Below are positions 1 through 64,000 of a stretch of DNA of 64,000 nt, in pieces. The DNA is taken from assembly GCA_028277945.1 (NCBI GenBank), contig JANQFH010000008.1, positions 195,442 to 259,441 on the forward strand. The letters run 5' to 3'. The notes below the pieces were generated by a model. The model worked only from the letters and a program-made list of their open reading frames with translations. It ran no database searches and was not told the origin of the DNA. This stretch comes from Oligoflexia bacterium. Its GTDB lineage: Bacteria; Bdellovibrionota_G; JANQFH01. Each line of letters begins with the position of its first letter. The first letter of the stretch is position 1. The position numbers and the translations under genes are program-made.

Positions 1-83
1 GCTATAGTCTAAGCAATGAAAACTATGAGGACCTAGGGGGGCAGCTTCGCGACAAGATCGGCGATGCAAGCTGCCGACATTAG
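1..83 (+). CDS. 3' end of a secreted Cys-containing protein gene (5' part outside window); paralog of 8459..9051
   Basis: Frame 3 is open from the window edge to TAG 81-83: ..YSLSNENYEDLGGQLRDKIGDASCRH*. This aligns with LNDDNYDTLGDRIRTAIGDESCQKLEEIK* at 8962-9051. It occupies the same position, directly upstream of an MKRLW.. membrane-protein paralog. Confidence 0.45.
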   Translation, partial: YSLSNENYEDLGGQLRDKIGDASCRH

Positions 84-97
84 TAGAGAAGGTTGAT

Positions 98-481
98 ATG
101 AAAAGACTTTGGCGATACATAAAATTTGTTTTGAAGAGTCTCTTAATTCTTCTGGTCCTGGCAGGTCTGTTTGCTGGACTAGTGTTTTGGAGAACACCTA
201 TAGAGGATAGGCTTGTGGAAACTGTCGCACGTGAAAAGATAGCAGCCATTAAGCAATCCGTTGAGGAGAGAAGACAGGTCGGTTTACCGGAAGGCATTGT
301 TATTCAAGACGATGAGCCTGACGACACCAACGCCTTAGGTGGCTTTTGGGAATTTTGGTACGAGTGCGAACCGAGAGGGTCCCTGTTATTATACTTTGAG
401 GCGAGACGACGTATTCTTTTGTTTCCGTTGTTCAATAGGAAACAGGATATTAAGCTCATACGAGCGGCCTACGTTCCGTAA
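98..481 (+). CDS. small single-pass membrane protein, unknown function (paralog of 9048..9431)
   Basis: ORF track. N-terminal TM helix LLILLVLAGLFAGLVFW. Blocks shared with 9048-9431: MKRLW, VG(L/M)P(E/Q)G, FWY(E/D)C.P.G.LLL.F, LFNRK.D..LI. Confidence 0.6.
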   Translation: MKRLWRYIKFVLKSLLILLVLAGLFAGLVFWRTPIEDRLVETVAREKIAAIKQSVEERRQVGLPEGIVIQDDEPDDTNALGGFWEFWYECEPRGSLLLYFEARRRILLFPLFNRKQDIKLIRAAYVP

Positions 482-487
482 GTCCTG

Positions 488-2617
488 TCAAGAGCGCAGC
501 TGCGGGCCTGGTAGGCGGCTGTTGTCCTGGGTGCGCAGGGTGATCTTGTGCTGATCAAAGTACTCTAAAAAGGGTAGGGTGTACTTTCTTGAGGTGCGCG
601 TGAGCTGCTTAAACTCAGCCAGGCTCAGCATCTTGTTCTTATCAAAGTGATGTTGCAACTCAGTTCTGAGTTGGGCGATGGTTTCAGGGTGGGCATAGAA
701 CTCACCAGGTAGCCGCACCACCCGGTTTTCTCGCAGCAGCGACTTGATAAAACCAGCCGCCTTGGCCACAGGCACTTCCAACAGTTGTGCCAGCTCGCCA
801 ATATTGGGTGGGGTAAGCGCTGCCTTGGCAATAAGCGCTTCCATCTTTTCGGTGATCGAGGCGTTTGATGGCTGTGGCGCTGCTTGTTGGGCAAGTGGTG
901 GTGCCACTTTTTTGGAGGGCTCTTTGCCTTTGGTTTGATAGTCCTCGATCTCTTCGCCCACTAGCCTCAACCCACCATCGTCACTCTGTTGGATTTTTTT
1001 ATCCCTGTTGAGCTGCGTGAGCACACGTTTGAACACAGTTGTAGGCAGTGCCCGTCCCATCTTCACCCGCAGCGACTCTTGGTTCATGACTGGATCCTCA
1101 GGGTGGCTCTGTTGGTAGTGTTGCAACTCTGCAATGGCGCTGTCACACAGCTGCTGCAAACTGACCTCGCTTAGCAGTGGCGTTTGCCATTGTGCCGTCT
1201 CTGCCTGGTTGTCTTGCTGTTGCTTCTGCTTATGCTCCAGCGCTGCAACAATGCGCCCTTGCAGCAACTCCTCCTCCAGTGCCAAGGTAATGGTCTCCGG
1301 TGGGCGATCAAAGAAGCGCGCCAACTCTGCTATGGTACAACCGGCGCTGCCCGCACGTTGGATGAGCATCCCTGCAGCTACGGTTAGTTGCTCTTCATCA
1401 TCGATAAAATCTTGCAGTGTCTGCAGTTGTTGCCTCTGCCAACGACTACCGAGAAAACGTTTTTGCTCGTTGATCGGCACCAAGACTCTACCACCACCAA
1501 TGGTCGTCACCGGTGTTTGGCTACGCAGAATCACGGCATCGCCCAATTTCACAAAAACTGGCTCGTCTATTTTAATGAGCGCAAAGCTCTGCTCACCTGC
1601 CGGCAATTGTGGTTCAGCATAAAAACTCCGAAACAACAACCGCGCCCGGCTCTCAGCTGTGCCCCAGTGCAGTCGTACCCAGCTGTTGTGTTTGATGGCG
1701 TTGATATGGGGTAATGTCTTTATATGGACAAGCAATTGCGTGCTCGGTTGCACATTATCTGCAGTGGTAAGGCAGAACCCACGGTTGATTTCATGGGCAT
1801 CGGCGTGTTGCAGGTTGAGCGCCAAGCGCATGCCTGCCTCTCCCACCTGCAGCGGCTGCAGAAAAGACTCTATCTTACGTAGGGTAGTCTCCACCGCACC
1901 GGGAAAGAGTTGCAGCTTATCTCCCAGCCGCACTCTACCCCGGTAGCCGCTACCGGTGAGAACCGTACCAAAGCCTGGTTTAGAAAAGACCCGGTCCACA
2001 TAAAGGCGAAACGGCGCACTCAATCGGTGTGGCTTGGGTTTTGTTTTTGTGAGTTGTTGCAGTTGCTGCTTGAGTGCATCCACACCCTCACCGCTCACAG
2101 CACTGGTAGCAACAATCGGCGCCCCCTCCAGAGAGCTACCCTCTACCAACTTGGTAATCTCTTGGCGCCGCTGATCAATTAAGGTATGCCGTTCAGAGTC
2201 AGCCACACAGTCAATGCGGCTGATGGCAACCACCGCTTTATCAATGCCAAGCAGATTACAGATGTGCACATGCTCTACAGTCTGCGGCTGCACCCCTTGA
2301 TCTGCCGCCACCACCAACAGCAACAGATCCATGCCATAAGCACCGGCCACCATGTTCTTAATAAAGCGCTCATGTCCTGGCACATCGACAAATCCAAGCA
2401 GCCTGCCATCCTCCAGCGGCAGCGGCGCAAACCCCAGATCAATGCTAATACCGCGCTCCTTCTCCTGCGGCAGCTGATCGGTATCCGCACCCGTGAGCGC
2501 CTTAACCAGGGCACTCTTGCCATGATCAATGTGCCCCGCAGTACCGACAATCCACTGCTTCTTGAGCGTTGCTGCTTGCATAGCGGCAGTGATACTAATA
2601 ACCCATGCAATCGGCAA
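488..2617 (-). CDS. selB: selenocysteine-specific translation elongation factor SelB
   Basis: N-terminal GTPase region [48 protein letters not shown] is colinear with SelB. A long C-terminal extension is as expected for winged-helix SECIS-binding domains. The likely true start is M13 (MQAATLKK, about 2581), which removes the overlap with the divergent gene at 2605. Confidence 0.9.
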
Positions 2618-3144
2618 TGCTAAAGCTCCTCGTCCCCCTGCTATGGGCAGTCAGCCTCCTGCTGCCTACCTCAAAACTACTCGCCTACGAGGCCGATCCC
2701 TTTGATGAGTACAACATGGTCGAGTTTGCCAGTATGGGCCTGGGCACCATGCTCTTTGCCGGTGACTTTGCCGCCCCCTTCAAAGCGGGTGGCTCTGCCA
2801 ACATCAAGCTGGGTCTGCGTGTGGTTGGCCCCCTCCTCCTGGTGCCCACGGTAGGTGGGGCCATTGTTGGCCGTGAGGGGACCTCAGAGAAGGTCTACTC
2901 CTCCTATAGCCTGAGAGCTCGATTCCGCCTCACCCCCAAGCGCTTCCCCCTCAAACCCTACCTCGAGGCCGGCTTTGGCCTCATCACCATTATAGGTACG
3001 GACTTTCAGTGGCTCGCTGGCCTCGGCCTCGATATCCTCGTTTGGGGCTCTGGCAGCCTCGGCATTGAGACCTTCTTCCAACACGTCCCCGTTGAGGATG
3101 GCCTCATCGTCCCCATCCACTTAGCCTTCACCCGCTTTTTCTAG
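2605..3144 (+). CDS. small outer-membrane beta-barrel-like protein
   Basis: Signal peptide LLVPLLWAVSLLLPTSKLLA. Alternating Gly/aromatic-rich segments. C-terminal ..HLAFTRFF ends in Phe, as in OMP beta-signals. Confidence 0.5.
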   Translation: MQSAMLKLLVPLLWAVSLLLPTSKLLAYEADPFDEYNMVEFASMGLGTMLFAGDFAAPFKAGGSANIKLGLRVVGPLLLVPTVGGAIVGREGTSEKVYSSYSLRARFRLTPKRFPLKPYLEAGFGLITIIGTDFQWLAGLGLDILVWGSGSLGIETFFQHVPVEDGLIVPIHLAFTRFF

Positions 3145-3146
3145 CT

Positions 3147-3569
3147 CTAGTTCGCTAGCAGATCTCTCAAAATGGGTAGCGCTCTTTTTATTTGATCAAG
3201 TGTCGTCCAGGTTGGGTTGGCTGCTTTTGGAGATTCATAGCGTTGGTAGGCAGAGACATCTATACCTATTTTATCAGCAACCTTTTGTTGGGTGAGTTTG
3301 CTCTTAAGACGGCTCATCCGAACCAGCATTGCAATTTCCACCCTAGGATGAACCTTTATCCGCACAATATTTTTCCCTCGAACAGACTTCTTCGGCAGTG
3401 GAAAAATGTATTTGGAATCCTCTGGTTCACTTAGATAAAGATTGAGAACTTCTTCCATTCTTTCCTGCAGTTCCTTTTTGGTTTTAGCGTGTGTAAAACA
3501 GCCATCGAGCTCTAGTCCTTGAGCCCAATAGGCATTGCCTTCCTTATGAACTTTGAAATGATAGTGCAT
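3147..3569 (-). CDS. hicB: HicB-family antitoxin with C-terminal XRE-type HTH
   Basis: N-terminus MHYHFKVHKEGNAYWAQGLELDGCFTHAKTKKELQERMEEVL is HicB/UPF0150-like. C-terminal part LTQQKVADKIGIDVSAYQRYE is an HTH. It lies directly downstream of hicA. Confidence 0.8.
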   Translation of the reverse strand: MHYHFKVHKEGNAYWAQGLELDGCFTHAKTKKELQERMEEVLNLYLSEPEDSKYIFPLPKKSVRGKNIVRIKVHPRVEIAMLVRMSRLKSKLTQQKVADKIGIDVSAYQRYESPKAANPTWTTLDQIKRALPILRDLLAN

Positions 3570-3578
3570 GACGCTCTT

Positions 3579-3773
3579 CTATTTTCTCTTTAATCCTAGC
3601 TTTTTACGAATCGACATCTCAGTTCCCTTTGGCAAATCTTCGTTTGCATGTAATGGAATACTGACCGGTTTATGGCCTTCTTTTACAACAATGACATGAC
3701 TACCTGTCTGCCGATCCTTACGCCATCCCTCTTTTAGAGCCGCCCGCAATAGCTTCTTTCCACTTGTTGGCAT
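3579..3773 (-). CDS. hicA: HicA mRNA-interferase toxin
   Basis: 64 aa. GWRKDRQTGSHVIVVKEGHKPVSIPLHANEDLPKGTEMSIRKKLGL matches the HicA (YcfA-like) pattern GSH..(n)..P.H...L..GT...I. Confidence 0.85.
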   Translation of the reverse strand: MPTSGKKLLRAALKEGWRKDRQTGSHVIVVKEGHKPVSIPLHANEDLPKGTEMSIRKKLGLKRK

Positions 3774-3906
3774 TTATAGGCTATCCTCAATACTACAACT
3801 TCTATGCGGTAAAGTAAAGATACAATAATAAGTTATTGAAAATAATTTATAATATTTAACAACACAAACACAGTAAATAAGTGTACCAGCTGTTGATGTA
3901 AAGACA

Positions 3907-5727
3907 TCAAGTTTCTGTTATCGAAATCGGCACATAGCCAACGAGTTCTTTTGGGATGATGCCAACAGAGAGTTTGGCACATCGTTGCTGAAGAGGTTTT
4001 TCTTCATAACGATTGGTCACTAAGATACTCTTTTTGGCAATTCCGAGGCTTTCGATCAGGTCAAGACCGTTCTCTTGCTCTCCAGCAAGTTCATAGTCCA
4101 TGAGAAACAGCGACGACCCATTGTGTTCCAACTGTGAGCAGTCGACTTTAAAACTCTTGGCTGAGCGATAGTGCCGGATGTTCAAGTTCACTCCGTTCAA
4201 CTCCTGCTTAAAACGATAGTCCCATGTTTGGTGTACCGACTGGTCATCGTCAAGAACGATTGCATCCATCCCTTGACTCACCTGCAGGCTAGGTACGAAC
4301 CAGGAGGCCGGGGCGGTTCTCGGCAGCACAAGCGTCACGCAAGTACCCTGGCCAACCTCGGAGTCTATACTGAGATTGCCATTCCACGATTCAAGGGCCT
4401 TACGAGCCTGATAGAGACCAAGGCCCGAGCCTCCTTCTTTGTTATAGGTAAATCCGCGCTCACCGAGTTGGCTGAGCACATCTTTGGGAATGCCTTTACC
4501 ATTATCTCGAATAGTAATCCTGATCTTATCCTTGTCTGGAGGTTTATTATCGTTTTTACTAAGTCCAACTTCTATCAATCCTCCTTTGGGCATTGCCTCA
4601 ACGGCGTTGTTGACAAGGTTGGAGATGACTCGCTTAAAGGTCTTGGGGTCTATCTTGGAGAACAGTCCGTAACAGCTGGGTTCAAAGGTGTCCCGTATCT
4701 GCAAGTCTGTCCTCTCTTTAAACTGCATACGTTTTTCAGAGAGAACGCGACTGACAAGGCTGCTGAGTAGTACAGCCTCTCTTTGGCTGACCTCTGCTTT
4801 CTGGCTATCCATGGTGTCTTCTTTTCTTTTATTTAAATCATTGGCAACATCTCGAATTCTGTCGATAACACTGCGAATCAGCGTGCGTACCTGTTCAGGC
4901 AGATCAACGCAGATGTTGGTTACTGTGTCTAAGGCAGTCAAAGGAGATTGGATATCGTGTGCTACCTGTGTGGCGATCTCTCCCAAGGCCGCGTCCCGCT
5001 CCTTTTTCAAAAGCTCATGTTGCAGCTCGGTGATCTTTTCGCCTACCTCATTGATTGTCTTGTCTATCTCTTTTGATTCAGAGAAGAACAGTGGCGGCAC
5101 AGGTGGCGAGTCATGACGTCTGGCAAGGCCCTTGACGCGACTACGAATCGACAGGATTTCACTCCTAAAAATACGAAACTTTCTATGAGCAATGTAGGAG
5201 GATAGCAACAGTAGCACGGCAAGGGCGACTGTAGTGTAAAAAATAAACTTGTTTTGCAAAGAGCGTAGAAAACGGATGTCAGATACCAAAAATAGCCGCG
5301 CTTGAAGATGTTGTTTCCCGCCAACCATGGTGTGGAAGAAATCAGCCGTTTTATATATGAAGTCTTCGGAGTTTTGGTATTGATCTAGCCTGTTGCTTGA
5401 AAAGAAGCTGCATCCGGTATCGGTGCCGTTGCTGAATGCAAGGCACTGTTGCTCATTATCAAGCAAAAATGCCGCCTTGATATTGCTCAACCCTGAGAGC
5501 GTTTTGAAATACTCCTCTGCAGGCAGGTAGTCTGAATAACTCACCGATTTAGCGATAGCCCAGCGGGTCTGAGCAATAATGACGTCGAACTCCTTGAGGT
5601 AGTTGTCCTTTAGAATCTTCGGCACATAGTAAAAGGCAAGAAAGGCACCAAAGAGCAATAGCACAAGCTGACTACTTAAAATCCCAAGCAGGACTACCGT
5701 TGAAATCGATTGATGGTGCGGTTTCAT
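3907..5727 (-). CDS. hybrid sensor histidine kinase (cassette A)
   Basis: Two TM segments flank a periplasmic region of about 130 aa. H-box VAHDIQSPLTAL. N-box NLVNNAVEAM. G-boxes DNGKGIP and GGSGLGL. C-terminal receiver-like domain (IVLDDD .. LFLMDYEL .. ILVTNR .. IPK). Paralog of 22314-24110 and 35658-37532. Confidence 0.85.
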   Translation of the reverse strand: MKPHHQSISTVVLLGILSSQLVLLLFGAFLAFYYVPKILKDNYLKEFDVIIAQTRWAIAKSVSYSDYLPAEEYFKTLSGLSNIKAAFLLDNEQQCLAFSNGTDTGCSFFSSNRLDQYQNSEDFIYKTADFFHTMVGGKQHLQARLFLVSDIRFLRSLQNKFIFYTTVALAVLLLLSSYIAHRKFRIFRSEILSIRSRVKGLARRHDSPPVPPLFFSESKEIDKTINEVGEKITELQHELLKKERDAALGEIATQVAHDIQSPLTALDTVTNICVDLPEQVRTLIRSVIDRIRDVANDLNKRKEDTMDSQKAEVSQREAVLLSSLVSRVLSEKRMQFKERTDLQIRDTFEPSCYGLFSKIDPKTFKRVISNLVNNAVEAMPKGGLIEVGLSKNDNKPPDKDKIRITIRDNGKGIPKDVLSQLGERGFTYNKEGGSGLGLYQARKALESWNGNLSIDSEVGQGTCVTLVLPRTAPASWFVPSLQVSQGMDAIVLDDDQSVHQTWDYRFKQELNGVNLNIRHYRSAKSFKVDCSQLEHNGSSLFLMDYELAGEQENGLDLIESLGIAKKSILVTNRYEEKPLQQRCAKLSVGIIPKELVGYVPISITET

Positions 5728-5736
5728 TCTCCAAAC

Positions 5737-6675
5737 TCAAGAGATAGGGTGAAGCGCTGCATGTCGTGGTTGGCAAGCATAGCCCAGGCCCTGGGCACGC
5801 TTTTTGTTAATTTGAATCTCGTTCTCGGAAAAGAAGAGCTCTTGTAAACCATTGGAGAACGCCTGGCAGACAACTACGGAAAAAAATGGCAAGAGCTTTT
5901 GTTTGGTAAAGACAAATTCAACATGGATACGGCTTTTTCGCAGGCTATTCTCCAGCTCTCTAAGCGAGTGGTTTGGAAGGCTGGATTCATCAAGTTTCTT
6001 AATGTCATAGTCGGCTGGCGAAAAAGGCGGTATTTCTGTACTGCATACGGTCGGCACGACAAAGGGGAGAATATGCCAGAGGTTGCCACGGATATCTGTG
6101 GGTGGAGGGACATTGCGTGAGTCATAGAGGAGCAGAGCCTCTTTTAGTGCTTTATCCTTGGCTCTGGCCAGATCAAACGCCGCACCAAAACCGTAGCAAC
6201 GTTGTTTCTCAGCAGAAGCAATCTCAGTCATGACCACATGAATGGGAAGATCATGGGTGAGATAGAAGAGGCGAACGTTTTTGTCTTGGTTATGATCGAT
6301 TTCCCATAATACTTTGTTATAGAAGACGGATAGCAGAGCTTGATCGCGCTCAGCCAGTTCGATTAGCGCTGCTTGTCTTGCCTCATTACGGTTGAAGTGG
6401 CAACTCAGGCCGTTGGTGGTTGGCTTGACAGGTTTTGCGTAATAGTGATGTCGCTCCACACACTCCATCAGTGCCGTCAGTTGTGCCTGATAGGGATCTA
6501 AGGCGACACCCACGCCAGCTACCCGATCGTCTCGTCCCTGGGCGTAGACACGGTGCCAGGTGAGGTTGTTAAAGCGAATCTCTTTGTGGGCGAGCGTTTT
6601 GACGATTCCCTGCTGCTGTTTAAGAGTACCCGCAATAACGAGGTTAAGTCGAGCTCTCTGCAGCAGTTGTCCCAT
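5737..6675 (-). CDS. minimal YcaO-domain protein (cassette A)
   Basis: Two ExxER motifs in YcaO-like contexts: LTALMECVERH and TNGLSCHFNRNEARQAALIELAERDQALL. Paralog of 13582-14607. It is only 312 aa with no fused partner domain. Confidence 0.6.
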   Translation of the reverse strand: MGQLLQRARLNLVIAGTLKQQQGIVKTLAHKEIRFNNLTWHRVYAQGRDDRVAGVGVALDPYQAQLTALMECVERHHYYAKPVKPTTNGLSCHFNRNEARQAALIELAERDQALLSVFYNKVLWEIDHNQDKNVRLFYLTHDLPIHVVMTEIASAEKQRCYGFGAAFDLARAKDKALKEALLLYDSRNVPPPTDIRGNLWHILPFVVPTVCSTEIPPFSPADYDIKKLDESSLPNHSLRELENSLRKSRIHVEFVFTKQKLLPFFSVVVCQAFSNGLQELFFSENEIQINKKRAQGLGYACQPRHAALHPIS

Positions 6676-6688
6676 GGCCTACAGTGAG

Positions 6689-8248
6689 TCATGGAGTTGC
6701 CGGCAGAGCAGTTCTTGCCAGCCTCATATCCGCGAAATTGATGTTAAACTCCCACTCTGGCATGTGAGATAGATCGATTTTGGAGGAGGCATAAAAGGGT
6801 GTGGCCAGAAAATAGTAGGGAATAACAAAGCCCTCTTCTAGCATATAGCGGCTGATCTCTCTTGCCATTTGGATACGCTCTTTGGTGTTTCCTGTGGACC
6901 TGGTTGCTTCAATCATCTTATAGAGCCTGCCATCGTTAGGATCACGCACATAAAAGTCATCTGGACCAAAGTCTAGACGAAACACCAAACAAGGGTCTCC
7001 TGGTGGTATGGGTATAATACGGGACCCAAGATCAAAGCCTTGTCCCTGCAATCGGGCTTGTTTCATGGAACTACGAGATAGGGGGGTCATCTCAATTTGA
7101 AATCCATACGCTGAGAGATCATTGATTAATAATAGATCTCTCTTTGTTCTCTTATTCCAAACGTCTGGGTACATATATCTCAACGTCAAAGGCTCCTCTC
7201 TCAACCTGGCATAGATTGCTGTAAACTCTTTGGTCGCAGGTAGTGGGGCTTCAATGCGGCCACTAAAGCCGGGGGGAAAGAACTGATCAGAAGGAGCGTA
7301 AAGAAGTGAGTTACCGAATCTCTTGTGTTGGTGCTCTATGAGAGCTGCAGCAAAGGCAAGCCGTAGGGTTTTGTCCTTAAGGGGGCCTGTAATCGCATTG
7401 ACATAAACAATACGGCTCCAGTTACGTTTTGGTATAAACTGCTGAAAACGCTTTACCCTCTCTTGATCCTCTCGTTCTACTAGTCTATTGCGCTTATCTA
7501 AGAAGATGTCTGTTGTGCCTGCTAAAAGACGCTCCACAGCCTCCAAATCGTCACGCTCATAAACAATAACCGTCTGTGCTCTCTCGCCCCGTGGCTCAAA
7601 CCACTGCTCATGCCACTGCAACTTCACATAGTCCTTACGTTTCCACTCCACAAACTTGTAGGGTCCGCCTAACACAGGAAGCTTTTCTTTATGATAAGGC
7701 TCGTTCTCTGGATAGATCTTCCTCGGTACAACACCAGTACCTGGCATGGCTAGAATAAAGAGAAAGTACTCATAGGGGTTCGATAGGTTAAACTCCAAAG
7801 TGTGTTTGTCGATCATACGAATGGCTTTAGAATCTTTCTTTGGATCGACCCAATCAAAGAGCACGTACTCGGGCCAGTTAGTCTGTTTTCTCTTTAAGGA
7901 GAAGATAACATCTTCAACAGTGATAGGTGAGCCATCGTGAAAGAAGGCATCTTTTCTGATGGTGATCTCATAGCGTCTGCCACCATCATAAGAGCGCCAG
8001 CTCTGAGCTAACATGCCTATCAATGATTGGTCTTCGGCAATAGCAAAGAGGGTGATGGAGGTGCTGTTCAACATATACCAACCGCTGTTGGTCATATTTG
8101 CAGCTGGATCAAGAAAAGCTGGAAAATGATCCAGGTCCAACTTGATTGTGGAGCGGTCATCGCTTTGCAGCTGAGGCAGAGAACTGGCAAAACAGACAGC
8201 CGAAAGGAGTCCTAGGATGCCGACGGCTTTAAAAATCAATCTTTTCAA
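6689..8248 (-). CDS. periplasmic solute-binding protein, family 5 (OppA/DppA-like) (cassette A)
   Basis: Signal peptide GILGLLSAVCFASS. Family-5 signature region LAQSWRSYDGGRRYEITIRKDAFFHDGSPITVEDVIFSLKR. Length is about 520 aa. Confidence 0.85.
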   Translation of the reverse strand: MKRLIFKAVGILGLLSAVCFASSLPQLQSDDRSTIKLDLDHFPAFLDPAANMTNSGWYMLNSTSITLFAIAEDQSLIGMLAQSWRSYDGGRRYEITIRKDAFFHDGSPITVEDVIFSLKRKQTNWPEYVLFDWVDPKKDSKAIRMIDKHTLEFNLSNPYEYFLFILAMPGTGVVPRKIYPENEPYHKEKLPVLGGPYKFVEWKRKDYVKLQWHEQWFEPRGERAQTVIVYERDDLEAVERLLAGTTDIFLDKRNRLVEREDQERVKRFQQFIPKRNWSRIVYVNAITGPLKDKTLRLAFAAALIEHQHKRFGNSLLYAPSDQFFPPGFSGRIEAPLPATKEFTAIYARLREEPLTLRYMYPDVWNKRTKRDLLLINDLSAYGFQIEMTPLSRSSMKQARLQGQGFDLGSRIIPIPPGDPCLVFRLDFGPDDFYVRDPNDGRLYKMIEATRSTGNTKERIQMAREISRYMLEEGFVIPYYFLATPFYASSKIDLSHMPEWEFNINFADMRLARTALPATP

Positions 8249-8458
8249 GTTGTGTACTTCTAACTTAGGTTTTAGTGTTCTCTCTAATAATATGAAGAAC
8301 TTCTGTCAACGGGTACTTTTCATCAGCAACTCAACCAACACAAATGTGTTTCATTTTTAGACAAGTTGTTTCGTAAGACGACACTTAAATGATGGTTCAA
8401 TCTAGCTTCGAGAGCTTGACCCTGTCTATAAAATAAGCAATCATCCTGGGTTAAGAGT

Positions 8459-9051
8459 ATGAGGCGATGGTTTTATGAGCTAACCATATTCGGAACCATC
8501 CTTACCAGTTTGAATGCCTATGCAGTGAGTGAGGAGTGTGCGGCCTTTTTCCAGAACAACAACATTTATCCTGGTGCCGATTGTGAATTGTCGTGTGCAA
8601 CTTTGCCGACATCAATGGCTACGTTTGGTTGTCCCGCTCAGTGTCGCGAATACTGTCGTTCCCGGACATTAGCGACAGAACCCTCCAAATCGAATGAGCC
8701 TTTAGATAGCTTGCCAATGGATGAAGAAGAGCGTCGGCAGCGCCTTAAGGAGTTTGCTATAGAAGAGTTCAAGAGTGAAAACCGATGCAACGCCTTGGCC
8801 AATATTGTCGATGAAGCCTCCAGGCTCATTGGGAGTGAGGAGAACCCCTCAAAGACCATGCTTGAGGATCTTAAAGAGGTGCTAATTGGAGAAGGGCTTC
8901 ATGAAGGTCGAGGGAAGGGGCCATATTTTGCTGGTAATGTCTATGGCGCTTTGGTGACGTCCTGAATGATGACAACTATGACACATTAGGGGATAGGATC
9001 AGAACAGCGATTGGAGATGAGAGTTGTCAGAAACTAGAGGAAATCAAATGA
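8459..9051 (+). pseudogene. secreted Cys-rich protein, apparently frameshifted near its 3' end
   Basis: ORF 8459-8965 has a signal peptide and many Cys, and stops at TGA 8963-8965. Another frame is open from 8938 and encodes LNDDNYDTLGDRIRTAIGDESCQKLEEIK* (8962-9051). That sequence aligns with the C-terminus of the paralog at 1-83. Its stop overlaps the ATG of the next gene (ATGA at 9048-9051). Confidence 0.5.
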
Positions 9052-9431
9052 AAAGGCTTTGGAAGGTCGCCAAGGTATTACTCTTCATTTTCTTGTTCCT
9101 AGTCGTGGTGGGTTCAGGTTTTGTAGTCGCTCTGATTATGACTAAAGATCAGGAACTCAAGGTTGCTCAGGAGGCGGCCTATGAGGTAGTGACCTCCATT
9201 ATGTCCTCCAAAGATAGACAACGTGAAGTTGGAATGCCTCAAGGTGTGGAACTTATCGACACGGATCCGGAAGATATTGATATATTATTTAGAACTTGGC
9301 AGTTTTGGTACGATTGCAAGCCTGAGGGCGTGCTTTTGTTGGAGTTTTTTCCCAAACGGGGGATTTGGATTTTTCATTTGTTCAACAGGAAAAAAGACCT
9401 AGAACTGATTACAGCAAAATACATAAAGTGA
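9048..9431 (+). CDS. small single-pass membrane protein (paralog of 98..481)
   Basis: ATG at 9048 gives MKRLWKVAKVLLFIFLFLVVVG.., matching the start of the paralog. The track start at 9024 is a TTG extension. Confidence 0.6.
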   Translation: MKRLWKVAKVLLFIFLFLVVVGSGFVVALIMTKDQELKVAQEAAYEVVTSIMSSKDRQREVGMPQGVELIDTDPEDIDILFRTWQFWYDCKPEGVLLLEFFPKRGIWIFHLFNRKKDLELITAKYIK

Positions 9432-9716
9432 TGGCACTGAGCAAAAGAGACAAAAACAAGATTAAAAGCGTCTAGCTACCTATCTACCTCGTACAACCAT
9501 ATTCTTGGCAATTTTGGTGGAGAATTTCTGGCTTGATCACACCAACTTCAAATTTACTTAATAATTTTAGATGGTTATTATTAAATCTGTTATTCCGGCA
9601 AAAATATCGGCATATTTCTCTTAAAAAATAACTTCCCAAATTTATAACCATTTGTTATAAAATGTTATATATGAAAAATTCATCGGTAATAATACCGGCA
9701 TTTTCGACTTAAATCC

Positions 9717-10907
9717 ATGTCTCATCCAAAACCAGAGTCTCCAGCGCTTATGGAGCCGATGCTTCCGGCTGCAGGACAATCCTCGCAACTCGAGGATCTT
9801 GCTGTTGATCTCATTGCCAAGGGCAGTAGCTTTCACAGCCTTTTGCCCACGAACCTACAGACAGGCATTGCGGATCTGGTGCGCTCGATGAACTGCTATT
9901 ACAGCAATCTCATCGAAGATCATCACACCCACCCCCGCGACATTGATCGCGCTCTAGCAGATGATTTCTCTACTGAACCAAAAAAGAGAGCCTTACAATT
10001 GGAAGCCAAAGCGCACATTGAAGTACAACGCCTCATGGATCATGGAGGCATCCCCGCCAATCCAACGACGTCTACATTTATTACCTGGATCCACCGGAAG
10101 TTTTGTGAGCGTTTGCCCGACAATCTTCTATGGACTGAAAACCCTGACAGTGGAGAACGTCTTCGCATCCACGCAGGCAAGCTCAGACAAACTAATGTCA
10201 TAGTTGGTCGCCACCTTGCGCCTGAGGCAAAAAATCTCCACGCTTTTCTGGCTCGCTTTCAAGAGGCCTATGATCTACAGCGCCTTTCCAAAGTGCAACA
10301 GATCCTCGCAGTCGCTGCGTCACATCATCGGTTACTGTGGATCCACCCTTTTCTCGACGGCAACGGTAGGGTGGCACGTCTCTTCTCGCATGCGCTCTTG
10401 TTGCATCTGGGTATTGGCAGTTCCCTTTGGTCAGTATCACGCGGTCTAGCCCGTAGCGTCGACGACTATAAAAGCATGCTCATGCAGGCAGATCAGCTGC
10501 GCCGCAATGACCATGATGGTCGTGGTACGCTCTCCCAACAAGGGCTGATGGATTTTTGTGGCTTTTTCTTGGCCACATGTCTTGATCAAATTGAGTTCAT
10601 GCGCTCTCTGTTAGAACCTAAAGAGCTTCTAAATCGTGTTGCTGTTTATACCGAAGAAGAGATGCGTGCCAAGAGACTTCCAAAAGGGAGTCTGGCGCTA
10701 TTGCGACATGCCATACTGGTTGGCGAGATTGCGCGCCATGAGCTCTCTGGCATTACGGGTTACAAAGAACGTCAGGCTCGTAATGTATTAAAAGAACTAT
10801 TAGCTAAAAAACTCCTTTACTCAGCAACTCCACGTGGCCGCGTGCGTCTGGGTTTTCCTATTGAGGTGGTAGAGCGCTGGTTCCCAACCCTCTACCCTGG
10901 AGTCTAA
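9717..10907 (+). CDS. Fic family protein (AMPylase-type)
   Basis: Canonical Fic motif HPFLDGNGRVARLFSHALL. About 400 aa with a C-terminal wHTH-like tail. No adjacent small antitoxin gene seen. Confidence 0.9.
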   Translation: MSHPKPESPALMEPMLPAAGQSSQLEDLAVDLIAKGSSFHSLLPTNLQTGIADLVRSMNCYYSNLIEDHHTHPRDIDRALADDFSTEPKKRALQLEAKAHIEVQRLMDHGGIPANPTTSTFITWIHRKFCERLPDNLLWTENPDSGERLRIHAGKLRQTNVIVGRHLAPEAKNLHAFLARFQEAYDLQRLSKVQQILAVAASHHRLLWIHPFLDGNGRVARLFSHALLLHLGIGSSLWSVSRGLARSVDDYKSMLMQADQLRRNDHDGRGTLSQQGLMDFCGFFLATCLDQIEFMRSLLEPKELLNRVAVYTEEEMRAKRLPKGSLALLRHAILVGEIARHELSGITGYKERQARNVLKELLAKKLLYSATPRGRVRLGFPIEVVERWFPTLYPGV

Positions 10908-11045
10908 TAAGCGCTCTGTCACGATAACAAAAGGATAGACCACCCATAGTGTCCCCAGGGGCCGATTTGCAACTAGCCAGCGCATGCGATAGACTAGATC
11001 TAAGCTAAGACAACGAGATTTTTGAACATCTTCGCGGAGATACGC

Positions 11046-11987
11046 ATGCAACCAACCCCCCGTTTGTGGGTTTTGCCTCTCTTGATACTCTCTCTTCTAG
11101 CCAGTCCACTGATGGCCCAGGGGCCCGTAGAGGAGCTGGAGAAACAGCAAGAGGATACCCGTCTCTACCTTGAGACCATCGACATGCTCAAGGACAACTC
11201 CCTGGAAAATCAAATCAAAGGCTGGGAGAAGTTCCTCAAGGAGCATCCCGACAACTACTTTCGTGATGAGATCGAGGCCAACCTCGATAACATGAAGGCA
11301 CGCCAGGAGATCATTGCCAGAGAGCAGGAAGAGCAGGATTCTCGACGCTACTTTGCAACCGTGGAGCGGGCCGCAGACAAACCCGTAAGCGAGCAGATCC
11401 CTATCTGGGAGAAGTACCTCAAAGAGAACCCAGACTCACTCTTTGCCAACGAGGCACGCACCACCCTAAACCGCCTGCGTCTACAAGCAGGGCCTGCTGT
11501 GGCACCAGCCCAACAACCCCTGCCATCATCGCCACCCCCTCCAGCGCCCCTACCAACAGCTCCGCCAACCGTCGAGACCACCGCCAAAGATCTGACCCTG
11601 CAGGATGATGGGCTGCTCGATCCCAATCGCGCCCTCTTTCTCGCCTCCGTCCCAGGTCTCATTGTTCCAGGCCTTGGCCACTTTTATGCCGGCAACTATA
11701 CTATTGGCGGAGTCCTCGTCGGCCTACGCGTAGGTGGCTTAGCCCTCATGGGCTATGGTTTCTTTGATGAAAACCGCTTAGCGCTGATTATCCCCGGCAG
11801 CCTGGTGGCTGGCTTCTCCTACGTTCTCGATGTGGTCATGGCGCCCATCCAGGTACGCAACCGCAATCACAGCCTCGAGCCACTCCCACCCTTAGAGGGG
11901 AGCCAACTCAGACCTCTCGACCAAGATCACCCCTTCGCCAAGGCAGAGCAGGAGCTGCTCACCCTCACTGTGGGCTTCTCCTTTTAG
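11046..11987 (+). CDS. secreted repeat protein with Pro-rich linker and C-terminal membrane segments
   Basis: Start at MQPTPRLWVLPLLILSLLASPLMAQG (signal peptide). Duplicated W(E)K(F/Y)LKE(H/N)PD.. repeats. The linker PLPSSPPPPAPLPTAPP is followed by hydrophobic GLGHFYAGNYTIGGVLVGL. Confidence 0.55.
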   Translation: MQPTPRLWVLPLLILSLLASPLMAQGPVEELEKQQEDTRLYLETIDMLKDNSLENQIKGWEKFLKEHPDNYFRDEIEANLDNMKARQEIIAREQEEQDSRRYFATVERAADKPVSEQIPIWEKYLKENPDSLFANEARTTLNRLRLQAGPAVAPAQQPLPSSPPPPAPLPTAPPTVETTAKDLTLQDDGLLDPNRALFLASVPGLIVPGLGHFYAGNYTIGGVLVGLRVGGLALMGYGFFDENRLALIIPGSLVAGFSYVLDVVMAPIQVRNRNHSLEPLPPLEGSQLRPLDQDHPFAKAEQELLTLTVGFSF

Positions 11988-12329
11988 GCTGGATAAAACG
12001 GGACTTTGATCTAGTCTGACCTAAGGTTTCTGGCCCCATACTTGGAAGAGCCACGGCACACTCATAAGAGTGCGGGTATCCTGAGACAAAGTCTTTAAGG
12101 TTGTAACGATTGCAAGGATACTTCTTCATCGTGATATTTGTCGAACTCAAGCAAAGCCCTGCCTTCGCCCTGTAATCAAAACAAGTTGGTCGTATAGTGA
12201 CCATTTTGTTTCCATAAAAGACAATCAGCATTCTATCCAACGTTAGGATCAAGACAAAGTTAATCACTCCACTCCCTTCGTGAAGGCTAACAACTGATTA
12301 CTCTTCGGCTAATAATGGTCTGGCTTTCT

Positions 12330-12345
12330 TGGCACACAATTTGCT
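12330..12345 (+). promoter_or_regulatory. sigma-54 (-24/-12) type promoter upstream of short ORF 12393
   Basis: TGGCACacaatTTGCT. GG at 12331-12332 and GC at 12343-12344 are separated by 10 nt, matching TGGCAC-N5-TTGCW. It lies about 48 nt upstream of ATG 12393. Confidence 0.6.
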
Positions 12346-12392
12346 TTTTTTTAAGCCAGCCACGTCACCTTCAATTTGTTATGGGAGGAACT

Positions 12393-12515
12393 ATGAAGGA
12401 CGCAAAAAAGACAAAACGTCAACAGTCTAAGTCGTCAAAAAAAATCTTTTCCCCTATTAAGGACAAGCTGTTAGATACAGCTATGTCGACTATCACATAT
12501 GATGTAACTGGCTAA
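12393..12515 (+). CDS. candidate precursor/signal peptide, 40 aa (cassette D)
   Basis: MKDAKKTKRQQSKSSKKIFSPIKDKLLDTAMSTITYDVTG. RBS GGGAGG at 12383-12388, 4 nt before the ATG. A sigma-54-type promoter lies upstream. The HExxH gene starts 93 nt downstream on the same strand. Confidence 0.5.
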   Translation: MKDAKKTKRQQSKSSKKIFSPIKDKLLDTAMSTITYDVTG

Positions 12516-12608
12516 GTAGGCAACGAAAATAAGACAACGAAGCTAAGTATGGGAGTGGATGGTCTCTGCTCCCGTACCTTCAAGCCAGGCATATGAGAGA
12601 TCGATTTA

Positions 12609-13601
12609 ATGTGTTTAGAATATCATTCCGCCCCAGGAAAATTATCACCTTTTGTGCTTCGAAAAAATTTTCAAGGATATTTGGTTAAAAGCGCTATTTC
12701 CTACATTAATGAAGTTCAGTCGTCTTTAAAATTGGACCTCAACCACATAATATTAAAGTTATCCAGCCTAGATCAAAACCAGAAATTTTCCCCCTCTATC
12801 TATACAGGGTATCACATACTACAGTCAGCTTACGATAGTCAGAATAAAACCCTTGTGTTGGATGCCCTTCATTTCTTGGTTCAGTATTGCAATGATAAAG
12901 GTGGTAACAATAACATTGATTATTCAACTATACTTACAGAACCATATGAGAATCATTGTATAGACACTTTTCGAAAATCGAACCCTAAAGATGACTTCGG
13001 CGTGCCAGCTTTTGACGTTGTAGAAATGTTTCCAATACTGAATGTTAAAAAATATAAAATTCCTCCGTCTAGCCTTAAAAAGGCTGAAGAAATATTATCG
13101 CTGATTGATATGGATTTATGGAAAGAGTATCAAGCTTACGTTTCTATCTTAAAGATCTTCCAAGGAAAGAGTCTTCAAGGTGGAACAAGTCTCAACTGTT
13201 TTGGTACGGTATACCTGAGAATGCCTGAGGATTCCGAACATCCGGTACTCTACTTCCTGGAACATATTGTGCATGAAACCTCCCATTTGCATCTCTATGC
13301 ATTAGCCGGAGACAGAGACCTTGTTAGAAACGATTCAGCCTCTGTTTATGACTCGCCAATACGACACGACAAACGGCCCATTATTGGGGTATTTCACGCT
13401 ACGTTTGTTTTGGCTCGCTTAGTCCGTATATTTCAGCGCTACCTAAATCATTTTAGCAATGACTATCCAGAAGGAACTACCTTCTACAACAGAATAAGCA
13501 GAGACTTCAAAACCGGATACTCTATATTGAAAGAAAATTGTCTTTTTACAACGCTTGGGCGACAAATTTTTGATTCGTTAGATGATTGTACGAAAATTTG
13601 A
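12609..13601 (+). CDS. HExxH-motif protein (RiPP-associated HEXXH-domain type; possible peptide hydroxylase or peptidase) (cassette D)
   Basis: HIVHETSHLHLY is followed by KRPIIGVFHATFVLAR. The same two blocks occur in paralog 26946-27779 (HELGHHYL .. KRPLFGIYHAAFAEA). Confidence 0.6.
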   Translation: MCLEYHSAPGKLSPFVLRKNFQGYLVKSAISYINEVQSSLKLDLNHIILKLSSLDQNQKFSPSIYTGYHILQSAYDSQNKTLVLDALHFLVQYCNDKGGNNNIDYSTILTEPYENHCIDTFRKSNPKDDFGVPAFDVVEMFPILNVKKYKIPPSSLKKAEEILSLIDMDLWKEYQAYVSILKIFQGKSLQGGTSLNCFGTVYLRMPEDSEHPVLYFLEHIVHETSHLHLYALAGDRDLVRNDSASVYDSPIRHDKRPIIGVFHATFVLARLVRIFQRYLNHFSNDYPEGTTFYNRISRDFKTGYSILKENCLFTTLGRQIFDSLDDCTKI

Positions 13602-14607
13602 AAGGAACGACCCTCTTGGAAATACCGCGTTTGGCAAACTACCTATCAAAAAACTGGTACGTGCTGCAGTCTTCCCTGATCGCTTTTTTGTAGGCAAAGC
13701 AGGTATCAAGCTTGTCAATTGGCAAGGAAATAATCAGTACCTTTGTGGCTTCTCATGCAGCAGACAACCGGCTATTGCCGAAAATGTAGCTGTTTTCGAA
13801 CTCTGTGAACGCTTGACAGCAAAGTATGAATTTCAATCTTTTCTGGGCACGAATATGAATACTTTCAGAGCGTTTACCTGGCCCGATGGGAATCCAGCTA
13901 GAGTGACAAAATCTCAATTATTCCTTGGTCCAAATCCATTTTCCCAATTTGGACAAGAGGCAACTGGCCTAGGTTTTGGCCCTGATTATCATCAAGCATT
14001 AAATCACGCTATTCTTGAATTGTTGGAGAGGCACATCTGCGCAGGTCTTTGGTATGAAGCAAAATATAGGCTATGCAAGGCAATCGACAGAGTATCTTTA
14101 GACTCCTTTGACATTTTCTACTATACCCTCCACAGACCGAAGATACCATTTGTTCTAGCCATTATATACTCGAATGAACTTGAGGTGCTTTCAGTCGGCC
14201 ATGCAATAAGATCTACGTTTGAGGAGGCGAAGGAAAAATCCTACTCCGAAGCAGTGATGCTGTTAGATTGTGTTCTCCACAAGGATAACGGTATCTGTAC
14301 CAATTTAAGAACTAAAAATCGTTTGCTTTCTCAAAGAGGTCCCTTAGCAAAAGAACGATTCCAACAATTTAACGATCTGACAGTAAACGTGGCAGCAGCA
14401 AAAAATATCCTAAGCCGATATTTTTCAATATCTGAGATTACTGCGGCGGTGCTTGGCACTAATGACGATATCGAAATTATTCAACTTTTCCGGGATAGAA
14501 ACTTCTGGTCTCTACGAGCACTTTCGAAGAAGGTGGCTACCTTGGCAGAACGTCGACAATCGAATCGATATTCAGAAAAACAAAAGATTCTGGACCCTTA
14601 TTGCTAA
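13582..14607 (+). CDS. minimal YcaO-domain protein (cassette D)
   Basis: ExxER motifs VAVFELCERL and ATGLGFGPDYHQALNHAILELLERH. Overlaps the HExxH gene by 20 nt. Paralog of 5737-6675. Confidence 0.6.
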   Translation: MIVRKFERNDPLGNTAFGKLPIKKLVRAAVFPDRFFVGKAGIKLVNWQGNNQYLCGFSCSRQPAIAENVAVFELCERLTAKYEFQSFLGTNMNTFRAFTWPDGNPARVTKSQLFLGPNPFSQFGQEATGLGFGPDYHQALNHAILELLERHICAGLWYEAKYRLCKAIDRVSLDSFDIFYYTLHRPKIPFVLAIIYSNELEVLSVGHAIRSTFEEAKEKSYSEAVMLLDCVLHKDNGICTNLRTKNRLLSQRGPLAKERFQQFNDLTVNVAAAKNILSRYFSISEITAAVLGTNDDIEIIQLFRDRNFWSLRALSKKVATLAERRQSNRYSEKQKILDPYC

Positions 14608-14619
14608 GATCAGCATACA

Positions 14620-15888
14620 TTAGAGCTTGTCGGAAATAAGGCTATATCTTTTGGCCGTGCTCCACAACAACAGTGTTGAAGCAAGCCCCACAATGCCAGA
14701 AAGACCAATTAACTTGCCTATGGCTGGATCGGCTTTCATAAGTACAGTGAAGATTACCATGGACAGTATATACCCGACTCTGCCATAAGCCTGTCCTTTC
14801 GATATTGAGTAGGTAAACCGATCTTGGCTAAATTGTGACTGAATCTTGTTTGAAAACATTATAAGGGAAACACCGTACAGGATACCGATAATGATCATTA
14901 GGGCAATAAAGGAGTCTCGAGAAGTTCCTCCAGCAAGAATTAGTGTTAGACTTAGAGCTACAAGAAGAAGAATCAATTTATGAATACTACGGAAGTACAC
15001 TTGAAATGCATTTGGGAAGAGAGTAATTGCGGTTAATGCTAGGAGGAATCCAAAGTAGATAGACGATGGACCTGAAAGTATTCGTGTAATTCCAGAAAGA
15101 TGTTTTGATGCTGCTAGCGATTGCATAAGAATAAAGGCAACCGCTCCAAAAGCTAAATTTGTCAAAAATAGAAACTGATTGTTCCATTTTAGCCAATGGT
15201 CGTCTTTTAAATCTATGATACGTTGATTTGCATTGTTCTGAAAAACATCAACCGATACTTGTTGCATACTGGTTATCTTTTTCATAAAGGATAGTAAAAG
15301 GAAGAGTCCAAGTAGAGAAATAAGGTAGGTTATGGAGTTTACGATGCAGACGACAGACCATCCACTAGTTAGCAGCAACGCTGCGACTGAAGCACTTACC
15401 ATGTTTACTCCACGATTTGCAGCATTCGAGAACGCTAAAGCTCTAGGTAGAGGGAAAAAATTATTCCTATCCAGGAAGATAGGAATAATGGTGGTCAGTT
15501 GTCTTGTTATAAGTGATAATGTACGCATTACTATCATCAGAGCGAGAAATAAGCCGTAAAATAGGTGCCTTGGAAGATATGATATTAAGATAGGCAGAAT
15601 GGTCAGTCCCATTAGGATAAATTCGATACATAGGGCGTAAAAAATTCTATCCTTGATATTTATAATGCGATCAATGTATTTTCCAAGAAAGGGTGCTAAA
15701 CCAATTTGCAGTATGGCATCTGTAGAGAACAGAATCCCCGATAACAATATTCCCGAACTATCGTCAAGAAAGAGTGCAACTGCGAAGAAAAGTAAAAGGC
15801 TATCCCCAAGTTTGGAAATAATCGATAAAGAAAGATACCCCCAAATAGGCGCCTTTGTCATGTTGTGGATTGGCTTTTCTCTATCCAT
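14620..15888 (-). CDS. MFS-type transporter (cassette D)
   Basis: About 12 predicted hydrophobic helices. Loop LGKYIDRIINIKDRI is in the MFS motif-A position. The start is uncertain (15888 or M10 at 15861). Confidence 0.7.
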   Translation of the reverse strand: MDREKPIHNMTKAPIWGYLSLSIISKLGDSLLLFFAVALFLDDSSGILLSGILFSTDAILQIGLAPFLGKYIDRIINIKDRIFYALCIEFILMGLTILPILISYLPRHLFYGLFLALMIVMRTLSLITRQLTTIIPIFLDRNNFFPLPRALAFSNAANRGVNMVSASVAALLLTSGWSVVCIVNSITYLISLLGLFLLLSFMKKITSMQQVSVDVFQNNANQRIIDLKDDHWLKWNNQFLFLTNLAFGAVAFILMQSLAASKHLSGITRILSGPSSIYFGFLLALTAITLFPNAFQVYFRSIHKLILLLVALSLTLILAGGTSRDSFIALMIIIGILYGVSLIMFSNKIQSQFSQDRFTYSISKGQAYGRVGYILSMVIFTVLMKADPAIGKLIGLSGIVGLASTLLLWSTAKRYSLISDKL

Positions 15889-15902
15889 ATACTATCATCA
15901 AC

Positions 15903-16034
15903 AAGGCAAGAATTAGGCCAATAGGAATGTCCGGTATTCCAATGGGTTGTAGATAGGTAACGCTTAGGAACAGTATGTCTGATATAGGACGCTCTGTTCA
16001 CCCTGAAGACAGTTTGTTTGTATTGCGAACAATT
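15903..16034. repeat. about 130-nt conserved intergenic element, copy 1 (copy 2 at 28016..28146)
   Basis: Ungapped alignment by eye gives roughly 80% identity with 28016-28146. Best-conserved blocks are TTAGGCCAAT, GTCTGATATA and TGAAGACAGTTTGTTTGTATT.CGAACAAT. ORFs over the two copies lie on different strands, so the element is not coding. Confidence 0.7.
15905..15920 (-). promoter_or_regulatory. sigma-54-like -24/-12 motif inside repeat copy 1, facing MFS gene 14620..15888
   Basis: Minus strand TGGCCTaattcTTGCC. GG at 15919-15918 and GC at 15907-15906 are 10 nt apart. It is very close to ATG 15888, so the transcript would be nearly leaderless unless the start is M10. Confidence 0.35.
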
Positions 16035-16149
16035 GAGCCGTTGCCGGTCTGCCATCATGGAACCTCGCATCTGCCTTCAAGGTAAAGGTATACTCATCTC
16101 CTGCATCAGAGAGCAGCCCATTTTCTTGACCACAAACCAACGAACGCAT
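16033..16149 (-). pseudogene. 5' remnant of a family-5 solute-binding protein gene
   Basis: MRSLVCGQENGLLSDAGDEYTFTLKADARFHDGRPATAQ.. matches SSWKVSDAGDEYTFTLNSDARFHDGSPVTARD of 43334-44740. This includes a 31-nt identical run, gatgcaggagatgagtatacctttaccttga. Homology breaks at about 16034, where repeat copy 1 begins. Confidence 0.7.
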
Positions 16150-17643
16150 CTAGCGTACCCACAAGACAGATGTATCATGTCTCGTTAGATTGATACTTTC
16201 AGGAAGCATGCCCGCAGAAGCACGATCATCGTGTACCAGGGTCTCAATAGCTCGGCCATCCGCAGATTCACCATGAAAAGCAAAGTAGCCACACCAATAG
16301 CTTAGTGGATCTGCCATGGCATTCAAGTAGGAATAGACATCTATGAGTTCAGAACGTAGCTGAGCAATCTCCGTTTCTGTTTCTCCAAGACCAAAACTCA
16401 GTTCTTCGATAGTCTCTTCCAAGTCGTGAGATGACCGCAAGTCGCCGCTGAAGCAGGTCGCAATAGCAGAAAGTCTTTCCTTCTCTAACCGGCTCAGCTT
16501 TCCTTCGTCGTGAAGTACTTGAACTTTTTGTCTAAACTCCTGTGGATTTTTCTCGATTTCCTCTACAGTAAAACTAATCGACTCTCTCTTATTTTCCAAA
16601 ATTGACAGGCCTCTCAGCGCGTCGATCAGTGTATCTATGACTACTACATCCTCGCCTTTCAAATCCTTGCGAAATTTTTCGAGACTTTGGACAGCCAATT
16701 CGACTGTCGCAAGACTTTCTCTAAAGTAGCTCCCCAGGGCCCTTCGAACAGTCATAGCATCTCCTATTAAAGAGACGAGTTCTCTTGAAGAGTCAGCAAT
16801 AGCCTCTAATCTTCTCAACCTCTGGCCTATTTCCTGACAAGGTTCGAGCAAAATTTTTCTTCTAGCACCTACTCTCAATATCAAGAGAGGAACATGATAT
16901 GGCCGATAGAACATCACAACTTCTGATAGGTCTGTCCTCGACCGCTCATCATATGAGCCCGTAATCGGATGAGGGTAGTATCGCCCTCGAAAATAATTAT
17001 CCACCACTCTTCTAATCAGTTCCCCTTTGAGACGAATTTCCAAAATTCCAGGCTCATCGATTTCAAAAGCTAGTTGAACAAACTCTGGACCAAGTTCAAA
17101 TTGCCTACCCATATCTGCATTTCTGTACATACCCCTATCGGCAAACATAATAGGTTCGCTTAGGGCAAAGTGGGAAACCCCATAATAAGCTTCCCTTTTC
17201 CTATCCCATCTCTTCAAGCTCTTCCAGGTAGTTAGAATGGTCTTTGAGTTTAAACGAACATCAACGTTTACCTTTAATCCGTCTAAACTCCTTTCCAGAT
17301 CGGTTCTCTCACCTCGCCGTTCTTCAAAACTTGCTCCAACAAAATGTAGATCTAGCTCCAAGAGGTACGGCCCTGGGCGAATGATTTTCACTCCTGGGAA
17401 CCTTAGTTCTTTGTTGCCATCTATGATATCAGGATAGTCCGAAGATAGACTGGTAATAAATCTACCGTTTTCCATCCTCCCAAAGAGTCGAAAATTAGTA
17501 ATATCAGCGTAGCTTCCAATTCTAGGACCACGAACTCCATGATAAAAAGTATCTCCAGCCTCTGCAGCACGATCACATAGCGCTACTAGTGCAACCAGAG
17601 ACAATAGGAGCCAATGGTACTTTTGTGTCTTTAGAATTATCAT
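16150..17643 (-). CDS. secreted accessory protein 'Z' of toxin module 1 (paralog of 55970..57538)
   Basis: Signal peptide HWLLLSLVALVALCDRAAEA. The C-terminal helical half aligns with 55970-57538: EPCQEIGQRLRRLEAI vs EACTNLGDAENRLSWLETL, and EEIEKNPQEFRQKV vs AKIEKRPKAFRKTV. Confidence 0.7.
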   Translation of the reverse strand: MIILKTQKYHWLLLSLVALVALCDRAAEAGDTFYHGVRGPRIGSYADITNFRLFGRMENGRFITSLSSDYPDIIDGNKELRFPGVKIIRPGPYLLELDLHFVGASFEERRGERTDLERSLDGLKVNVDVRLNSKTILTTWKSLKRWDRKREAYYGVSHFALSEPIMFADRGMYRNADMGRQFELGPEFVQLAFEIDEPGILEIRLKGELIRRVVDNYFRGRYYPHPITGSYDERSRTDLSEVVMFYRPYHVPLLILRVGARRKILLEPCQEIGQRLRRLEAIADSSRELVSLIGDAMTVRRALGSYFRESLATVELAVQSLEKFRKDLKGEDVVVIDTLIDALRGLSILENKRESISFTVEEIEKNPQEFRQKVQVLHDEGKLSRLEKERLSAIATCFSGDLRSSHDLEETIEELSFGLGETETEIAQLRSELIDVYSYLNAMADPLSYWCGYFAFHGESADGRAIETLVHDDRASAGMLPESINLTRHDTSVLWVR

Positions 17644-17648
17644 GCTAT

Positions 17649-18392
17649 TCAGTCTTTTCGCGGTGAAAAAATTACGCCCCCAAGCGTTTCAAAAGGCCTT
17701 CCTATATCTACATCTACCTTCAATACATCGCGGGTCTTGATTCTTGCCCAAAGCGTAGTCGGATCCACACGCCTTTCCTCTTCCATCCAAAACTCGTACT
17801 CGCGAACGAAGAATGCTGGAGAGGTAATATCCGCATCAAAAGCGTTCGGATTAAGATAGTAAATTCTAGGTACCCTATGTTGATGGACCCAATCTATGTC
17901 AGGTTTCTCACTACGAGGCCACTTGTGTGTTTCATAGTTGACCTCATCCACACGTGTTCCGTCGTAGCGGCGACTGTGTTTGAATGTTGCCTTGAGCTTC
18001 CGATTCTCTAGTGCTGATTTTATAATTTTGACTTTCCCAACTCCTGCATAGTGAAAAAATAGAATTACAAGTGCCGTTCGGCCTGAATCGATGTCCTGTA
18101 GAAGTTTCTGAGGAAGAACGGAATCTCTAATTTTATCCGTACCTTCCCTACTTAGGAAGTCAAAAAACCAAATTAGGAAGTCTGATCGAACGAAAAAGAA
18201 AAGTCGATCACCAACGGGATCATGAAATACAAGCGGTTCTTTTATAATCTCCTCCGCCTCGTTCTCGGAAAGCTTCACTCGATGAAAATATTTTGATTCC
18301 TTAATCACTTTGTCCGATGGAAAGTAAGAATCAGCATACAACACTGGCGTCACCACTATAAGAACACTCAAACACAACGTAAAGCGATACAA
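17649..18392 (-). CDS. secreted protein, unknown function (toxin module 1)
   Basis: ORF track. Signal peptide FTLCLSVLIVVTPVLYA. I recognised no motif. Confidence 0.6.
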   Translation of the reverse strand: MYRFTLCLSVLIVVTPVLYADSYFPSDKVIKESKYFHRVKLSENEAEEIIKEPLVFHDPVGDRLFFFVRSDFLIWFFDFLSREGTDKIRDSVLPQKLLQDIDSGRTALVILFFHYAGVGKVKIIKSALENRKLKATFKHSRRYDGTRVDEVNYETHKWPRSEKPDIDWVHQHRVPRIYYLNPNAFDADITSPAFFVREYEFWMEEERRVDPTTLWARIKTRDVLKVDVDIGRPFETLGGVIFSPRKD

Positions 18393-18395
18393 CTT

Positions 18396-19142
18396 CTACT
18401 CTCCAAAACCCTTCACAAAAAACTTCTCATCGATCAACCGCAGACCCTCATAGACCTCATACTTGATCAAGGCACCCTTGGTATCGCGGTAGAGCCCTTT
18501 GCGCACTTGTCTTGGTTTTTTGTAAAGGCCCTCAACCTTGCTCAAAAAGGCTGCCAGTTCCTCTCTACTAAAAGGGCCATGCCGTTCCCAATCGAGCCAA
18601 TCAGGGCCAATGGAGACCACCACCGATAGCTCACGGCTGCCAGGTTTTACTCCACCAAAGAGCTTCTTTGCCATCCTCTGACTGCCAAGCGTCAGGAGGT
18701 GCCAGTTGCGGCTTTCAAAATGCTCTCGCTTGTTCTGCTGATCCATAAACATAAAATAGACGCCTTCGCTCCAGGAGCTACGATCCAGATTGACGCCTTT
18801 TTTGAAGCGCTCTAAAAATGTTTTTAAATCGGCAGGTTGATCATGCCAATGCCGTATGATCCTTTTGATAAAAGACCAGGTTGAGATGACAGACATGCCC
18901 TCCTCATCTTGCGACTGATCCAGAGAGTCGAGTTTTTCTAATTCATAACCTCTAAACAGTTCCGAACCTGTATCAGGCTCTGTTACCAGCAGCAGAGCAC
19001 CATCTTTAAGTTCCACAGTATCTCCAAACTCTATAGGTCTTTCGATATCCTCAGGAACTCCAGGGATATCAATCACTGTATCTCCCTGCTGTGCAAAGGG
19101 AGAGTCTGGATGGGGGGGTCGTTTTTCTCTCTCACGCATCAC
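18396..19142 (-). CDS. cytoplasmic protein, candidate immunity protein for the RES-domain toxin
   Basis: No signal peptide. Its start overlaps the toxin stop by 4 nt (19139-19142), the usual toxin-immunity coupling. No recognisable motif. Confidence 0.5.
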   Translation of the reverse strand: MMREREKRPPHPDSPFAQQGDTVIDIPGVPEDIERPIEFGDTVELKDGALLLVTEPDTGSELFRGYELEKLDSLDQSQDEEGMSVISTWSFIKRIIRHWHDQPADLKTFLERFKKGVNLDRSSWSEGVYFMFMDQQNKREHFESRNWHLLTLGSQRMAKKLFGGVKPGSRELSVVVSIGPDWLDWERHGPFSREELAAFLSKVEGLYKKPRQVRKGLYRDTKGALIKYEVYEGLRLIDEKFFVKGFGE

Positions 19143-20923
19143 TCTAGGGCCTCAAAAAGAACGACGTTAAAGCCATCTGGATTTCTTGCCGAGGGTACGA
19201 CAATACCACGATAGTGCAGCCGCGCCAATTCTCCTATTATTTGTGTTATTGAGTAATCCTCAGAGATCAAAGCTTCAGGAGCTATATTTAATAGCTCCCT
19301 GACACTTGGTTCATTAAGATCGAGCATGTTGTCGAGTGTGACATAGCGGCTTCTTGTTTCAATCACCCCCTTGACACCATGGGCTCGCATTTCCGCGGCG
19401 ATGGTCTGCCGATCGCCGCTCATGTAAAGCGCGCTTCTTCCCGGCGCTGAATAGCGATGGTTGGCGGCAATATTACCCTGCGGTATTTTCCACGAACCTG
19501 CTCGGTAAACATCACCTCTGTATTTACTTCCCTTGACAACACCTTGAACCAGCTTTTTGGTGGTATCAGGCCCCAAAGCTTGGCTCGCCCTTATCACCGC
19601 AGGCAGATGCTGCTGATCAAAGAGCTTTCTTGCCAAGCCACCACCACCGCGCCCTAGCAAACTGGTGGTCCCTCGGACCATGACCGTGCCTGACAGGACC
19701 ATAGGCACCATCATGGAGACAACTGTCTCTAAAGCCATCTCAAGCGGCAAGCTCGCCTCGACAACTCCAGTTGACGAATCCTCTTGTAGTGCCCACAAAT
19801 GGTAGTCTGCTGCCGCCATTTTGAGTGCTCCTGACAAGAACTCGCCGTCTCGGATATCTTGCACTCCCTCAATCATTAAATAGGCGGCATCTATAAGATG
19901 TGGCAGATCTGGCAGGGTTAAGGCATGATCGAGGGTAATCTCCACATGTTGCCAGATGTGTTGGGAGAGCCTCTCACCTAGATCGCGCTCTAACAGCGCC
20001 AACTCATCGAAGGTCTCAACACGGATGCGCGCCATGGAGCTGTCTGCTTCCAAATGGAGTCGACCTTTGGCCGTTGATTGAGCGCGTTCTGCTCGGTCAA
20101 TGAGTTCGTCTAATGTCTCCTGTATCCAGCGATGTCGTATGAGATCTCGCATGCTGCGAAGCTCGTGAACCCGCCGTGAGAATGCCGCGTAGCCATAGGC
20201 AACCACCTCCTTACTTGAAGCCCGTTCCACAGCCGCCAGGGCAACATCGGTGGAGGTGGCCGTGAGCCCCAGAAATAGTGGCAATCCATGTCTGTTTTCA
20301 GGAAGTGGCAACTGAGCTTGCTGTTGAAGTTGCACAAAAAGAGAGGAGTTGTGGATCATGTCACTAGCGGAACTGTGAGAAGCGAGATCGGAACCACCCC
20401 TTTCGTGGAGGGTGCGAATGTCGAGGCCGCTTGCAGATGATTCATCTCGAAGCTGATCATCTTGAGCTTGCTCTGCAGAGAGGCTTAGATGTTTGTTACT
20501 CTCTGCAACTGCAGTGTTGGCTTGAAGTAGGCTGAGGCCACGTTGCAACCCTGTAAGGTACTGAACTCTACGCCGAGCTTCCACATCACTGTGAGTCGGT
20601 GCTGAGCCTTCTTCATCCTCATCATCAAATCCACCGATCTCTCCTCTCGGGCTATCAAAGAAAGGGTCAAATCCTTCATCTTCTGTTTTGTCTTTGGGTT
20701 TTTGAGAGGAAACGATAACAATAGGCGTGTCAAAAACAATATGGACGTTGCCATCGGAGTCAACGGTCACATTTCCTGGCTCTGTGGTGTAGTCGTGCTC
20801 TCTTTCCTGAGCTGATTCAGTTTGTCCTGCATCATCTTGTGCAACAAGCTCTCTCTGCAACGGCGAAAAAAGACAAATCGTCGCGATCAATAAATAAAGC
20901 AGGCTTTTACATGAAATTTTCAT
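19139..20923 (-). CDS. Sec-signal polymorphic toxin with C-terminal RES domain
   Basis: Signal peptide LLYLLIATICLFSPL. The C-terminus NHRYSAPGRSALYMSGDRQTIAAEMRAH .. YRGIVVPSARNPDGFNVVLF fits the RES (Arg-Glu-Ser) pattern. Its overall build is similar to 52634-54766. Confidence 0.75.
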   Translation of the reverse strand: MKISCKSLLYLLIATICLFSPLQRELVAQDDAGQTESAQEREHDYTTEPGNVTVDSDGNVHIVFDTPIVIVSSQKPKDKTEDEGFDPFFDSPRGEIGGFDDEDEEGSAPTHSDVEARRRVQYLTGLQRGLSLLQANTAVAESNKHLSLSAEQAQDDQLRDESSASGLDIRTLHERGGSDLASHSSASDMIHNSSLFVQLQQQAQLPLPENRHGLPLFLGLTATSTDVALAAVERASSKEVVAYGYAAFSRRVHELRSMRDLIRHRWIQETLDELIDRAERAQSTAKGRLHLEADSSMARIRVETFDELALLERDLGERLSQHIWQHVEITLDHALTLPDLPHLIDAAYLMIEGVQDIRDGEFLSGALKMAAADYHLWALQEDSSTGVVEASLPLEMALETVVSMMVPMVLSGTVMVRGTTSLLGRGGGGLARKLFDQQHLPAVIRASQALGPDTTKKLVQGVVKGSKYRGDVYRAGSWKIPQGNIAANHRYSAPGRSALYMSGDRQTIAAEMRAHGVKGVIETRSRYVTLDNMLDLNEPSVRELLNIAPEALISEDYSITQIIGELARLHYRGIVVPSARNPDGFNVVLFEALE

Positions 20924-22077
20924 TTTGCCAGGCTCAGAATCAACTGTAATAGAAATGTGCCGTCCCCCTCCAAGGCTTTGGCGATCTCCAACAAGAGTTC
21001 AAGCTCTTTTGCCTTTTCAGTATCTCCTTGCGCCTTCAAAGCGCTGATTCTTTTCTCAGCCTCTGCAACTGGATTGAATCCCTTGACAATACCGGCAATT
21101 CTCTCGATATCCTCTTGACTATGAGCAACAAGTACTTCCAGGTCTCCTTTCAGCTCAGCATCGCTCAACTGTGGTAACACCTCCTCCCGGATCATGTGCG
21201 TTGCTGTAGACCACGTGAAAATGGCTTCTAATGCGGCAAAGAAATCTCGATTGACCAAAACCTCTTTTTGAACCTCAAGCTTCAACGAGGAGAAGAGATC
21301 GGAAATGTCGAAAAGAAAATCAATCCGTTGAAAATCAGCAAAGTATTGTTCCTTGAGCTCCTTATAAATCGCCGCTGACAGTTCAGCGGGTGCAGCGGCA
21401 AGATAGGAGGCAAGCTGATTGTCACTGCGATCGAGTTTTCGCAGCAGAACATCAACCGCCTGTACGAGCCTATCCCCAGTCTCCAAAGCTTCTTTAAAAC
21501 CAATAATGACCTTGCGGTCCTCTTCTCGAATCCGCCGTTCCACTTCCCGAAATCCTTCTAAGTAGAGAGGATCTAATCGGTTACCAGGCGGAGGTATCCG
21601 TTCATCGATGTCTTCTCGGGTTAGCTCTGGAATAACCGCTGATAGACCGGAAGTCGCCGACAGGGCGACCTGTCGAGAGCCTGCAAGCAGGTTTCTCGCT
21701 GCATCAATGTGCGAGCGGACTTGAAAGGCGAGCGACACAGCCTGACGTATCTCTTCTCTAGAGGATGCTGTTTTAACGGCGTTGACTTTGGCAAAGGGAG
21801 CCTCCAACCCTTCTTTGGTACGGCGAAATTCGTTAAGGGCAGCCGTTAGTCGACGCGTTGACCTCGAGGCCCTTGCATAAAGACCCCGATAGTGCTTATG
21901 CGCTGCGGTGCGTCCCTCACTCTTAACGGTAGCGCTCCTGGTCTGCTCGTATTTAAGCTGGAGACGCCGCAGCTCACCTTCCAGTTCCTCTACCGACTGC
22001 GCAAAGGCAGGTGAAAGAACAAAAAGCGAGATCAGCAACGATTTTAAGACCGACATGGGTAAGTATTTAAAGCACAT
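20920..22077 (-). CDS. secreted coiled-coil accessory protein 'X' of toxin module 1 (paralog of 54768..55964)
   Basis: Signal peptide ends ..SPAFAQSVEELEGE. The paralog has ..SLSQAQSVEEMARE. It is helical and charged throughout. Overlaps the toxin start by 4 nt. The likely start is MSVLKSLL (22056). Confidence 0.7.
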   Translation of the reverse strand: MCFKYLPMSVLKSLLISLFVLSPAFAQSVEELEGELRRLQLKYEQTRSATVKSEGRTAAHKHYRGLYARASRSTRRLTAALNEFRRTKEGLEAPFAKVNAVKTASSREEIRQAVSLAFQVRSHIDAARNLLAGSRQVALSATSGLSAVIPELTREDIDERIPPPGNRLDPLYLEGFREVERRIREEDRKVIIGFKEALETGDRLVQAVDVLLRKLDRSDNQLASYLAAAPAELSAAIYKELKEQYFADFQRIDFLFDISDLFSSLKLEVQKEVLVNRDFFAALEAIFTWSTATHMIREEVLPQLSDAELKGDLEVLVAHSQEDIERIAGIVKGFNPVAEAEKRISALKAQGDTEKAKELELLLEIAKALEGDGTFLLQLILSLAK

Positions 22078-22313
22078 TTAATGCCATCGAGCTGAGAGTT
22101 CAACTTTTTAAACAAAGTTCGTACCTTCTGAAACAAACTAGCCACCACAAGAACTGCTGCCACGCGTTTCAAGAACGACCACTTTGTCCATATAAGAAAC
22201 AAACCGTTCACGATCAAATCAGTCGTCGAAAAGCCTTCTTGTTCTTGGTGATGGCTACCGGGACGGTTCTGTGCACCAGCCCATCCGGTCCAGACTTCAC
22301 CGCTCTAAACTCT

Positions 22314-24110
22314 CTAACTCTGAGGCCGCAGGCCAATTGGAACGAGGCTAGCGAGACTTTTAGGAATACATTTCACACCAAGTCGAGCACAATTCATGAG
22401 GACAACCTCCTCTTCAAAATGGCTTGTCACAAGTATAGCCTGATCTTGAAGGTTGAGCTCTTCAATGAGATCGAGCCCGGTTTCCTTAAAGTTGAGAAGT
22501 TCATAGTCACACAGAAATAAAGCATTGTGTGTATCATTCTTCTCAACCCATGTTCTTATGGCGTCGGGTGTAGACAGATTGTCAAGTTTGATCCTATTTC
22601 CTCCTCCGTTGCGTAATGCATGAAATCGCTCTCGCCAAATCTGATGAATCGTAGGATCGTCGTCCAAGGTTACAATGCGGGAGTCTGGCGCAACTTCAAG
22701 TCTGGGTACAAACCAAGACGGAGGACTTTCTTTGGGTAAAAGCAGAGATATCTGAGTACCTTGTCCTTCCGTACTCTCAATTTTAAGCTCACCTCCCCAG
22801 CTTTCAGCGGCCACTTTTGCATGATAGACTCCAAGACCTAGACCACTATCCGTTCCCCCCTTTCCATAGGTCACTCCCTTTTGGCCCAGTTTTCCGAGAA
22901 TGTCCGGTGGTATTCCTGTCCCGTCGTCTTTTACATAGAGACACAATGTTGAATTATTATGTTGGAACAGGCCAATTTCGATGACACCCTCATCGGTCAT
23001 TGCTTCAACAGAGTTATTTACAAGATTTGAAATTACACGCTTAAGCTCAACAGCACTGACTTTGGCAAACAGTCCGTAGGATTTTTCATCCAATTTGGCC
23101 TCAATTCGGATTCCTGTTTTAGTTCGGAATTGACCCCGTTTTTCGCTGACGATACTTTCTATAATACTTGATATCAACCAAGTCCTTCTCATGGCTTGAT
23201 TGGGCCTCTCGTCATGTTGAGCCTGATGTATATTTCTGCCCAGCAAGTTGTTGGCGATATCTTTAATACGTTGGGACGCATTACGTATAAGAACGCGTTT
23301 CTCTTCCGGAATGTCTACAAGAGTGCCAGCCAAAAGATCCAATGCTGCTACAGGAGCTCGTATATCATGCGCGATTTGTTGAGCCACTTGGTAAACAGCT
23401 TCCGCCTTTTTTGTTTCGATCCTATATTGATTTGACTGAAGAGTTTGTTGCGCAAGTTTCCTAATGGAAGAGGTGAGAATAACAACTTCGGACAGATCAC
23501 CCTTGATATTTGGCTGATCAAGGAGTGAAAGATCTTCTAAGTTGCCACTTTCAGCTGTTTGACTAAGCGTGTGTAGCGGTGCTGAGATCCGATGTGCCAC
23601 TCTTTTTAGCATAAGGAAAGCTATAGCAGCGATAGTCATTAAGACAAATAGAGATACTCCCATAATCCGGTAGTATAGACCACGAATGATTCCGGTATTA
23701 AACCTCATACTAACCATAGCCGCTGGTTGTGTCTTTTCGTCGTCAAAATATACAGTGCGTTCAACGACAAATTTACTCGTCCTCGACACTTCTGCAGTTT
23801 CTGGTAAACTCTCGTAAATAACTTCTCCTCTTATGTTCGAAATAATAATGTTATCTATGGCCTCTTTTTTTATCAAGAGATTGCACTTTTCACGGATGCT
23901 GAGGTGAGAGCCGGTAAGAATTTCGTAGCGAATATTCTCGGAAAAGAGTTCTAAAATCATCTCATGTTTTGACGCAACTAAGTTATCGAAACTCTTGTTA
24001 ACCGCAAATAGAATTAGGATTCCCACAAGAATTAAACCCAATGATACTGTTATTGAAAAAGTTCTGAGTAAACTGGTGAATACAGTATGTTGACGTTTAG
24101 GCATTTCCAC
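22314..24110 (-). CDS. hybrid sensor histidine kinase (cassette B)
   Basis: Two TM segments. H-box IAHDIRAPVAAL. N-box NLVNNSVEAM. G-boxes DDGTGIP and GTDSGLGLG. C-terminal receiver-like domain (IVTLDDD .. LFLCDYEL .. ILVTSH .. IPK). Confidence 0.85.
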   Translation of the reverse strand: MEMPKRQHTVFTSLLRTFSITVSLGLILVGILILFAVNKSFDNLVASKHEMILELFSENIRYEILTGSHLSIREKCNLLIKKEAIDNIIISNIRGEVIYESLPETAEVSRTSKFVVERTVYFDDEKTQPAAMVSMRFNTGIIRGLYYRIMGVSLFVLMTIAAIAFLMLKRVAHRISAPLHTLSQTAESGNLEDLSLLDQPNIKGDLSEVVILTSSIRKLAQQTLQSNQYRIETKKAEAVYQVAQQIAHDIRAPVAALDLLAGTLVDIPEEKRVLIRNASQRIKDIANNLLGRNIHQAQHDERPNQAMRRTWLISSIIESIVSEKRGQFRTKTGIRIEAKLDEKSYGLFAKVSAVELKRVISNLVNNSVEAMTDEGVIEIGLFQHNNSTLCLYVKDDGTGIPPDILGKLGQKGVTYGKGGTDSGLGLGVYHAKVAAESWGGELKIESTEGQGTQISLLLPKESPPSWFVPRLEVAPDSRIVTLDDDPTIHQIWRERFHALRNGGGNRIKLDNLSTPDAIRTWVEKNDTHNALFLCDYELLNFKETGLDLIEELNLQDQAILVTSHFEEEVVLMNCARLGVKCIPKSLASLVPIGLRPQS

Positions 24111-25611
24111 CTAATCCTTTTCGGTGCAATTTCCATAATTCATGAAAAAATGTCTCTCCAAATTTTGGCATGTCTATTTGCTTTTTTAAGAGAATAGGAT
24201 AGTCAAAGGCCAGAATAGGGACAAAAAAATGTCTGCTTTCAAAATCTACCAGCTCTCTCTCGTACAGTTTTAGGCGTCGCAAGCGTTTTTTAGTAAACCG
24301 GATTGCCGAAATCCTATCCAAGAATTCTTTAACGGGAAATAATCTTTCAACGCCAAATAGCTTGCTCTGTAGAGGCCACAGGTAGCCATCTGGATCAGTT
24401 AGGCCTGCACCAAAAATAAAAGAGATCAGATCGAAATCCCCTGTCTTGTAGTAATTCAATAGCAGGGCCAAATCGACGATTCGAATATCCGGAACTAACC
24501 CTAGTCGTTCTAAAAGGGAGGAAACGCTATTGATGTGTTGCTGAGACATAAAACCTTTGTATACAACGACTCGAAATTTGTGGCCCTCAAGTTTCGGATA
24601 TTTTGTGACAAAGTTATCTTCAGTGATTTGGCTTTTTCTTGGTCCATAATAAGACATCGGAAGAGTACCCTCGGGAAGGAAGGTATGAAGAGATTTCTGG
24701 AAAGGCACTAGATTTTTCTTGATGGTGGATAGTGATGAAATAAGATAGCTTAAGTCGCGTCGTAGATTAGAGGACTTTAGATGGGCTCTATGTGTGTTAT
24801 ATAGGAAATGTAACACAAACACATTGTTGGGAAGAACCACATCAAAGCTGCTGCTATCAAGTTTGATTTTCGCAAGTTCATATGGGGCCACACCCAAAAA
24901 AACATCGAATTTGTTGGCCTCTATCAAGGTTCTTAAATCACTATAATCGTATCCTTCAACCACAAGTTTATAAATATTTTCGGAGGAAGTTCTTGGTTCA
25001 AAGCTCCAAGTTTTTCCTTTATTTGTTAGACTTGCAGTCATTAAACCGGAGCCGGTACAACAAAACGATTCTTTTTCGACAATGCCAAAAAGAGGATTGT
25101 TAAGAAGCTTTAGAAAAGGAGGATAGGGCCCCTTGAGATAAAATCTAATGTGTTGTTCGTCTATTGCCTCGACAGCATTGGTGCCTGCTTTGGTCTTGGG
25201 TTGCAGGGCAAGCTCCAAAATCGATCGTGAAGAAAAGTTTGATTCTAAAATTCTGAGAAATGAGTGCTCAACATCTTTGGCAGTGATTTTTCTTCCATTA
25301 TGAAAGCGTAGGTTAGGTTTTAGCTTAAAAGTGTATTCTCTGCCACTATCGTTTATGCTCCAACTTTCGGCTAGTTCAGACACAACAATACCTCTCTCAT
25401 TCAGGCGGACTAGACGCGAAAATACACAGGCGCTCATCATAAGGTGCGATACCGATACTATTTTCATTGGATCTAGAGTTTGTGGGAGAATGCTCACACC
25501 AATCTTTAGTTCATTGTAATTCGTCAGGTCTTTTGCCAGCAAATCAGTACTCAAAAAGCATATTAAGAATAGCACGGAGAAAATATTGAATTGTTTAGCA
25601 CTCTTTTTCAT
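24097..25611 (-). CDS. periplasmic solute-binding protein, family 5 (cassette B)
   Basis: Start taken at MKKSAKQFNIFSVLFLICFLSTDLLA (signal peptide), 6 nt after the MFS stop. Signature region LAESWSINDSGREYTFKLKPNLRFHNGRKITAKDVEHSF. The 3' end overlaps the HK start by 14 nt. Confidence 0.85.
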   Translation of the reverse strand: MKKSAKQFNIFSVLFLICFLSTDLLAKDLTNYNELKIGVSILPQTLDPMKIVSVSHLMMSACVFSRLVRLNERGIVVSELAESWSINDSGREYTFKLKPNLRFHNGRKITAKDVEHSFLRILESNFSSRSILELALQPKTKAGTNAVEAIDEQHIRFYLKGPYPPFLKLLNNPLFGIVEKESFCCTGSGLMTASLTNKGKTWSFEPRTSSENIYKLVVEGYDYSDLRTLIEANKFDVFLGVAPYELAKIKLDSSSFDVVLPNNVFVLHFLYNTHRAHLKSSNLRRDLSYLISSLSTIKKNLVPFQKSLHTFLPEGTLPMSYYGPRKSQITEDNFVTKYPKLEGHKFRVVVYKGFMSQQHINSVSSLLERLGLVPDIRIVDLALLLNYYKTGDFDLISFIFGAGLTDPDGYLWPLQSKLFGVERLFPVKEFLDRISAIRFTKKRLRRLKLYERELVDFESRHFFVPILAFDYPILLKKQIDMPKFGETFFHELWKLHRKGLGGNA

Positions 25612-25616
25612 TTGTG

Positions 25617-26933
25617 TTATGATCCTGACCGCACAGAGCTCTTTCGTTTTTGTTCGGATAATAAATAGACAGAAAAAATAGAAACAACACAGATGATACA
25701 CACTGTAATCATGGCCTCTTCAACAGAAGGAGCTCCATCTCTACATTTGCCTAGGTACCAGCTGTAGAAGCCGATACCTGCAAAAGCAGGCATATTCTGT
25801 AAACTTAGAGCTGTTGCCAATTCCTCATTGTCTACTACGGAGCATAGAAGGTTAGTTGCTAATGCGCCTGTGGCTCCGACCACAACATCAGCCATAACGG
25901 CGTATACTAAGATCATGAGGATTAGCATCGTAGGGTTTAGTGAGCTGAATGTACATAAAATATACAGACTGATTGTAGCAAGAAGAGTAAAGTGAATTAA
26001 GAGGTAATTATTTGTACTTAATCTTTTGCTCATCACTAGCCTTGGTAGTACATGTCCTCTTACAATCCATCCTATTCCACCATAAGCAAAGGTAAAGAGT
26101 CCCATGATAAACCACGAGAATAGGCCGTGGTCCGCATTTCCAAACTGTCTACCCAGAGTGATCGCAAAGTAGCCCGCGTTTACTGCAGCTAACATAAAGG
26201 CTGATAGCCGTAAATAAATCGCCTTTTTGGCGACCATACTTTGCCGTAACCTGCTGATTAGATTCGATGTGCTTGGTCTCCCCCCACTTATTGAAGTATC
26301 ACCATAAATACGAAAGTCCCTGAAAAGACGATAGAATCCTGCATACCATAGCAAAATACCGATGATCAGTGTGTGATGCACTCCAATGGTGTGATAGGTA
26401 ACAAAAAGTAAGACAAAAGCCAGCAGGATAACCAAGGCTGTGAGATATTTCCCGGCATGTTGGCTGAGAGTAAAACTTTGGCTGGCCATTTTCTCTGCTT
26501 CGTTATGTCCTTTTGATAACCTACGGATAGCATCCTGGTAGAAAGCCTCCACAGATCCTGAAATCAATGGCTTTGAAAATCCAACAATGACGCCATGTAT
26601 GATAAAAAGAAGCCGAGAAAAGGTGTTCGGCATGCTCGGGAAAAGGGCCACATAGATGCCACAGGTTCCAAGGAGAATAAGAAAACCGCCCAATAGTGCG
26701 CAAGGAATTCTACCAAAACGATCCGCAACGTATCCCATTGGAACTTCAAAAATCACATTCATCAGAAACTCAATGCCCGTAAGCAGAGCAACTGTATCAA
26801 GCGGTACGTTAGCCAGCACACCAGCAGTAATACGGAAAGTGATCGAAATGAAATGAGTTGATGCGAGGTTGAGAGCTCTAAATATACCTAAACTTTTAAC
26901 ACATGCTTGAGTTTGTGCGAGGGTTTGATCCAT
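25617..26933 (-). CDS. MFS transporter (cassette B)
   Basis: MFS motif A-like GYVADRFGRIPCALLGG. About 12 hydrophobic helices. Confidence 0.8.
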   Translation of the reverse strand: MDQTLAQTQACVKSLGIFRALNLASTHFISITFRITAGVLANVPLDTVALLTGIEFLMNVIFEVPMGYVADRFGRIPCALLGGFLILLGTCGIYVALFPSMPNTFSRLLFIIHGVIVGFSKPLISGSVEAFYQDAIRRLSKGHNEAEKMASQSFTLSQHAGKYLTALVILLAFVLLFVTYHTIGVHHTLIIGILLWYAGFYRLFRDFRIYGDTSISGGRPSTSNLISRLRQSMVAKKAIYLRLSAFMLAAVNAGYFAITLGRQFGNADHGLFSWFIMGLFTFAYGGIGWIVRGHVLPRLVMSKRLSTNNYLLIHFTLLATISLYILCTFSSLNPTMLILMILVYAVMADVVVGATGALATNLLCSVVDNEELATALSLQNMPAFAGIGFYSWYLGKCRDGAPSVEEAMITVCIICVVSIFSVYLLSEQKRKSSVRSGS

Positions 26934-26945
26934 TATGATCTCTAT

Positions 26946-27779
26946 TTACACTTCTATTCTCTCTCTGACACCTAGCATAAACAACTTAATGTCCTTATCG
27001 AATTCCAGAAGACCAGATTTTGTAATAGTAGTAAGATCCTTTATATACTTGTTCTTATAACAATCTAAAATACGACTGGAACTCTGCTTGATTAACTCTT
27101 CTATCGAGTGATTCGAATGTATCCGCAAACCAAGTTCCAGCATGGCCGCCTCAGCAAAGGCTGCATGATAGATACCGAACAGTGGCCTTTTCATGTTTCT
27201 CAAAGCTGATCGGTCTTCTTTTGCCCATGGATAGCGATTCACTGTGGCTTCACTTTTTGTTGCAAAGACAATAGTAAGGTAGTGATGGCCCAACTCGTGA
27301 GCTAGAATTTCTGCCCACTTCACAGGGTCATCACTATTCATTACATATTCAATAAGTCCAAAGACTTGGGGATCAGAGGCTGATTCGTGTTCAACACCTT
27401 GCCTGGGAAAACACATTCTTGGTTTGATAATTTGCTCAAATGCAAATAGTTTCTTCCATACTACTCCGATAATTGTTCTTGCTGCAGAGTATAGTGCTTC
27501 TTTTTCTGGATAGCGTTGCAGTGAAGAATCAAAAATAATGTTACTGCCAACTACGAACTTGCTACGTGCGATATCACGAGTTATTAGATTGCTAACTTGG
27601 TCAGTTGACAGACTAAACTTATCACGATTGAAATAGATCCAAGAGAGAGTTGATAAGCTCAATTCTCTATTAATGTCTATATTGCGGAATGCTGGTATGA
27701 GCTTAAGAGCTTGCATTCCCTGCTGTCTAAATTGACTAACGTATTTTTTTGTCAGATCAATTGAGAATATAGAAGGCAT
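26946..27779 (-). CDS. HExxH-motif protein (cassette B), paralog of 12609..13601
   Basis: ILAHELGHHYL, then KRPLFGIYHAAFAEAAM. Both blocks are shared with the cassette D protein. Confidence 0.6.
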   Translation of the reverse strand: MPSIFSIDLTKKYVSQFRQQGMQALKLIPAFRNIDINRELSLSTLSWIYFNRDKFSLSTDQVSNLITRDIARSKFVVGSNIIFDSSLQRYPEKEALYSAARTIIGVVWKKLFAFEQIIKPRMCFPRQGVEHESASDPQVFGLIEYVMNSDDPVKWAEILAHELGHHYLTIVFATKSEATVNRYPWAKEDRSALRNMKRPLFGIYHAAFAEAAMLELGLRIHSNHSIEELIKQSSSRILDCYKNKYIKDLTTITKSGLLEFDKDIKLFMLGVRERIEV

Positions 27780-27817
27780 TCATCATGCCAATTTTTTATT
27801 ACGTTTTAGTTGCCTCA

Positions 27818-27922
27818 CTACGACCCGGTAGGTATGCTAGCTAACTTAGCACCTAGCACACGGTGTGATTGAAAAGAGAAATTGAAGGAAACTGTCTTTT
27901 TACTTTCGTTGCTTTTTGCCAT
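27818..27922 (-). CDS. candidate precursor/signal peptide, 34 aa (cassette B); not in ORF track
   Basis: Minus-strand ATG at 27922-27920. Translation checked codon by codon: MAKSNESKKTVSFNFSFQSHRVLGAKLASIPTGS*. RBS AGGAG at 27934-27930, 7 nt before the ATG. The stop is 38 nt upstream of the HExxH start. Confidence 0.5.
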   Translation of the reverse strand: MAKSNESKKTVSFNFSFQSHRVLGAKLASIPTGS

Positions 27923-28015
27923 TTTCTAGCTCCTGGTTACAGATGGTTTGTAACTTGTTTGTAATTTTGTCAGTTACACATTATCTGGAATCGATAGCAA
28001 TTAATACCTTTTCAA

Positions 28016-28146
28016 AAGCAAGAGTTAGGCCAATGGGAATATCCAATATTTCAATACGTTGTAAATATATGATACTCGGAGACAGTGTGTCTGATATAAG
28101 ACATTCTGTTCACTATGAAGACAGTTTGTTTGTATTTCGAACAATA
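28016..28146. repeat. about 130-nt conserved intergenic element, copy 2
   Basis: See copy 1 (15903-16034). It lies upstream (minus-strand sense) of the cassette B operon. Confidence 0.7.
28017..28032 (-). promoter_or_regulatory. sigma-54-like -24/-12 motif inside repeat copy 2, facing cassette B operon
   Basis: Minus strand TGGCCTaactcTTGCT. GG at 28031-28030 and GC at 28019-18 are 10 nt apart. The -12 element is about 95 nt upstream of the short-ORF ATG at 27922. Confidence 0.5.
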
Positions 28147-28315
28147 GCCTCAGTAAGGATTGAGGTAGGTTAGGCTCCATTTTTTATTCCTAGGTAACCC
28201 ACTGAAAGTAAACAAAAGGTGCAGTTGACGCAACTTGGGTTGGCACCGATCTGATGCGGCGCGCCCTTATTTGATATATTCTTGTTATTTTCATATAGTT
28301 AGCGAACCTATCTTC

Positions 28316-28331
28316 TGGTACACTAGTTGCA
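28316..28331 (+). promoter_or_regulatory. sigma-54-type promoter upstream of pilin gene
   Basis: TGGTACactagTTGCA. GG at 28317-18 and GC at 28329-30 are 10 nt apart. It is immediately followed by a perfect 9-bp inverted repeat, AACTCCTAG(28331-39)..CTAGGAGTT(28351-59). About 170 nt upstream of ATG 28500. Confidence 0.5.
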
Positions 28332-28499
28332 ACTCCTAGAGAGTAGGGTACTAGGAGTTAATAGGGAACTAAAGTTACAAAAACCTCGGTATGAGGTTGC
28401 AATGTAACACGATAATGTATTAAAATTAAATTCTTAATTGAAAAAATAATACGTAACTTCTAGAGCTACGAACGTGTGTCATCAAAGGAGGGGGGCAAC

Positions 28500-29189
28500 A
28501 TGTTTCGCAACAAGGGTAGACGGTTTTCAAATAACGGCTTTTCTCTAACCGAGGTGATGATCTCGGTATCGATTGTTGGCATCCTCTCTGCTGTAGCCAT
28601 TCCTACGTATAAGAAACACTTCCGCCGCGCAAAAATCGCTGAGGCGCATCTGGGTTTGGCTGACCTACACAAATCCATGCAAGCGCACTTTCTCCAACAT
28701 CGTTGGTACAACGCCAATATAGATCAACTAACTAGTGACGCTAAGTTCACAGACTCAAAGTCACGGGCAATCTATGGGTTTAATGCAAACCAATATACTG
28801 GAGGTACATTCCCAACATGTAAAACCACCAACGAGGACTGCTTTACTACTCATGGGGAGGGTAATGATTTAAACGTAACTCCTGCGGATATCTTATTTGA
28901 ACGAGCCTGCCCCCAAGTGTCCTTCGGATCACTAGTAAAGTGTTCCTTTCCTATTCCGAGCTATGATCCTCGCAGCGGCGACCCTAAAGCCAGCGATTTT
29001 ACGTGGGGTCGACCAACCCGTTATGAAGCGCATGCAGTCATGGATATAGATAACGACGGCGAGTTGACAGTCTTTGGTGTTAATGAAACAGGTACGATTT
29101 TCCAGCTCTGTAATGATGGTGACAGTGTTGAAGTGGCTGGCAGTTATACTGGGGCACTTGCGGGAGATGTTATCTGTAGTAGACCCTAG
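28500..29189 (+). CDS. type IV pilin / pseudopilin-like protein
   Basis: Start at ATG 28500 behind AAGGAGGGGGG. Prepilin N-terminal motif ..NNGFSLTEVMISVSIVGILSAVAIPTY (G|FxLxE plus a hydrophobic helix). Confidence 0.8.
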   Translation: MFRNKGRRFSNNGFSLTEVMISVSIVGILSAVAIPTYKKHFRRAKIAEAHLGLADLHKSMQAHFLQHRWYNANIDQLTSDAKFTDSKSRAIYGFNANQYTGGTFPTCKTTNEDCFTTHGEGNDLNVTPADILFERACPQVSFGSLVKCSFPIPSYDPRSGDPKASDFTWGRPTRYEAHAVMDIDNDGELTVFGVNETGTIFQLCNDGDSVEVAGSYTGALAGDVICSRP

Positions 29190-29207
29190 TAGATCACCTT
29201 TAAGACT

Positions 29208-31196
29208 ATGCCCCGAAGATTTAACTATAACTTTTCTGGCTGGCTGAAGAAGTATTTCATTCCTCTTTTTATCTTCCTATTAAGCCTTACCACGGTCTTC
29301 AGCTTTTACCTTCTCAGTTCTCCCTCTGATCAAAAAACTGTCTTCAGCATTGTAGACCGCTCCCTCTACCACTCCTTTTTATTGCCAACAACTACCCAAG
29401 AGCTCTCTAGCAACGCCCCCATAACTATCGTCGCCATAGACGACGAAGATCTAGAGCGTTATGGCTCTTGGCCTTGGTCACGAGCGCTCTTAGCCAACGG
29501 TATCGAGGCGATTAATCGTTACGATCCAGCCCTGGTTGGGTTCTCTATCCTCATTGATCCTTTGCGCACGGTGGCCCCTTCAGAGAACGCAGCGCTATTC
29601 AAAGAACTCGCTGCCACTAAACACTTGGTTACTGCCTTTAACTTCAACTTCTCTCAACGCTTTCAAATAGGCACTGAAGAAGTCAGCTGGATCGCCAAGG
29701 CCGCTTTAGATGATCGACCAACTACAGAGGTCTCTGTCTTTCCCTATCAGCGTCCATTTAGCTTTCATGCTGCTGCACCTGAAGTCGTCAACGCCTCTGC
29801 CAACATGGGCTTTCTCAGCTACGCCAACTCTAAGGGACTTCTAGTCTACCCAACACTCTCTTACTTTGGCAGTCACTTCTACAAATCCTATCCGTTGGCA
29901 ATCGCGCAGAGTTTTAAACAGCAACAAACCCCAACAAAACTCTCCATCTTACGTAATAGAGAAGGTGTAGAGGGTTTGGAGTTTGGTAACCACACCCTGC
30001 CTACCCTTAACAACGGTACCATTCTATTGAGACCCTACAAGAAGCTCTCCCAAAGGAACGACCGTGCCTTTCCACAACTACGCTTTCGTGATCTTTTAGA
30101 AGGCAAAATACAACCGCACAAGTTGCGCGATAAGATCGTCCTGGTTGATCTAACTGCTTCAGGTTACTCACAGTCCTTCAACGTTCTCGATGGTGGTTTG
30201 GCCTCGAGACCAGTGATCCATGCCACTGCTGTGGCCAACCTGTTGCAAAACGACTTTATCCGTCGCGATGGGCGGGCCACGCTGCTAGAGACCCTATTGA
30301 TTCTCCTGGTAACCCTCTTGGTTTGGTGGTGCTCACGTAACCTCAAGGCAGTTACGGCAGTATTTGCCATCTGCCTTACGATTCCAGCTACCTTGCTCCT
30401 CATTGCATTAGCTGCGATCCACTTTGCCAACCTCTGGTTGCTGATCTCCTATCCATTAGCAGCACTGCTGATCTCCTTTCCCCTGCAGTTTGGCTACAAA
30501 CACTTTGTTGAAGATCGCCAGCGTCGCATAGTCGAGCGAGCACTCACAGGTTACACCTCAAAAACCGTGATGGACCGCTTGATTGAGAGAGGAGAGAGCT
30601 TTTTAACCTTAGGGGGTGAACGCCGTGATCTCACTATCTTGTTGTTCGATATCAAGGGTTTTACCCAACTATCCCACCGTCTGACCCCTGAAGAGACCTT
30701 TAAGCTGTTAAACCACATCTTTAAGCTTACGGATGAGATCATTATCGATCGCTTCAATGGAATGATTGATAAAAAGATGGGTGATGCTTGCATAGCTCTC
30801 TTTGGTCTTGATGGTGGCAAGGAGCATGCTCTGCATGCTGTGCAGGCAGCGCTGGCTATACAGGAGACTTTGTTTGAGCGCTTTGCTGAGCTCTCTCGCT
30901 TGGCTCACAAACAGGAGCTGGGTCCAGGTTGTATCCAGATCCGCGTTGGCATCACCACCGGTACCGTACTCCTTGGCAATGTCGGCTCTGAGCGACACAA
31001 GAACTTTACGGCCGTGGGTGAGATCGTCAACCAATGCCAACGCCTTGAGGCAGCTTGCAGTCTAGGTGAAGTGTTGATCAGTGAGGAGACCTACAGACGT
31101 TTAGGTGACCAAGTCAGGGTTGAGAAGAAGCAAGCACCCGGCAAACGAGAGGAAGAGTCTTATCTCGCTTACCGGGTACTGGGTTTAGCACATTAA
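29208..31196 (+). CDS. CHASE2 sensor domain-containing class III adenylate/guanylate cyclase
   Basis: N-terminal TM segment, then ITIVAIDDEDLERYGSWPWSRALLA (CHASE2-like). This is followed by three or more TM helices and a cyclase core RDLTILLFDIKGFTQLS .. KKMGDACIALFG .. RVGITTGTVLLGNVGS. Confidence 0.85.
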   Translation: MPRRFNYNFSGWLKKYFIPLFIFLLSLTTVFSFYLLSSPSDQKTVFSIVDRSLYHSFLLPTTTQELSSNAPITIVAIDDEDLERYGSWPWSRALLANGIEAINRYDPALVGFSILIDPLRTVAPSENAALFKELAATKHLVTAFNFNFSQRFQIGTEEVSWIAKAALDDRPTTEVSVFPYQRPFSFHAAAPEVVNASANMGFLSYANSKGLLVYPTLSYFGSHFYKSYPLAIAQSFKQQQTPTKLSILRNREGVEGLEFGNHTLPTLNNGTILLRPYKKLSQRNDRAFPQLRFRDLLEGKIQPHKLRDKIVLVDLTASGYSQSFNVLDGGLASRPVIHATAVANLLQNDFIRRDGRATLLETLLILLVTLLVWWCSRNLKAVTAVFAICLTIPATLLLIALAAIHFANLWLLISYPLAALLISFPLQFGYKHFVEDRQRRIVERALTGYTSKTVMDRLIERGESFLTLGGERRDLTILLFDIKGFTQLSHRLTPEETFKLLNHIFKLTDEIIIDRFNGMIDKKMGDACIALFGLDGGKEHALHAVQAALAIQETLFERFAELSRLAHKQELGPGCIQIRVGITTGTVLLGNVGSERHKNFTAVGEIVNQCQRLEAACSLGEVLISEETYRRLGDQVRVEKKQAPGKREEESYLAYRVLGLAH

Positions 31197-33940
31197 GGCA
31201 AATTGGGATCAATTGTAAACGTTCCCTGGGTGGTCTCCTCTAAGCCATTGTCATACAAGACCGTGGCGCTGACGTTAATTGGTTGGTCCTGCGCGGTGAT
31301 AGGTTGCGACACGTCACCAATAAGAGCACGGTTGTAGAGTTTAACGGTATGGGGTGAATTGGGCTGCAACATACCCTGGGTACCATCACCCCAATCAATG
31401 TTGACGCTGACAATATCAAGCGTTGGGTTAAGCAGTTCAGACATACTTGCATCCACAAAGAGCCACATTGGGTCTTTAAAAGGCACGGCTGAAGCGCGTA
31501 GGACAAAACCATTCTGAGGTGTTGATGGAGGAGGATCATCCGGTGGCTTGATCATTGCTTTGGTCACGAGGTAGCCAGGGCCACGTTTTCCATCGGCCAG
31601 GGAGTTTAATTCTAGGATGACCGTATCGCTGTCTGTGGCTGCATCCAGAGGTATAGTAACAGTGACTCCTTGTAGCTCGGTGTTTTTGTAGGTGTTGACA
31701 ACGGTTTCAATAGTACCGGTGGTGTCCAGCTTGATAATGGTGAGTGTGTCTTGATTGCCGGTATCGTCAAAGAAGAAGCGAGTTAGGTTATCAAAGGTGA
31801 GCATCATGCCCCCTGCAGCTGCAGCTCCAACCACGGTCTTTTTCTGTCTGAATTTATCCACCAAATCAGGGTAGGGACGTGGGGATTCAAGGTTGGACCC
31901 ATCATCTGCTGATTCAACAAAGCCTGGTGGGTTGGTAAAGCTGCCAACGCCTCGGGAAGCAAAGGCCTGTTGGATATCTTGGCTGTGCAGGCCACCAAAC
32001 ATCAGTTGATCAGTTGCTTGTAAGATGGTGGGAACATCGGGCAATCCATCCAATGAGGTGAAGCTAGCAACAGATTCTTGCATGATTAGGTAGGCTAAAT
32101 CGCCACGCATTTTGCTCCATTCCCAACCGGCAGAAGAACAAATCCGACTATCTTCGTGTTTTTCGCCAACAATGTCATCAGGAAAGGTAAGGGTGTTGTC
32201 GACGTTGCGGATGAACTGGAAACCAAAGTTCTTTGCATAGTACGGAGCAATTTCCGGGAATTTCAACATCAACGCAGAGTTTAGATCAGCAAAGCACTCG
32301 TCAATCAGCTCGTTGGCCGGGCCGCCAGTAAACGGGTAAATACCACCACCACGTACATGGTTAGCCCAGTGCTGCCACTCATGATATCCTACACTAGCGT
32401 CCCTCGATCCTTCAAACGAAGGACCGGCATCAAAGATTACCTTGCCAGTAATCGAATCATAAAAGTTTCCGAATGCACTCAAATTGATAGCCTCTGCTAG
32501 AGCGGCTCCTGGTAGGCCTGGGGGGTGGTCTAGAGGACCTGAGAATAAGTCGTCTAAGCTGAGGAGCTCAAAGGCATGTCCTTGGTCTGTGAGCCAACCG
32601 AGCACATTCACTTCAAGAGCGTGCAGTTTGTCAAGCGGAGAGCCAGCAGTCAAATAGCCGGTAAAATCGAGATCAGCTTCAAAAGCACGTTCAAACGGAG
32701 GCTCAACGATCGTTTTGACAAAATTGTTTTGTAGAAAACCCGTACCATCCACAAAGATCGGCTTGCCAAAATGAGTATGGTCTCCATCGGGATCTTGAAC
32801 ATCACCAATACCCACAGCCGCTATCAAAGGATTTTTCACTCCAAGAATGTCGCCATTTTCTGCATCAAAATATACTATCCGCTTGGTTTCTCTGTAGACT
32901 CGTTTACCATCATCGAGAGTTCTAGAATAGGCAAAGTCTGCATGTCTGCCGTTGTCTACGAAGTGTCCCTCTACCACAGCCTTGTCAACCACCTTGGGTG
33001 TAGTCTGAGCGGCATCTTTTTCTATTATGGCTCTGCCATCGTGAAGGATATTAGTATTAGCAACCTTGTCGGCATTGTAGGTAGTCTCTACGAGAATGCC
33101 CTTATCCATAATCTCGATGGATTCAATTTCCATCACGACGCCAACGGTTTTTGGAACACGTCTAGAGGTGTAATAGGTCTCTAACACATCGAGCTGTGCG
33201 CCTTGCCATCTGCTAATAATCTCTCGTTCACTCAACCACTCACTCGAGTCGACTGTTTCCTCAGGACGCGGGTTATCAAGCATTTGTATGGCTACTTGGG
33301 TAAGCGTGCCGGCGTTGGCTTGCCCGCTACCAACCAATTCAGTAGATCTCTGTCCACTAAAGAGATTTCCACCTGAGCTTTTTACCAAGGGTAGGGCCTT
33401 TTGCTCTCCTGGCTGTAGTGCCAATCGTTCAACGATCAACTTGGCGATCTCTTCAGGATCTTCTGGCTTCTCTATAGGAGGCTCATAGGCTGAGAAGAGC
33501 ACCTTCACCAGGCCACCAAAGACTGGCAGCTCTCCTAGCTTTTGTTTAAAGATAACCACGGTTGTGCGCTTTCCAGGCACGATTGTGGGGTCTTCTAGCT
33601 CATCGACACTTATTTCTAGCTCGGCGGCATTAGCCCGCAGAAACTCTAGGGCAAAGTCTTCGTAGTCTTCATTACTGTAGTGACTCTGACTACCCAATTG
33701 GTTGGCTAACGAGTGCCCTCGGATACCATAGACACGCTTAATACGGGTATAGTTAGGGTGGTTGGTATTTTCTTGCCAGGTCTCACCACTATATAATTGA
33801 TAGTAGCGAAGATCTTCAGAAGGCGCTGCAACCAGTTGTTGCTGGGTGACGACTCCCAAGAAAAGCAGTGGCAGGAGCAAACTCCCTGCCTTGACTAGAA
33901 AAGTTCTAGGACGACTGAGGCTCATGTCACTATCCTCCAT
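31193..33940 (-). CDS. large secreted metalloprotease-like protein (propeptide-like N-terminus, HExxH, C-terminal PKD-like domain)
   Basis: Signal peptide. FTP-propeptide-like ALEFLRANAAELEI..TTVVIFKQKLGELPVFGGLVKV. HExxH in GYHEWQHWANH. C-terminal IDWGDGTQG resembles a PKD repeat. Confidence 0.5.
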   Translation of the reverse strand: MEDSDMSLSRPRTFLVKAGSLLLPLLFLGVVTQQQLVAAPSEDLRYYQLYSGETWQENTNHPNYTRIKRVYGIRGHSLANQLGSQSHYSNEDYEDFALEFLRANAAELEISVDELEDPTIVPGKRTTVVIFKQKLGELPVFGGLVKVLFSAYEPPIEKPEDPEEIAKLIVERLALQPGEQKALPLVKSSGGNLFSGQRSTELVGSGQANAGTLTQVAIQMLDNPRPEETVDSSEWLSEREIISRWQGAQLDVLETYYTSRRVPKTVGVVMEIESIEIMDKGILVETTYNADKVANTNILHDGRAIIEKDAAQTTPKVVDKAVVEGHFVDNGRHADFAYSRTLDDGKRVYRETKRIVYFDAENGDILGVKNPLIAAVGIGDVQDPDGDHTHFGKPIFVDGTGFLQNNFVKTIVEPPFERAFEADLDFTGYLTAGSPLDKLHALEVNVLGWLTDQGHAFELLSLDDLFSGPLDHPPGLPGAALAEAINLSAFGNFYDSITGKVIFDAGPSFEGSRDASVGYHEWQHWANHVRGGGIYPFTGGPANELIDECFADLNSALMLKFPEIAPYYAKNFGFQFIRNVDNTLTFPDDIVGEKHEDSRICSSAGWEWSKMRGDLAYLIMQESVASFTSLDGLPDVPTILQATDQLMFGGLHSQDIQQAFASRGVGSFTNPPGFVESADDGSNLESPRPYPDLVDKFRQKKTVVGAAAAGGMMLTFDNLTRFFFDDTGNQDTLTIIKLDTTGTIETVVNTYKNTELQGVTVTIPLDAATDSDTVILELNSLADGKRGPGYLVTKAMIKPPDDPPPSTPQNGFVLRASAVPFKDPMWLFVDASMSELLNPTLDIVSVNIDWGDGTQGMLQPNSPHTVKLYNRALIGDVSQPITAQDQPINVSATVLYDNGLEETTQGTFTIDPNLP

Positions 33941-34453
33941 GCAGATTCACATTCTGTTCGCGCTATTGGGTTGCTCCCCACAACCATCACCACAACTTTG
34001 CGAACCTTACACCCGGTCGTGACTCTATTTAGTCTAGGTTGGCTATTGCTCTACAAGCCACACGACTGTCATCCCTCCTAAGTTGATGTCGAACAAACGA
34101 TGCGTTGTTGACAGCTTCGTGTCCACACCGGGATGAGTGCCCGTCTTTGGTACCCCCCAAAATGACGCACACTCGCCAGGGTGCTTAGCCCGCTTACTTA
34201 GTACACTTTGACCCACTTTGTCAATCCTGAAGACCTAACCCACTGTTTTTAAACAAAAATATTCAGAAAGCCACTATTGTTATCATCACGGTGACAAAGC
34301 TTATACCACACGGTATCAAAGTCTTAATTGATAGAGTGCCAGTAGAGTAGAGTAAGGAATAAAGCGTCTCTCGATCTCTTATCATCACGAGAGAAGAAAG
34401 AGGGCCTCCACTAATATAGATTTCGGAAATTGGTCTATTAAAAAGTGTGACTT

Positions 34454-35638
34454 ATGAATAAAGAAAAGACGATTAAGAGCTCTCTTTTCAATGGATTTTC
34501 TCTCCAGGCCTTTATCTCCTCCACTCCAAGCATTGTGACGGTTGCGATTATTCCATTTATCGTTAAACACCTCGGTTTAGCATATATATGGATCGGAGTT
34601 ATTTTTTTTCTATTACGAGTGGGTCTAATAAGCGGTCGGTTTATCGGTCCGTTCTTTCTAAAATGGCTAAAACCACATTACCTCTGTGCTATTTTTGAGC
34701 TAAAGAATTTTTTCTTGATTACCATTATCTGGTTTTATTTCGACAGGATACCTTCTTCCCTCTTTGCTATTCTTTGGCTGCTAAAAGGAATCATCATTGG
34801 AGCCATATCAACCCTGGTATTTTCTTGGCTGCGTCATCTATCCGACGTCAGTAAGACCAAGCGAACGTTAATTACGGTTATGGCTATTATACAGTCTAGC
34901 TATGGTGTAGCAGGAGTTATCATTCTTACTACAACTCCTGATATAAATCTTATCAAGAATATCTTGTTAATTGATGCGCTGTCATCCTGTGTAGGACTAG
35001 TTACATTTTTGAATCTTAGGCGTTTTCGGGCTAAGGACACAGGTCGTGGAAACGCATTCTCCATATTTAAATTTCCATTTCTCAATAGAGAACGCGTCAT
35101 TCTTCTTATTGTGGATATTTTGGTAGCGGCAGGTCTTGGCGGTGCAAATATTCTACTAGTGAAGTATGGTGAAATGTACTTTTCTACCATAGGCGGATAT
35201 GGCACGACGCTTGTCGTATATGCGATAGCTTTTCTAATCGTTGGCTTTCTATTTAATATAGAACAGTCAGATACAGATCTCATTATTCGTAGACTGACGA
35301 TGCTTTGCGTGCCTCTAATGTGGGCAGGGTTGGTTGTTTTGGCTATCGCATCAGATAAGTCTTTGTTAGGTATTGCTGGATTTTCACTAGTCTATTTAAA
35401 CTTACCTATTTTCTTTTTAAGAATACAGGCGAAATGGTTCACGTTAAGTACCCCTGAAGAAGCGGCTAAGATATTCGCTTACAGAAGTTTACTTGTAGAT
35501 GTTGTTAGTGCTGTCGGTGAAGTGGTCTACGGTAGTATTAAAGAAGATATTCTGATAAGAATTACTCTCTTAACTCTTGCTATTATTCTTGGAATTGCTT
35601 TCCGAAATATGATCTTTCCTCACACACAACAATCATGA
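34454..35638 (+). CDS. polytopic membrane protein, MFS-like transporter (convergent with cassette C)
   Basis: 10-12 hydrophobic helices over 394 aa. MFS motifs are weak, so the family assignment is tentative. Confidence 0.5.
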   Translation: MNKEKTIKSSLFNGFSLQAFISSTPSIVTVAIIPFIVKHLGLAYIWIGVIFFLLRVGLISGRFIGPFFLKWLKPHYLCAIFELKNFFLITIIWFYFDRIPSSLFAILWLLKGIIIGAISTLVFSWLRHLSDVSKTKRTLITVMAIIQSSYGVAGVIILTTTPDINLIKNILLIDALSSCVGLVTFLNLRRFRAKDTGRGNAFSIFKFPFLNRERVILLIVDILVAAGLGGANILLVKYGEMYFSTIGGYGTTLVVYAIAFLIVGFLFNIEQSDTDLIIRRLTMLCVPLMWAGLVVLAIASDKSLLGIAGFSLVYLNLPIFFLRIQAKWFTLSTPEEAAKIFAYRSLLVDVVSAVGEVVYGSIKEDILIRITLLTLAIILGIAFRNMIFPHTQQS

Positions 35639-35657
35639 AGAATGAGCTTTGTATAGC

Positions 35658-37532
35658 CTAGGCACTATATCTCGCCAGTGATGATTGATTGTTCAATTCG
35701 GGCATTACTAGTAGCGGCACAGTATTCGCCAGCATTTTAGGTAGTAATTTCACTTTCCACTTAGTACATAATTCTTGAATTTCCATTTCTTCAAAGCGAG
35801 AAGTTACAAGTATTGATTGTTGCTCCAGCCTGTATTCCTTGATCAAATCCAATCCGGTTTTTTTACTTCCTAGCAATTCATAGTCAAAAAGATAAATTGA
35901 TGGTCCCTGTTCTTTATGTTGTGCTAGATAGCTTGATGCATCGGTATAATTAGACAAATCAACTTGATTAATGGAATGTAGATATTTCAGCGGGCCAAGC
36001 CGGTTTGTCCACACGTGGTGGATAAATATATCGTCGTCAAGTACTACAAAGTCACTATTTGGCTTTATATGAATTTTTGGAACATACCAATTTGGTGGAG
36101 GAGCCTTGGGAACTATCATCTTCACATTCGTTCCCATGTTTTGCCGTGAGTCTATTGTTAGTTCTCCATGCCAACGTCCTAAGGAGCTCTTCGCATAGTA
36201 TAAGCCTAGTCCTAATCCATGTTTCTTGTTAGCAGTCACACCTCTCTCTGTCGCTTTTTTAAGCAGTTCCTCTGACATGCCGCATCCATTATCCGAGACT
36301 TCAATACAAAAATTGTCTCCGGAACAATTGCATAGTCGTATACTAACTTCACCATTATTTGGAATAGCTTCCACGGCGTTATTAATAAGGTTCGAGAGAA
36401 TTCTTTTGAACTCGACAATCTCGACCTTCGCAAAGATACTATAGGCTTCTTCCGTAAAAACTGTATTAATCTTTATATCCTTACGTCCTGAAAACTGAAT
36501 CCTCTTTTCGGACACAAGAGTTTCTATAAGCACGGCGATCTGCTGAGTACTTACACGTTCGAAGTGAGTGTTGTCTAAATGGCGGGCATCCTGATCTGAG
36601 TAATAGGTATTGTCATTCCAAAGTAGCTGACGATGCTTTTCTACTAAGCTATTAGCAATATCCTGAATACGTGTGGCCGCTTGTCGCAAAAGAACACGTT
36701 GTTCTTCAGGGATATCACTAGAAGACTTGCCCAACATCTGCAAAGCAGTCAACGGTGATCTGATATCATGGGCCACTCTTGAGGCAATCTCGCCCATTGC
36801 GGCCTTCTTTGTTGCTCGTACTAGAACAGCTTGGGCTGTTTCTAATTCTTTTACCAATTTTCGAGTATTTTTGTATAATTCATTAATCTCCTTTATGTTT
36901 GAAAATCGTACTTCTTGAGAATTCTCAAATAGAGACCTTAGTCCATGTTGCGAAAGTCGTCTAGATAGATGCACTATCGGCCAAGTAATTTTTTTTCCTA
37001 TAACCCCTCCTATCCAGACGAATATAATAAATAGGGAAACAAGGGCTATTACGAGCACTACTAACGCTCGATAAACAGATCGTGATAATAGTTGTTGTGA
37101 AAAAACAATCTGGATCGTTGCTGCCATTTCTTTGCTAGTTTGATCAAAGTAGACATGAGAGGTAATAACTTCAGTTGAGGAGATTCCCTCACGTTTGGTG
37201 GTACTGCAGATTGAAAAATTTTGACTGTCAACAACACTTATACCCAAAATTGACCGGTCACGTAAAAGTATTTTACATTTTCTGTAGACTTCCGCATGGG
37301 CTCCTATAAGAAGACTGTGGCTTATGTCCTCGGTAAAGATGTTTACGATAGATTGGAACTTTGCTTGAAGCTCCTCCTCTGCACTCTTCTTTATCAAGTA
37401 GAGTGCCAATGCCCCACTAAGTACGACAGTTGCCGCCGTTATGACGGCTGAGGGAACGAACATAGCCCTGCCTAATGTCCACCTAAATCTCATTGTCTTT
37501 AGCCCACTGTAGTCGGTAGAGAGGAAAGTCAA
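35658..37532 (-). CDS. hybrid sensor histidine kinase (cassette C)
   Basis: Two TM segments. H-box VAHDIRSPLTAL. N-box NLINNAVEAI. G-boxes DNGCGM and HGLGLGL. Receiver-like C-terminus (FVVLDDD .. IYLFDYEL .. ILVTSR .. LPK). The start could be MRFRW (37493). Confidence 0.85.
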   Translation of the reverse strand: MTFLSTDYSGLKTMRFRWTLGRAMFVPSAVITAATVVLSGALALYLIKKSAEEELQAKFQSIVNIFTEDISHSLLIGAHAEVYRKCKILLRDRSILGISVVDSQNFSICSTTKREGISSTEVITSHVYFDQTSKEMAATIQIVFSQQLLSRSVYRALVVLVIALVSLFIIFVWIGGVIGKKITWPIVHLSRRLSQHGLRSLFENSQEVRFSNIKEINELYKNTRKLVKELETAQAVLVRATKKAAMGEIASRVAHDIRSPLTALQMLGKSSSDIPEEQRVLLRQAATRIQDIANSLVEKHRQLLWNDNTYYSDQDARHLDNTHFERVSTQQIAVLIETLVSEKRIQFSGRKDIKINTVFTEEAYSIFAKVEIVEFKRILSNLINNAVEAIPNNGEVSIRLCNCSGDNFCIEVSDNGCGMSEELLKKATERGVTANKKHGLGLGLYYAKSSLGRWHGELTIDSRQNMGTNVKMIVPKAPPPNWYVPKIHIKPNSDFVVLDDDIFIHHVWTNRLGPLKYLHSINQVDLSNYTDASSYLAQHKEQGPSIYLFDYELLGSKKTGLDLIKEYRLEQQSILVTSRFEEMEIQELCTKWKVKLLPKMLANTVPLLVMPELNNQSSLARYSA

Positions 37533-39042
37533 ATTGGTAGCGTTTTTCCGGGACTTTAATATGTTTGTGGTAAATTACCGGAGTATAAAGATGAAATAAT
37601 GGAACGATAAATGACTTTTCCTCAAACTCAATCATTAGATCAGTGTATTTTTCTAATCTCCGTATACGGTCAGATATGAAACTGATTTCATCAGCACCCT
37701 TTAAAAGCTTCGTTGTGGGGAAATTGCCAAATTGGATTGGATTTTTGGCTCGAAACAAGTCTAGGAAGCCATCTGGGTCTGGTATGACTCCAAAATAACC
37801 TACCATAATCAAATCGTAATCTTTGCTTTTTAGAAGAGGTATAACCTCTTCAATATTTTTGAACTCTATAATCGGGATCATACCTACGTTGGTCAACACT
37901 TCACTGATAGCCTTACCTACAGGTATGTTTAAATATTCTTTCCTCAAAACTATTCTAAGCTTTTTATGTTTTACTTTATTTTTCCAGAGCTTTTTGAAAC
38001 TGATCGGACTCATACGGCGAAAGTCACGTTCGTAGTATCTTCTTAGAAGAACGCCATGTGGTAAAAAATGCTTCTGATGGTCTATAAAGAAACCGGGTTT
38101 CTCTATCTGGGAAACTCGAGTTTTTATTAGCGCCGCAATATCTCTTCTAAAACTTTCATTACTTAGTGCTGGATTGTCAGTGTTTGTATATAGATGTAGG
38201 ATGCCCAGTCCTCCTAGACGGAGTAACTGATAATTATTTGGTAGTGTTCCCGGTTGTAATCCTGGATCAGCAAAGCCTAATGCGAAGTCAATCGAGTCAT
38301 TCCGTAATTGTGATAGTAGTTGATTTGCGCTTTCTACCCGTCGAAACGAAAGCCTGGATATATGGCTATCATTGGGAACGAACGGAACCATCTGCAGACG
38401 ATTTGGCAGTTGTACTGAGTCCAGAGAAAAAGAGCCAGACCCCACTACCTGAGAAGAACTACCAGAGGACTTTTTAGTTACACCGTAACCAGGTACTGCT
38501 AACAATTCTAACAGATACGGATACGGACGCTTGAGGCTTAGAATAATCGTGTGCTGATTCGGAGTGATAATTCCCGATGGTATTTGTCCATCTTTCAGGT
38601 TTTCGGCACCTACCACGATACGACCTAGATAGCTGGATATTTGCGTCATACTACCTTGCCATAAATGGCGTGACAGACTAAAGGCGATATCTTTACTCGT
38701 AATGAGCGCACCATCATGGAACCGAGCATGACGATCCAGATGAAAGCTATAACGTCTTCCATCTGAAGATATCTTCCAGCGCCTTGCAAGATCAGCTGTA
38801 ATACGATTTTCTTTGTCTAACTTTACTAGAGTGCGTAAGTATGGTCTAAGAAGGTCAGAATGTACGTAATGCCACGCATCTATTGGATCCAGAGAGCTGG
38901 GCAAAATAGGCAACGCTATCTCAAAGCTGTTGGTTGTCTTACGGTACTTCTGTTTAGATGATGCTGCATAAGTATGAAAGACAAATGAAAATAAAAGAAA
39001 GTGCAACAGGCACGCCTTCATCAAAATGTGAATGAGTTTCAC
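37483..39042 (-). CDS. periplasmic solute-binding protein, family 5 (cassette C)
   Basis: Signal peptide LLHFLLFSFVFHTYA. Signature region LARRWKISSDGRRYSFHLDRHARFHDGALITSKDIAFSLSR. The 3' end overlaps the HK ORF. Confidence 0.85.
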   Translation of the reverse strand: MKLIHILMKACLLHFLLFSFVFHTYAASSKQKYRKTTNSFEIALPILPSSLDPIDAWHYVHSDLLRPYLRTLVKLDKENRITADLARRWKISSDGRRYSFHLDRHARFHDGALITSKDIAFSLSRHLWQGSMTQISSYLGRIVVGAENLKDGQIPSGIITPNQHTIILSLKRPYPYLLELLAVPGYGVTKKSSGSSSQVVGSGSFSLDSVQLPNRLQMVPFVPNDSHISRLSFRRVESANQLLSQLRNDSIDFALGFADPGLQPGTLPNNYQLLRLGGLGILHLYTNTDNPALSNESFRRDIAALIKTRVSQIEKPGFFIDHQKHFLPHGVLLRRYYERDFRRMSPISFKKLWKNKVKHKKLRIVLRKEYLNIPVGKAISEVLTNVGMIPIIEFKNIEEVIPLLKSKDYDLIMVGYFGVIPDPDGFLDLFRAKNPIQFGNFPTTKLLKGADEISFISDRIRRLEKYTDLMIEFEEKSFIVPLFHLYTPVIYHKHIKVPEKRYQFDFPLYRLQWAKDNEI

Positions 39043-40130
39043 TGCGTACTCCGGTCACAGTAGATCTCAATATCATTCTGTTTTATCAGTATATGTTTTT
39101 GTGTATACGTTACTTCTACGCCTTTATGGTGTGCTTTGTAATCATATCTATAATGACCATCGAAATATCGGCATATTTGTAACGGCCCTGATTTTTTTAG
39201 TAGGTCTGTCACCCCCAATTGTAGAGGATTTTTATTTCCCGAACGTGATGACGAGGCCATCTCCTGAAACGGATGCAATTTTGAATCAATTCGCTTAGGT
39301 ACATTAGGATGAGCGTAATAAAATATTTCTCTGTCACCGCACTTCCTAAAGTAATAGGGAATGTCACCTCGTTCTAATTGTTCTAGCTCACTAGGTAGAA
39401 ATTCGTTCCCGTTTAAATTATTCGCCTTCTTTGTCAAGAAGGAATGATAATCTCTTGTAGACCGAGGAATGACCCGAATCGGATTTTGCATGAATCCATC
39501 AATGGAAGCAAAAAGATTCGCTGTGAGTTCTGTTACTGATGAGAGAAAGTTCAATGCGTCAAAAAAACCAAAGCAAATTGCAGCAACGCCACTGTGGGAT
39601 CTATCCAACTCTCGAAAGTTATTTAATAGGTGGGAGAGTCCTGAATCTTCAAATGTCAATGCAGGGGAAGGTATGAGTGCTGTTTCAGAGAGAAGTGTGT
39701 GATCTTCAAAGATACATTCTATATCGATAGGGCTGAATATGATACTGCCAGCAGAAGTCTTGCCAAGCAATACATTGGCACGGTGCAGATCTCCAATTCC
39801 GAACCAAGTAATAAGTGCGATGGTACGGCCAATATCTTCTAATACTTCTAAATCTAGATCTTTGGAAATGAGAGGTTTAAGTAGGAGTTCCTCTACTCTG
39901 CCAAAACATTTTTCACCAGGAGATGACATTTCGACATATAGTTTTGGTAAAGATCTTCCTGGGTATACAAATCCCCTTTTCTTAGCTTCAGATTCTAATA
40001 AAGATGTTAAGGGACTTAATCGAGATAAGAAGAGGTATTCCCAAAATACAGTTCTAGGCTTGCAAATCCTTTGGGTACCATCACGACAAACTCGCTGTCC
40101 AAAATTGTGAGGGTCGCCTAACGGTTGCAT
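39039..40130 (-). CDS. stand-alone kinase-like protein resembling the LanM N-terminal (DUF4135-type) domain
   Basis: WFGIGDLHRANVLLGKTSAGSIIFSPIDIECIF contains a D-x-H-x-x-N catalytic-loop pattern followed by (I)D.E. As I recall, this is how class II lanthipeptide synthetase kinase domains read. No LanC-like cyclase domain is attached. Overlaps the SBP start by 4 nt. Confidence 0.45.
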   Translation of the reverse strand: MQPLGDPHNFGQRVCRDGTQRICKPRTVFWEYLFLSRLSPLTSLLESEAKKRGFVYPGRSLPKLYVEMSSPGEKCFGRVEELLLKPLISKDLDLEVLEDIGRTIALITWFGIGDLHRANVLLGKTSAGSIIFSPIDIECIFEDHTLLSETALIPSPALTFEDSGLSHLLNNFRELDRSHSGVAAICFGFFDALNFLSSVTELTANLFASIDGFMQNPIRVIPRSTRDYHSFLTKKANNLNGNEFLPSELEQLERGDIPYYFRKCGDREIFYYAHPNVPKRIDSKLHPFQEMASSSRSGNKNPLQLGVTDLLKKSGPLQICRYFDGHYRYDYKAHHKGVEVTYTQKHILIKQNDIEIYCDRSTQ

Positions 40131-40174
40131 ATGCCTCCCATCAGTCTATGCGGGTAGAGAAAGGGGAGGCTTAC

Positions 40175-40258
40175 CTAGATCCCTACAGTCACGCCACGTA
40201 TTACGACAATCTTCTCCAATTTATCTAAATCTATGTATTCTCGTCTTCTTTTTTTCAT
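40175..40258 (-). CDS. candidate precursor/signal peptide, 27 aa (cassette C); not in ORF track
   Basis: Minus-strand ATG at 40258-40256. Translation checked codon by codon: MKKRRREYIDLDKLEKIVVIRGVTVGI*. RBS AGGAG at 40269-40265, 6 nt before the ATG. The stop is 44 nt upstream of the kinase-like gene. Confidence 0.45.
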   Translation of the reverse strand: MKKRRREYIDLDKLEKIVVIRGVTVGI

Positions 40259-40350
40259 GATTTACTCCTATTTAGGTTATATCCACCAATTTTTCAAGCT
40301 CTTATTTGATATCCTTAAAGCTTAGGATGCACCCTATCCTAATTTATTTC

Positions 40351-40367
40351 TGCAAGGAACGTGCTAA
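40351..40367 (-). promoter_or_regulatory. near-consensus sigma-54-like motif (AG instead of GG at -24) upstream of short ORF 40258
   Basis: Minus strand TAGCACgttccTTGCA versus consensus TGGCAC-N5-TTGCA. About 93 nt upstream of the ATG, similar to the cassette B spacing. The G-to-A change in the normally invariant GG lowers confidence. Confidence 0.3.
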
Positions 40368-40413
40368 CAAAAAAGTTAATGATTTTAAAAGATTGGGTTC
40401 TTCAGGAAAGAGT

Positions 40414-40434
40414 ATTGTTGGTTTTTGCAACAAT
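40414..40434. promoter_or_regulatory. 7-bp-arm palindrome, candidate activator/repressor site upstream of cassette C
   Basis: ATTGTTGgtttttgCAACAAT. It lies about 50-60 nt upstream (minus sense) of the sigma-54-like motif. A second palindrome, TTAGGATgcaccctATCCTAA, is at 40322-40342. Confidence 0.3.
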
Positions 40435-40904
40435 CTAGTGCATAAAACGACAAATTGTATCTCTTACGACCAAGGTTAATAAAAGTTAATAGTGATTGAA
40501 GGGGAGGATTAGTTGTGGAGTGTTAACCCTTGGATGATATTAGACGAATTTTGAAAATCGGTCTTAATCTATTGATAAAAAAGAAACTTTTTGGGAAATT
40601 GGGGTTGATTGCCGACTGACCCAACAAAATACTACAGAAGTCTTAATGTGACAGACGTAACACATGATTCATTTCAGATGCTTATGTTGTAGTGCAGAGT
40701 GTATAGAATTTTCTCAACAAGAAGGCATATATCCTGGGAAAGGCTGCTGGTTATGGGATGTGGCCTTGCCTACTGGTATGGCGACTTACAACACTTACTC
40801 TTTTGTTAATTTCCGTAGGACTAAGAGTGGTTGCGAGGCTGGTGTACAGCATTCTCCCTATTTCAGTGGAGGGCTTGTTTTCAGAGTTTAAACACCTAGT
40901 TCGC

Positions 40905-41050
40905 TATGAGGCTTTCCATAAACTGGTAGCCTTCGGCAATTGCAGCATCGGTAATTTGGTCCTTCAAACTGTCAACACTTCTCCGTCCCCAAGCACATGA
41001 AGTGTGTTGAACTTGAAATAGGTCTGCTACCTAAGCGAATGCTTTCCTAC
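40905..41050 (-). pseudogene. 3' remnant of a paralog of gene 44960..46414
   Basis: Minus-strand translation ..LFQVQHTSCAWGRRSVDSLKDQITDAAIAEGYQFMESLIAN* aligns with ..FLFSKSPECWAKNATGLKDQITDAAITEGRQFMESLIVN* of the 484-aa protein. An in-frame stop lies further upstream. Confidence 0.65.
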
Positions 41051-41116
41051 ATTCCTATTGAAGTAGTTGGGCATAAATTACGTTAGTGGTTTTAACAAAT
41101 ACTAGTTAAGGTCTTG

Positions 41117-42331
41117 ATGTTTAGATTCTATTTCAACTCTTTTCGAGGTTTACCCAGGGCGGGAGTGTTGCTTTCATTGGCTGCATTGATAAACCGTCTT
41201 GGAAGTGTGGTGTTGTTTTTCTTTGCGATCTATTTAACGAAAAATAATTGGAGCGTATTTGATATTGGGAAGGTTCTATCAGCCTATAGTTTTGGCTATG
41301 CAGGTGGGGCTTATCTTGGTGGTCGTCTTAGTGATCGTTATGATAGCCGTTTTATACTTATAATTACACTAATGGGTTCTGGCTTATGTTTCTTCGGACT
41401 TTCTATAGCGGATTCTTTTACACCTGTTATTCTTTTACTTTCTATGGCTGGCATTTTGGAAGGTGCCTTTAAACCAGCATACAATGTTACAATGACCCGA
41501 TGTTGTACCCAGGACGAGTGGTCACGTGCTTATGCACTGTATATGACCACGACTTATTTAGGAGGAGCTATAGCTTCAATGGCAGGTGGATTTTTGTCCA
41601 AATGGAACTTTAGCTACATTTTTTATTTTGATGGTGTAACGTGTATCATTGCAGCGGTTTTTGTGTGTATTGTTTTCGATCGGCTAACCCGTTCAGTGGA
41701 AGCAGAGAAAGAGCAAATCACCGATGAGTTCAGTCTATCTAAAAATACACCTCCATCTTCTCTAGTTATTTGGATAATTTTTGTATCCATGTTTTTTGTC
41801 TATCTTGTTGATCAACAGGAGTCTGGAAGCTATATGATTCATATTACAAAACAGTATGGTATTGATACTCACCAGGTAGGTATGTTGATTGCTTTTGGCT
41901 GTGTACTTATGGCACTGACCACTGTACCTTTGACTCAGTTTTTCAAACGCATTCCGGATTTTATCGCGATGACTTTAGGATCTTTGATTCTTTGCCTGTC
42001 CTTTGGTCTTTTGAATCAGGGTGATAGTTTTGCCTTTCTTTTCTTGTTGATGGCTATGTGGTCCTTGGGCAGCATCATATCATTTCCGACCGTAGTGAGC
42101 CTCATTGGTAAGTACTCAACAAAGGAAAGGGTTGGACATAACATGGGAATTTACCATTTCATCTCTGGCTTAAGCAGAATCGTCGCGCCCTCTCTTGGTA
42201 CCTATGTCTATCAAAACTTGGGTCCGAATATCTTGTGGAGTGCTTGCACTGCTATTGGTGTTTTCAGTGGTGTATCCTTCCTTCTCATTTATCGTTTTAG
42301 TTTAAGGTCAATTCACTCCAGAGAAGCATGA
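41117..42331 (+). CDS. MFS transporter (cassette E)
   Basis: ATG at 41117. MFS motif-A-like LGGRLSDRYDSRFILII. 12 hydrophobic helices. Its stop overlaps the next start (ATGA). Confidence 0.8.
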   Translation: MFRFYFNSFRGLPRAGVLLSLAALINRLGSVVLFFFAIYLTKNNWSVFDIGKVLSAYSFGYAGGAYLGGRLSDRYDSRFILIITLMGSGLCFFGLSIADSFTPVILLLSMAGILEGAFKPAYNVTMTRCCTQDEWSRAYALYMTTTYLGGAIASMAGGFLSKWNFSYIFYFDGVTCIIAAVFVCIVFDRLTRSVEAEKEQITDEFSLSKNTPPSSLVIWIIFVSMFFVYLVDQQESGSYMIHITKQYGIDTHQVGMLIAFGCVLMALTTVPLTQFFKRIPDFIAMTLGSLILCLSFGLLNQGDSFAFLFLLMAMWSLGSIISFPTVVSLIGKYSTKERVGHNMGIYHFISGLSRIVAPSLGTYVYQNLGPNILWSACTAIGVFSGVSFLLIYRFSLRSIHSREA

Positions 42332-43131
42332 AACTGATCGAAAGAGATGTAGCTTTAATCAACCATGAATATTACATCGATGGAATTGCTGGCAGTCAGT
42401 ATACATCGAGACAGGTGTTTACGTGCCGAGGTAAACTATTTGTTGTGATTGATGAATTGTGTGTCGATAAGTTACATGATATAGCGGTTAACTACGTTGG
42501 CCAATATAGTACTAAGAGTATAGTGTGTCTTTGCTCACATTTACGTGTTAGACAAATTAGTGAAATGTGGGAAAAGACAAGTTCAAAATTCTATTCGTGG
42601 TTTGGTTTTACGTTTGATCCGGCATTGTCCCGGTTCGACTTTGCTTACTCGAAAAGTGCACTAGAGGGATTCGACGTATCGGTCGGTATGCCAATTAGTA
42701 AGGTTGAAAAGGAAACACTGTTAAAATTGTGGCAAAAACACTATATTGAAAAGGTTCTCCTAGGTTATCCGGAGAAAATAAGGCATCGTTATCTTGAAGA
42801 ATTTCAACAAAGATTGGGTTCTGATAATGAAAATCGGCATACCATAGTTCGGCAGGATAGTGAGATTGTGGCCCATCAGATGCTACGAAGACTTTTTACG
42901 GAGCAAAGAAACTGTTGGGATAAAGAGTTGCACTTTTGGGTCGATGGACAGCTGAATAAGTCGATTCGACGAGAAATTCATCGACGGTTTTGGTATGAAG
43001 TACATGAGGCATCGAGAAAACATATGGTGCTTGGTGGTGTTGCGAGTAATAATATATCGAGTATCAAACATCTCATTAAAAATGGTGGCCGATTACTTTT
43101 TATTCAATACATAGGGTTATCGTCTTACTAG
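42328..43131 (+). CDS. cytoplasmic protein of unknown function, translationally coupled to the MFS gene (cassette E)
   Basis: ORF track. No signal peptide and no motif I can name with confidence. The C-terminal half is vaguely acyltransferase-like (..LGGVASNNISSIKHLIKNGGRL..). Confidence 0.55.
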   Translation: MKLIERDVALINHEYYIDGIAGSQYTSRQVFTCRGKLFVVIDELCVDKLHDIAVNYVGQYSTKSIVCLCSHLRVRQISEMWEKTSSKFYSWFGFTFDPALSRFDFAYSKSALEGFDVSVGMPISKVEKETLLKLWQKHYIEKVLLGYPEKIRHRYLEEFQQRLGSDNENRHTIVRQDSEIVAHQMLRRLFTEQRNCWDKELHFWVDGQLNKSIRREIHRRFWYEVHEASRKHMVLGGVASNNISSIKHLIKNGGRLLFIQYIGLSSY

Positions 43132-43254
43132 TGGTCTGACATATCTTGGTTGTCACCCTACAAACTACACATAGATTGTGTCAAAATTGAACAGTTTGTT
43201 TGAAATGGAGACAGTAACAAACCAAGTAAAAACTAACTGATTTTATGCCTGTGT

Positions 43255-43343
43255 AACCTTGACGGATTTAAGCGATCAGGGTAAGCATTTATAATTAGAC
43301 GAGATTATAAATGAGCTTAGAAAGGGAAGCGCAATGCGGAGTT
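43255..43343 (+). repeat. about 90-nt repeat, copy 1 (copy 2 at 47261..47352)
   Basis: The shared ends AACCTTGACGGATTTAA and GATTATAAAT.AGCTT.GAAAGG.AA..GCAATGCGGAGTT flank a diverged middle. The repeat includes the ATG (MRS..) of the SBP ORF. Confidence 0.6.
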
Positions 43344-44740
43344 CAAAAATTGGTATGACAAACGTTCCAAGTGACCTTGATCCATTGAAGGCACGATATG
43401 CTTACGACCTGATGATGAACGCATGCGTTTTTTCGCGACTTGTACAGCTTGATGGTAATGGTCAGGTGGTGTCAGAGCTTGCGTCCAGTTGGAAGGTTAG
43501 TGATGCAGGAGATGAGTATACCTTTACCTTGAATTCGGACGCGAGATTTCATGATGGGTCACCAGTAACAGCTCGAGATGTTGTCTATACCTTCGAAAGG
43601 ATCTTGAAGTCAGATCGGCCACCTGCTTCGATTCTTCGTCTAGCATTAGATCCTTCCTTTCGTTCGGATGAGGATTGTCCGGTAAAGGCAGTGAACGATC
43701 GTCAGGTCAAATTTCATTTACCTGGTGCGTACCCGCCATTTCTGTCTCTGCTTTGTAATCCTGTTTTTGGAATAGTTGCTCAGGATAGTGATGGTAAGAT
43801 TGGCTCTGGTCCAATGGTGCTGGAGGCTGACGAGCATAGTAAGACATTGAAGTTTAAACCCTTCCAGGAAGGCGCCGGTCTCGGCGAGTTTTATGTAAAG
43901 CAGATCTCCCGTGACAGCTTACCGGAAGTTATTGCCGAAGATGAACTAGATCTGATTTTTGGGCTCAATTCAATAGATTTTCAGAACGTAATCCGCATAG
44001 ACCCATACAAGGTCGTCAGAGGCCATGATTCGTTTGTCGCTCACTTTTTATGCAATACCAAAAGTCCAGTACTAGATTCTTTAGAGAGGCGACGTAATCT
44101 AAGCTATTTGATCAATTCGCTTTCAGATGAAGTGAGCAATTTAGCAGAATATCAAAAACCGCTGAAAAGTTTTCTACCAAGTGGGTTGTTGTCGCCATCT
44201 TATTACCAGAGAGCAACATCGCCTGTATCCGAGGATGCCTTTAGTGCAAAAAACAGCCAATTCAAAGCCCAACCGCTGCGTATCGTGGTTCAGAAAGGTA
44301 TTTTTTCTCAGAGTTATATGAGTGCGCTAGGTTCTCTAATAGAAAGGCTAGGTATGGTACCTGATATTCAACTAGTGGATTCAGACGCATTATGGAACCG
44401 CTATGCAAAGGATGATTATGATCTTATATCTTTTAGTTACAGTTTGGCGATTCCCGACGATCCAGATGGCTACCTATGGCCCTTCGACAATAAGGAGCTC
44501 GGCATTGATAATCGGTTTCCTATGAGCTCTTTTCTTCAGAAGATTGAAAAGGTCCGTTTTACGTCGAACCAGAAAGAGAGACTCGAGCTCTATGAACGTG
44601 AGTTCAAGCAGTTTGAACAGGAACATTACTTTATTCCAGTGCTTCAACATGACCATCTTATTGCTTTTAAAAACCGGAGCGAAATACCGACTTTAAAGCC
44701 TACATTCCTTTATCGATTGTCTGATTTTATCAGACCTTAG
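43334..44740 (+). CDS. family-5 solute-binding protein lacking a signal peptide (possibly truncated/inactive) (cassette E)
   Basis: It aligns with the cassette B SBP from ..LKIGVSILPQTLDPMK (here MRSSKIGMTNVPSDLDPLK) onward, so the leader peptide is missing. The new 5' end is supplied by the 90-nt repeat. The rest is intact (..ASSWKVSDAGDEYTFTLNSDARFHDGSPVTARDVVYTFER..). Confidence 0.75.
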   Translation: MRSSKIGMTNVPSDLDPLKARYAYDLMMNACVFSRLVQLDGNGQVVSELASSWKVSDAGDEYTFTLNSDARFHDGSPVTARDVVYTFERILKSDRPPASILRLALDPSFRSDEDCPVKAVNDRQVKFHLPGAYPPFLSLLCNPVFGIVAQDSDGKIGSGPMVLEADEHSKTLKFKPFQEGAGLGEFYVKQISRDSLPEVIAEDELDLIFGLNSIDFQNVIRIDPYKVVRGHDSFVAHFLCNTKSPVLDSLERRRNLSYLINSLSDEVSNLAEYQKPLKSFLPSGLLSPSYYQRATSPVSEDAFSAKNSQFKAQPLRIVVQKGIFSQSYMSALGSLIERLGMVPDIQLVDSDALWNRYAKDDYDLISFSYSLAIPDDPDGYLWPFDNKELGIDNRFPMSSFLQKIEKVRFTSNQKERLELYEREFKQFEQEHYFIPVLQHDHLIAFKNRSEIPTLKPTFLYRLSDFIRP

Positions 44741-44824
44741 CCTAGATCCGGACACAGACATATTTTTTAACGAATTTATTATGGTTCATTTCGTGTAATA
44801 GTGTGTTCGATCCGAGTGTGTACC

Positions 44825-44959
44825 CTAGGCTTTTTCAAGAATGAGTTTGGTTTTGAGCCGAAAGGGCTCTAGCAGTATATCCAGGGTACCCCGTTTCAGG
44901 CGGCGACGTCCTTTAAGAAAGGCGGAGATGTTTGCTGGCGTTGCATGGGCAAGTAAAGC
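44825..44959 (-). pseudogene. possible C-terminal remnant of an XRE-type HTH gene
   Basis: ALLAHATPANISAFLKGRRRLKRGTLDILLEPFRLKTKLILEKA* resembles the recognition-helix end of XRE antitoxins (..NIS.FL.G.R.L....L..LL..L.L). It has no start codon and begins right after the stop of 44960-46414. Confidence 0.3.
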
Positions 44960-46414
44960 CTAATTCACTATTAGGCTCTCCATAAACTGGCGGCCTTCGG
45001 TAATTGCCGCATCGGTAATTTGATCCTTTAAACCTGTGGCATTCTTTGCCCAACACTCAGGGCTTTTTGAGAATAGGAATCGCTGCTGGTTGGCCTTGAA
45101 CCCATATTGGTGTCCGCCACCTCTGCCGCGCTGGGCGTGACCGTTGTAAGAGGTACAATAAGACATCTCTGCCCATTCTAAATCCTCTCGTCTCGCTTTC
45201 AAAACCAATGCCGGACAATCATCAAACCATTTCAACACGGCATCTGCCTGTTCACTACATTTAAGCAAAAGACCAGAGATAACATCCATAAAAGCCATTC
45301 CTGCCATACACTGACCTACACTCAACTTTTGCGGCCTATGAATATGCCGATGCATCCAATGCCAAACAGGCATTAAAGAAGAGTGTAATCCATTTACCAG
45401 TTCATGCATATAGGCTCGTTCGTATTGTACTACCGGATCTTCAGAATTGATTGATCCGATCAAAAATTCTTCTTTAATCTTTATCTTCATCTCTCCATTG
45501 TTTTCAAAAACCCATTTTTCAAACATCTCGTCTATAGCCGAACGGATCATCAGCATTACAAAATCCCATGCTGAACCACTAAGATAATGCCTTACAAAAT
45601 CGTGCCCCGTACCTGTCGCCTCCTCATCACTCCAGTTTGGCGGTAGTTTTTTTGGCACTGCTCTGATAATTCGATCTTGCTTCAGCGTAATATGCAATGG
45701 CTTGATATAAGGGGTGTCTCCAGGACCTTTTGCTCTAGATAAATCACCCAACTTAGTTCGCTCAAACCGAGTATCAGACACCTTACTTGCTGGCGTTGCC
45801 ACTGAAATCAGCATCATGATACCTTTAAAGCCTCCGTTATCACCCTCGAACATCACCTTTTCATAAGCCTCATTTGAAAAGAAATTCCCTTGTGAGTGAC
45901 TGACTGTTAATGTATTGTAACCTTCCTCCAGTGATTTTCGATAAGCCGCTACTTGTTCAGCAATGTCAGCTCTTCTTTGTCTGTTCACAAATTCGTCAAA
46001 TAACCCCCTAATCGACTTAGAGATGTTCACCAAAAAATCCGGCGCTAGGTGCTGCTGGGAGAACAGACGAAACATGCTCCCTGAATCTAAGACAACGTTT
46101 TTTCTACGCAGATCGTCCCGCTTTTGATCCATTGCCTCGGCAATCTGCAGCAAAACTGTTTGATCGGTGTTGAACGCGATGTTCGGCTCAGCGTCTCGTA
46201 CTAGCCCTTCCACACCTCTCAAAACACGCATTTTCTCCCAAAGCTGAGTCCAAGATTTTTGTGCCTCCTCAAAAGAGGTAAACATTCCATTTGCGAAATA
46301 TAATCTCGATTTCCTCCAACACTCACCTGCACCATAACCTACCTCAGCCACAGTCAGCAGAACGACAAGGATCCCTAGAGCAATGTTCAAATTTCTACTT
46401 GTGTTCAAATTCAC
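44960..46414 (-). CDS. membrane-anchored/secreted protein with SHSQG nucleophile-elbow-like motif (putative alpha/beta-hydrolase or lipase-type effector)
   Basis: N-terminal anchor LNIALGILVVLLTVAEV. The motif LTVSHSQGNFF resembles GxSxG hydrolase elbows. The function is a weak guess. Confidence 0.55.
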   Translation of the reverse strand: MNLNTSRNLNIALGILVVLLTVAEVGYGAGECWRKSRLYFANGMFTSFEEAQKSWTQLWEKMRVLRGVEGLVRDAEPNIAFNTDQTVLLQIAEAMDQKRDDLRRKNVVLDSGSMFRLFSQQHLAPDFLVNISKSIRGLFDEFVNRQRRADIAEQVAAYRKSLEEGYNTLTVSHSQGNFFSNEAYEKVMFEGDNGGFKGIMMLISVATPASKVSDTRFERTKLGDLSRAKGPGDTPYIKPLHITLKQDRIIRAVPKKLPPNWSDEEATGTGHDFVRHYLSGSAWDFVMLMIRSAIDEMFEKWVFENNGEMKIKIKEEFLIGSINSEDPVVQYERAYMHELVNGLHSSLMPVWHWMHRHIHRPQKLSVGQCMAGMAFMDVISGLLLKCSEQADAVLKWFDDCPALVLKARREDLEWAEMSYCTSYNGHAQRGRGGGHQYGFKANQQRFLFSKSPECWAKNATGLKDQITDAAITEGRQFMESLIVN

Positions 46415-46898
46415 AAGGATCTACCTTTGGATCATGCCCGCCAAGCATCTTCCCTGAAAGCTTACCGTTGAACTCTATATAACGCCTCGCTCTTGCTCGT
46501 GTGTTCACTACGAGATCTTCGATTACCTCACCAGCCTCCCCAGCATAAGCCTCCAAATCTACCTTGGCAAAACAAAGCGATGCTCTCGTAATCTGTCCTG
46601 CCACTACCTCAGCGTCTAAGTCGTTTTTAAGGGCATTCTGTAGGGCCTTTGCCTGTTGTCGCATCGCCATCTGTACCATTCTATCTCCGGCATACTCCCT
46701 CTCAATGAGGGCTTCCACGTCATCTCGCACGCCGTCTTGGTTTTTATCTACCCCCTCAATTGTCTCGTCTTCTGCTTTCTTACTACAGGGCCCACATCCA
46801 GCTCCCACCAGGCTTCCTAAGGTAAGACTAAGCAGCAGGACAAAAGAGGCACCGGTCATACGGATTGTCTTCAGAATCAACAACCATAAATTCATCAT
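46395..46898 (-). CDS. small lipoprotein-like protein upstream of and overlapping 44960..46414
   Basis: Signal sequence with SLVGAGC (lipobox-like) followed by an acidic helical region. A 20-nt overlap with the next gene suggests a functional pair. Confidence 0.5.
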   Translation of the reverse strand: MMNLWLLILKTIRMTGASFVLLLSLTLGSLVGAGCGPCSKKAEDETIEGVDKNQDGVRDDVEALIEREYAGDRMVQMAMRQQAKALQNALKNDLDAEVVAGQITRASLCFAKVDLEAYAGEAGEVIEDLVVNTRARARRYIEFNGKLSGKMLGGHDPKVDPCEFEHK

Positions 46899-47260
46899 CT
46901 CTATTCTCCTTCTTTAGTTACTACGATTGCGGAAAGTTGTTCTGTTTCCTTAATAACGCAAGAATCGTGCCTATACAGGGTCATATAGGCAATCTCATGA
47001 TTCGGGTTTCTGATGTATCTGATAAAACAAAGATGGATGAAGGAAAATGAAACAACCTGACGTTAATCCAAGCAATATGTATGAAAAGAAAACAACAGCG
47101 TGTATGTCATGCTTGGAGTCTTTTCACTCGGTATAAGTAAAAGAGCCTCGACAGAAACGACGTGGATATGTTTGTGCTGAGTCAATTGTTATTTGCGCAT
47201 CTCCGGATCTGATGAAACAGCGACAAACTGAAAGAAGAACTGACCAACTTTACCATTTAT

Positions 47261-47352
47261 AACCTTGACGGATTTAATCAGTCAAGGTAGTCAATGAACT
47301 AGGATTAGTAGGATTATAAATAAGCTTGGAAAGGAAATTGCAATGCGGAGTT
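47261..47352 (+). repeat. about 90-nt repeat, copy 2
   Basis: See 43255-43343. Here the shared ATG (47343) opens only a 16-codon ORF, MRSLMLQFIGRKYVSR*. Confidence 0.6.
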
Positions 47353-47379
47353 TAATGTTGCAGTTTATAGGAAGAAAGT

Positions 47380-47748
47380 ATGTCAGCCGTTAAAATTACA
47401 GCAAATTTATTTTCGCTGTACTTTGTAATAGTGCCTTTCAGCAATGCAGCAAACTGGTCACTCGTAGAGAAGATTGACCCAAGCACAACGGCTCAGACCA
47501 AACGTGAATTAACCGACAGCGAGTATTCGTATATTTCTGGTAAATTCAAATGCACTGTTTTAGCACCAGAGAAAGACTCAAATAAAAAACGTGGGTGGTT
47601 TAGAACTATTAAGTGTAAAAATGGCGATCTAGTATTTGAAGATACTGCTTCTTGTGGCGGTATACATGGAGAATTCGGTATTGTCGGGGTTAAAGTTACC
47701 TATAAAGGTGAAACTTTTCAGCCATTGCTAGTTTGTCAGGCAAAATAG
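47380..47748 (+). CDS. small secreted Cys-containing protein, unknown function
   Basis: Signal peptide LFSLYFVIVPFSNA. Five Cys in the mature part. Confidence 0.55.
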   Translation: MSAVKITANLFSLYFVIVPFSNAANWSLVEKIDPSTTAQTKRELTDSEYSYISGKFKCTVLAPEKDSNKKRGWFRTIKCKNGDLVFEDTASCGGIHGEFGIVGVKVTYKGETFQPLLVCQAK

Positions 47749-47975
47749 TTTCATCGCCTAAAATGGCCTAGTCAAGAAAAGCGTTTACAGGTTGTGAAAA
47801 GAGAAGGCCCTCTTATTTCAATGAGGCCGAATTTATCCGCGATATAAATTAGTTGTACAATGGAAACGCATAAGGAACCAGGGCATTCTAGATTTCTCCG
47901 CCCGTCTAAAACCGTGTATATCTGGTATGTAACATCAATAATGCATGATATTGGTCGAAGAAAAGGTTAACATGC

Positions 47976-49151
47976 GTGGATAGGTTAATGAGCGGAAGCT
48001 TGGTCCGTGTCTATGTTGTCCGATTTTGTGCTTCAAGCATTGAAGGGATCGTAGCCGTAATCACGATTACAGCCTTCATCAGAGCGACGGGATCAGTTAG
48101 TGCGGCAAACCTTCTCAATTCCATATTTTGGCTGACGTTATTTTTTGCAGAGCTGCCAACTGGCTATCTAACAGATAAGTGGGGTGGTAAAAGAGCGCTA
48201 GGTATTAGCTTAACTCTACGGGCTATTGGGTTTTTAATTTTCTACCTTGCTGGAGGCTCTTGGATTCTGCTTATAGTAGGCTGTATATTAACAGGCGTCG
48301 CTGTAACTTTCCTAAGTGGAACCTTTGAGCTACAAGTAAAGCAAATTCAAAAAGAGGCACAGACACAAGAGCTAGCCGGAGATTCCTCAAAGACCGTCAT
48401 TTCTTATCTACATTTTTCTCACTATCTGGGCCTATGTACCGGGTCACTTCTCGTAACACTTTGGCTGCTTAAAATGGAGATACAGACAGCATGGCTATTG
48501 TCGGCTTGTCTATCATTTATTGCGCTCGGTATCTTATCCTTTACCTGGGATTCTCTTAAGCCTGCTTATGATAAGGGTCCTTTTATTCATTTCAAAGAAG
48601 CTGTCTCGAAAGTTATTAATGAGCAGAAAGTTCGGAGCCTATTTGTATATCAATTTATCTTTGTACTTTTTTCGATATCGTTTCTAACGAACTGGGTAGT
48701 GATTTTTGTCCCAAGACTAGACAATACGCCGATTCAGCTCGGCGTATTAACGGTGGTTTTTTCTATGCTGATTAGTTTTTTTGTATGGACGTGGAAGTAC
48801 CTAGAGATACTTAAAAGATTAACTATACCTTATGTTTTCATTGGATTTTCTATATCGCAAGTGCTCGCATGCAGCGATGTTATGGTGTTTAGATTTCTTG
48901 GCGGATTAGGTGCCTTATTTTTCTTTGCTGGCTGCCAGATAGGCATCCGGCATGCAATATTTTCATCTATTTCGTCCTCGAAAGCGGGAGCTATCTTGTC
49001 GCTATTTAGTTTGCAGGAAAATTTTTCTGGTTGGGTTGGTTTACTTTCATTGGCATTCTTTCTGAAGCTCTATTCAGTTGAGGTATCCTGGATAGCCTCA
49101 GGAGCCTGCATGGTTGCTGCAGTTGGCTTTTATTCATTCCATCGACGTTGA
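47976..49151 (+). CDS. MFS transporter
   Basis: Motif-A-like GYLTDKWGGKRALGISL. About 11-12 hydrophobic helices. The start is either GTG 47976 or ATG 47988. Confidence 0.75.
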   Translation: MDRLMSGSLVRVYVVRFCASSIEGIVAVITITAFIRATGSVSAANLLNSIFWLTLFFAELPTGYLTDKWGGKRALGISLTLRAIGFLIFYLAGGSWILLIVGCILTGVAVTFLSGTFELQVKQIQKEAQTQELAGDSSKTVISYLHFSHYLGLCTGSLLVTLWLLKMEIQTAWLLSACLSFIALGILSFTWDSLKPAYDKGPFIHFKEAVSKVINEQKVRSLFVYQFIFVLFSISFLTNWVVIFVPRLDNTPIQLGVLTVVFSMLISFFVWTWKYLEILKRLTIPYVFIGFSISQVLACSDVMVFRFLGGLGALFFFAGCQIGIRHAIFSSISSSKAGAILSLFSLQENFSGWVGLLSLAFFLKLYSVEVSWIASGACMVAAVGFYSFHRR

Positions 49152-49213
49152 AAGGACCGGTTAATAGCTACGGTCATATTGCACTTTCAGCTTCTATGAT
49201 CTATTAAGTCGAA

Positions 49214-50011
49214 ATGGCAAGAAAGTCGGTCTACACAAAGGAGTGGTGGAACGCCGCATTTCAAGGAGGTGTCTATCCTCTTACGCAACTGGCGGCCTTA
49301 AAGGATCAAGTGGGGTTAACGCGAAGAGAGGTTCAGGGTATTAAAAAACTGTTGAATCTTCCAAAAGGGTCAAAGATCTTGGATTTAGGATGCGGAGTCG
49401 GACGACACTCGCTAGGTCTTGCAAGACATTCATATGATGTAACCGGAGTTGACATCTCGAATACGTTCCTTAGATATGCACGAGCGAGAGCTAGAAAAAT
49501 GAAACTGCAAGTCAATTTTATACGAAAAGATATGCGACTCCTATCTTTCAAGGGTCAATTTGATGCAGCTATAAATATTTTTACCAGCTTCGGATACTTT
49601 CCGCAAAAGTCTGATGATCTCCGCGTTGCTAGAAAAGTCTGTAAATGCCTTAAGCCAGGCGGTAAATTTCTTCTAGAGATCTTCAACGGTACAAAAATTC
49701 AAAAACTCCTGGTTAATGCCAATAGCAATAGAGAACCCGTCCGCCGCTGGTATGAATTTGCAGATAGGAGTCTGCTGTTAGAGCATCCAAGCTACTCCAA
49801 GCGTCTCGGGGGGACAGTCACGAGGTGGATTTATATCACTAAGGGAAAACGAAAAGAAGTGACTTCGTTCACCAGAGCGTATTCTAAGAGCAGTTTAGTC
49901 CATTTGCTGAAAAATGCAGGATTCAGACAGGTGACAGTTTATGGAGACCTGGAATGTTCACGTTACTATCCGCATAAATCTAACCGCCTAGTAGCAGTAG
50001 CAACGAAGTAG
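49214..50011 (+). CDS. class I SAM-dependent methyltransferase
   Basis: Motif I ILDLGCGVGRHS. Post-I acidic residue in VTGVDIS. Motif II-like FDAAINIFTSFGYF. Confidence 0.85.
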   Translation: MARKSVYTKEWWNAAFQGGVYPLTQLAALKDQVGLTRREVQGIKKLLNLPKGSKILDLGCGVGRHSLGLARHSYDVTGVDISNTFLRYARARARKMKLQVNFIRKDMRLLSFKGQFDAAINIFTSFGYFPQKSDDLRVARKVCKCLKPGGKFLLEIFNGTKIQKLLVNANSNREPVRRWYEFADRSLLLEHPSYSKRLGGTVTRWIYITKGKRKEVTSFTRAYSKSSLVHLLKNAGFRQVTVYGDLECSRYYPHKSNRLVAVATK

Positions 50012-50306
50012 AGGATGACGGGGGAAAACTAGCAGTCGATCGACAATTTGGAAACCCTATTCCGGATTTTGAGGATATACTAAATGGAAGATTTTGAGAC
50101 ATTGACTCCGCAAATAAATCCTATGGGCGCTATTCGTCCTGTATCCTACGACCAACGGTTGAGGAGGCTGTACGCCGCTATCCTGAGAGTGTCACAATGC
50201 AAAAACTCGTTCAGGCGTTAAAAGCTGCTACTCCGTTCCCCACGCCAGTTCCTAAAAATTAAATCGCTATTCACTGCTTCGGTTGGTGGCAACGCATTAG
50301 GGAAAA

Positions 50307-50425
50307 AATTCCCGATCGGTAATAAATAGGCCTCAAATCTGTCTTATTTGATATAAAATTCCCGATCAGGAATAATTTTCTTGATTTCAGTCTAGGTGTA
50401 GATTAATATTCCCGTACGGGAATAT
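50307..50425. promoter_or_regulatory. three palindromic operator-like sites upstream of hipBA
   Basis: ATTCCCGATCGGTAAT (50308-23), ATTCCCGATCAGGAAT (50358-73) and the perfect 20-mer ATATTCCCGTACGGGAATAT (50406-25), which overlaps the hipB ATG. The site centres are exactly 50 bp apart. Confidence 0.6.
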
Positions 50426-50654
50426 GAAACAGGCAGCAGCACAGATTGGTCATTTAGTGAAAAAGACCCGTAAAAGTCTAGGTGTCACCCAGAAGGAGTT
50501 GGCGCTGACCTCGGGTACAGGTCTGCGCTTCATCATTGAGCTGGAGAAGGGCAAACCGACCTGTCAACTAGCCAAGGTGCTGACGGTTCTACATACGCTG
50601 GGCATCAAGCTTGAGCTAACGGCGCCAGCCACTGCAAGAGATGACGGCAAATGA
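50424..50654 (+). CDS. hipB: HipB-like XRE-family antitoxin/repressor
   Basis: HTH LGVTQKELALTSGTGLRFIIELEKGKPTCQLAKVLTVLHTLGIKLEL. Overlaps hipA by 4 nt. Confidence 0.8.
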   Translation: MKQAAAQIGHLVKKTRKSLGVTQKELALTSGTGLRFIIELEKGKPTCQLAKVLTVLHTLGIKLELTAPATARDDGK

Positions 50655-51907
50655 GCAAGACTCTTGATGTTTATTTGTACCGCCACCTGGTTGGCTGCCT
50701 CATACAGGATGAGCATGGTCTGATGGTATTTGATTATGCAGAGAACTGGCTAGAGAATCCCAACGCAATTCCTCTATCGTGTTCGCTACCGCTAAGAAAA
50801 GAGCGCTTCTCGTTTAAGGAATGCCGAGGATTTTTTACCGGCGTCCTACCAGAAGAAAGTAAACGAGAGGTGATTGCGCGCATTTTTGGAATTAGTGCAC
50901 GCAATGACTTTGCCATGCTTGAGCAAATTGGCGGTGAGTGCGCTGGAGCAGTTACTTTCATTCCCACTGGTCAATTGTTGCCGGAGCGTGACGAGCACTA
51001 CCGTGAGGTTTCCAACCAAGAGTTGGCGGAAGTTCTTCGAACACTACCAACTCGGCCCCTTTTGGCGGGAGAAGAGGGCGTCCGTCTATCGCTAGCAGGT
51101 GCACAGGACAAAATTGCTGTTCGTATGGATGGCGATAGAATCTCCATTCCGCTTGGAGACTCTCCCAGCACACACATCCTGAAGCCCGACATCGAGCGTT
51201 TCCAAGGGGTGGTTTTCAACGAGGCGCTCTGTATGCAATTGGCGGCCTCTATCGGCCTACCAACGGCGAATGTACAAACCCGCAGCGTTGAAGGCATCGA
51301 TTATCTTTTGATTGAACGCTATGACCGAGTGGTTCATATGACGTCCGATGGTCAGGCAAAGCTTCAACGTCTGCATCAGGAGGATTTTTGTCAGGCACTC
51401 GGTATTCCATCCGAGATGAAGTACCAGAGCGAGGGAGGGCCATCTCTCAAACAGTGCTTTAGCTTACTGCGAGAAGTTTCCAGCGCACCGGTGATCGACC
51501 TACAGCATCTTCTAGATGCCGTTATTTTTAATCTGCTGATTGGCAATCACGATGCGCATGCAAAGAACTTTTCATTTTTGTATGGAGATGGGACATCAGT
51601 AGAGCGGGGGACAAGACTTGCACCTCTGTATGATCTGATCAGCACCGTCTATTACCCAGAACTATCCAAGAAGATGGCCATGAAAATTGGTGGTGAGTAT
51701 GCTGCAGACAAAATCTTCCCAAGACATTTTGAGAGACTTGCCGAAGAGGCTGCCTTAGCCAAGCCGATGGTCAAGAAACGTATACCGGAGGTAGCTGAAT
51801 CCCTGATACACAGTCTAAGCAGCTTAACTACTGAAGAGTCGGTAGCAAAGGGTGTCACTCAAACTATACAAAAGCAGGCTGAATTGGTTCTGGAACGATT
51901 CAGATAA
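50651..51907 (+). CDS. hipA: HipA-family serine/threonine kinase toxin
   Basis: LSLAGAQDKIAV and LIGNHDAHAKNFSF are HipA catalytic motifs. 418 aa. Confidence 0.9.
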   Translation: MSKTLDVYLYRHLVGCLIQDEHGLMVFDYAENWLENPNAIPLSCSLPLRKERFSFKECRGFFTGVLPEESKREVIARIFGISARNDFAMLEQIGGECAGAVTFIPTGQLLPERDEHYREVSNQELAEVLRTLPTRPLLAGEEGVRLSLAGAQDKIAVRMDGDRISIPLGDSPSTHILKPDIERFQGVVFNEALCMQLAASIGLPTANVQTRSVEGIDYLLIERYDRVVHMTSDGQAKLQRLHQEDFCQALGIPSEMKYQSEGGPSLKQCFSLLREVSSAPVIDLQHLLDAVIFNLLIGNHDAHAKNFSFLYGDGTSVERGTRLAPLYDLISTVYYPELSKKMAMKIGGEYAADKIFPRHFERLAEEAALAKPMVKKRIPEVAESLIHSLSSLTTEESVAKGVTQTIQKQAELVLERFR

Positions 51908-51913
51908 GGTTAG

Positions 51914-52268
51914 TTATTTCCCCCATCCGATATATTTCTTGTAACCTTTTTCTAAATTTATAATTTCAAAGACATCACCATCAAATGTTGAGCACTGCAA
52001 TTTTTTTCCATTACATCCAAGATTGGCGTAGTTAATTTCTGGCTGGTGTCTGGATGGCGGTGCTAGGGTCCACATTTCTTTACCGTTTAGATCGAACGCT
52101 CGGATGTTTTGTGGGTCTCTGGATTCAAAGAGAAAGACGATGAGTTTATCAGCTAGGTAGGCTGTTTGATACATTCCCACAATGCTTTGGGATTGGTACA
52201 GGCTTGAGGTTATCAGTTTTTATCTCTATGTTATCGCCGTTAGTAATAAAATATATTGAATTGAGCAT
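51914..52268 (-). pseudogene. second, frameshifted copy of the TNT-toxin immunity candidate
   Basis: The 3' part (51914-52180, ..LIVFLFESRDPQNIRAFDLNGKEMW..FEIINLEKGYKKYIGWGK) and a 5' part in another frame (ATG 52268: MLNSIYFITNGDNIEIKTDNLKPVPIPKHCGN..) together align along the intact 121-aa paralog. The frames switch near 52172-52185. Confidence 0.5.
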
Positions 52269-52292
52269 TCTGAGTTTGCCAAACAACGTTGA

Positions 52293-52658
52293 TTACTTAC
52301 CCCATCTTTTTTTAAAACCTTTTTCTAGGTTTATGATCTCGAATACATCGCACTCCACTGTAGCGCATAGCAGACTGTTTTCATATTCCCATAGATTGAC
52401 GTAGTAGACCTCCGGTCTATATCTAGATGCCTTTGTTAGTGCCCATAATTCATTGCCATGGAGATCAAAAGCACGGATATTCTGTGGGTCTTTGGATCTA
52501 AAAAGTACAATAATGATGTTATCGATCAGATATCCTACTGTAATCTTCCCATATGTTTTAGGAAGGAGTATGGATTTGTGATTGTCTACTTTTATTTCTA
52601 TTCTATTGTCTCTTTCTAGAAGTTTTTGTAATTTCACCATATTATTGGTTCGCTCCAT
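52293..52658 (-). CDS. cytoplasmic protein, candidate immunity protein for the TNT-like toxin
   Basis: No signal peptide. It overlaps the toxin 3' end. A tandem paralog lies downstream. Confidence 0.55.
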   Translation of the reverse strand: MERTNNMVKLQKLLERDNRIEIKVDNHKSILLPKTYGKITVGYLIDNIIIVLFRSKDPQNIRAFDLHGNELWALTKASRYRPEVYYVNLWEYENSLLCATVECDVFEIINLEKGFKKRWGK

Positions 52659-54766
52659 GCTTCAACCGATGATTCTAGAGGTTCATCAATCAATTCCCAT
52701 TGAATGCCTCCACCCGGAGTACCGAATTCATCAACTTTGTCGACGATTCCCTTTCTTAGAACAGTACTCGTAGGGACACGAACTTCGACCATGAAGGTCA
52801 TACTATTATTTGGAGGAAGAGAATATAAATCCCTTACAACACTTTTACTCAGAGTTCGAGGATCAACTTCCATTAACCATGGCCCCATTTTGTCAGAATT
52901 ATCTCCAAACACTCGATAGAAGATTTTTGTTTCTTTTAGTTCTATTGTTTCAACAATCTGATTTGGGGCATAGGGCCTGATACCTTTGGCATATTTCCAA
53001 TAGCTGTCAACCGCACCGGCGGTCTGTTTGCCAGGAAGAGCAGCTTTTGCCAGTTTGGTCCAGGTCGAGGCTTGTGTGAGCTCTTCTGGGGTTATCTGGT
53101 CCTTTTGTACGGCGCGGAAGCCGCGAAGGGAGAGGAGGACAGGACGTTTTTTGACGAAGGCTTCTACGGTCTCTGGGCCCAGCTCTGCGACCACCGTGGC
53201 GAATCCGGCGCTGGCCTGCTTTTCTCCGGAAATGGCCATCTTTAGGGCGATGGCTTGGGTATAGGGGCCGAGACGGGGCAGGGTATCGACAAGAACGCCA
53301 GACTGTAATGCCTTTGCCATCCTGGCGTGGTGGATTTTGGCGAGGGGGATGCCAACTTTACTCAAGACAACGCGTAATGATTGGACGCCGATGGCTCTGG
53401 CAAGACCGCCGATGGTATTAACGCCGAGGCTGCCGAGTGCCAGGACCGTTTCCCCAGCTATCCCTGGGGCAGTGATGGCGTCACGATCCACAAAGCCATC
53501 GGTGAGATACTTGGCGATGGCTGCTGCGGTTGCTGCTCGCAGGTAGTCGCCTTGGGAGAGGGCCTCTTGGCTACTGCGGATCTGCTCCTGCAGTAGGGCA
53601 GGTGAGTACGGTTGGTTGTAAGGGGTGATCTTACCGGCAACCACCTGCTGGTTGTAAAGGGCAGCACGGATCAGGGTGTTGAACACGGCACTTTCGGCTG
53701 CTGCATCGATCTCCGCCAGTCCTTCGTGCAGAGTGCGTTCAAAATCGTAACTGCGGAGAATTCCCGCCAGTCCTGAACGGAGTGTGGCGAGTTTCGTGCG
53801 CATGCTTTCAAAAAGCTCACGGGTTGCCAGCATCGAGGCATGCAAGTTGGGATCTTCAATCAGATCGGCAACAGCCTCGATGGTAAGCAGATGCAGATCA
53901 ACAGCTTCGGTGAGCTCTAAGACAAGATACTCGTCGTTGACACGAATGGCCTCCTCGACTTTGGCTCCTAGAGGCGCGTACGCAGCTGCCAGGGACTGTT
54001 TGAGTGGGTCTCTGAGAAGAGAGAGAGGATTTTGAAAGACATCATGGAAGATCTGTTCAGGGTTCCAGAGATTTTCTAGATCCACCTCCTGCATGGCTTC
54101 TTCAATGAGCTCTCTGTGGGTGGCACGGGCCATGTTTGCTACTGCCTTGTCCCCCTCTAAGGTATCGAGGCCGACGACAATGGTGTTTTCACTCAAGTGG
54201 CTCCATTTGAGATTTGCCTGTTGATGAAAGCGCTGGTAAAGCGCTTGCATCCGGGGGATTAAGGATTGTTGTTCGTAACCTTTCCACTGTTGGTGTTTGA
54301 TGCGGATCACTTCTGAATTGGGACGAACAGTGTGCAATGGCTCAGGTCTTTTAGGTGGCTCTCTAGGATCGACCTCACCAGGATGAGGTCTGTCCCAGTG
54401 AAAGGGATCGAAGTCATTAAAATGATCATGACCGTTGCTGTTGGGAAGGTCGTCTTCAGCATACTGTTCATCGACCGGATGAGGTCGTTCTGTCGGGTTT
54501 TTTGGGGATTCGTTCTTTACGGGAAATTCAACATCACGCTCCATCGTGACGGTGATTTTTCCTGTTTTAGGATCTATATAAACTCCAGGATAACCTCCAG
54601 GCATGATGTCTTTAGGCGCGTGGTTATTTCCTGGTTTTTCGACCTCGCTCCCATTGCCATCACCGCCGCCTGTTTCCTGAGCGCTAGCTGATAAATCAAC
54701 AGCTGATGTGGCCATGATATAGAGAGTCAACAAGAAGGTGATAAATCTCTTCAGAGAGTCCTTCAT
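52634..54766 (-). CDS. Sec-signal polymorphic toxin with C-terminal TNT-like (NAD+ glycohydrolase family) domain
   Basis: Signal peptide FLLTLYIMATSAVDLSASA. The C-terminus FYRVFGDNSDKMGPWLM..RDLYSLPPNNS..FMVEVRVPTSTVLRKGIVDKVDEFGTPGGGIQWEL resembles the TNT-domain pattern as I recall it (R.G...G.f .. LP .. y.V.. .. fg.pGGG.Q). Confidence 0.6.
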   Translation of the reverse strand: MKDSLKRFITFLLTLYIMATSAVDLSASAQETGGGDGNGSEVEKPGNNHAPKDIMPGGYPGVYIDPKTGKITVTMERDVEFPVKNESPKNPTERPHPVDEQYAEDDLPNSNGHDHFNDFDPFHWDRPHPGEVDPREPPKRPEPLHTVRPNSEVIRIKHQQWKGYEQQSLIPRMQALYQRFHQQANLKWSHLSENTIVVGLDTLEGDKAVANMARATHRELIEEAMQEVDLENLWNPEQIFHDVFQNPLSLLRDPLKQSLAAAYAPLGAKVEEAIRVNDEYLVLELTEAVDLHLLTIEAVADLIEDPNLHASMLATRELFESMRTKLATLRSGLAGILRSYDFERTLHEGLAEIDAAAESAVFNTLIRAALYNQQVVAGKITPYNQPYSPALLQEQIRSSQEALSQGDYLRAATAAAIAKYLTDGFVDRDAITAPGIAGETVLALGSLGVNTIGGLARAIGVQSLRVVLSKVGIPLAKIHHARMAKALQSGVLVDTLPRLGPYTQAIALKMAISGEKQASAGFATVVAELGPETVEAFVKKRPVLLSLRGFRAVQKDQITPEELTQASTWTKLAKAALPGKQTAGAVDSYWKYAKGIRPYAPNQIVETIELKETKIFYRVFGDNSDKMGPWLMEVDPRTLSKSVVRDLYSLPPNNSMTFMVEVRVPTSTVLRKGIVDKVDEFGTPGGGIQWELIDEPLESSVEAWSEPIIW

Positions 54767-54767
54767 G

Positions 54768-55964
54768 TTAATCTTCTTCTAGTTTGTTGAGAGCTAGTTC
54801 CGCGAACGCGGCATATGTGCCATGGCTGTCTTCGTTAGCGATTTCTGCGTAGAGTAGAAGTGCCTTTGCCTGTTCAAGCTCTGCTGGCAGGACTCTGCCG
54901 CTCTTTTCTAGCTTGCGGATACGCTTTTGGATCCAATAGGAAGGTGGATTCTTTGTGACCAGGCGTCGGTATTTTTTGACCTTTGCTGTCCATTCAACGG
55001 CCAGCTCTTTTGCCTTTTTCGCCTCTTTTTCGCGCAAATCAAGCGACAGTAGGGCATTAAGGAGGATGAGAGAACCTGTTTGCAGGACTTCTAACCTTCG
55101 TAGGGCCTCAAAGTAACGGTAGTGCAGGAGTAAAGCATCTTGAAACTGTTGCTCCAGCTCCACCAATACATTCTCGGCATCGTAGTAGGCGTCAAGACTG
55201 ACTTCTGCATGAGCCAGCCTCTCCTGAAAATCCTTGTACATACCATGGGCTAAAACTTCGGAGGTGTGGTCGAGGTATTTCTCCAAAGTTTCGCCATACT
55301 GCTCGAAAATGCGCCCATAAGCTTGCTCGACTTGTGGCAATGGTTGCCTGAGCTTTTCGCAGTAATCCACCAGAGGGGAGAAACCATGTGATTTGAGCCA
55401 AGAGATTGCACCTGCAAGGGATGGCTTGTAGCCGTATTGCAGATCTTGTGAATATTCGGGAGGAATGGCATCTACAAGTCGGTCGGCGTTGGTTTCGAGG
55501 ACGATGCGACACTGTGCTTCCATGGACGATAACGACCTACGGTATCGTTCCAAGGCCGTGGTGGCTTTATGTTCTTCCTCGGCAAACCCAAAAGCCGCCG
55601 TATGGAGCTTTTGTGTCCACTGCTTTGCCTCTTCAGCCCCTAGACTCTCAACCTCCGGAGGTTGTATTACTTGGACATTCTCAGCAGCTACAGCAATGGT
55701 CCTGAATGCAGACTTCATCACCTCACGATGTTTGACCCCTTGTAGATATGCCCCATTCAAGAAATCGTAGGCTTGCAGGCGGGCCTTTTCATGGACTATC
55801 TTGCGTTTTAGCTCATCTTTTTGCGTCTCAATTTCTCTCCTCTCACGTGCCATTTCTTCGACAGATTGTGCCTGACTAAGAGAAGGAAGTGAGACAAACA
55901 ACAAAAGTAAAAGAGGAAGATTGAACAGGTTTGTCATAACAACGTTACTTTTAATCGCCCTCAA
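54768..55964 (-). CDS. secreted coiled-coil accessory protein 'X' of toxin module 2
   Basis: The signal peptide ends SLSQAQSVEEM. It is helical and charged. Paralog of 20920-22077. It lies immediately upstream of the toxin with a 1-nt gap. Confidence 0.7.
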   Translation of the reverse strand: MRAIKSNVVMTNLFNLPLLLLLFVSLPSLSQAQSVEEMARERREIETQKDELKRKIVHEKARLQAYDFLNGAYLQGVKHREVMKSAFRTIAVAAENVQVIQPPEVESLGAEEAKQWTQKLHTAAFGFAEEEHKATTALERYRRSLSSMEAQCRIVLETNADRLVDAIPPEYSQDLQYGYKPSLAGAISWLKSHGFSPLVDYCEKLRQPLPQVEQAYGRIFEQYGETLEKYLDHTSEVLAHGMYKDFQERLAHAEVSLDAYYDAENVLVELEQQFQDALLLHYRYFEALRRLEVLQTGSLILLNALLSLDLREKEAKKAKELAVEWTAKVKKYRRLVTKNPPSYWIQKRIRKLEKSGRVLPAELEQAKALLLYAEIANEDSHGTYAAFAELALNKLEED

Positions 55965-55969
55965 TAGTG

Positions 55970-57538
55970 CTAATAGCGGCGTCCTACTTGGTCTCCATAT
56001 CTATCTAGTATAGGAGTTTGCGTCCTGTACTTTTTATCGCCTTCGATAGCCCCAATAGCGGCGTCCTCCTTGGCCTCCATACACTTTGTATAGAGCAGAT
56101 CGCGTCCTGTATCTTTTAAGGCGCGAATAAACTTTTGCAGGTGTTTGGTTTCATCTTGCACTTCAAAACTCTTGGAAATCAGCATGGCATGCAGCTCTGT
56201 TAAGCGAGTGAATGCTCTGCCTATCTCGTCTTCCGGGCCGACTGTATCTGTAGGTTCCTGCATAAGGCTGTAAACGGCGATCAGGCGCTCATAGTCGCTT
56301 AGCGACAATTCTTCGTCTTCATAGAGCTCTTCTACTGTCTTCCGAAACGCTTTCGGGCGCTTCTCGATCTTAGCTAGCGTCCATTCCTGCAGATTCCCTA
56401 CTTTTTTGAGTAACAACAGCCCTTCGAGTGTTGCGGCTGTAAGTTCTAACTCTTGGAAGGTATCGTCGTACTCCTCATCGTTTATAGCGCGGAGACGATC
56501 GATGATTCTTTTTAGCGAGGATTCGGATTTCTTGAAATAGGCTTTGAATATCCTGCGTGCCTCAAAATTGACCATTAACGCTCTTTCAAGATCTTCTTTG
56601 TCTGATTTAATTAGCGTTTCGAGCCAACTCAGGCGATTTTCTGCATCACCAAGGTTTGTGCAAGCTTCGAGCACAGAGTCTTCATAAACAAGGAGATCGT
56701 AACCAACGAGGTTAAGGGAGTAACTACGAAGCATCCCAACAGGCATTTTTATCTTTATTGTTGTGTTTCCCAGCAGGTCTAACTGCTGTCTCATGCTGGA
56801 CCTTGCTGTGTAGGTCCATCGCTGTGGTCCTCTTTCTTGACACCAAAATCCGTCTTTAGGATTATGATGGTGTGCGTGACGCCCATTTAAATTGCAGTAA
56901 CACCAGCCACTGTCACCCGTGTAGGTGGGTTTTCCATAGCGCCAATGATCCTCGGGAAAGACGATTTCAACACGGTGCATACGGTATAGAGAGTTTAACT
57001 TGCTTAAAGGGGTGTCACCGAGAAATGCATTGGTCGTCTGTTCGGTGCGAAATTTATTCCAGTCTATGACTGCGAGTGGAAGAGGAAAGTTTTCAATATC
57101 ATACCTCTTATAAGATGCTGGAGGATCTAACGCAGACGAGAAAGGTCGATAGCTGACGGTTGTTTGGGGAAATGGATATTTGTATTTAAACAGTGTTTCG
57201 TCATTTTGTTTATAATAGAGCTTAAAATAGACGTTGCTTCCTAAGAGCTGCTGCTCCAGCTCTCTATGTACTTCGGAATCATCAATTCCTTCGCCTTTCG
57301 CACCCATCTTGCCAAATAGCCGAACTTTGTAGGTGGCGGGATAGAGATATGATTCTCTTTCGTCAATATCCTCAAAATCTGAAAGGAATAATCCCAAGGA
57401 AGGAAGGCCTTGCTTCATCGCATAGCTGTTAACGTAGTAAATTTCACTCTTAGCCCAGGAGATTGGTGGAAAAATAATTAGGACCATGGTTAGAAGCAGA
57501 AAATATAGCCAGGGGATATGTGTTACTCGGTTTGACAT
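55970..57538 (-). CDS. secreted accessory protein 'Z' of toxin module 2
   Basis: Signal or anchor sequence WLYFLLLTMVLIIFPPISWA. The C-terminal helical half is homologous to 16150-17643. Confidence 0.7.
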   Translation of the reverse strand: MSNRVTHIPWLYFLLLTMVLIIFPPISWAKSEIYYVNSYAMKQGLPSLGLFLSDFEDIDERESYLYPATYKVRLFGKMGAKGEGIDDSEVHRELEQQLLGSNVYFKLYYKQNDETLFKYKYPFPQTTVSYRPFSSALDPPASYKRYDIENFPLPLAVIDWNKFRTEQTTNAFLGDTPLSKLNSLYRMHRVEIVFPEDHWRYGKPTYTGDSGWCYCNLNGRHAHHHNPKDGFWCQERGPQRWTYTARSSMRQQLDLLGNTTIKIKMPVGMLRSYSLNLVGYDLLVYEDSVLEACTNLGDAENRLSWLETLIKSDKEDLERALMVNFEARRIFKAYFKKSESSLKRIIDRLRAINDEEYDDTFQELELTAATLEGLLLLKKVGNLQEWTLAKIEKRPKAFRKTVEELYEDEELSLSDYERLIAVYSLMQEPTDTVGPEDEIGRAFTRLTELHAMLISKSFEVQDETKHLQKFIRALKDTGRDLLYTKCMEAKEDAAIGAIEGDKKYRTQTPILDRYGDQVGRRY

Positions 57539-57840
57539 GTGGCACTTTCCATGTGCAAAGAAAATGCCACTGTCATTTCGAAACGCCGATCTCTGCTAAA
57601 TTACAACAGAGATGTTCATTGAAAATTGAAGCTTAAGATCTATGCATATTTTTTTCAGTTGTTGGTTCCTCGTACAGGCTATTGCATATCTGGGCAACTT
57701 GTCTCTTCAGCAGGCAATGACAGATGGGAGAATCACTGAAAGGTGGACGGGATCGGCTGTTCATGTCTAACCTTATGATATAACAGGGATAAACGACTAA
57801 ACTGCAAGGCACAGGAGTTGCAAAAGTTAGATCAAAGAAC

Positions 57841-57886
57841 TTGACGGAGCCCCAAAAAGTATATACTATTAAATATATACTATAAT
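57841..57886 (+). promoter_or_regulatory. putative vapBC promoter with direct-repeat operator
   Basis: TTGACG (57841-46), 17 nt, TACTAT (57864-69). The 12-nt direct repeat TATATACTAT(T/A)A occurs at 57860-71 and 57874-85. The first copy lies within the palindrome AGTATATACT. Confidence 0.35.
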
Positions 57887-57904
57887 CTCGTCCTGAGTAA
57901 GGTG

Positions 57905-58138
57905 ATGAAACAAGCGAAGCTATTTAAGAACGGTCAGAGTCAGGCGGTGAGACTGCCGAAGGAATTTCGTTTTAAGGGGAATCGGGTATTTATTCGTCGG
58001 ATTGGGAATGCTGTGGTACTTCTTCCTGAAGATCAGCCATGGCAACCACTGTTAGAAAGCCTGGAACACTTTTCAGATGATTTTATGCAGCAACGTCGTC
58101 AGCCTTCCTCGCAAGAGAGAGATCTCTCTTTTGACTGA
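57905..58138 (+). CDS. vapB: VapB-type (AbrB/SpoVT fold) antitoxin
   Basis: MKQAKLFKNGQSQAVRLPKEFRFKGNRVFIRRIGNAVVLLP is the typical AbrB-like antitoxin N-terminus. Its stop overlaps the vapC start. Confidence 0.8.
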   Translation: MKQAKLFKNGQSQAVRLPKEFRFKGNRVFIRRIGNAVVLLPEDQPWQPLLESLEHFSDDFMQQRRQPSSQERDLSFD

Positions 58139-58536
58139 TGTATCTTCTTGATACCAACATTTGTATTTATATTATCCGAAAAAAACCGAAGAAAGTATTA
58201 AACCAACTGCAGTCTATATCTCCTACTGAGATTGGCATCTCTGCTGTGACCCTTGGCGAGTTGCAGTATGGTGTTGAAAATAGTAAACAGCCGACAAAAA
58301 ATCAAGAGGCGCTGAATTATTTTTTGGCACCATTAGAAATCTATCTGTTCGGTGTGGAAGCAGCTCAGATGTATGGTAAGGTACGTGCTGATCTCGAGAC
58401 CAGAGGCAAGACCATTGGGCCGTTTGATACGATGATTGGGGCACACGCTTTGGCATTAGGGGCGATTTTGGTTACAAATAATACTAGGGAGTTTTCGCGG
58501 ATTAAGAGTCTATCTGTCGAAAACTGGACTCGGTAG
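58138..58536 (+). CDS. vapC: PIN-domain ribonuclease toxin VapC
   Basis: MYLLDTNICIYII.. (first acidic residue), then ..SAVTLGELQYG.. and ..VTNNTREFSRI. 132 aa. Confidence 0.85.
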   Translation: MYLLDTNICIYIIRKKPKKVLNQLQSISPTEIGISAVTLGELQYGVENSKQPTKNQEALNYFLAPLEIYLFGVEAAQMYGKVRADLETRGKTIGPFDTMIGAHALALGAILVTNNTREFSRIKSLSVENWTR

Positions 58537-58591
58537 ACTCTTCAACCCTTGTGATGCACCGCATCTAGAGTCTGGGAATCTGCTGCAACGC

Positions 58592-60259
58592 CTACCGTAA
58601 CATATCTTCGACCTGGGCATAGAGGTCATCGCCGCGCAGGTCCTTAGCTGCTATGGTGCCCTCTTTATCAATCACGAAAACCCGGGGGTAGGAGCGTACG
58701 CAGTAAAGGGTGCGGATATTATGTGTTGCATCGTGGAGCTGTGTCCAGTCCATAGTGAACCTGCCGGAGTCAAGAAAACGTTTAAGATCGGCCAAACTAT
58801 TGTCAGTAGAAACTGAAACCAATGCAAACTCGTTTGAGTCGCCAAAAGCTTGGTGCAGTTTAATAAGGTTTGGTAACTCGTTGATGCAGGGAGGGCAGGT
58901 GGTGTACCAAAAATCAAGTACCACGACCTTGCCTTTGAGGTGTTCTAATTCAATTGGATTGTTGTCCAAATCTTTTATGTTGCCGCCAAAACCAAAGTCT
59001 GGCGCTGGTTTGCCTACTACCAAGTGGTCTAATTCCGTGAGCATTCTCTCACAGTAAGACAGGTCTCTACTGTTTGGAAAGTGCTCGATCATGAGGTTGC
59101 AGTATTCTCTTGCTGTATCGAGATGGCCGGTTTTCTCGGCATGGTATGCAAACGCGTAGAGGAGGAATGGACCGGTATAGGAGTTGGTGCGCACATCCAT
59201 ATTGTTGGTGGCTAGGGTTTGCTCGATGCTTGTACTCAGGGCGATGTCGATGGCCTCCAACCAGGTTTTATCGTCGTCTCGCTTAGAGATCTCTTCTTCA
59301 CTATCGTCCATAATGCGGGCGAGGGATAGTGCTCGCCTTGCATCCATGCCAACCTCTGGTGCTGTGGGGTGGTTGGTGGCGAGATCTTCGAAGTGCTGTA
59401 ACCATTTTAGGGTGGCCACCTCTGGGTCGATCCATTCTACGTCTGTTTCCGGGCCTCGATACGGTCTCCGTAATTTGAAAAGAATAGTGAGAAGATCGAA
59501 GTAAATCTGGGATTGAATGCGTGGTGCTCTGTGGGTCTCTAGCATTGCTTCAAAGTACGGTAGCCACTCTTCTTGCGCCTTCTGTCGATCCCGCTGGCTA
59601 CGAAGATAGTCGCGTCTTTGGAGTGCATAGTGGATTGCTGAAGCACTCGACGTTGTCGGATGCCCATCTAGGCTAGCCCTTAATGCATCTACGAGTTTTT
59701 GCGACCTACCGCTGACTGCAGCCCACTTTAGTGCTGTTACAGCAAGGTTGCCGACCGCTTCGTCTTCGGGTCTTTGCTCGAGCATGGTGAGGTAGAGCTC
59801 TACTGCCTTGGCTAAATAGGCAGCAGGTTCTTGGGCTTGATGGGCTGCACGTTGGTAGGCAGCTAGCAGATCGTGCTGCATCTCAGGTATGCGTGCCTGG
59901 TTTTCTTCTGCTGCGAGGGCTTTTTCCAAGCGGCCGAGCCAGTCGGGATAAAAATCTGCGGGCTCTTCGGGCACATCCTTAACCGAACCTGTTTTGATGG
60001 CCGCTTCAAAGCGTTGCATGGCGATGGCATCGTCGCTGAGATCGATGGTTGCTGCTAGGCCATGGCGTTGGCGTTGTTCTAAGCGCCAGCGGATAAAAGC
60101 TTTTTGACGGTCCTTTTTTATCCTATGCCAAGTTGCTTCAGTAACGGTAAAAGTAGCGGAAAAATCTTGTTCGAACCTCTCATACCCCTGCTGAGCGTAA
60201 CTATTAGAGATTATTAGGCTAGAGACAATGATGGCAAGGATGGTGCGGTGTAGAGACAT
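58592..60259 (-). CDS. secreted TlpA-like thiol-disulfide oxidoreductase with long helical-repeat N-terminal region
   Basis: Signal peptide. C-terminal redoxin GKVVVLDFWYTTCPPCINELPNL (CxxC). Confidence 0.75.
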   Translation of the reverse strand: MSLHRTILAIIVSSLIISNSYAQQGYERFEQDFSATFTVTEATWHRIKKDRQKAFIRWRLEQRQRHGLAATIDLSDDAIAMQRFEAAIKTGSVKDVPEEPADFYPDWLGRLEKALAAEENQARIPEMQHDLLAAYQRAAHQAQEPAAYLAKAVELYLTMLEQRPEDEAVGNLAVTALKWAAVSGRSQKLVDALRASLDGHPTTSSASAIHYALQRRDYLRSQRDRQKAQEEWLPYFEAMLETHRAPRIQSQIYFDLLTILFKLRRPYRGPETDVEWIDPEVATLKWLQHFEDLATNHPTAPEVGMDARRALSLARIMDDSEEEISKRDDDKTWLEAIDIALSTSIEQTLATNNMDVRTNSYTGPFLLYAFAYHAEKTGHLDTAREYCNLMIEHFPNSRDLSYCERMLTELDHLVVGKPAPDFGFGGNIKDLDNNPIELEHLKGKVVVLDFWYTTCPPCINELPNLIKLHQAFGDSNEFALVSVSTDNSLADLKRFLDSGRFTMDWTQLHDATHNIRTLYCVRSYPRVFVIDKEGTIAAKDLRGDDLYAQVEDMLR

Positions 60260-60390
60260 GGGCTCTCCTTTTTCGATGCATTACTGAGCCCATAACTGAT
60301 TTCTGCCAATTTAGCAATGGCGTCAAATGGCTTTGCGAGAGCTCTGATATTGTTCATACAAACACTCACTTATAGTATATTTCAGAGACT

Positions 60391-61332
60391 ATGGTCTGCC
60401 GTTGGGTCTTGTTGGGAGTACTGTTTGCTAGCGTTTCTGGCTATGGCAACTCCTTAGAGTACCATCCGGTGACGCCGGGTAAGGTGTGGTGGATTGTGGC
60501 GCCGGATGAGAAGATACCCCGGTTTGATCCTTCGGGCTTGGTGAAATACCAAGGCCAGTGGCTGGTGGTGAGCGATCGGACGGCTTACAACGATATCTAC
60601 AAACTTACTGAAGTGGGACGGTCTAAGCTGCAAGCAGAGACATTTTTACAACTACAGTTGCCAGCAAGCCAATCCAAAGGCCAACCCAAGCATCGTCAAG
60701 ACTTTGAAGGCATTACCTATTGTCATGGGCGTTTCTATATCGTCGAAGAGATAACCAACTCACTGTTGACGGTGGAGCTGTCTGGAAAGACTACAGTACA
60801 ACCCTTGGATCTGGTTTCTATCCATAAGGAGAGATCCCAGGCTCCAGCTACGGGTACTAGCCGTGGTGGCTTGGAAGGTGTTAGCTGCGATGCCCACAAG
60901 CAGCAACTCTATGTGGCCAACGAGCGGCAGTTCCGTATGATCTACGTGTTAAAACTTGGTATGGCTAAACCCTTTGACTTTTTTGATGTGCCAGCTGGTT
61001 GGGATTCACCAAGATGGGAGGGGCGGTTTGATGTCTTTCCTGACTATACGGGTCTGCACTTTGCGGATGGCTTTCTCTATGCGCTACAACGTAGCGACCA
61101 TCAGATCTTAAAGATTGATCCAAAGAAGAAACGTCTGGTCGCTGTACTCAAGTACGATTTGGATGAGAGGACGATCTACCGCTGGAAAAAGCCCTTTGGC
61201 ATGGCGGAAGGACTCTATGTGGATAAAGAGAAGATCTATCTGTTGCTGGATAACAATGGTGTCGGGCGAAGAAAGAAGCGCAGAGATATCTCAGCGAGCT
61301 TGGTCGAACTCGCACGTCCACAGGGATTTTAG
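60391..61332 (+). CDS. secreted beta-propeller-like protein (possibly SdiA-regulated/YjiK-type)
   Basis: Signal peptide. Repeated ..GLEG(V/I).. and FEGITY.. blocks. The family assignment is tentative. Confidence 0.5.
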   Translation: MVCRWVLLGVLFASVSGYGNSLEYHPVTPGKVWWIVAPDEKIPRFDPSGLVKYQGQWLVVSDRTAYNDIYKLTEVGRSKLQAETFLQLQLPASQSKGQPKHRQDFEGITYCHGRFYIVEEITNSLLTVELSGKTTVQPLDLVSIHKERSQAPATGTSRGGLEGVSCDAHKQQLYVANERQFRMIYVLKLGMAKPFDFFDVPAGWDSPRWEGRFDVFPDYTGLHFADGFLYALQRSDHQILKIDPKKKRLVAVLKYDLDERTIYRWKKPFGMAEGLYVDKEKIYLLLDNNGVGRRKKRRDISASLVELARPQGF

Positions 61333-61337
61333 CGATT

Positions 61338-61832
61338 TTAGTTTGCCAGCTGTTCTAGGGAAGCCTTAAGCTTTTTGTTGAGGCGATCGCCACGATACTG
61401 AATTCTGCCATGCTGATCAACCAGAATGATGGTTGGGGTGGCGTTTACTTTAAAGAGTTCTGCAAGCTCTATATTGGAGTCGATGAGGTTGGGGTAGGGG
61501 AGTGAGGTCTTATTAATAAATGCCTGTGCCTTGGCAACTTTAATGTCAACGCTGATGCCAACGATATCGACCTTGGTGTGGAGTTGCTCATAGAGCTTTA
61601 GAAGCTCAGCGATTTCATAGTGGCAGGACTGGCACCAACTGGCCCAAAAGAGCAACAGTGTTGGTTTTTGGCGGCTGGCTGGATCAAACTGCCACGGCTG
61701 ACCACCCAGCGTTTGCGCGGTGAAGCTTGGGGCTAACGCTGTAGCAGGAGTAGGATTGGTTTTACCGAGAGCAAACGTGGCGACGACGCTGCTTAAGACA
61801 ACCAACAACAGAATGGGCTTTGCTGTGTGCAT
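61338..61832 (-). CDS. periplasmic TlpA/ResA-like thioredoxin-fold protein
   Basis: Signal peptide. PTLLLFWASWCQSCHYEIAEL (WCxxC). Confidence 0.8.
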   Translation of the reverse strand: MHTAKPILLLVVLSSVVATFALGKTNPTPATALAPSFTAQTLGGQPWQFDPASRQKPTLLLFWASWCQSCHYEIAELLKLYEQLHTKVDIVGISVDIKVAKAQAFINKTSLPYPNLIDSNIELAELFKVNATPTIILVDQHGRIQYRGDRLNKKLKASLEQLAN

Positions 61833-61895
61833 GAGGAAAATGTAACCTACCGAGTTTGAGTTGACAAATGACCTTTATATAGTCATAGTATAGTC

Positions 61896-62183
61896 ATGAA
61901 AAGGTCATCAGCACTACCCAAAAAATCTATTAATATCGCAAGCTTAAAGGCAGAGTTGGCGAAGTATCTGCGCTTGGTTAAAGCTGGAGAGGAGGTTGTG
62001 GTGTTGGAGCATAGGATGCCGATTGCCAAGATTATCCCGTTTGCGACCGATAGCACGCTCGAGTCTATTCAGCCTAAAGGGAACTTTGCCGCCAAGGTGG
62101 CTAAATTAAAGATTCCGCCGCTAAAGAGGAGAACTGGTGTTGATTCCCTCAAGCTTCTTTTGGCCGAACGTGGTCAGCGCTGA
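61896..62183 (+). CDS. Phd/YefM-like antitoxin
   Basis: INIASLKAELAKYLRLVKAGEEVVVLEHRMPIAKIIP is the typical antitoxin N-terminus. Its stop overlaps the PIN gene start. Confidence 0.7.
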   Translation: MKRSSALPKKSINIASLKAELAKYLRLVKAGEEVVVLEHRMPIAKIIPFATDSTLESIQPKGNFAAKVAKLKIPPLKRRTGVDSLKLLLAERGQR

Positions 62184-62596
62184 TGTTAGCCTACGTGGAT
62201 TCGTCTGTACTACTGCGCATTGTTCTTGCGGAACCTCACGCCCTAAAAGAGTTCAGAGAGATCAACTTTGCGGTCTCTAGTGAGTTGATTCGGGTTGAGT
62301 GTTTAAGAACGATGGATCGTTATAGAGTGCAAGCGTCTCTGTCGGAGGAGGAGTACCTATCTCGTGTTGGTCTTGTGCACGACCTTCTTGCTGAGTTTGA
62401 ATTGATTAAAATTTCATCCATGGTTTTGAACCGAGCCTGTCATCCCTTTCCCGTCAGGCTAGGAACCTTGGATGCTATCCATCTTTCAAGCTGCCTATTG
62501 TATGGAGAGAGGGCCGAACAAGAGATCACCCTCTGCTCCCATGACGAAAGCTTAAAAAGAGCAGCGCGATCTCTTGGACTAGCTGTGCTTGGTTAG
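62183..62596 (+). CDS. vapC: PIN-domain toxin (VapC-like)
   Basis: MLAYVDSSVLLRIVL.. then ..LGTLDAIHLSS.. and ..LCSHDESL (PIN acidic residues). Confidence 0.8.
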   Translation: MLAYVDSSVLLRIVLAEPHALKEFREINFAVSSELIRVECLRTMDRYRVQASLSEEEYLSRVGLVHDLLAEFELIKISSMVLNRACHPFPVRLGTLDAIHLSSCLLYGERAEQEITLCSHDESLKRAARSLGLAVLG

Positions 62597-62768
62597 ACCA
62601 CATACCTTCAGGCCAAAAAACAAATAATTTCAAATAGTTATTTTATATTCTGGTTTAAACAGAGGTCAGCTTTCCATATTTGTATAAATTTAGAAACTAT
62701 ACTTGCCAAATTTGTACAAATACAGCGCACTGATGTGGTCACACTGTTGGAGTTTCTGACCTGATGGG

Positions 62769-63206
62769 TTAGCGCTCGAGCCAGGCGGCAACGATGCCCA
62801 TGCAGGTGACGGCAATGGTGTCGAAAATGATCTGTTTGAAAACAAGCATGCCTGGTGTGGGCTGAACGGCGTAGTAGATGAGATAGACCGGAATGATGGC
62901 GATCAAGGCGACGGCGATGCCGTAGCGCAGACCCTGACCGAGCCACGGTTTGTTTGCTTTACCCTGACGGTAAATCCAGACAAAGCCAAAGCTGAAGAGG
63001 ATGTGCGCGAGCAGCATAAAGTGGAAGTAGTTTTGTGAGTCTTCGGGAGTGCGAAAGAGCTCTGGCAGGGTGGCGTAGGTGCCTCCTAAGAGAGCGCCGT
63101 GGACGACAAAACCAAACACCATGGAGAGAACAAAAACAGCCAGTGCAGCTAGGAAGAACTTCTTATCCATGTCCATGATGGTAATGTGATTGAGGGGCTT
63201 AATCAA
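62769..63206 (-). CDS. four-helix integral membrane protein, unknown function
   Basis: ORF track. It is hydrophobic throughout. The likely start is MDMDKKFF (about 63176). Confidence 0.6.
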   Translation of the reverse strand: MIKPLNHITIMDMDKKFFLAALAVFVLSMVFGFVVHGALLGGTYATLPELFRTPEDSQNYFHFMLLAHILFSFGFVWIYRQGKANKPWLGQGLRYGIAVALIAIIPVYLIYYAVQPTPGMLVFKQIIFDTIAVTCMGIVAAWLER

Positions 63207-63367
63207 TGCTTTTCAGCTGGGACATCGATGCCCCTGATATCCAAGCCTTGAAGCAGATTTATCGAGAGTGCCGGTTTGCTTTCGTGAAATAACCACTTGA
63301 AATCTATGAAATATCTGGCAGGATGCAGACAGAGCGGGTGGCATATTCGTTGCTTCACTAGGTCCTG

Positions 63368-64000
63368 ATGAGAAGCCAAAGCCAAAGAGCTCAGCTAGGT
63401 ATTGGTTCACAGACACTGCGGTCATGGTCGTTGCTTGTGGCCTGGATTTTTTTGGTGGCCATGGCTGTCTGCGAGCCACTCTTTGCCCAGATCCCAAGAG
63501 AAAAAGCTCCTCTAACGACACCGCAGCTGCACGGACAAGTCGATGAGGAAGACGCAGAGGCACTCTATGATCTGCTTGTCTTTCTGCATCATGGCGACAT
63601 GGATGCTATTCTAAACTACCTCAAAGAAGAAAAGAACATTAAGACCAAGGAAGATGATGAGCCCCTTAGTAAGAAGCTCATCGTCTATCTCTACTTTTAC
63701 TTTGGCCTGATGGATCCAGATTATGAAGGAACGATTTATTTACGTCCAGTGGAAGGGAGGAGTGGCGCTGAAAGACCAGACTTGGTTTTCAGAAGAGACC
63801 GTGCTGATGGGGCGCACCTGTTTTTCAGGCCTAATGCGGACGATCGGCTTTTTCTGACAGAGCTCGATGAGGCTTATGCTGAACAGAAGACAAACCCGCA
63901 GGTCTCTTTGGATTCACCTGCGCCGTCCTCTTCTCTAACAACCGAGAGCGCTCACCTGACTCGCCTAATTGTTAATTTTAATAACACCCTGTTCGAACAG
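63368..64000 (+). CDS. secreted protein, unknown function (3' end outside window); not in ORF track
   Basis: ATG at 63368 opens a frame that stays open to the window edge: MRSQSQRAQLGIGSQTLRSWSLLVAWIFLVAMAVCEPLFAQIPREKAP.. (signal peptide). It was probably omitted from the track because it has no stop. Confidence 0.5.
   Translation, partial: MRSQSQRAQLGIGSQTLRSWSLLVAWIFLVAMAVCEPLFAQIPREKAPLTTPQLHGQVDEEDAEALYDLLVFLHHGDMDAILNYLKEEKNIKTKEDDEPLSKKLIVYLYFYFGLMDPDYEGTIYLRPVEGRSGAERPDLVFRRDRADGAHLFFRPNADDRLFLTELDEAYAEQKTNPQVSLDSPAPSSSLTTESAHLTRLIVNFNNTLFEQ

Follow-up and report, generated by a model that had tools for sequence, protein, structure and literature searches.

Cassette E, a set of three genes within the 64-kb stretch of DNA analyzed here (the window), lies between the 3' stump of a gene and a full gene of the same kind, and its solute-binding protein (SBP) has no signal peptide. 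This arrangement raises the question of what cassette E once was and what it may still do. The first-pass annotation had called it decaying or recombined. "Recombined" is well supported by the stump, by a promoter-like segment fused at the start of the mature SBP, and by the loss of kinase and enzymes; decay is not shown, since all three open reading frames (ORFs) are intact. On balance, cassette E probably derives by rearrangement, with the kinase missing, from a conserved type of operon made up of an exporter, a GNAT-fold acyltransferase, a periplasmic binding protein, and a histidine kinase.

Three open genes lie between a gene stump and a full gene

The genes of cassette E and its flanks are as follows.

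40896 to 40982, minus strand: stump, the 3' end of a paralog, otherwise lost, of the 484-aa gene (28 codons and a TAG stop)
41114 to 42331, plus strand: MFS_1 transporter, 405 aa, with a probable ATG at 41117
42328 to 43131, plus strand: 267-aa protein, GNAT-fold acyltransferase-like by predicted structure, in no Pfam or NCBIfam family
43334 to 44740, plus strand: family-5 SBP, 468 aa, mature domain intact and signal peptide absent
44960 to 46414, minus strand: full 484-aa gene, encoding a signal peptide, a domain of ~290 aa, and a C-terminal part of ~190 aa
46395 to 46898, minus strand: predicted lipoprotein, 167 aa, upstream of the 484-aa gene and overlapping it by 20 nt

The three ORFs of cassette E (405, 267, and 468 codons; 1215, 801, and 1404 nt) are open throughout and free of frameshifts, and the stop of the MFS gene overlaps the start of the 267-aa gene by 4 nt (41114-42331 and 42328-43131). 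The transporter matches Pfam MFS_1 (E 1e-56); its NCBIfam matches, to several subfamilies including efflux-type ones, are weak and all far under cut-off. The Logan gene call for the transporter is 404 aa long. An independent Logan assembly is 100% identical to positions 32328-43530 of the window, which supports the junctions between the stump and the MFS gene and between the 267-aa gene, the repeat described below, and the SBP start.

The first-pass annotation had found no convincing short ORF, histidine kinase, or tailoring enzyme of known type here, and our searches agree. Reading the sequence by eye revealed no short ORF with a ribosome-binding site near cassette E, and the Pfam scan and ORF list contain no histidine kinase in 40131-47000. 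The nearest kinase (35658-37532) is on the opposite strand and part of the neighboring operon. Cassette E contains neither a RiPP precursor gene nor a recognized RiPP tailoring enzyme, and the 267-aa protein matches no RiPP enzyme family. YcaO, HExxH hydroxylase, and LanM-like genes occur in neighboring cassettes of the window.

The stump had been described as about 45 codons of a paralog of the 484-aa gene. Its relationship was confirmed by a tblastn search of the window with the 484-aa protein, which aligned residues 457-484 with 40982-40899 (71% identity, E 6e-7), and by blastn (75 nt at 87%, E 1e-17), but the homology extends over 28 codons. The minus-strand reading of 40899-41111 terminates in ...RRSVDSLKDQITDAAIAEGYQFMESLIAN*, and its frame has no stop for 44 codons, to about 41030; the 16 codons beyond the homologous 28 align at noise level. 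The stump has no start codon, its homology to the 484-aa gene is undetectable past 40982, and the likeness to the 484-aa gene ends 4 nt beyond the stop codon. Over the final 23 codons, the two differ by 6 synonymous and 3 nonsynonymous codon changes. The stump and the full gene are on the same (minus) strand, 4064 nt apart, and they do bracket cassette E in one orientation as first described; we saw no sign of a role in mobility, and the stump would be an inert relic rather than a mobility repeat.

The ~290-aa domain of the 484-aa protein is common to four proteins and carries the motifs ANGMF, HSQGNF, and VATPAS. Its C-terminal ~190 aa occur only in this protein, and the stump corresponds to the end of that part alone. 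The 484-aa gene and its stump are of a secreted hydrolase-like type unrelated to the cassette module; for the 484-aa protein, a word-index protein search returned three weak homologues and no others. The 167-aa protein, called a lipoprotein from direct reading of its sequence, has no family match in Pfam or NCBIfam.

The SBP gene begins inside a promoter-like repeat

The SBP matches Pfam SBP_bac_5 (PF00496; E 1e-35, 124 bits against a cut-off of 32.4) over profile positions 2-362 of 368 and shows weak likeness to the NCBIfam models for NikA, CntA, and OppA, all far below cut-offs. It shares a clear SBP_bac_5 domain with these family-5 SBPs of peptide, nickel, and opine ABC systems, but it lacks a signal peptide or lipobox, and the scanned window ORFs contained no Pfam ABC permease or ATPase domain. 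The scan covered every window ORF of at least 110 aa not nested in a larger ORF. The SBP and the binding proteins of the neighboring RiPP-like cassettes are paralogs; the 64 kb contain four SBP_bac_5 genes with a Pfam match and one fragment. A word-index protein search returned no match above 30% identity outside this genome, and we found no description of leaderless family-5 binding proteins in the literature.

Position 43334 is the earliest ATG, GTG, or TTG past an in-frame stop 13 codons upstream of the ATG. The 12 codons separating the two, LDEIINELRKGSA, are not hydrophobic, and no other frame contains a signal-peptide-like stretch upstream of the SBP. The SBP N-terminus, MRSSKIGMTNVPSDLDP, leads directly into strand one of the mature fold; its paralogs have 25-35 additional N-terminal residues that include a hydrophobic core. 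In the alignment with the best paralog (long ORF at 24097-25701), SBP residue 5 pairs with residue 66 of that ORF. The paralog is annotated as P0020 (504 aa) and in this form begins MKKSAKQFNIFSVLFLICFLSTDLLA... The homology to paralogs starts at codon 5, at 43346, exactly where the repeat ends. Because of this boundary and the upstream stop, a signal peptide is impossible, as the first-pass annotation had read it, and cassette E is for the same reasons probably a recombined remnant of the module.

The repeat is present in two copies.

43208 to 43346, plus strand: copy 1, ~140 nt, promoter-like, providing the SBP ATG and first four codons
47214 to 47355, plus strand: copy 2, promoter-like, between divergent genes and 25 nt ahead of an operon of 122-aa protein, MFS, and methyltransferase genes

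The copies are 74% identical in a gapped alignment (E 3e-19), with ungapped cores at 43254-43283 versus 47260-47289 (87%) and 43303-43346 versus 47312-47355 (86%). A repeat of 90 nt had been reported to supply the first SBP codons; it does hold the ATG and four codons, and its length is about 140 nt. Copy 1 contains a partial palindrome (ACCTTGAC..TCAGGGT), TATAAAT, GAAAGGG, and ATGCGGAGTT. In copy 2, the palindrome reads ACCTTGAC-N11-GTCAAGGT (47262-47288) and is followed by a sigma-54-like motif, TGGAAAGGAAATTGCA (47327-47342); the corresponding position of copy 1 is degenerate (TAGAAAGGGAAGCGCA, 43318-43333). A sigma-70 consensus scan found no excess of promoters and none within the repeat. 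Since no Rfam family was found in 40000-48000 at E up to 1 and the repeat folded no better than shuffled sequences (z -1.4 to -1.6), a riboswitch or sRNA reading was dropped.

At this junction, the signal peptide and about nine mature residues of the SBP have given way to a copy of the ~140-nt promoter-like segment that stands before the next operon. Building the whole arrangement would have required two or more illegitimate recombinations within a plastic island. A similar junction occurs elsewhere in the window.

16033 to 16121, minus strand: fragment of an SBP-like gene related to that of cassette E, ~30 codons (78% aa and 80% nt identity)

The fragment abuts a promoter-like repeat at 15903-16033 that matches 28015-28145, which shows 15903-16121 to be a second scar of SBP fragment and promoter repeat, produced by the same kind of event as cassette E.

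The 267-aa protein has a predicted GNAT fold

The first-pass annotation proposed a different kind of peptide-modifying enzyme for the 267-aa protein and suggested structure prediction. We obtained a model with AF2 and a 14-sequence alignment; AF2 with the single sequence gave a pLDDT of 36. In the model, residues 116-263 form a canonical GNAT domain with the GNAT fold topology and residues 1-105 a second, GNAT-like domain. Among 1.8 billion representatives, the family has 13 homologues (173-279 aa) with 21-31% identity to the 267-aa protein, which carries the consensus residue at every column invariant across the 14 members. Family-specific invariant residues are H202, W204, R214, H218, and N242.

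The 267-aa protein matches no curated GNAT model in Pfam or NCBIfam. Acetyltransf_1 gives faint hits to only three of the 14 members, none stronger than E 0.055, and Acetyltransf_4 to one (0.0024). The family profile matched nothing among PDB sequences, a word-index protein search found no close homologue, and the family HMM found no second member among all window ORFs. Known two-domain GNATs (MshD mycothiol synthase, WecD, VipF, PamZ, and MAB_4324) likewise have an N-terminal GNAT-like domain, which is noncatalytic, but their sequence identity to the 267-aa protein is 7-13%. Unlike in those enzymes, the Q/RxxGxG/A acyl-CoA (pyrophosphate-binding) motif was not seen at beta4-alpha3 when the alignment was read by eye. 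The alignment there reads W-V-D-G-Q-L-N-K-S-I-R-R-E-I-H, with no conserved glycines and with the invariant R214 and H218, part of the family's own invariant set. The genomic context also differs: signaling genes, rather than cell wall or resistance genes, accompany the 267-aa family.

The predicted structure makes the 267-aa protein an enzyme-like acyltransferase of GNAT fold, with putative catalysis. The peptide-modifying part of the earlier proposal is unproven, because homologues adjoin small-molecule enzymes (aminotransferase, HpcH-type lyase, MaoC hydratase, KAS III, and TauD) and no precursor peptides; a peptide substrate is no likelier than a small molecule.

Homologues adjoin exporters and sensor systems

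We defined the module from six loci in Bdellovibrionales-like metagenomic contigs (L002, L005, L009, L011, L012, and L095). Gene content is as follows, with L004 added.

L002: aminotransferase, HpcH, MaoC, MFS, homologue, Peripla_BP_6, histidine kinase
L095: order as in L002, with a 381-aa protein without a Pfam family at the transporter position
L005: genes as in L002 plus an ATP-grasp enzyme
L012: sigma-54 response regulator, 270-aa protein, homologue, Peripla_BP_6, histidine kinase, aminotransferase, TauD, KAS III, ADH, EamA
L009 and L011: sigma-54 response regulator, homologue, binding protein
L004: homologue, ABC exporter

The remote homologues share the gene order transporter, acyltransferase, signal-peptide-bearing binding protein, and kinase, often with an upstream aminotransferase, HpcH-type lyase, and MaoC hydratase or an upstream sigma-54 response regulator. 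In six independent loci, the family adjoins a secreted binding protein, with a signal peptide in every case, and four of the six also have a sensor kinase. Several have exporters, small-molecule enzymes, or a sigma-54 regulator close by. The transporter gene lies directly upstream of the acyltransferase gene and overlaps it in the window and L002 (both MFS), as does the 381-aa gene of L095 (4 nt). The acyltransferase and binding protein genes overlap by 4-8 nt in the homologous loci, except for a 51-nt gap in L005.

In the window, a 202-nt gap follows the 267-aa gene, and the next gene encodes the leaderless SBP_bac_5 protein; the secreted type-I binding protein (Peripla_BP_6/ANF_receptor) of the homologous loci is not there. 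The convergent 484-aa gene then stands where the module would have its histidine kinase, and the flanking enzymes and kinase of the homologous loci are missing. The window MFS has no specific similarity to those of L002 or L005. With homologues only 21-31% identical, common ancestry of the module is inferred from gene order alone, and since the SBP family differs from that of the homologues' neighbors and SBP_bac_5 is abundant here, the adjacency of acyltransferase and SBP could be coincidence rather than inheritance.

We found no description of the module in the literature. Its components resemble those of autoinducer systems: a cytoplasmic transferase, an exporter, a secreted binding protein, a membrane kinase, and sometimes a sigma-54 regulator. 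LuxS/LuxP/LuxQ and CqsA/CqsS combine an autoinducer synthase with a binding-protein-dependent kinase, and LuxI-type and FeeM-type enzymes are GNAT-like acyl-ACP transferases. By this analogy, the homologous loci are candidates for a make-export-sense circuit logic. Cassette E differs from autoinducer systems in having no kinase and a binding protein that is unable to reach the periplasm.

Alternative origins and the likely state of cassette E

For a rearranged derivative of the module, the MFS/acyltransferase pair may still make and export an N-acylated amine, amino acid, or peptide. The SBP, lacking a leader, would be either a recently stranded gene or one kept for a cytoplasmic role, and not a periplasmic co-sensor.

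Pure decay would make cassette E dead, the SBP gene a pseudogene not yet stopped, and the MFS and 267-aa genes silent after loss of promoter or partners. The absence of signal peptide, kinase, and accessory enzymes fits this, as do the degenerate sigma-54-like motif of copy 1, the further gene fragments in the island, and the lack of a plus-strand promoter from stump to MFS start in the sigma-70 consensus scan. Against it stand the three open ORFs and the retention of every invariant residue in the 267-aa protein. Private changes at conserved positions of the SBP are not in excess (7 deviations at otherwise invariant family positions, versus 6 in a signal-peptide-bearing paralog). In simulations with per-lineage divergence taken from the repeat copies, 1.6-2.7% of neutral ORFs of SBP length were still open at 6.5-7.5% substitutions, with indels uncounted. 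We regard pure decay as unlikely.

A neofunctionalized cytoplasmic SBP, binding the substrate or product of the acyltransferase as a carrier, a sequestering or self-protection factor, or a substrate-presenting partner, would explain why the mature domain is intact and conserved, why the cut lies precisely where the mature fold begins, and why the repeat supplies the ribosome-binding-site-like GAAAGGG followed by the ATG. A recent event accounts equally well for the intactness, we found no precedent in the literature, and this origin seems quite improbable. More remote still is a single ~4-kb tandem duplication giving rise to both repeat pairs, with the remaining homology erased by later replacements. 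The pairs are in identical order at near-equal spacings (4064 and 4006 nt), but the units are otherwise unlike at the DNA and six-frame levels, and two separate replacements matched in length would be required. That the stump and the full gene's 3' end act as direct repeats for excision or insertion by recombination is scarcely credible: the copies are co-oriented and enclose exactly three genes, but they are about 84 nt at 78-87% identity with short perfect runs, one is the plain coding end of an intact gene, their mostly synonymous changes are those expected of two once-functional paralogs, no recombinase, transposase, or integrase domain was found in the ORFs scanned with Pfam, and neither terminal inverted repeats nor short identical target duplications turned up.

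Cassette E resembles truncated relics of illegitimate recombination in plastic genomic islands, with a short startless 3' stump, sharp homology edges, nearby fragments, and numerous toxin-antitoxin-type genes in the window (HipA, two PIN, Fic, and RES); the near-equal spacing of the two repeat pairs is its sole oddity among such relics. We found no close relatives of this genome. In genome collection scans, a sub-alignment of the 267-aa family had no match, and the window SelB had nothing above 36% identity among the matches listed, where the source genome did not appear either. The ancestral arrangement and the order and age of events are therefore beyond reconstruction, and with only weak or no homologues of the 267-aa protein, the 484-aa protein, and the SBP, synteny with close relatives is impossible.

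The rearrangement scar as such is ordinary genome plasticity, and the by-product is worth more. The main value lies in an unannotated family of predicted GNAT-fold acyltransferases that has no database model and is tied to sensor systems. Cell-cell signaling in predatory-type bacteria is poorly understood, and the family loci offer a testable candidate for a make-export-sense signaling circuit in such bacteria. As a long shot, the family may be the synthase of an undescribed diffusible N-acyl signal, exported and read by a circuit of binding protein, kinase, and sigma-54 regulator in Bdellovibrio-like bacteria, here rewired so that the SBP, its leader lost, is retained to bind the signal inside the cell and is driven by a copied sigma-54-type promoter. 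Cassette E itself represents a minimal pair of exporter and enzyme and illustrates promoter-bearing segments as joints for the reshuffling of cassettes.

Predicted structure of the 267-aa protein

Cassette E and its surroundings consist of the following features.

40899-40982 (-), the stump, a 3' gene remnant
41114-42331 (+), MFS gene
42328-43131 (+), gene for the 267-aa protein
43208-43346, copy 1 of a promoter-like repeat of about 140 nt
43334-44740 (+), gene for a leaderless binding protein (SBP)
44960-46414 (-), 484-aa gene, the full paralog of the stump
47214-47355, copy 2 of the repeat, between divergent genes, 25 nt ahead of a gene for a 122-aa secreted protein

The 267-aa protein matched no Pfam or NCBIfam family and had no close homologue. 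Searched exhaustively with HMMER, 1.8 billion representatives yielded 13 remote homologues (21-31% identity, 173-279 aa, E 7.5e-19 to 5e-4), and L131, W135, Y139, H202, W204, R214, H218, and N242 are invariant in 14/14 family sequences. Structure prediction, which the first-pass annotation had proposed for this protein, was run in AlphaFold with the 14-sequence alignment (pLDDT 87.5, pTM 0.85) and gave a GNAT fold. Foldseek matches in the PDB were two-domain GNAT proteins: 3frm, VipF, 3iwg, PamZ, the clavulanate tandem GNAT, MAB_4324, and FemX. In the predicted structure, residues 116-263 follow the canonical GNAT element order and residues 1-105 form a second, smaller alpha/beta domain. The secondary-structure map would place the invariant residues on beta4, where alpha3 begins, and ahead of alpha4, in what is usually the cofactor and active-site region. 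The Q/RxxGxG/A motif is absent from the family alignment. Because the GNAT element order is present but this usual motif is not, we regard the predicted fold as secure and the acyl donor as not secure. The acyltransferase-like family is a new one within the well-known GNAT fold.

A conserved linkage of acyltransferase, binding protein, and kinase

Eight loci on metagenomic contigs were informative about the neighbors of this gene; three further homologue contigs were too short and were left out.

L002 (Bdellovibrionales MAG): aminotransferase, HpcH/HpaI lyase, MaoC-type hydratase, MFS, homologue, Peripla_BP_6, histidine kinase
L095 (JGI metagenome): order as in L002, with a 381-aa protein without a Pfam match in the transporter position
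L005 (Logan run SRR20820735): genes of L002 plus an ATP-grasp enzyme, with the MFS gene further upstream
L012/L013 (Logan runs): sigma-54 response regulator, 270-aa protein, homologue, Peripla_BP_6, kinase, aminotransferase, TauD, KAS III, dehydrogenase, EamA exporter
L009/L010, L011 (Logan runs): sigma-54 regulator, homologue, binding protein
L004 (Logan run): homologue, ABC exporter
L003 (ENA assembly): none of these partners

A secreted binding protein adjoins the family member in six of the eight loci, followed in four of those six by a kinase, and every binding protein adjoining a homologue carries a signal peptide. Exporters and small-molecule enzymes are usually nearby, and the last four genes of L002 overlap. 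The most economical reading is a circuit that would make, export, and sense a small N-acylated compound; an unusual acyl-CoA, plausibly provided by the HpcH/MaoC pair, would be the donor. Such a circuit is alike in logic to quorum-sensing systems composed of a synthase, exporter, binding protein, and kinase, but its enzyme family differs, and the version in the window also lacks the kinase and the leader. Our literature search found no paper describing the module. The main value of cassette E lies in this conserved linkage more than in the scar that it bears. The seven genes listed for L002 form a block, with a transporter in the MFS position, shared by three unrelated metagenomic contigs (L002 1682-8688, L095 1382-8815, L005 580-8794).

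Cassette E as a probable recombined version of the module

Cassette E retains the order of transporter, acyltransferase, and binding protein, including a 4-nt overlap between the first two genes. Upstream, the enzymes of the module are missing and the stump is in their place; downstream, the kinase is missing and the convergent 484-aa gene is in its place. The gap between the acyltransferase and SBP genes measures 202 nt and carries the repeat, and the binding protein is a leaderless family-5 paralog of the SBPs of neighboring cassettes. The cassette had been described as decaying or recombined, and these departures from the module support the second term. Decay seems less likely: the MFS, 267-aa, and SBP ORFs are all intact, and the SBP departs seven times from residues that every other family member shares, its leader-bearing paralog six times. 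Since SBP_bac_5 genes are common in the window (four with a Pfam match) and the MFS of cassette E shows no specific similarity to those of L002 or L005, inheritance of the module as a whole is read from gene order only. Both the stump and the leaderless SBP are of the kind that island plasticity ordinarily produces.

An independent Logan assembly (run SRR20820740) is 100% identical to the window at 32328-43530, so the junctions of stump with MFS gene and of acyltransferase gene, repeat, and SBP start are not artefacts of one assembler. Its contig SRR20820740_29955 ends at 43530, inside the SBP gene and next to a segment repeated at 16033-16121; this break could be repeat induced or reflect strain variation. 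The segment at 43501-43590 has an 80% identical copy at 16033-16121.

The stump and the 484-aa gene

Translated from the minus strand, 40899-41111 gives ...VADLFQVQHTSCAWGRRSVDSLKDQITDAAIAEGYQFMESLIAN and then a TAG stop. The last 28 residues of the 484-aa protein align with 40982-40899 at 71% identity (E 6e-7, tblastn within the window), and at the DNA level the two are 87% identical over 75 nt (E about 1e-17). Upstream of these 28 codons the alignment is at noise level. The stump is thus a paralog remnant, as had been noted, but of the roughly 45 codons ascribed to it only 28 are recognizable, within an open frame of 44 codons that lacks a start codon. Similarity stops 4 nt past the stop, and the downstream flanks of the two copies are unrelated. 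The last 23 codons show six synonymous and three nonsynonymous differences, and the five codons preceding them differ nonsynonymously throughout, a pattern that fits two once-functional paralogs, one of which was cut later.

The 484-aa protein has a signal-peptide-like N terminus and no match in Pfam, NCBIfam, or the PDB. The domain of about 290 aa that follows is common to only three further database proteins, with ANGMF, HSQGNF, VATPAS, and a histidine invariant; judged by these motifs, the protein may be an alpha/beta-hydrolase-like secreted enzyme. Its C-terminal 190 aa or so occur in no other protein, and since the stump matches the end of precisely this part, the lost gene was a true within-genome paralog. 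A 75-codon Cys-rich ORF, MIHFRCLCCSAECIEF..., at 40664-40891 (+), ends 7 nt short of the stop of the stump; it is a gene call in the Logan assembly, with no ribosome-binding site and no family match.

A promoter-like repeat supplies the start of the binding protein gene

The ORF at 43334-44740 is an SBP_bac_5 protein (Pfam, E 1e-35). Its ATG at 43334 is the first possible start past an in-frame stop, the 12 codons between them are hydrophilic, and a signal-peptide-like segment is absent from the other upstream frames as well; the protein indeed lacks a signal peptide, as the first-pass annotation had stated. Its best relative is the paralog at 24097-25701 (504 aa as annotated; 42% identity), and both this paralog and the SBP at 37483-39042 have typical signal peptides at their starts. 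The alignment with this paralog begins at SBP residue 5, and the cut directly precedes the first strand of the mature fold (KIGMTNVPSDLDP versus KIGVSILPQTLDP).

The first codons of the SBP had been attributed to a repeat, and copy 1 does span the ATG up to 43346, exactly where SBP homology starts. A boundary of this kind is typical of a promoter region joined illegitimately to a truncated gene. The two copies, the only ones in the window, share two ungapped cores that are 86-87% identical (74% over the whole gapped match, E 3e-19). The sequence ATGCGGAGTT is common to both and is probably noncoding in copy 2, because the frame that it opens there has a mere 16 codons; in copy 1 the shared ATG falls by chance into the SBP frame. 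The repeat region has no Rfam match, and its RNA fold is no better than those of shuffled sequences.

Copy 2 precedes genes for the 122-aa secreted protein, an MFS transporter, and a methyltransferase. It carries a TATAAAT box, a perfect 8-bp palindrome (ACCTTGAC-N11-GTCAAGGT), and TGGAAAGGAAATTGCA, which fits the GG-N10-GC spacing of the sigma-54 promoter consensus. Copy 1 departs from this motif at two places, the first G of GG and the TT of TTGC. The window has 11 matches to the loose pattern TGG-N8-TTGCW, where 5.25 would be expected and 0/100 shuffles reached 11; just upstream of cassette operons the pattern is found at 12330-12345 (+), 28017-28032 (-), 47327-47342 (+), and 57554-57569 (-). 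A further motif read from an alignment, TGGCCTAATTCTTGCC at about 15905-15920 (-), keeps TGG-N8-TTGC but ends in TTGCC and is outside this count. In homologous loci elsewhere, genes for sigma-54-dependent response regulators adjoin the acyltransferase gene.

When random substitution was simulated at 6.5-7.5%, half of the divergence of about 13-15% between the repeat cores, 1.6-2.7% of SBP frames stayed open, compared with 9% at 4% substitution and 29% at 2%. Either the join is younger than the divergence of the repeat suggests or the SBP gene is under selection.

Probable reshuffling of the island

A second scar lies at 16033-16121 (-), where a fragment of about 30 codons from an SBP_E-like gene (78% amino acid identity) abuts a 131-nt repeat at 15903-16033. 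This repeat carries the sigma-54-like motif and is 80% identical to 28015-28145; its copies precede the MFS gene at 14620-15888 and the HExxH-hydroxylase cassette. With two scars of one type at promoter-bearing repeats, such segments seem to be the joints at which the island gets reshuffled.

The stump and the 484-aa gene had been likened to direct repeats bracketing cassette E. They lie 4064 nt apart (40895-40969/44959-45033), and nothing marks them as a mobility device: they are coding sequence, 78-87% identical, the nonnested window ORFs down to 110 aa showed no recombinase or transposase domain, and the window gave no report of terminal inverted repeats. The unrelated pair 43208-43346/47214-47355 lies in the same order at an almost equal spacing of 4006 nt, and the two units of about 4 kb share nothing else. 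Scattered through the window are genes for Fic, RES-domain, HipA, and two PIN-domain proteins (9717-10907, 19139-20923, 50651-51907, 58138-58536, and 62183-62596), which fits a plastic island. A 54-nt direct repeat (55946-55999/56028-56081, 85% identity, 82 nt apart) sits where a 398-aa gene meets the 3' end of a 522-aa gene.

For the SelB-like elongation factor at 488-2617 (-), none of the GTDB species representatives listed exceeds 36% identity, which suggests that no close relative of this lineage has been sequenced. The cassette proteins find their nearest homologues in Bdellovibrio, Pseudobdellovibrio, and Bdellovibrionales MAGs.

Four neighboring cassettes (3907-8248, 12609-14607, 22314-27779, and 35658-40130) encode RiPP-type enzymes, namely YcaO twice, an aKG-HExxH peptide beta-hydroxylase, and a LanM-like fragment. 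Three of the four combine the enzyme with SBP_bac_5 and a homologous histidine kinase (kinases 33-39% identical); the unit at 12609-14607 has only an HExxH-like paralog and a YcaO gene. No ABC permease domain was found by Pfam in the scanned window ORFs. The LanM-like (DUF4135) gene at 39039-40130 is followed by an SBP and a kinase gene, and 44 nt upstream of it lies a 27-codon ORF, MKKRRREYIDLDKLEKIVVIRGVTVGI, at 40175-40258 (-), with an AGGAG box 6 nt ahead of its ATG; this ORF is a candidate precursor peptide for the LanM-like cassette.
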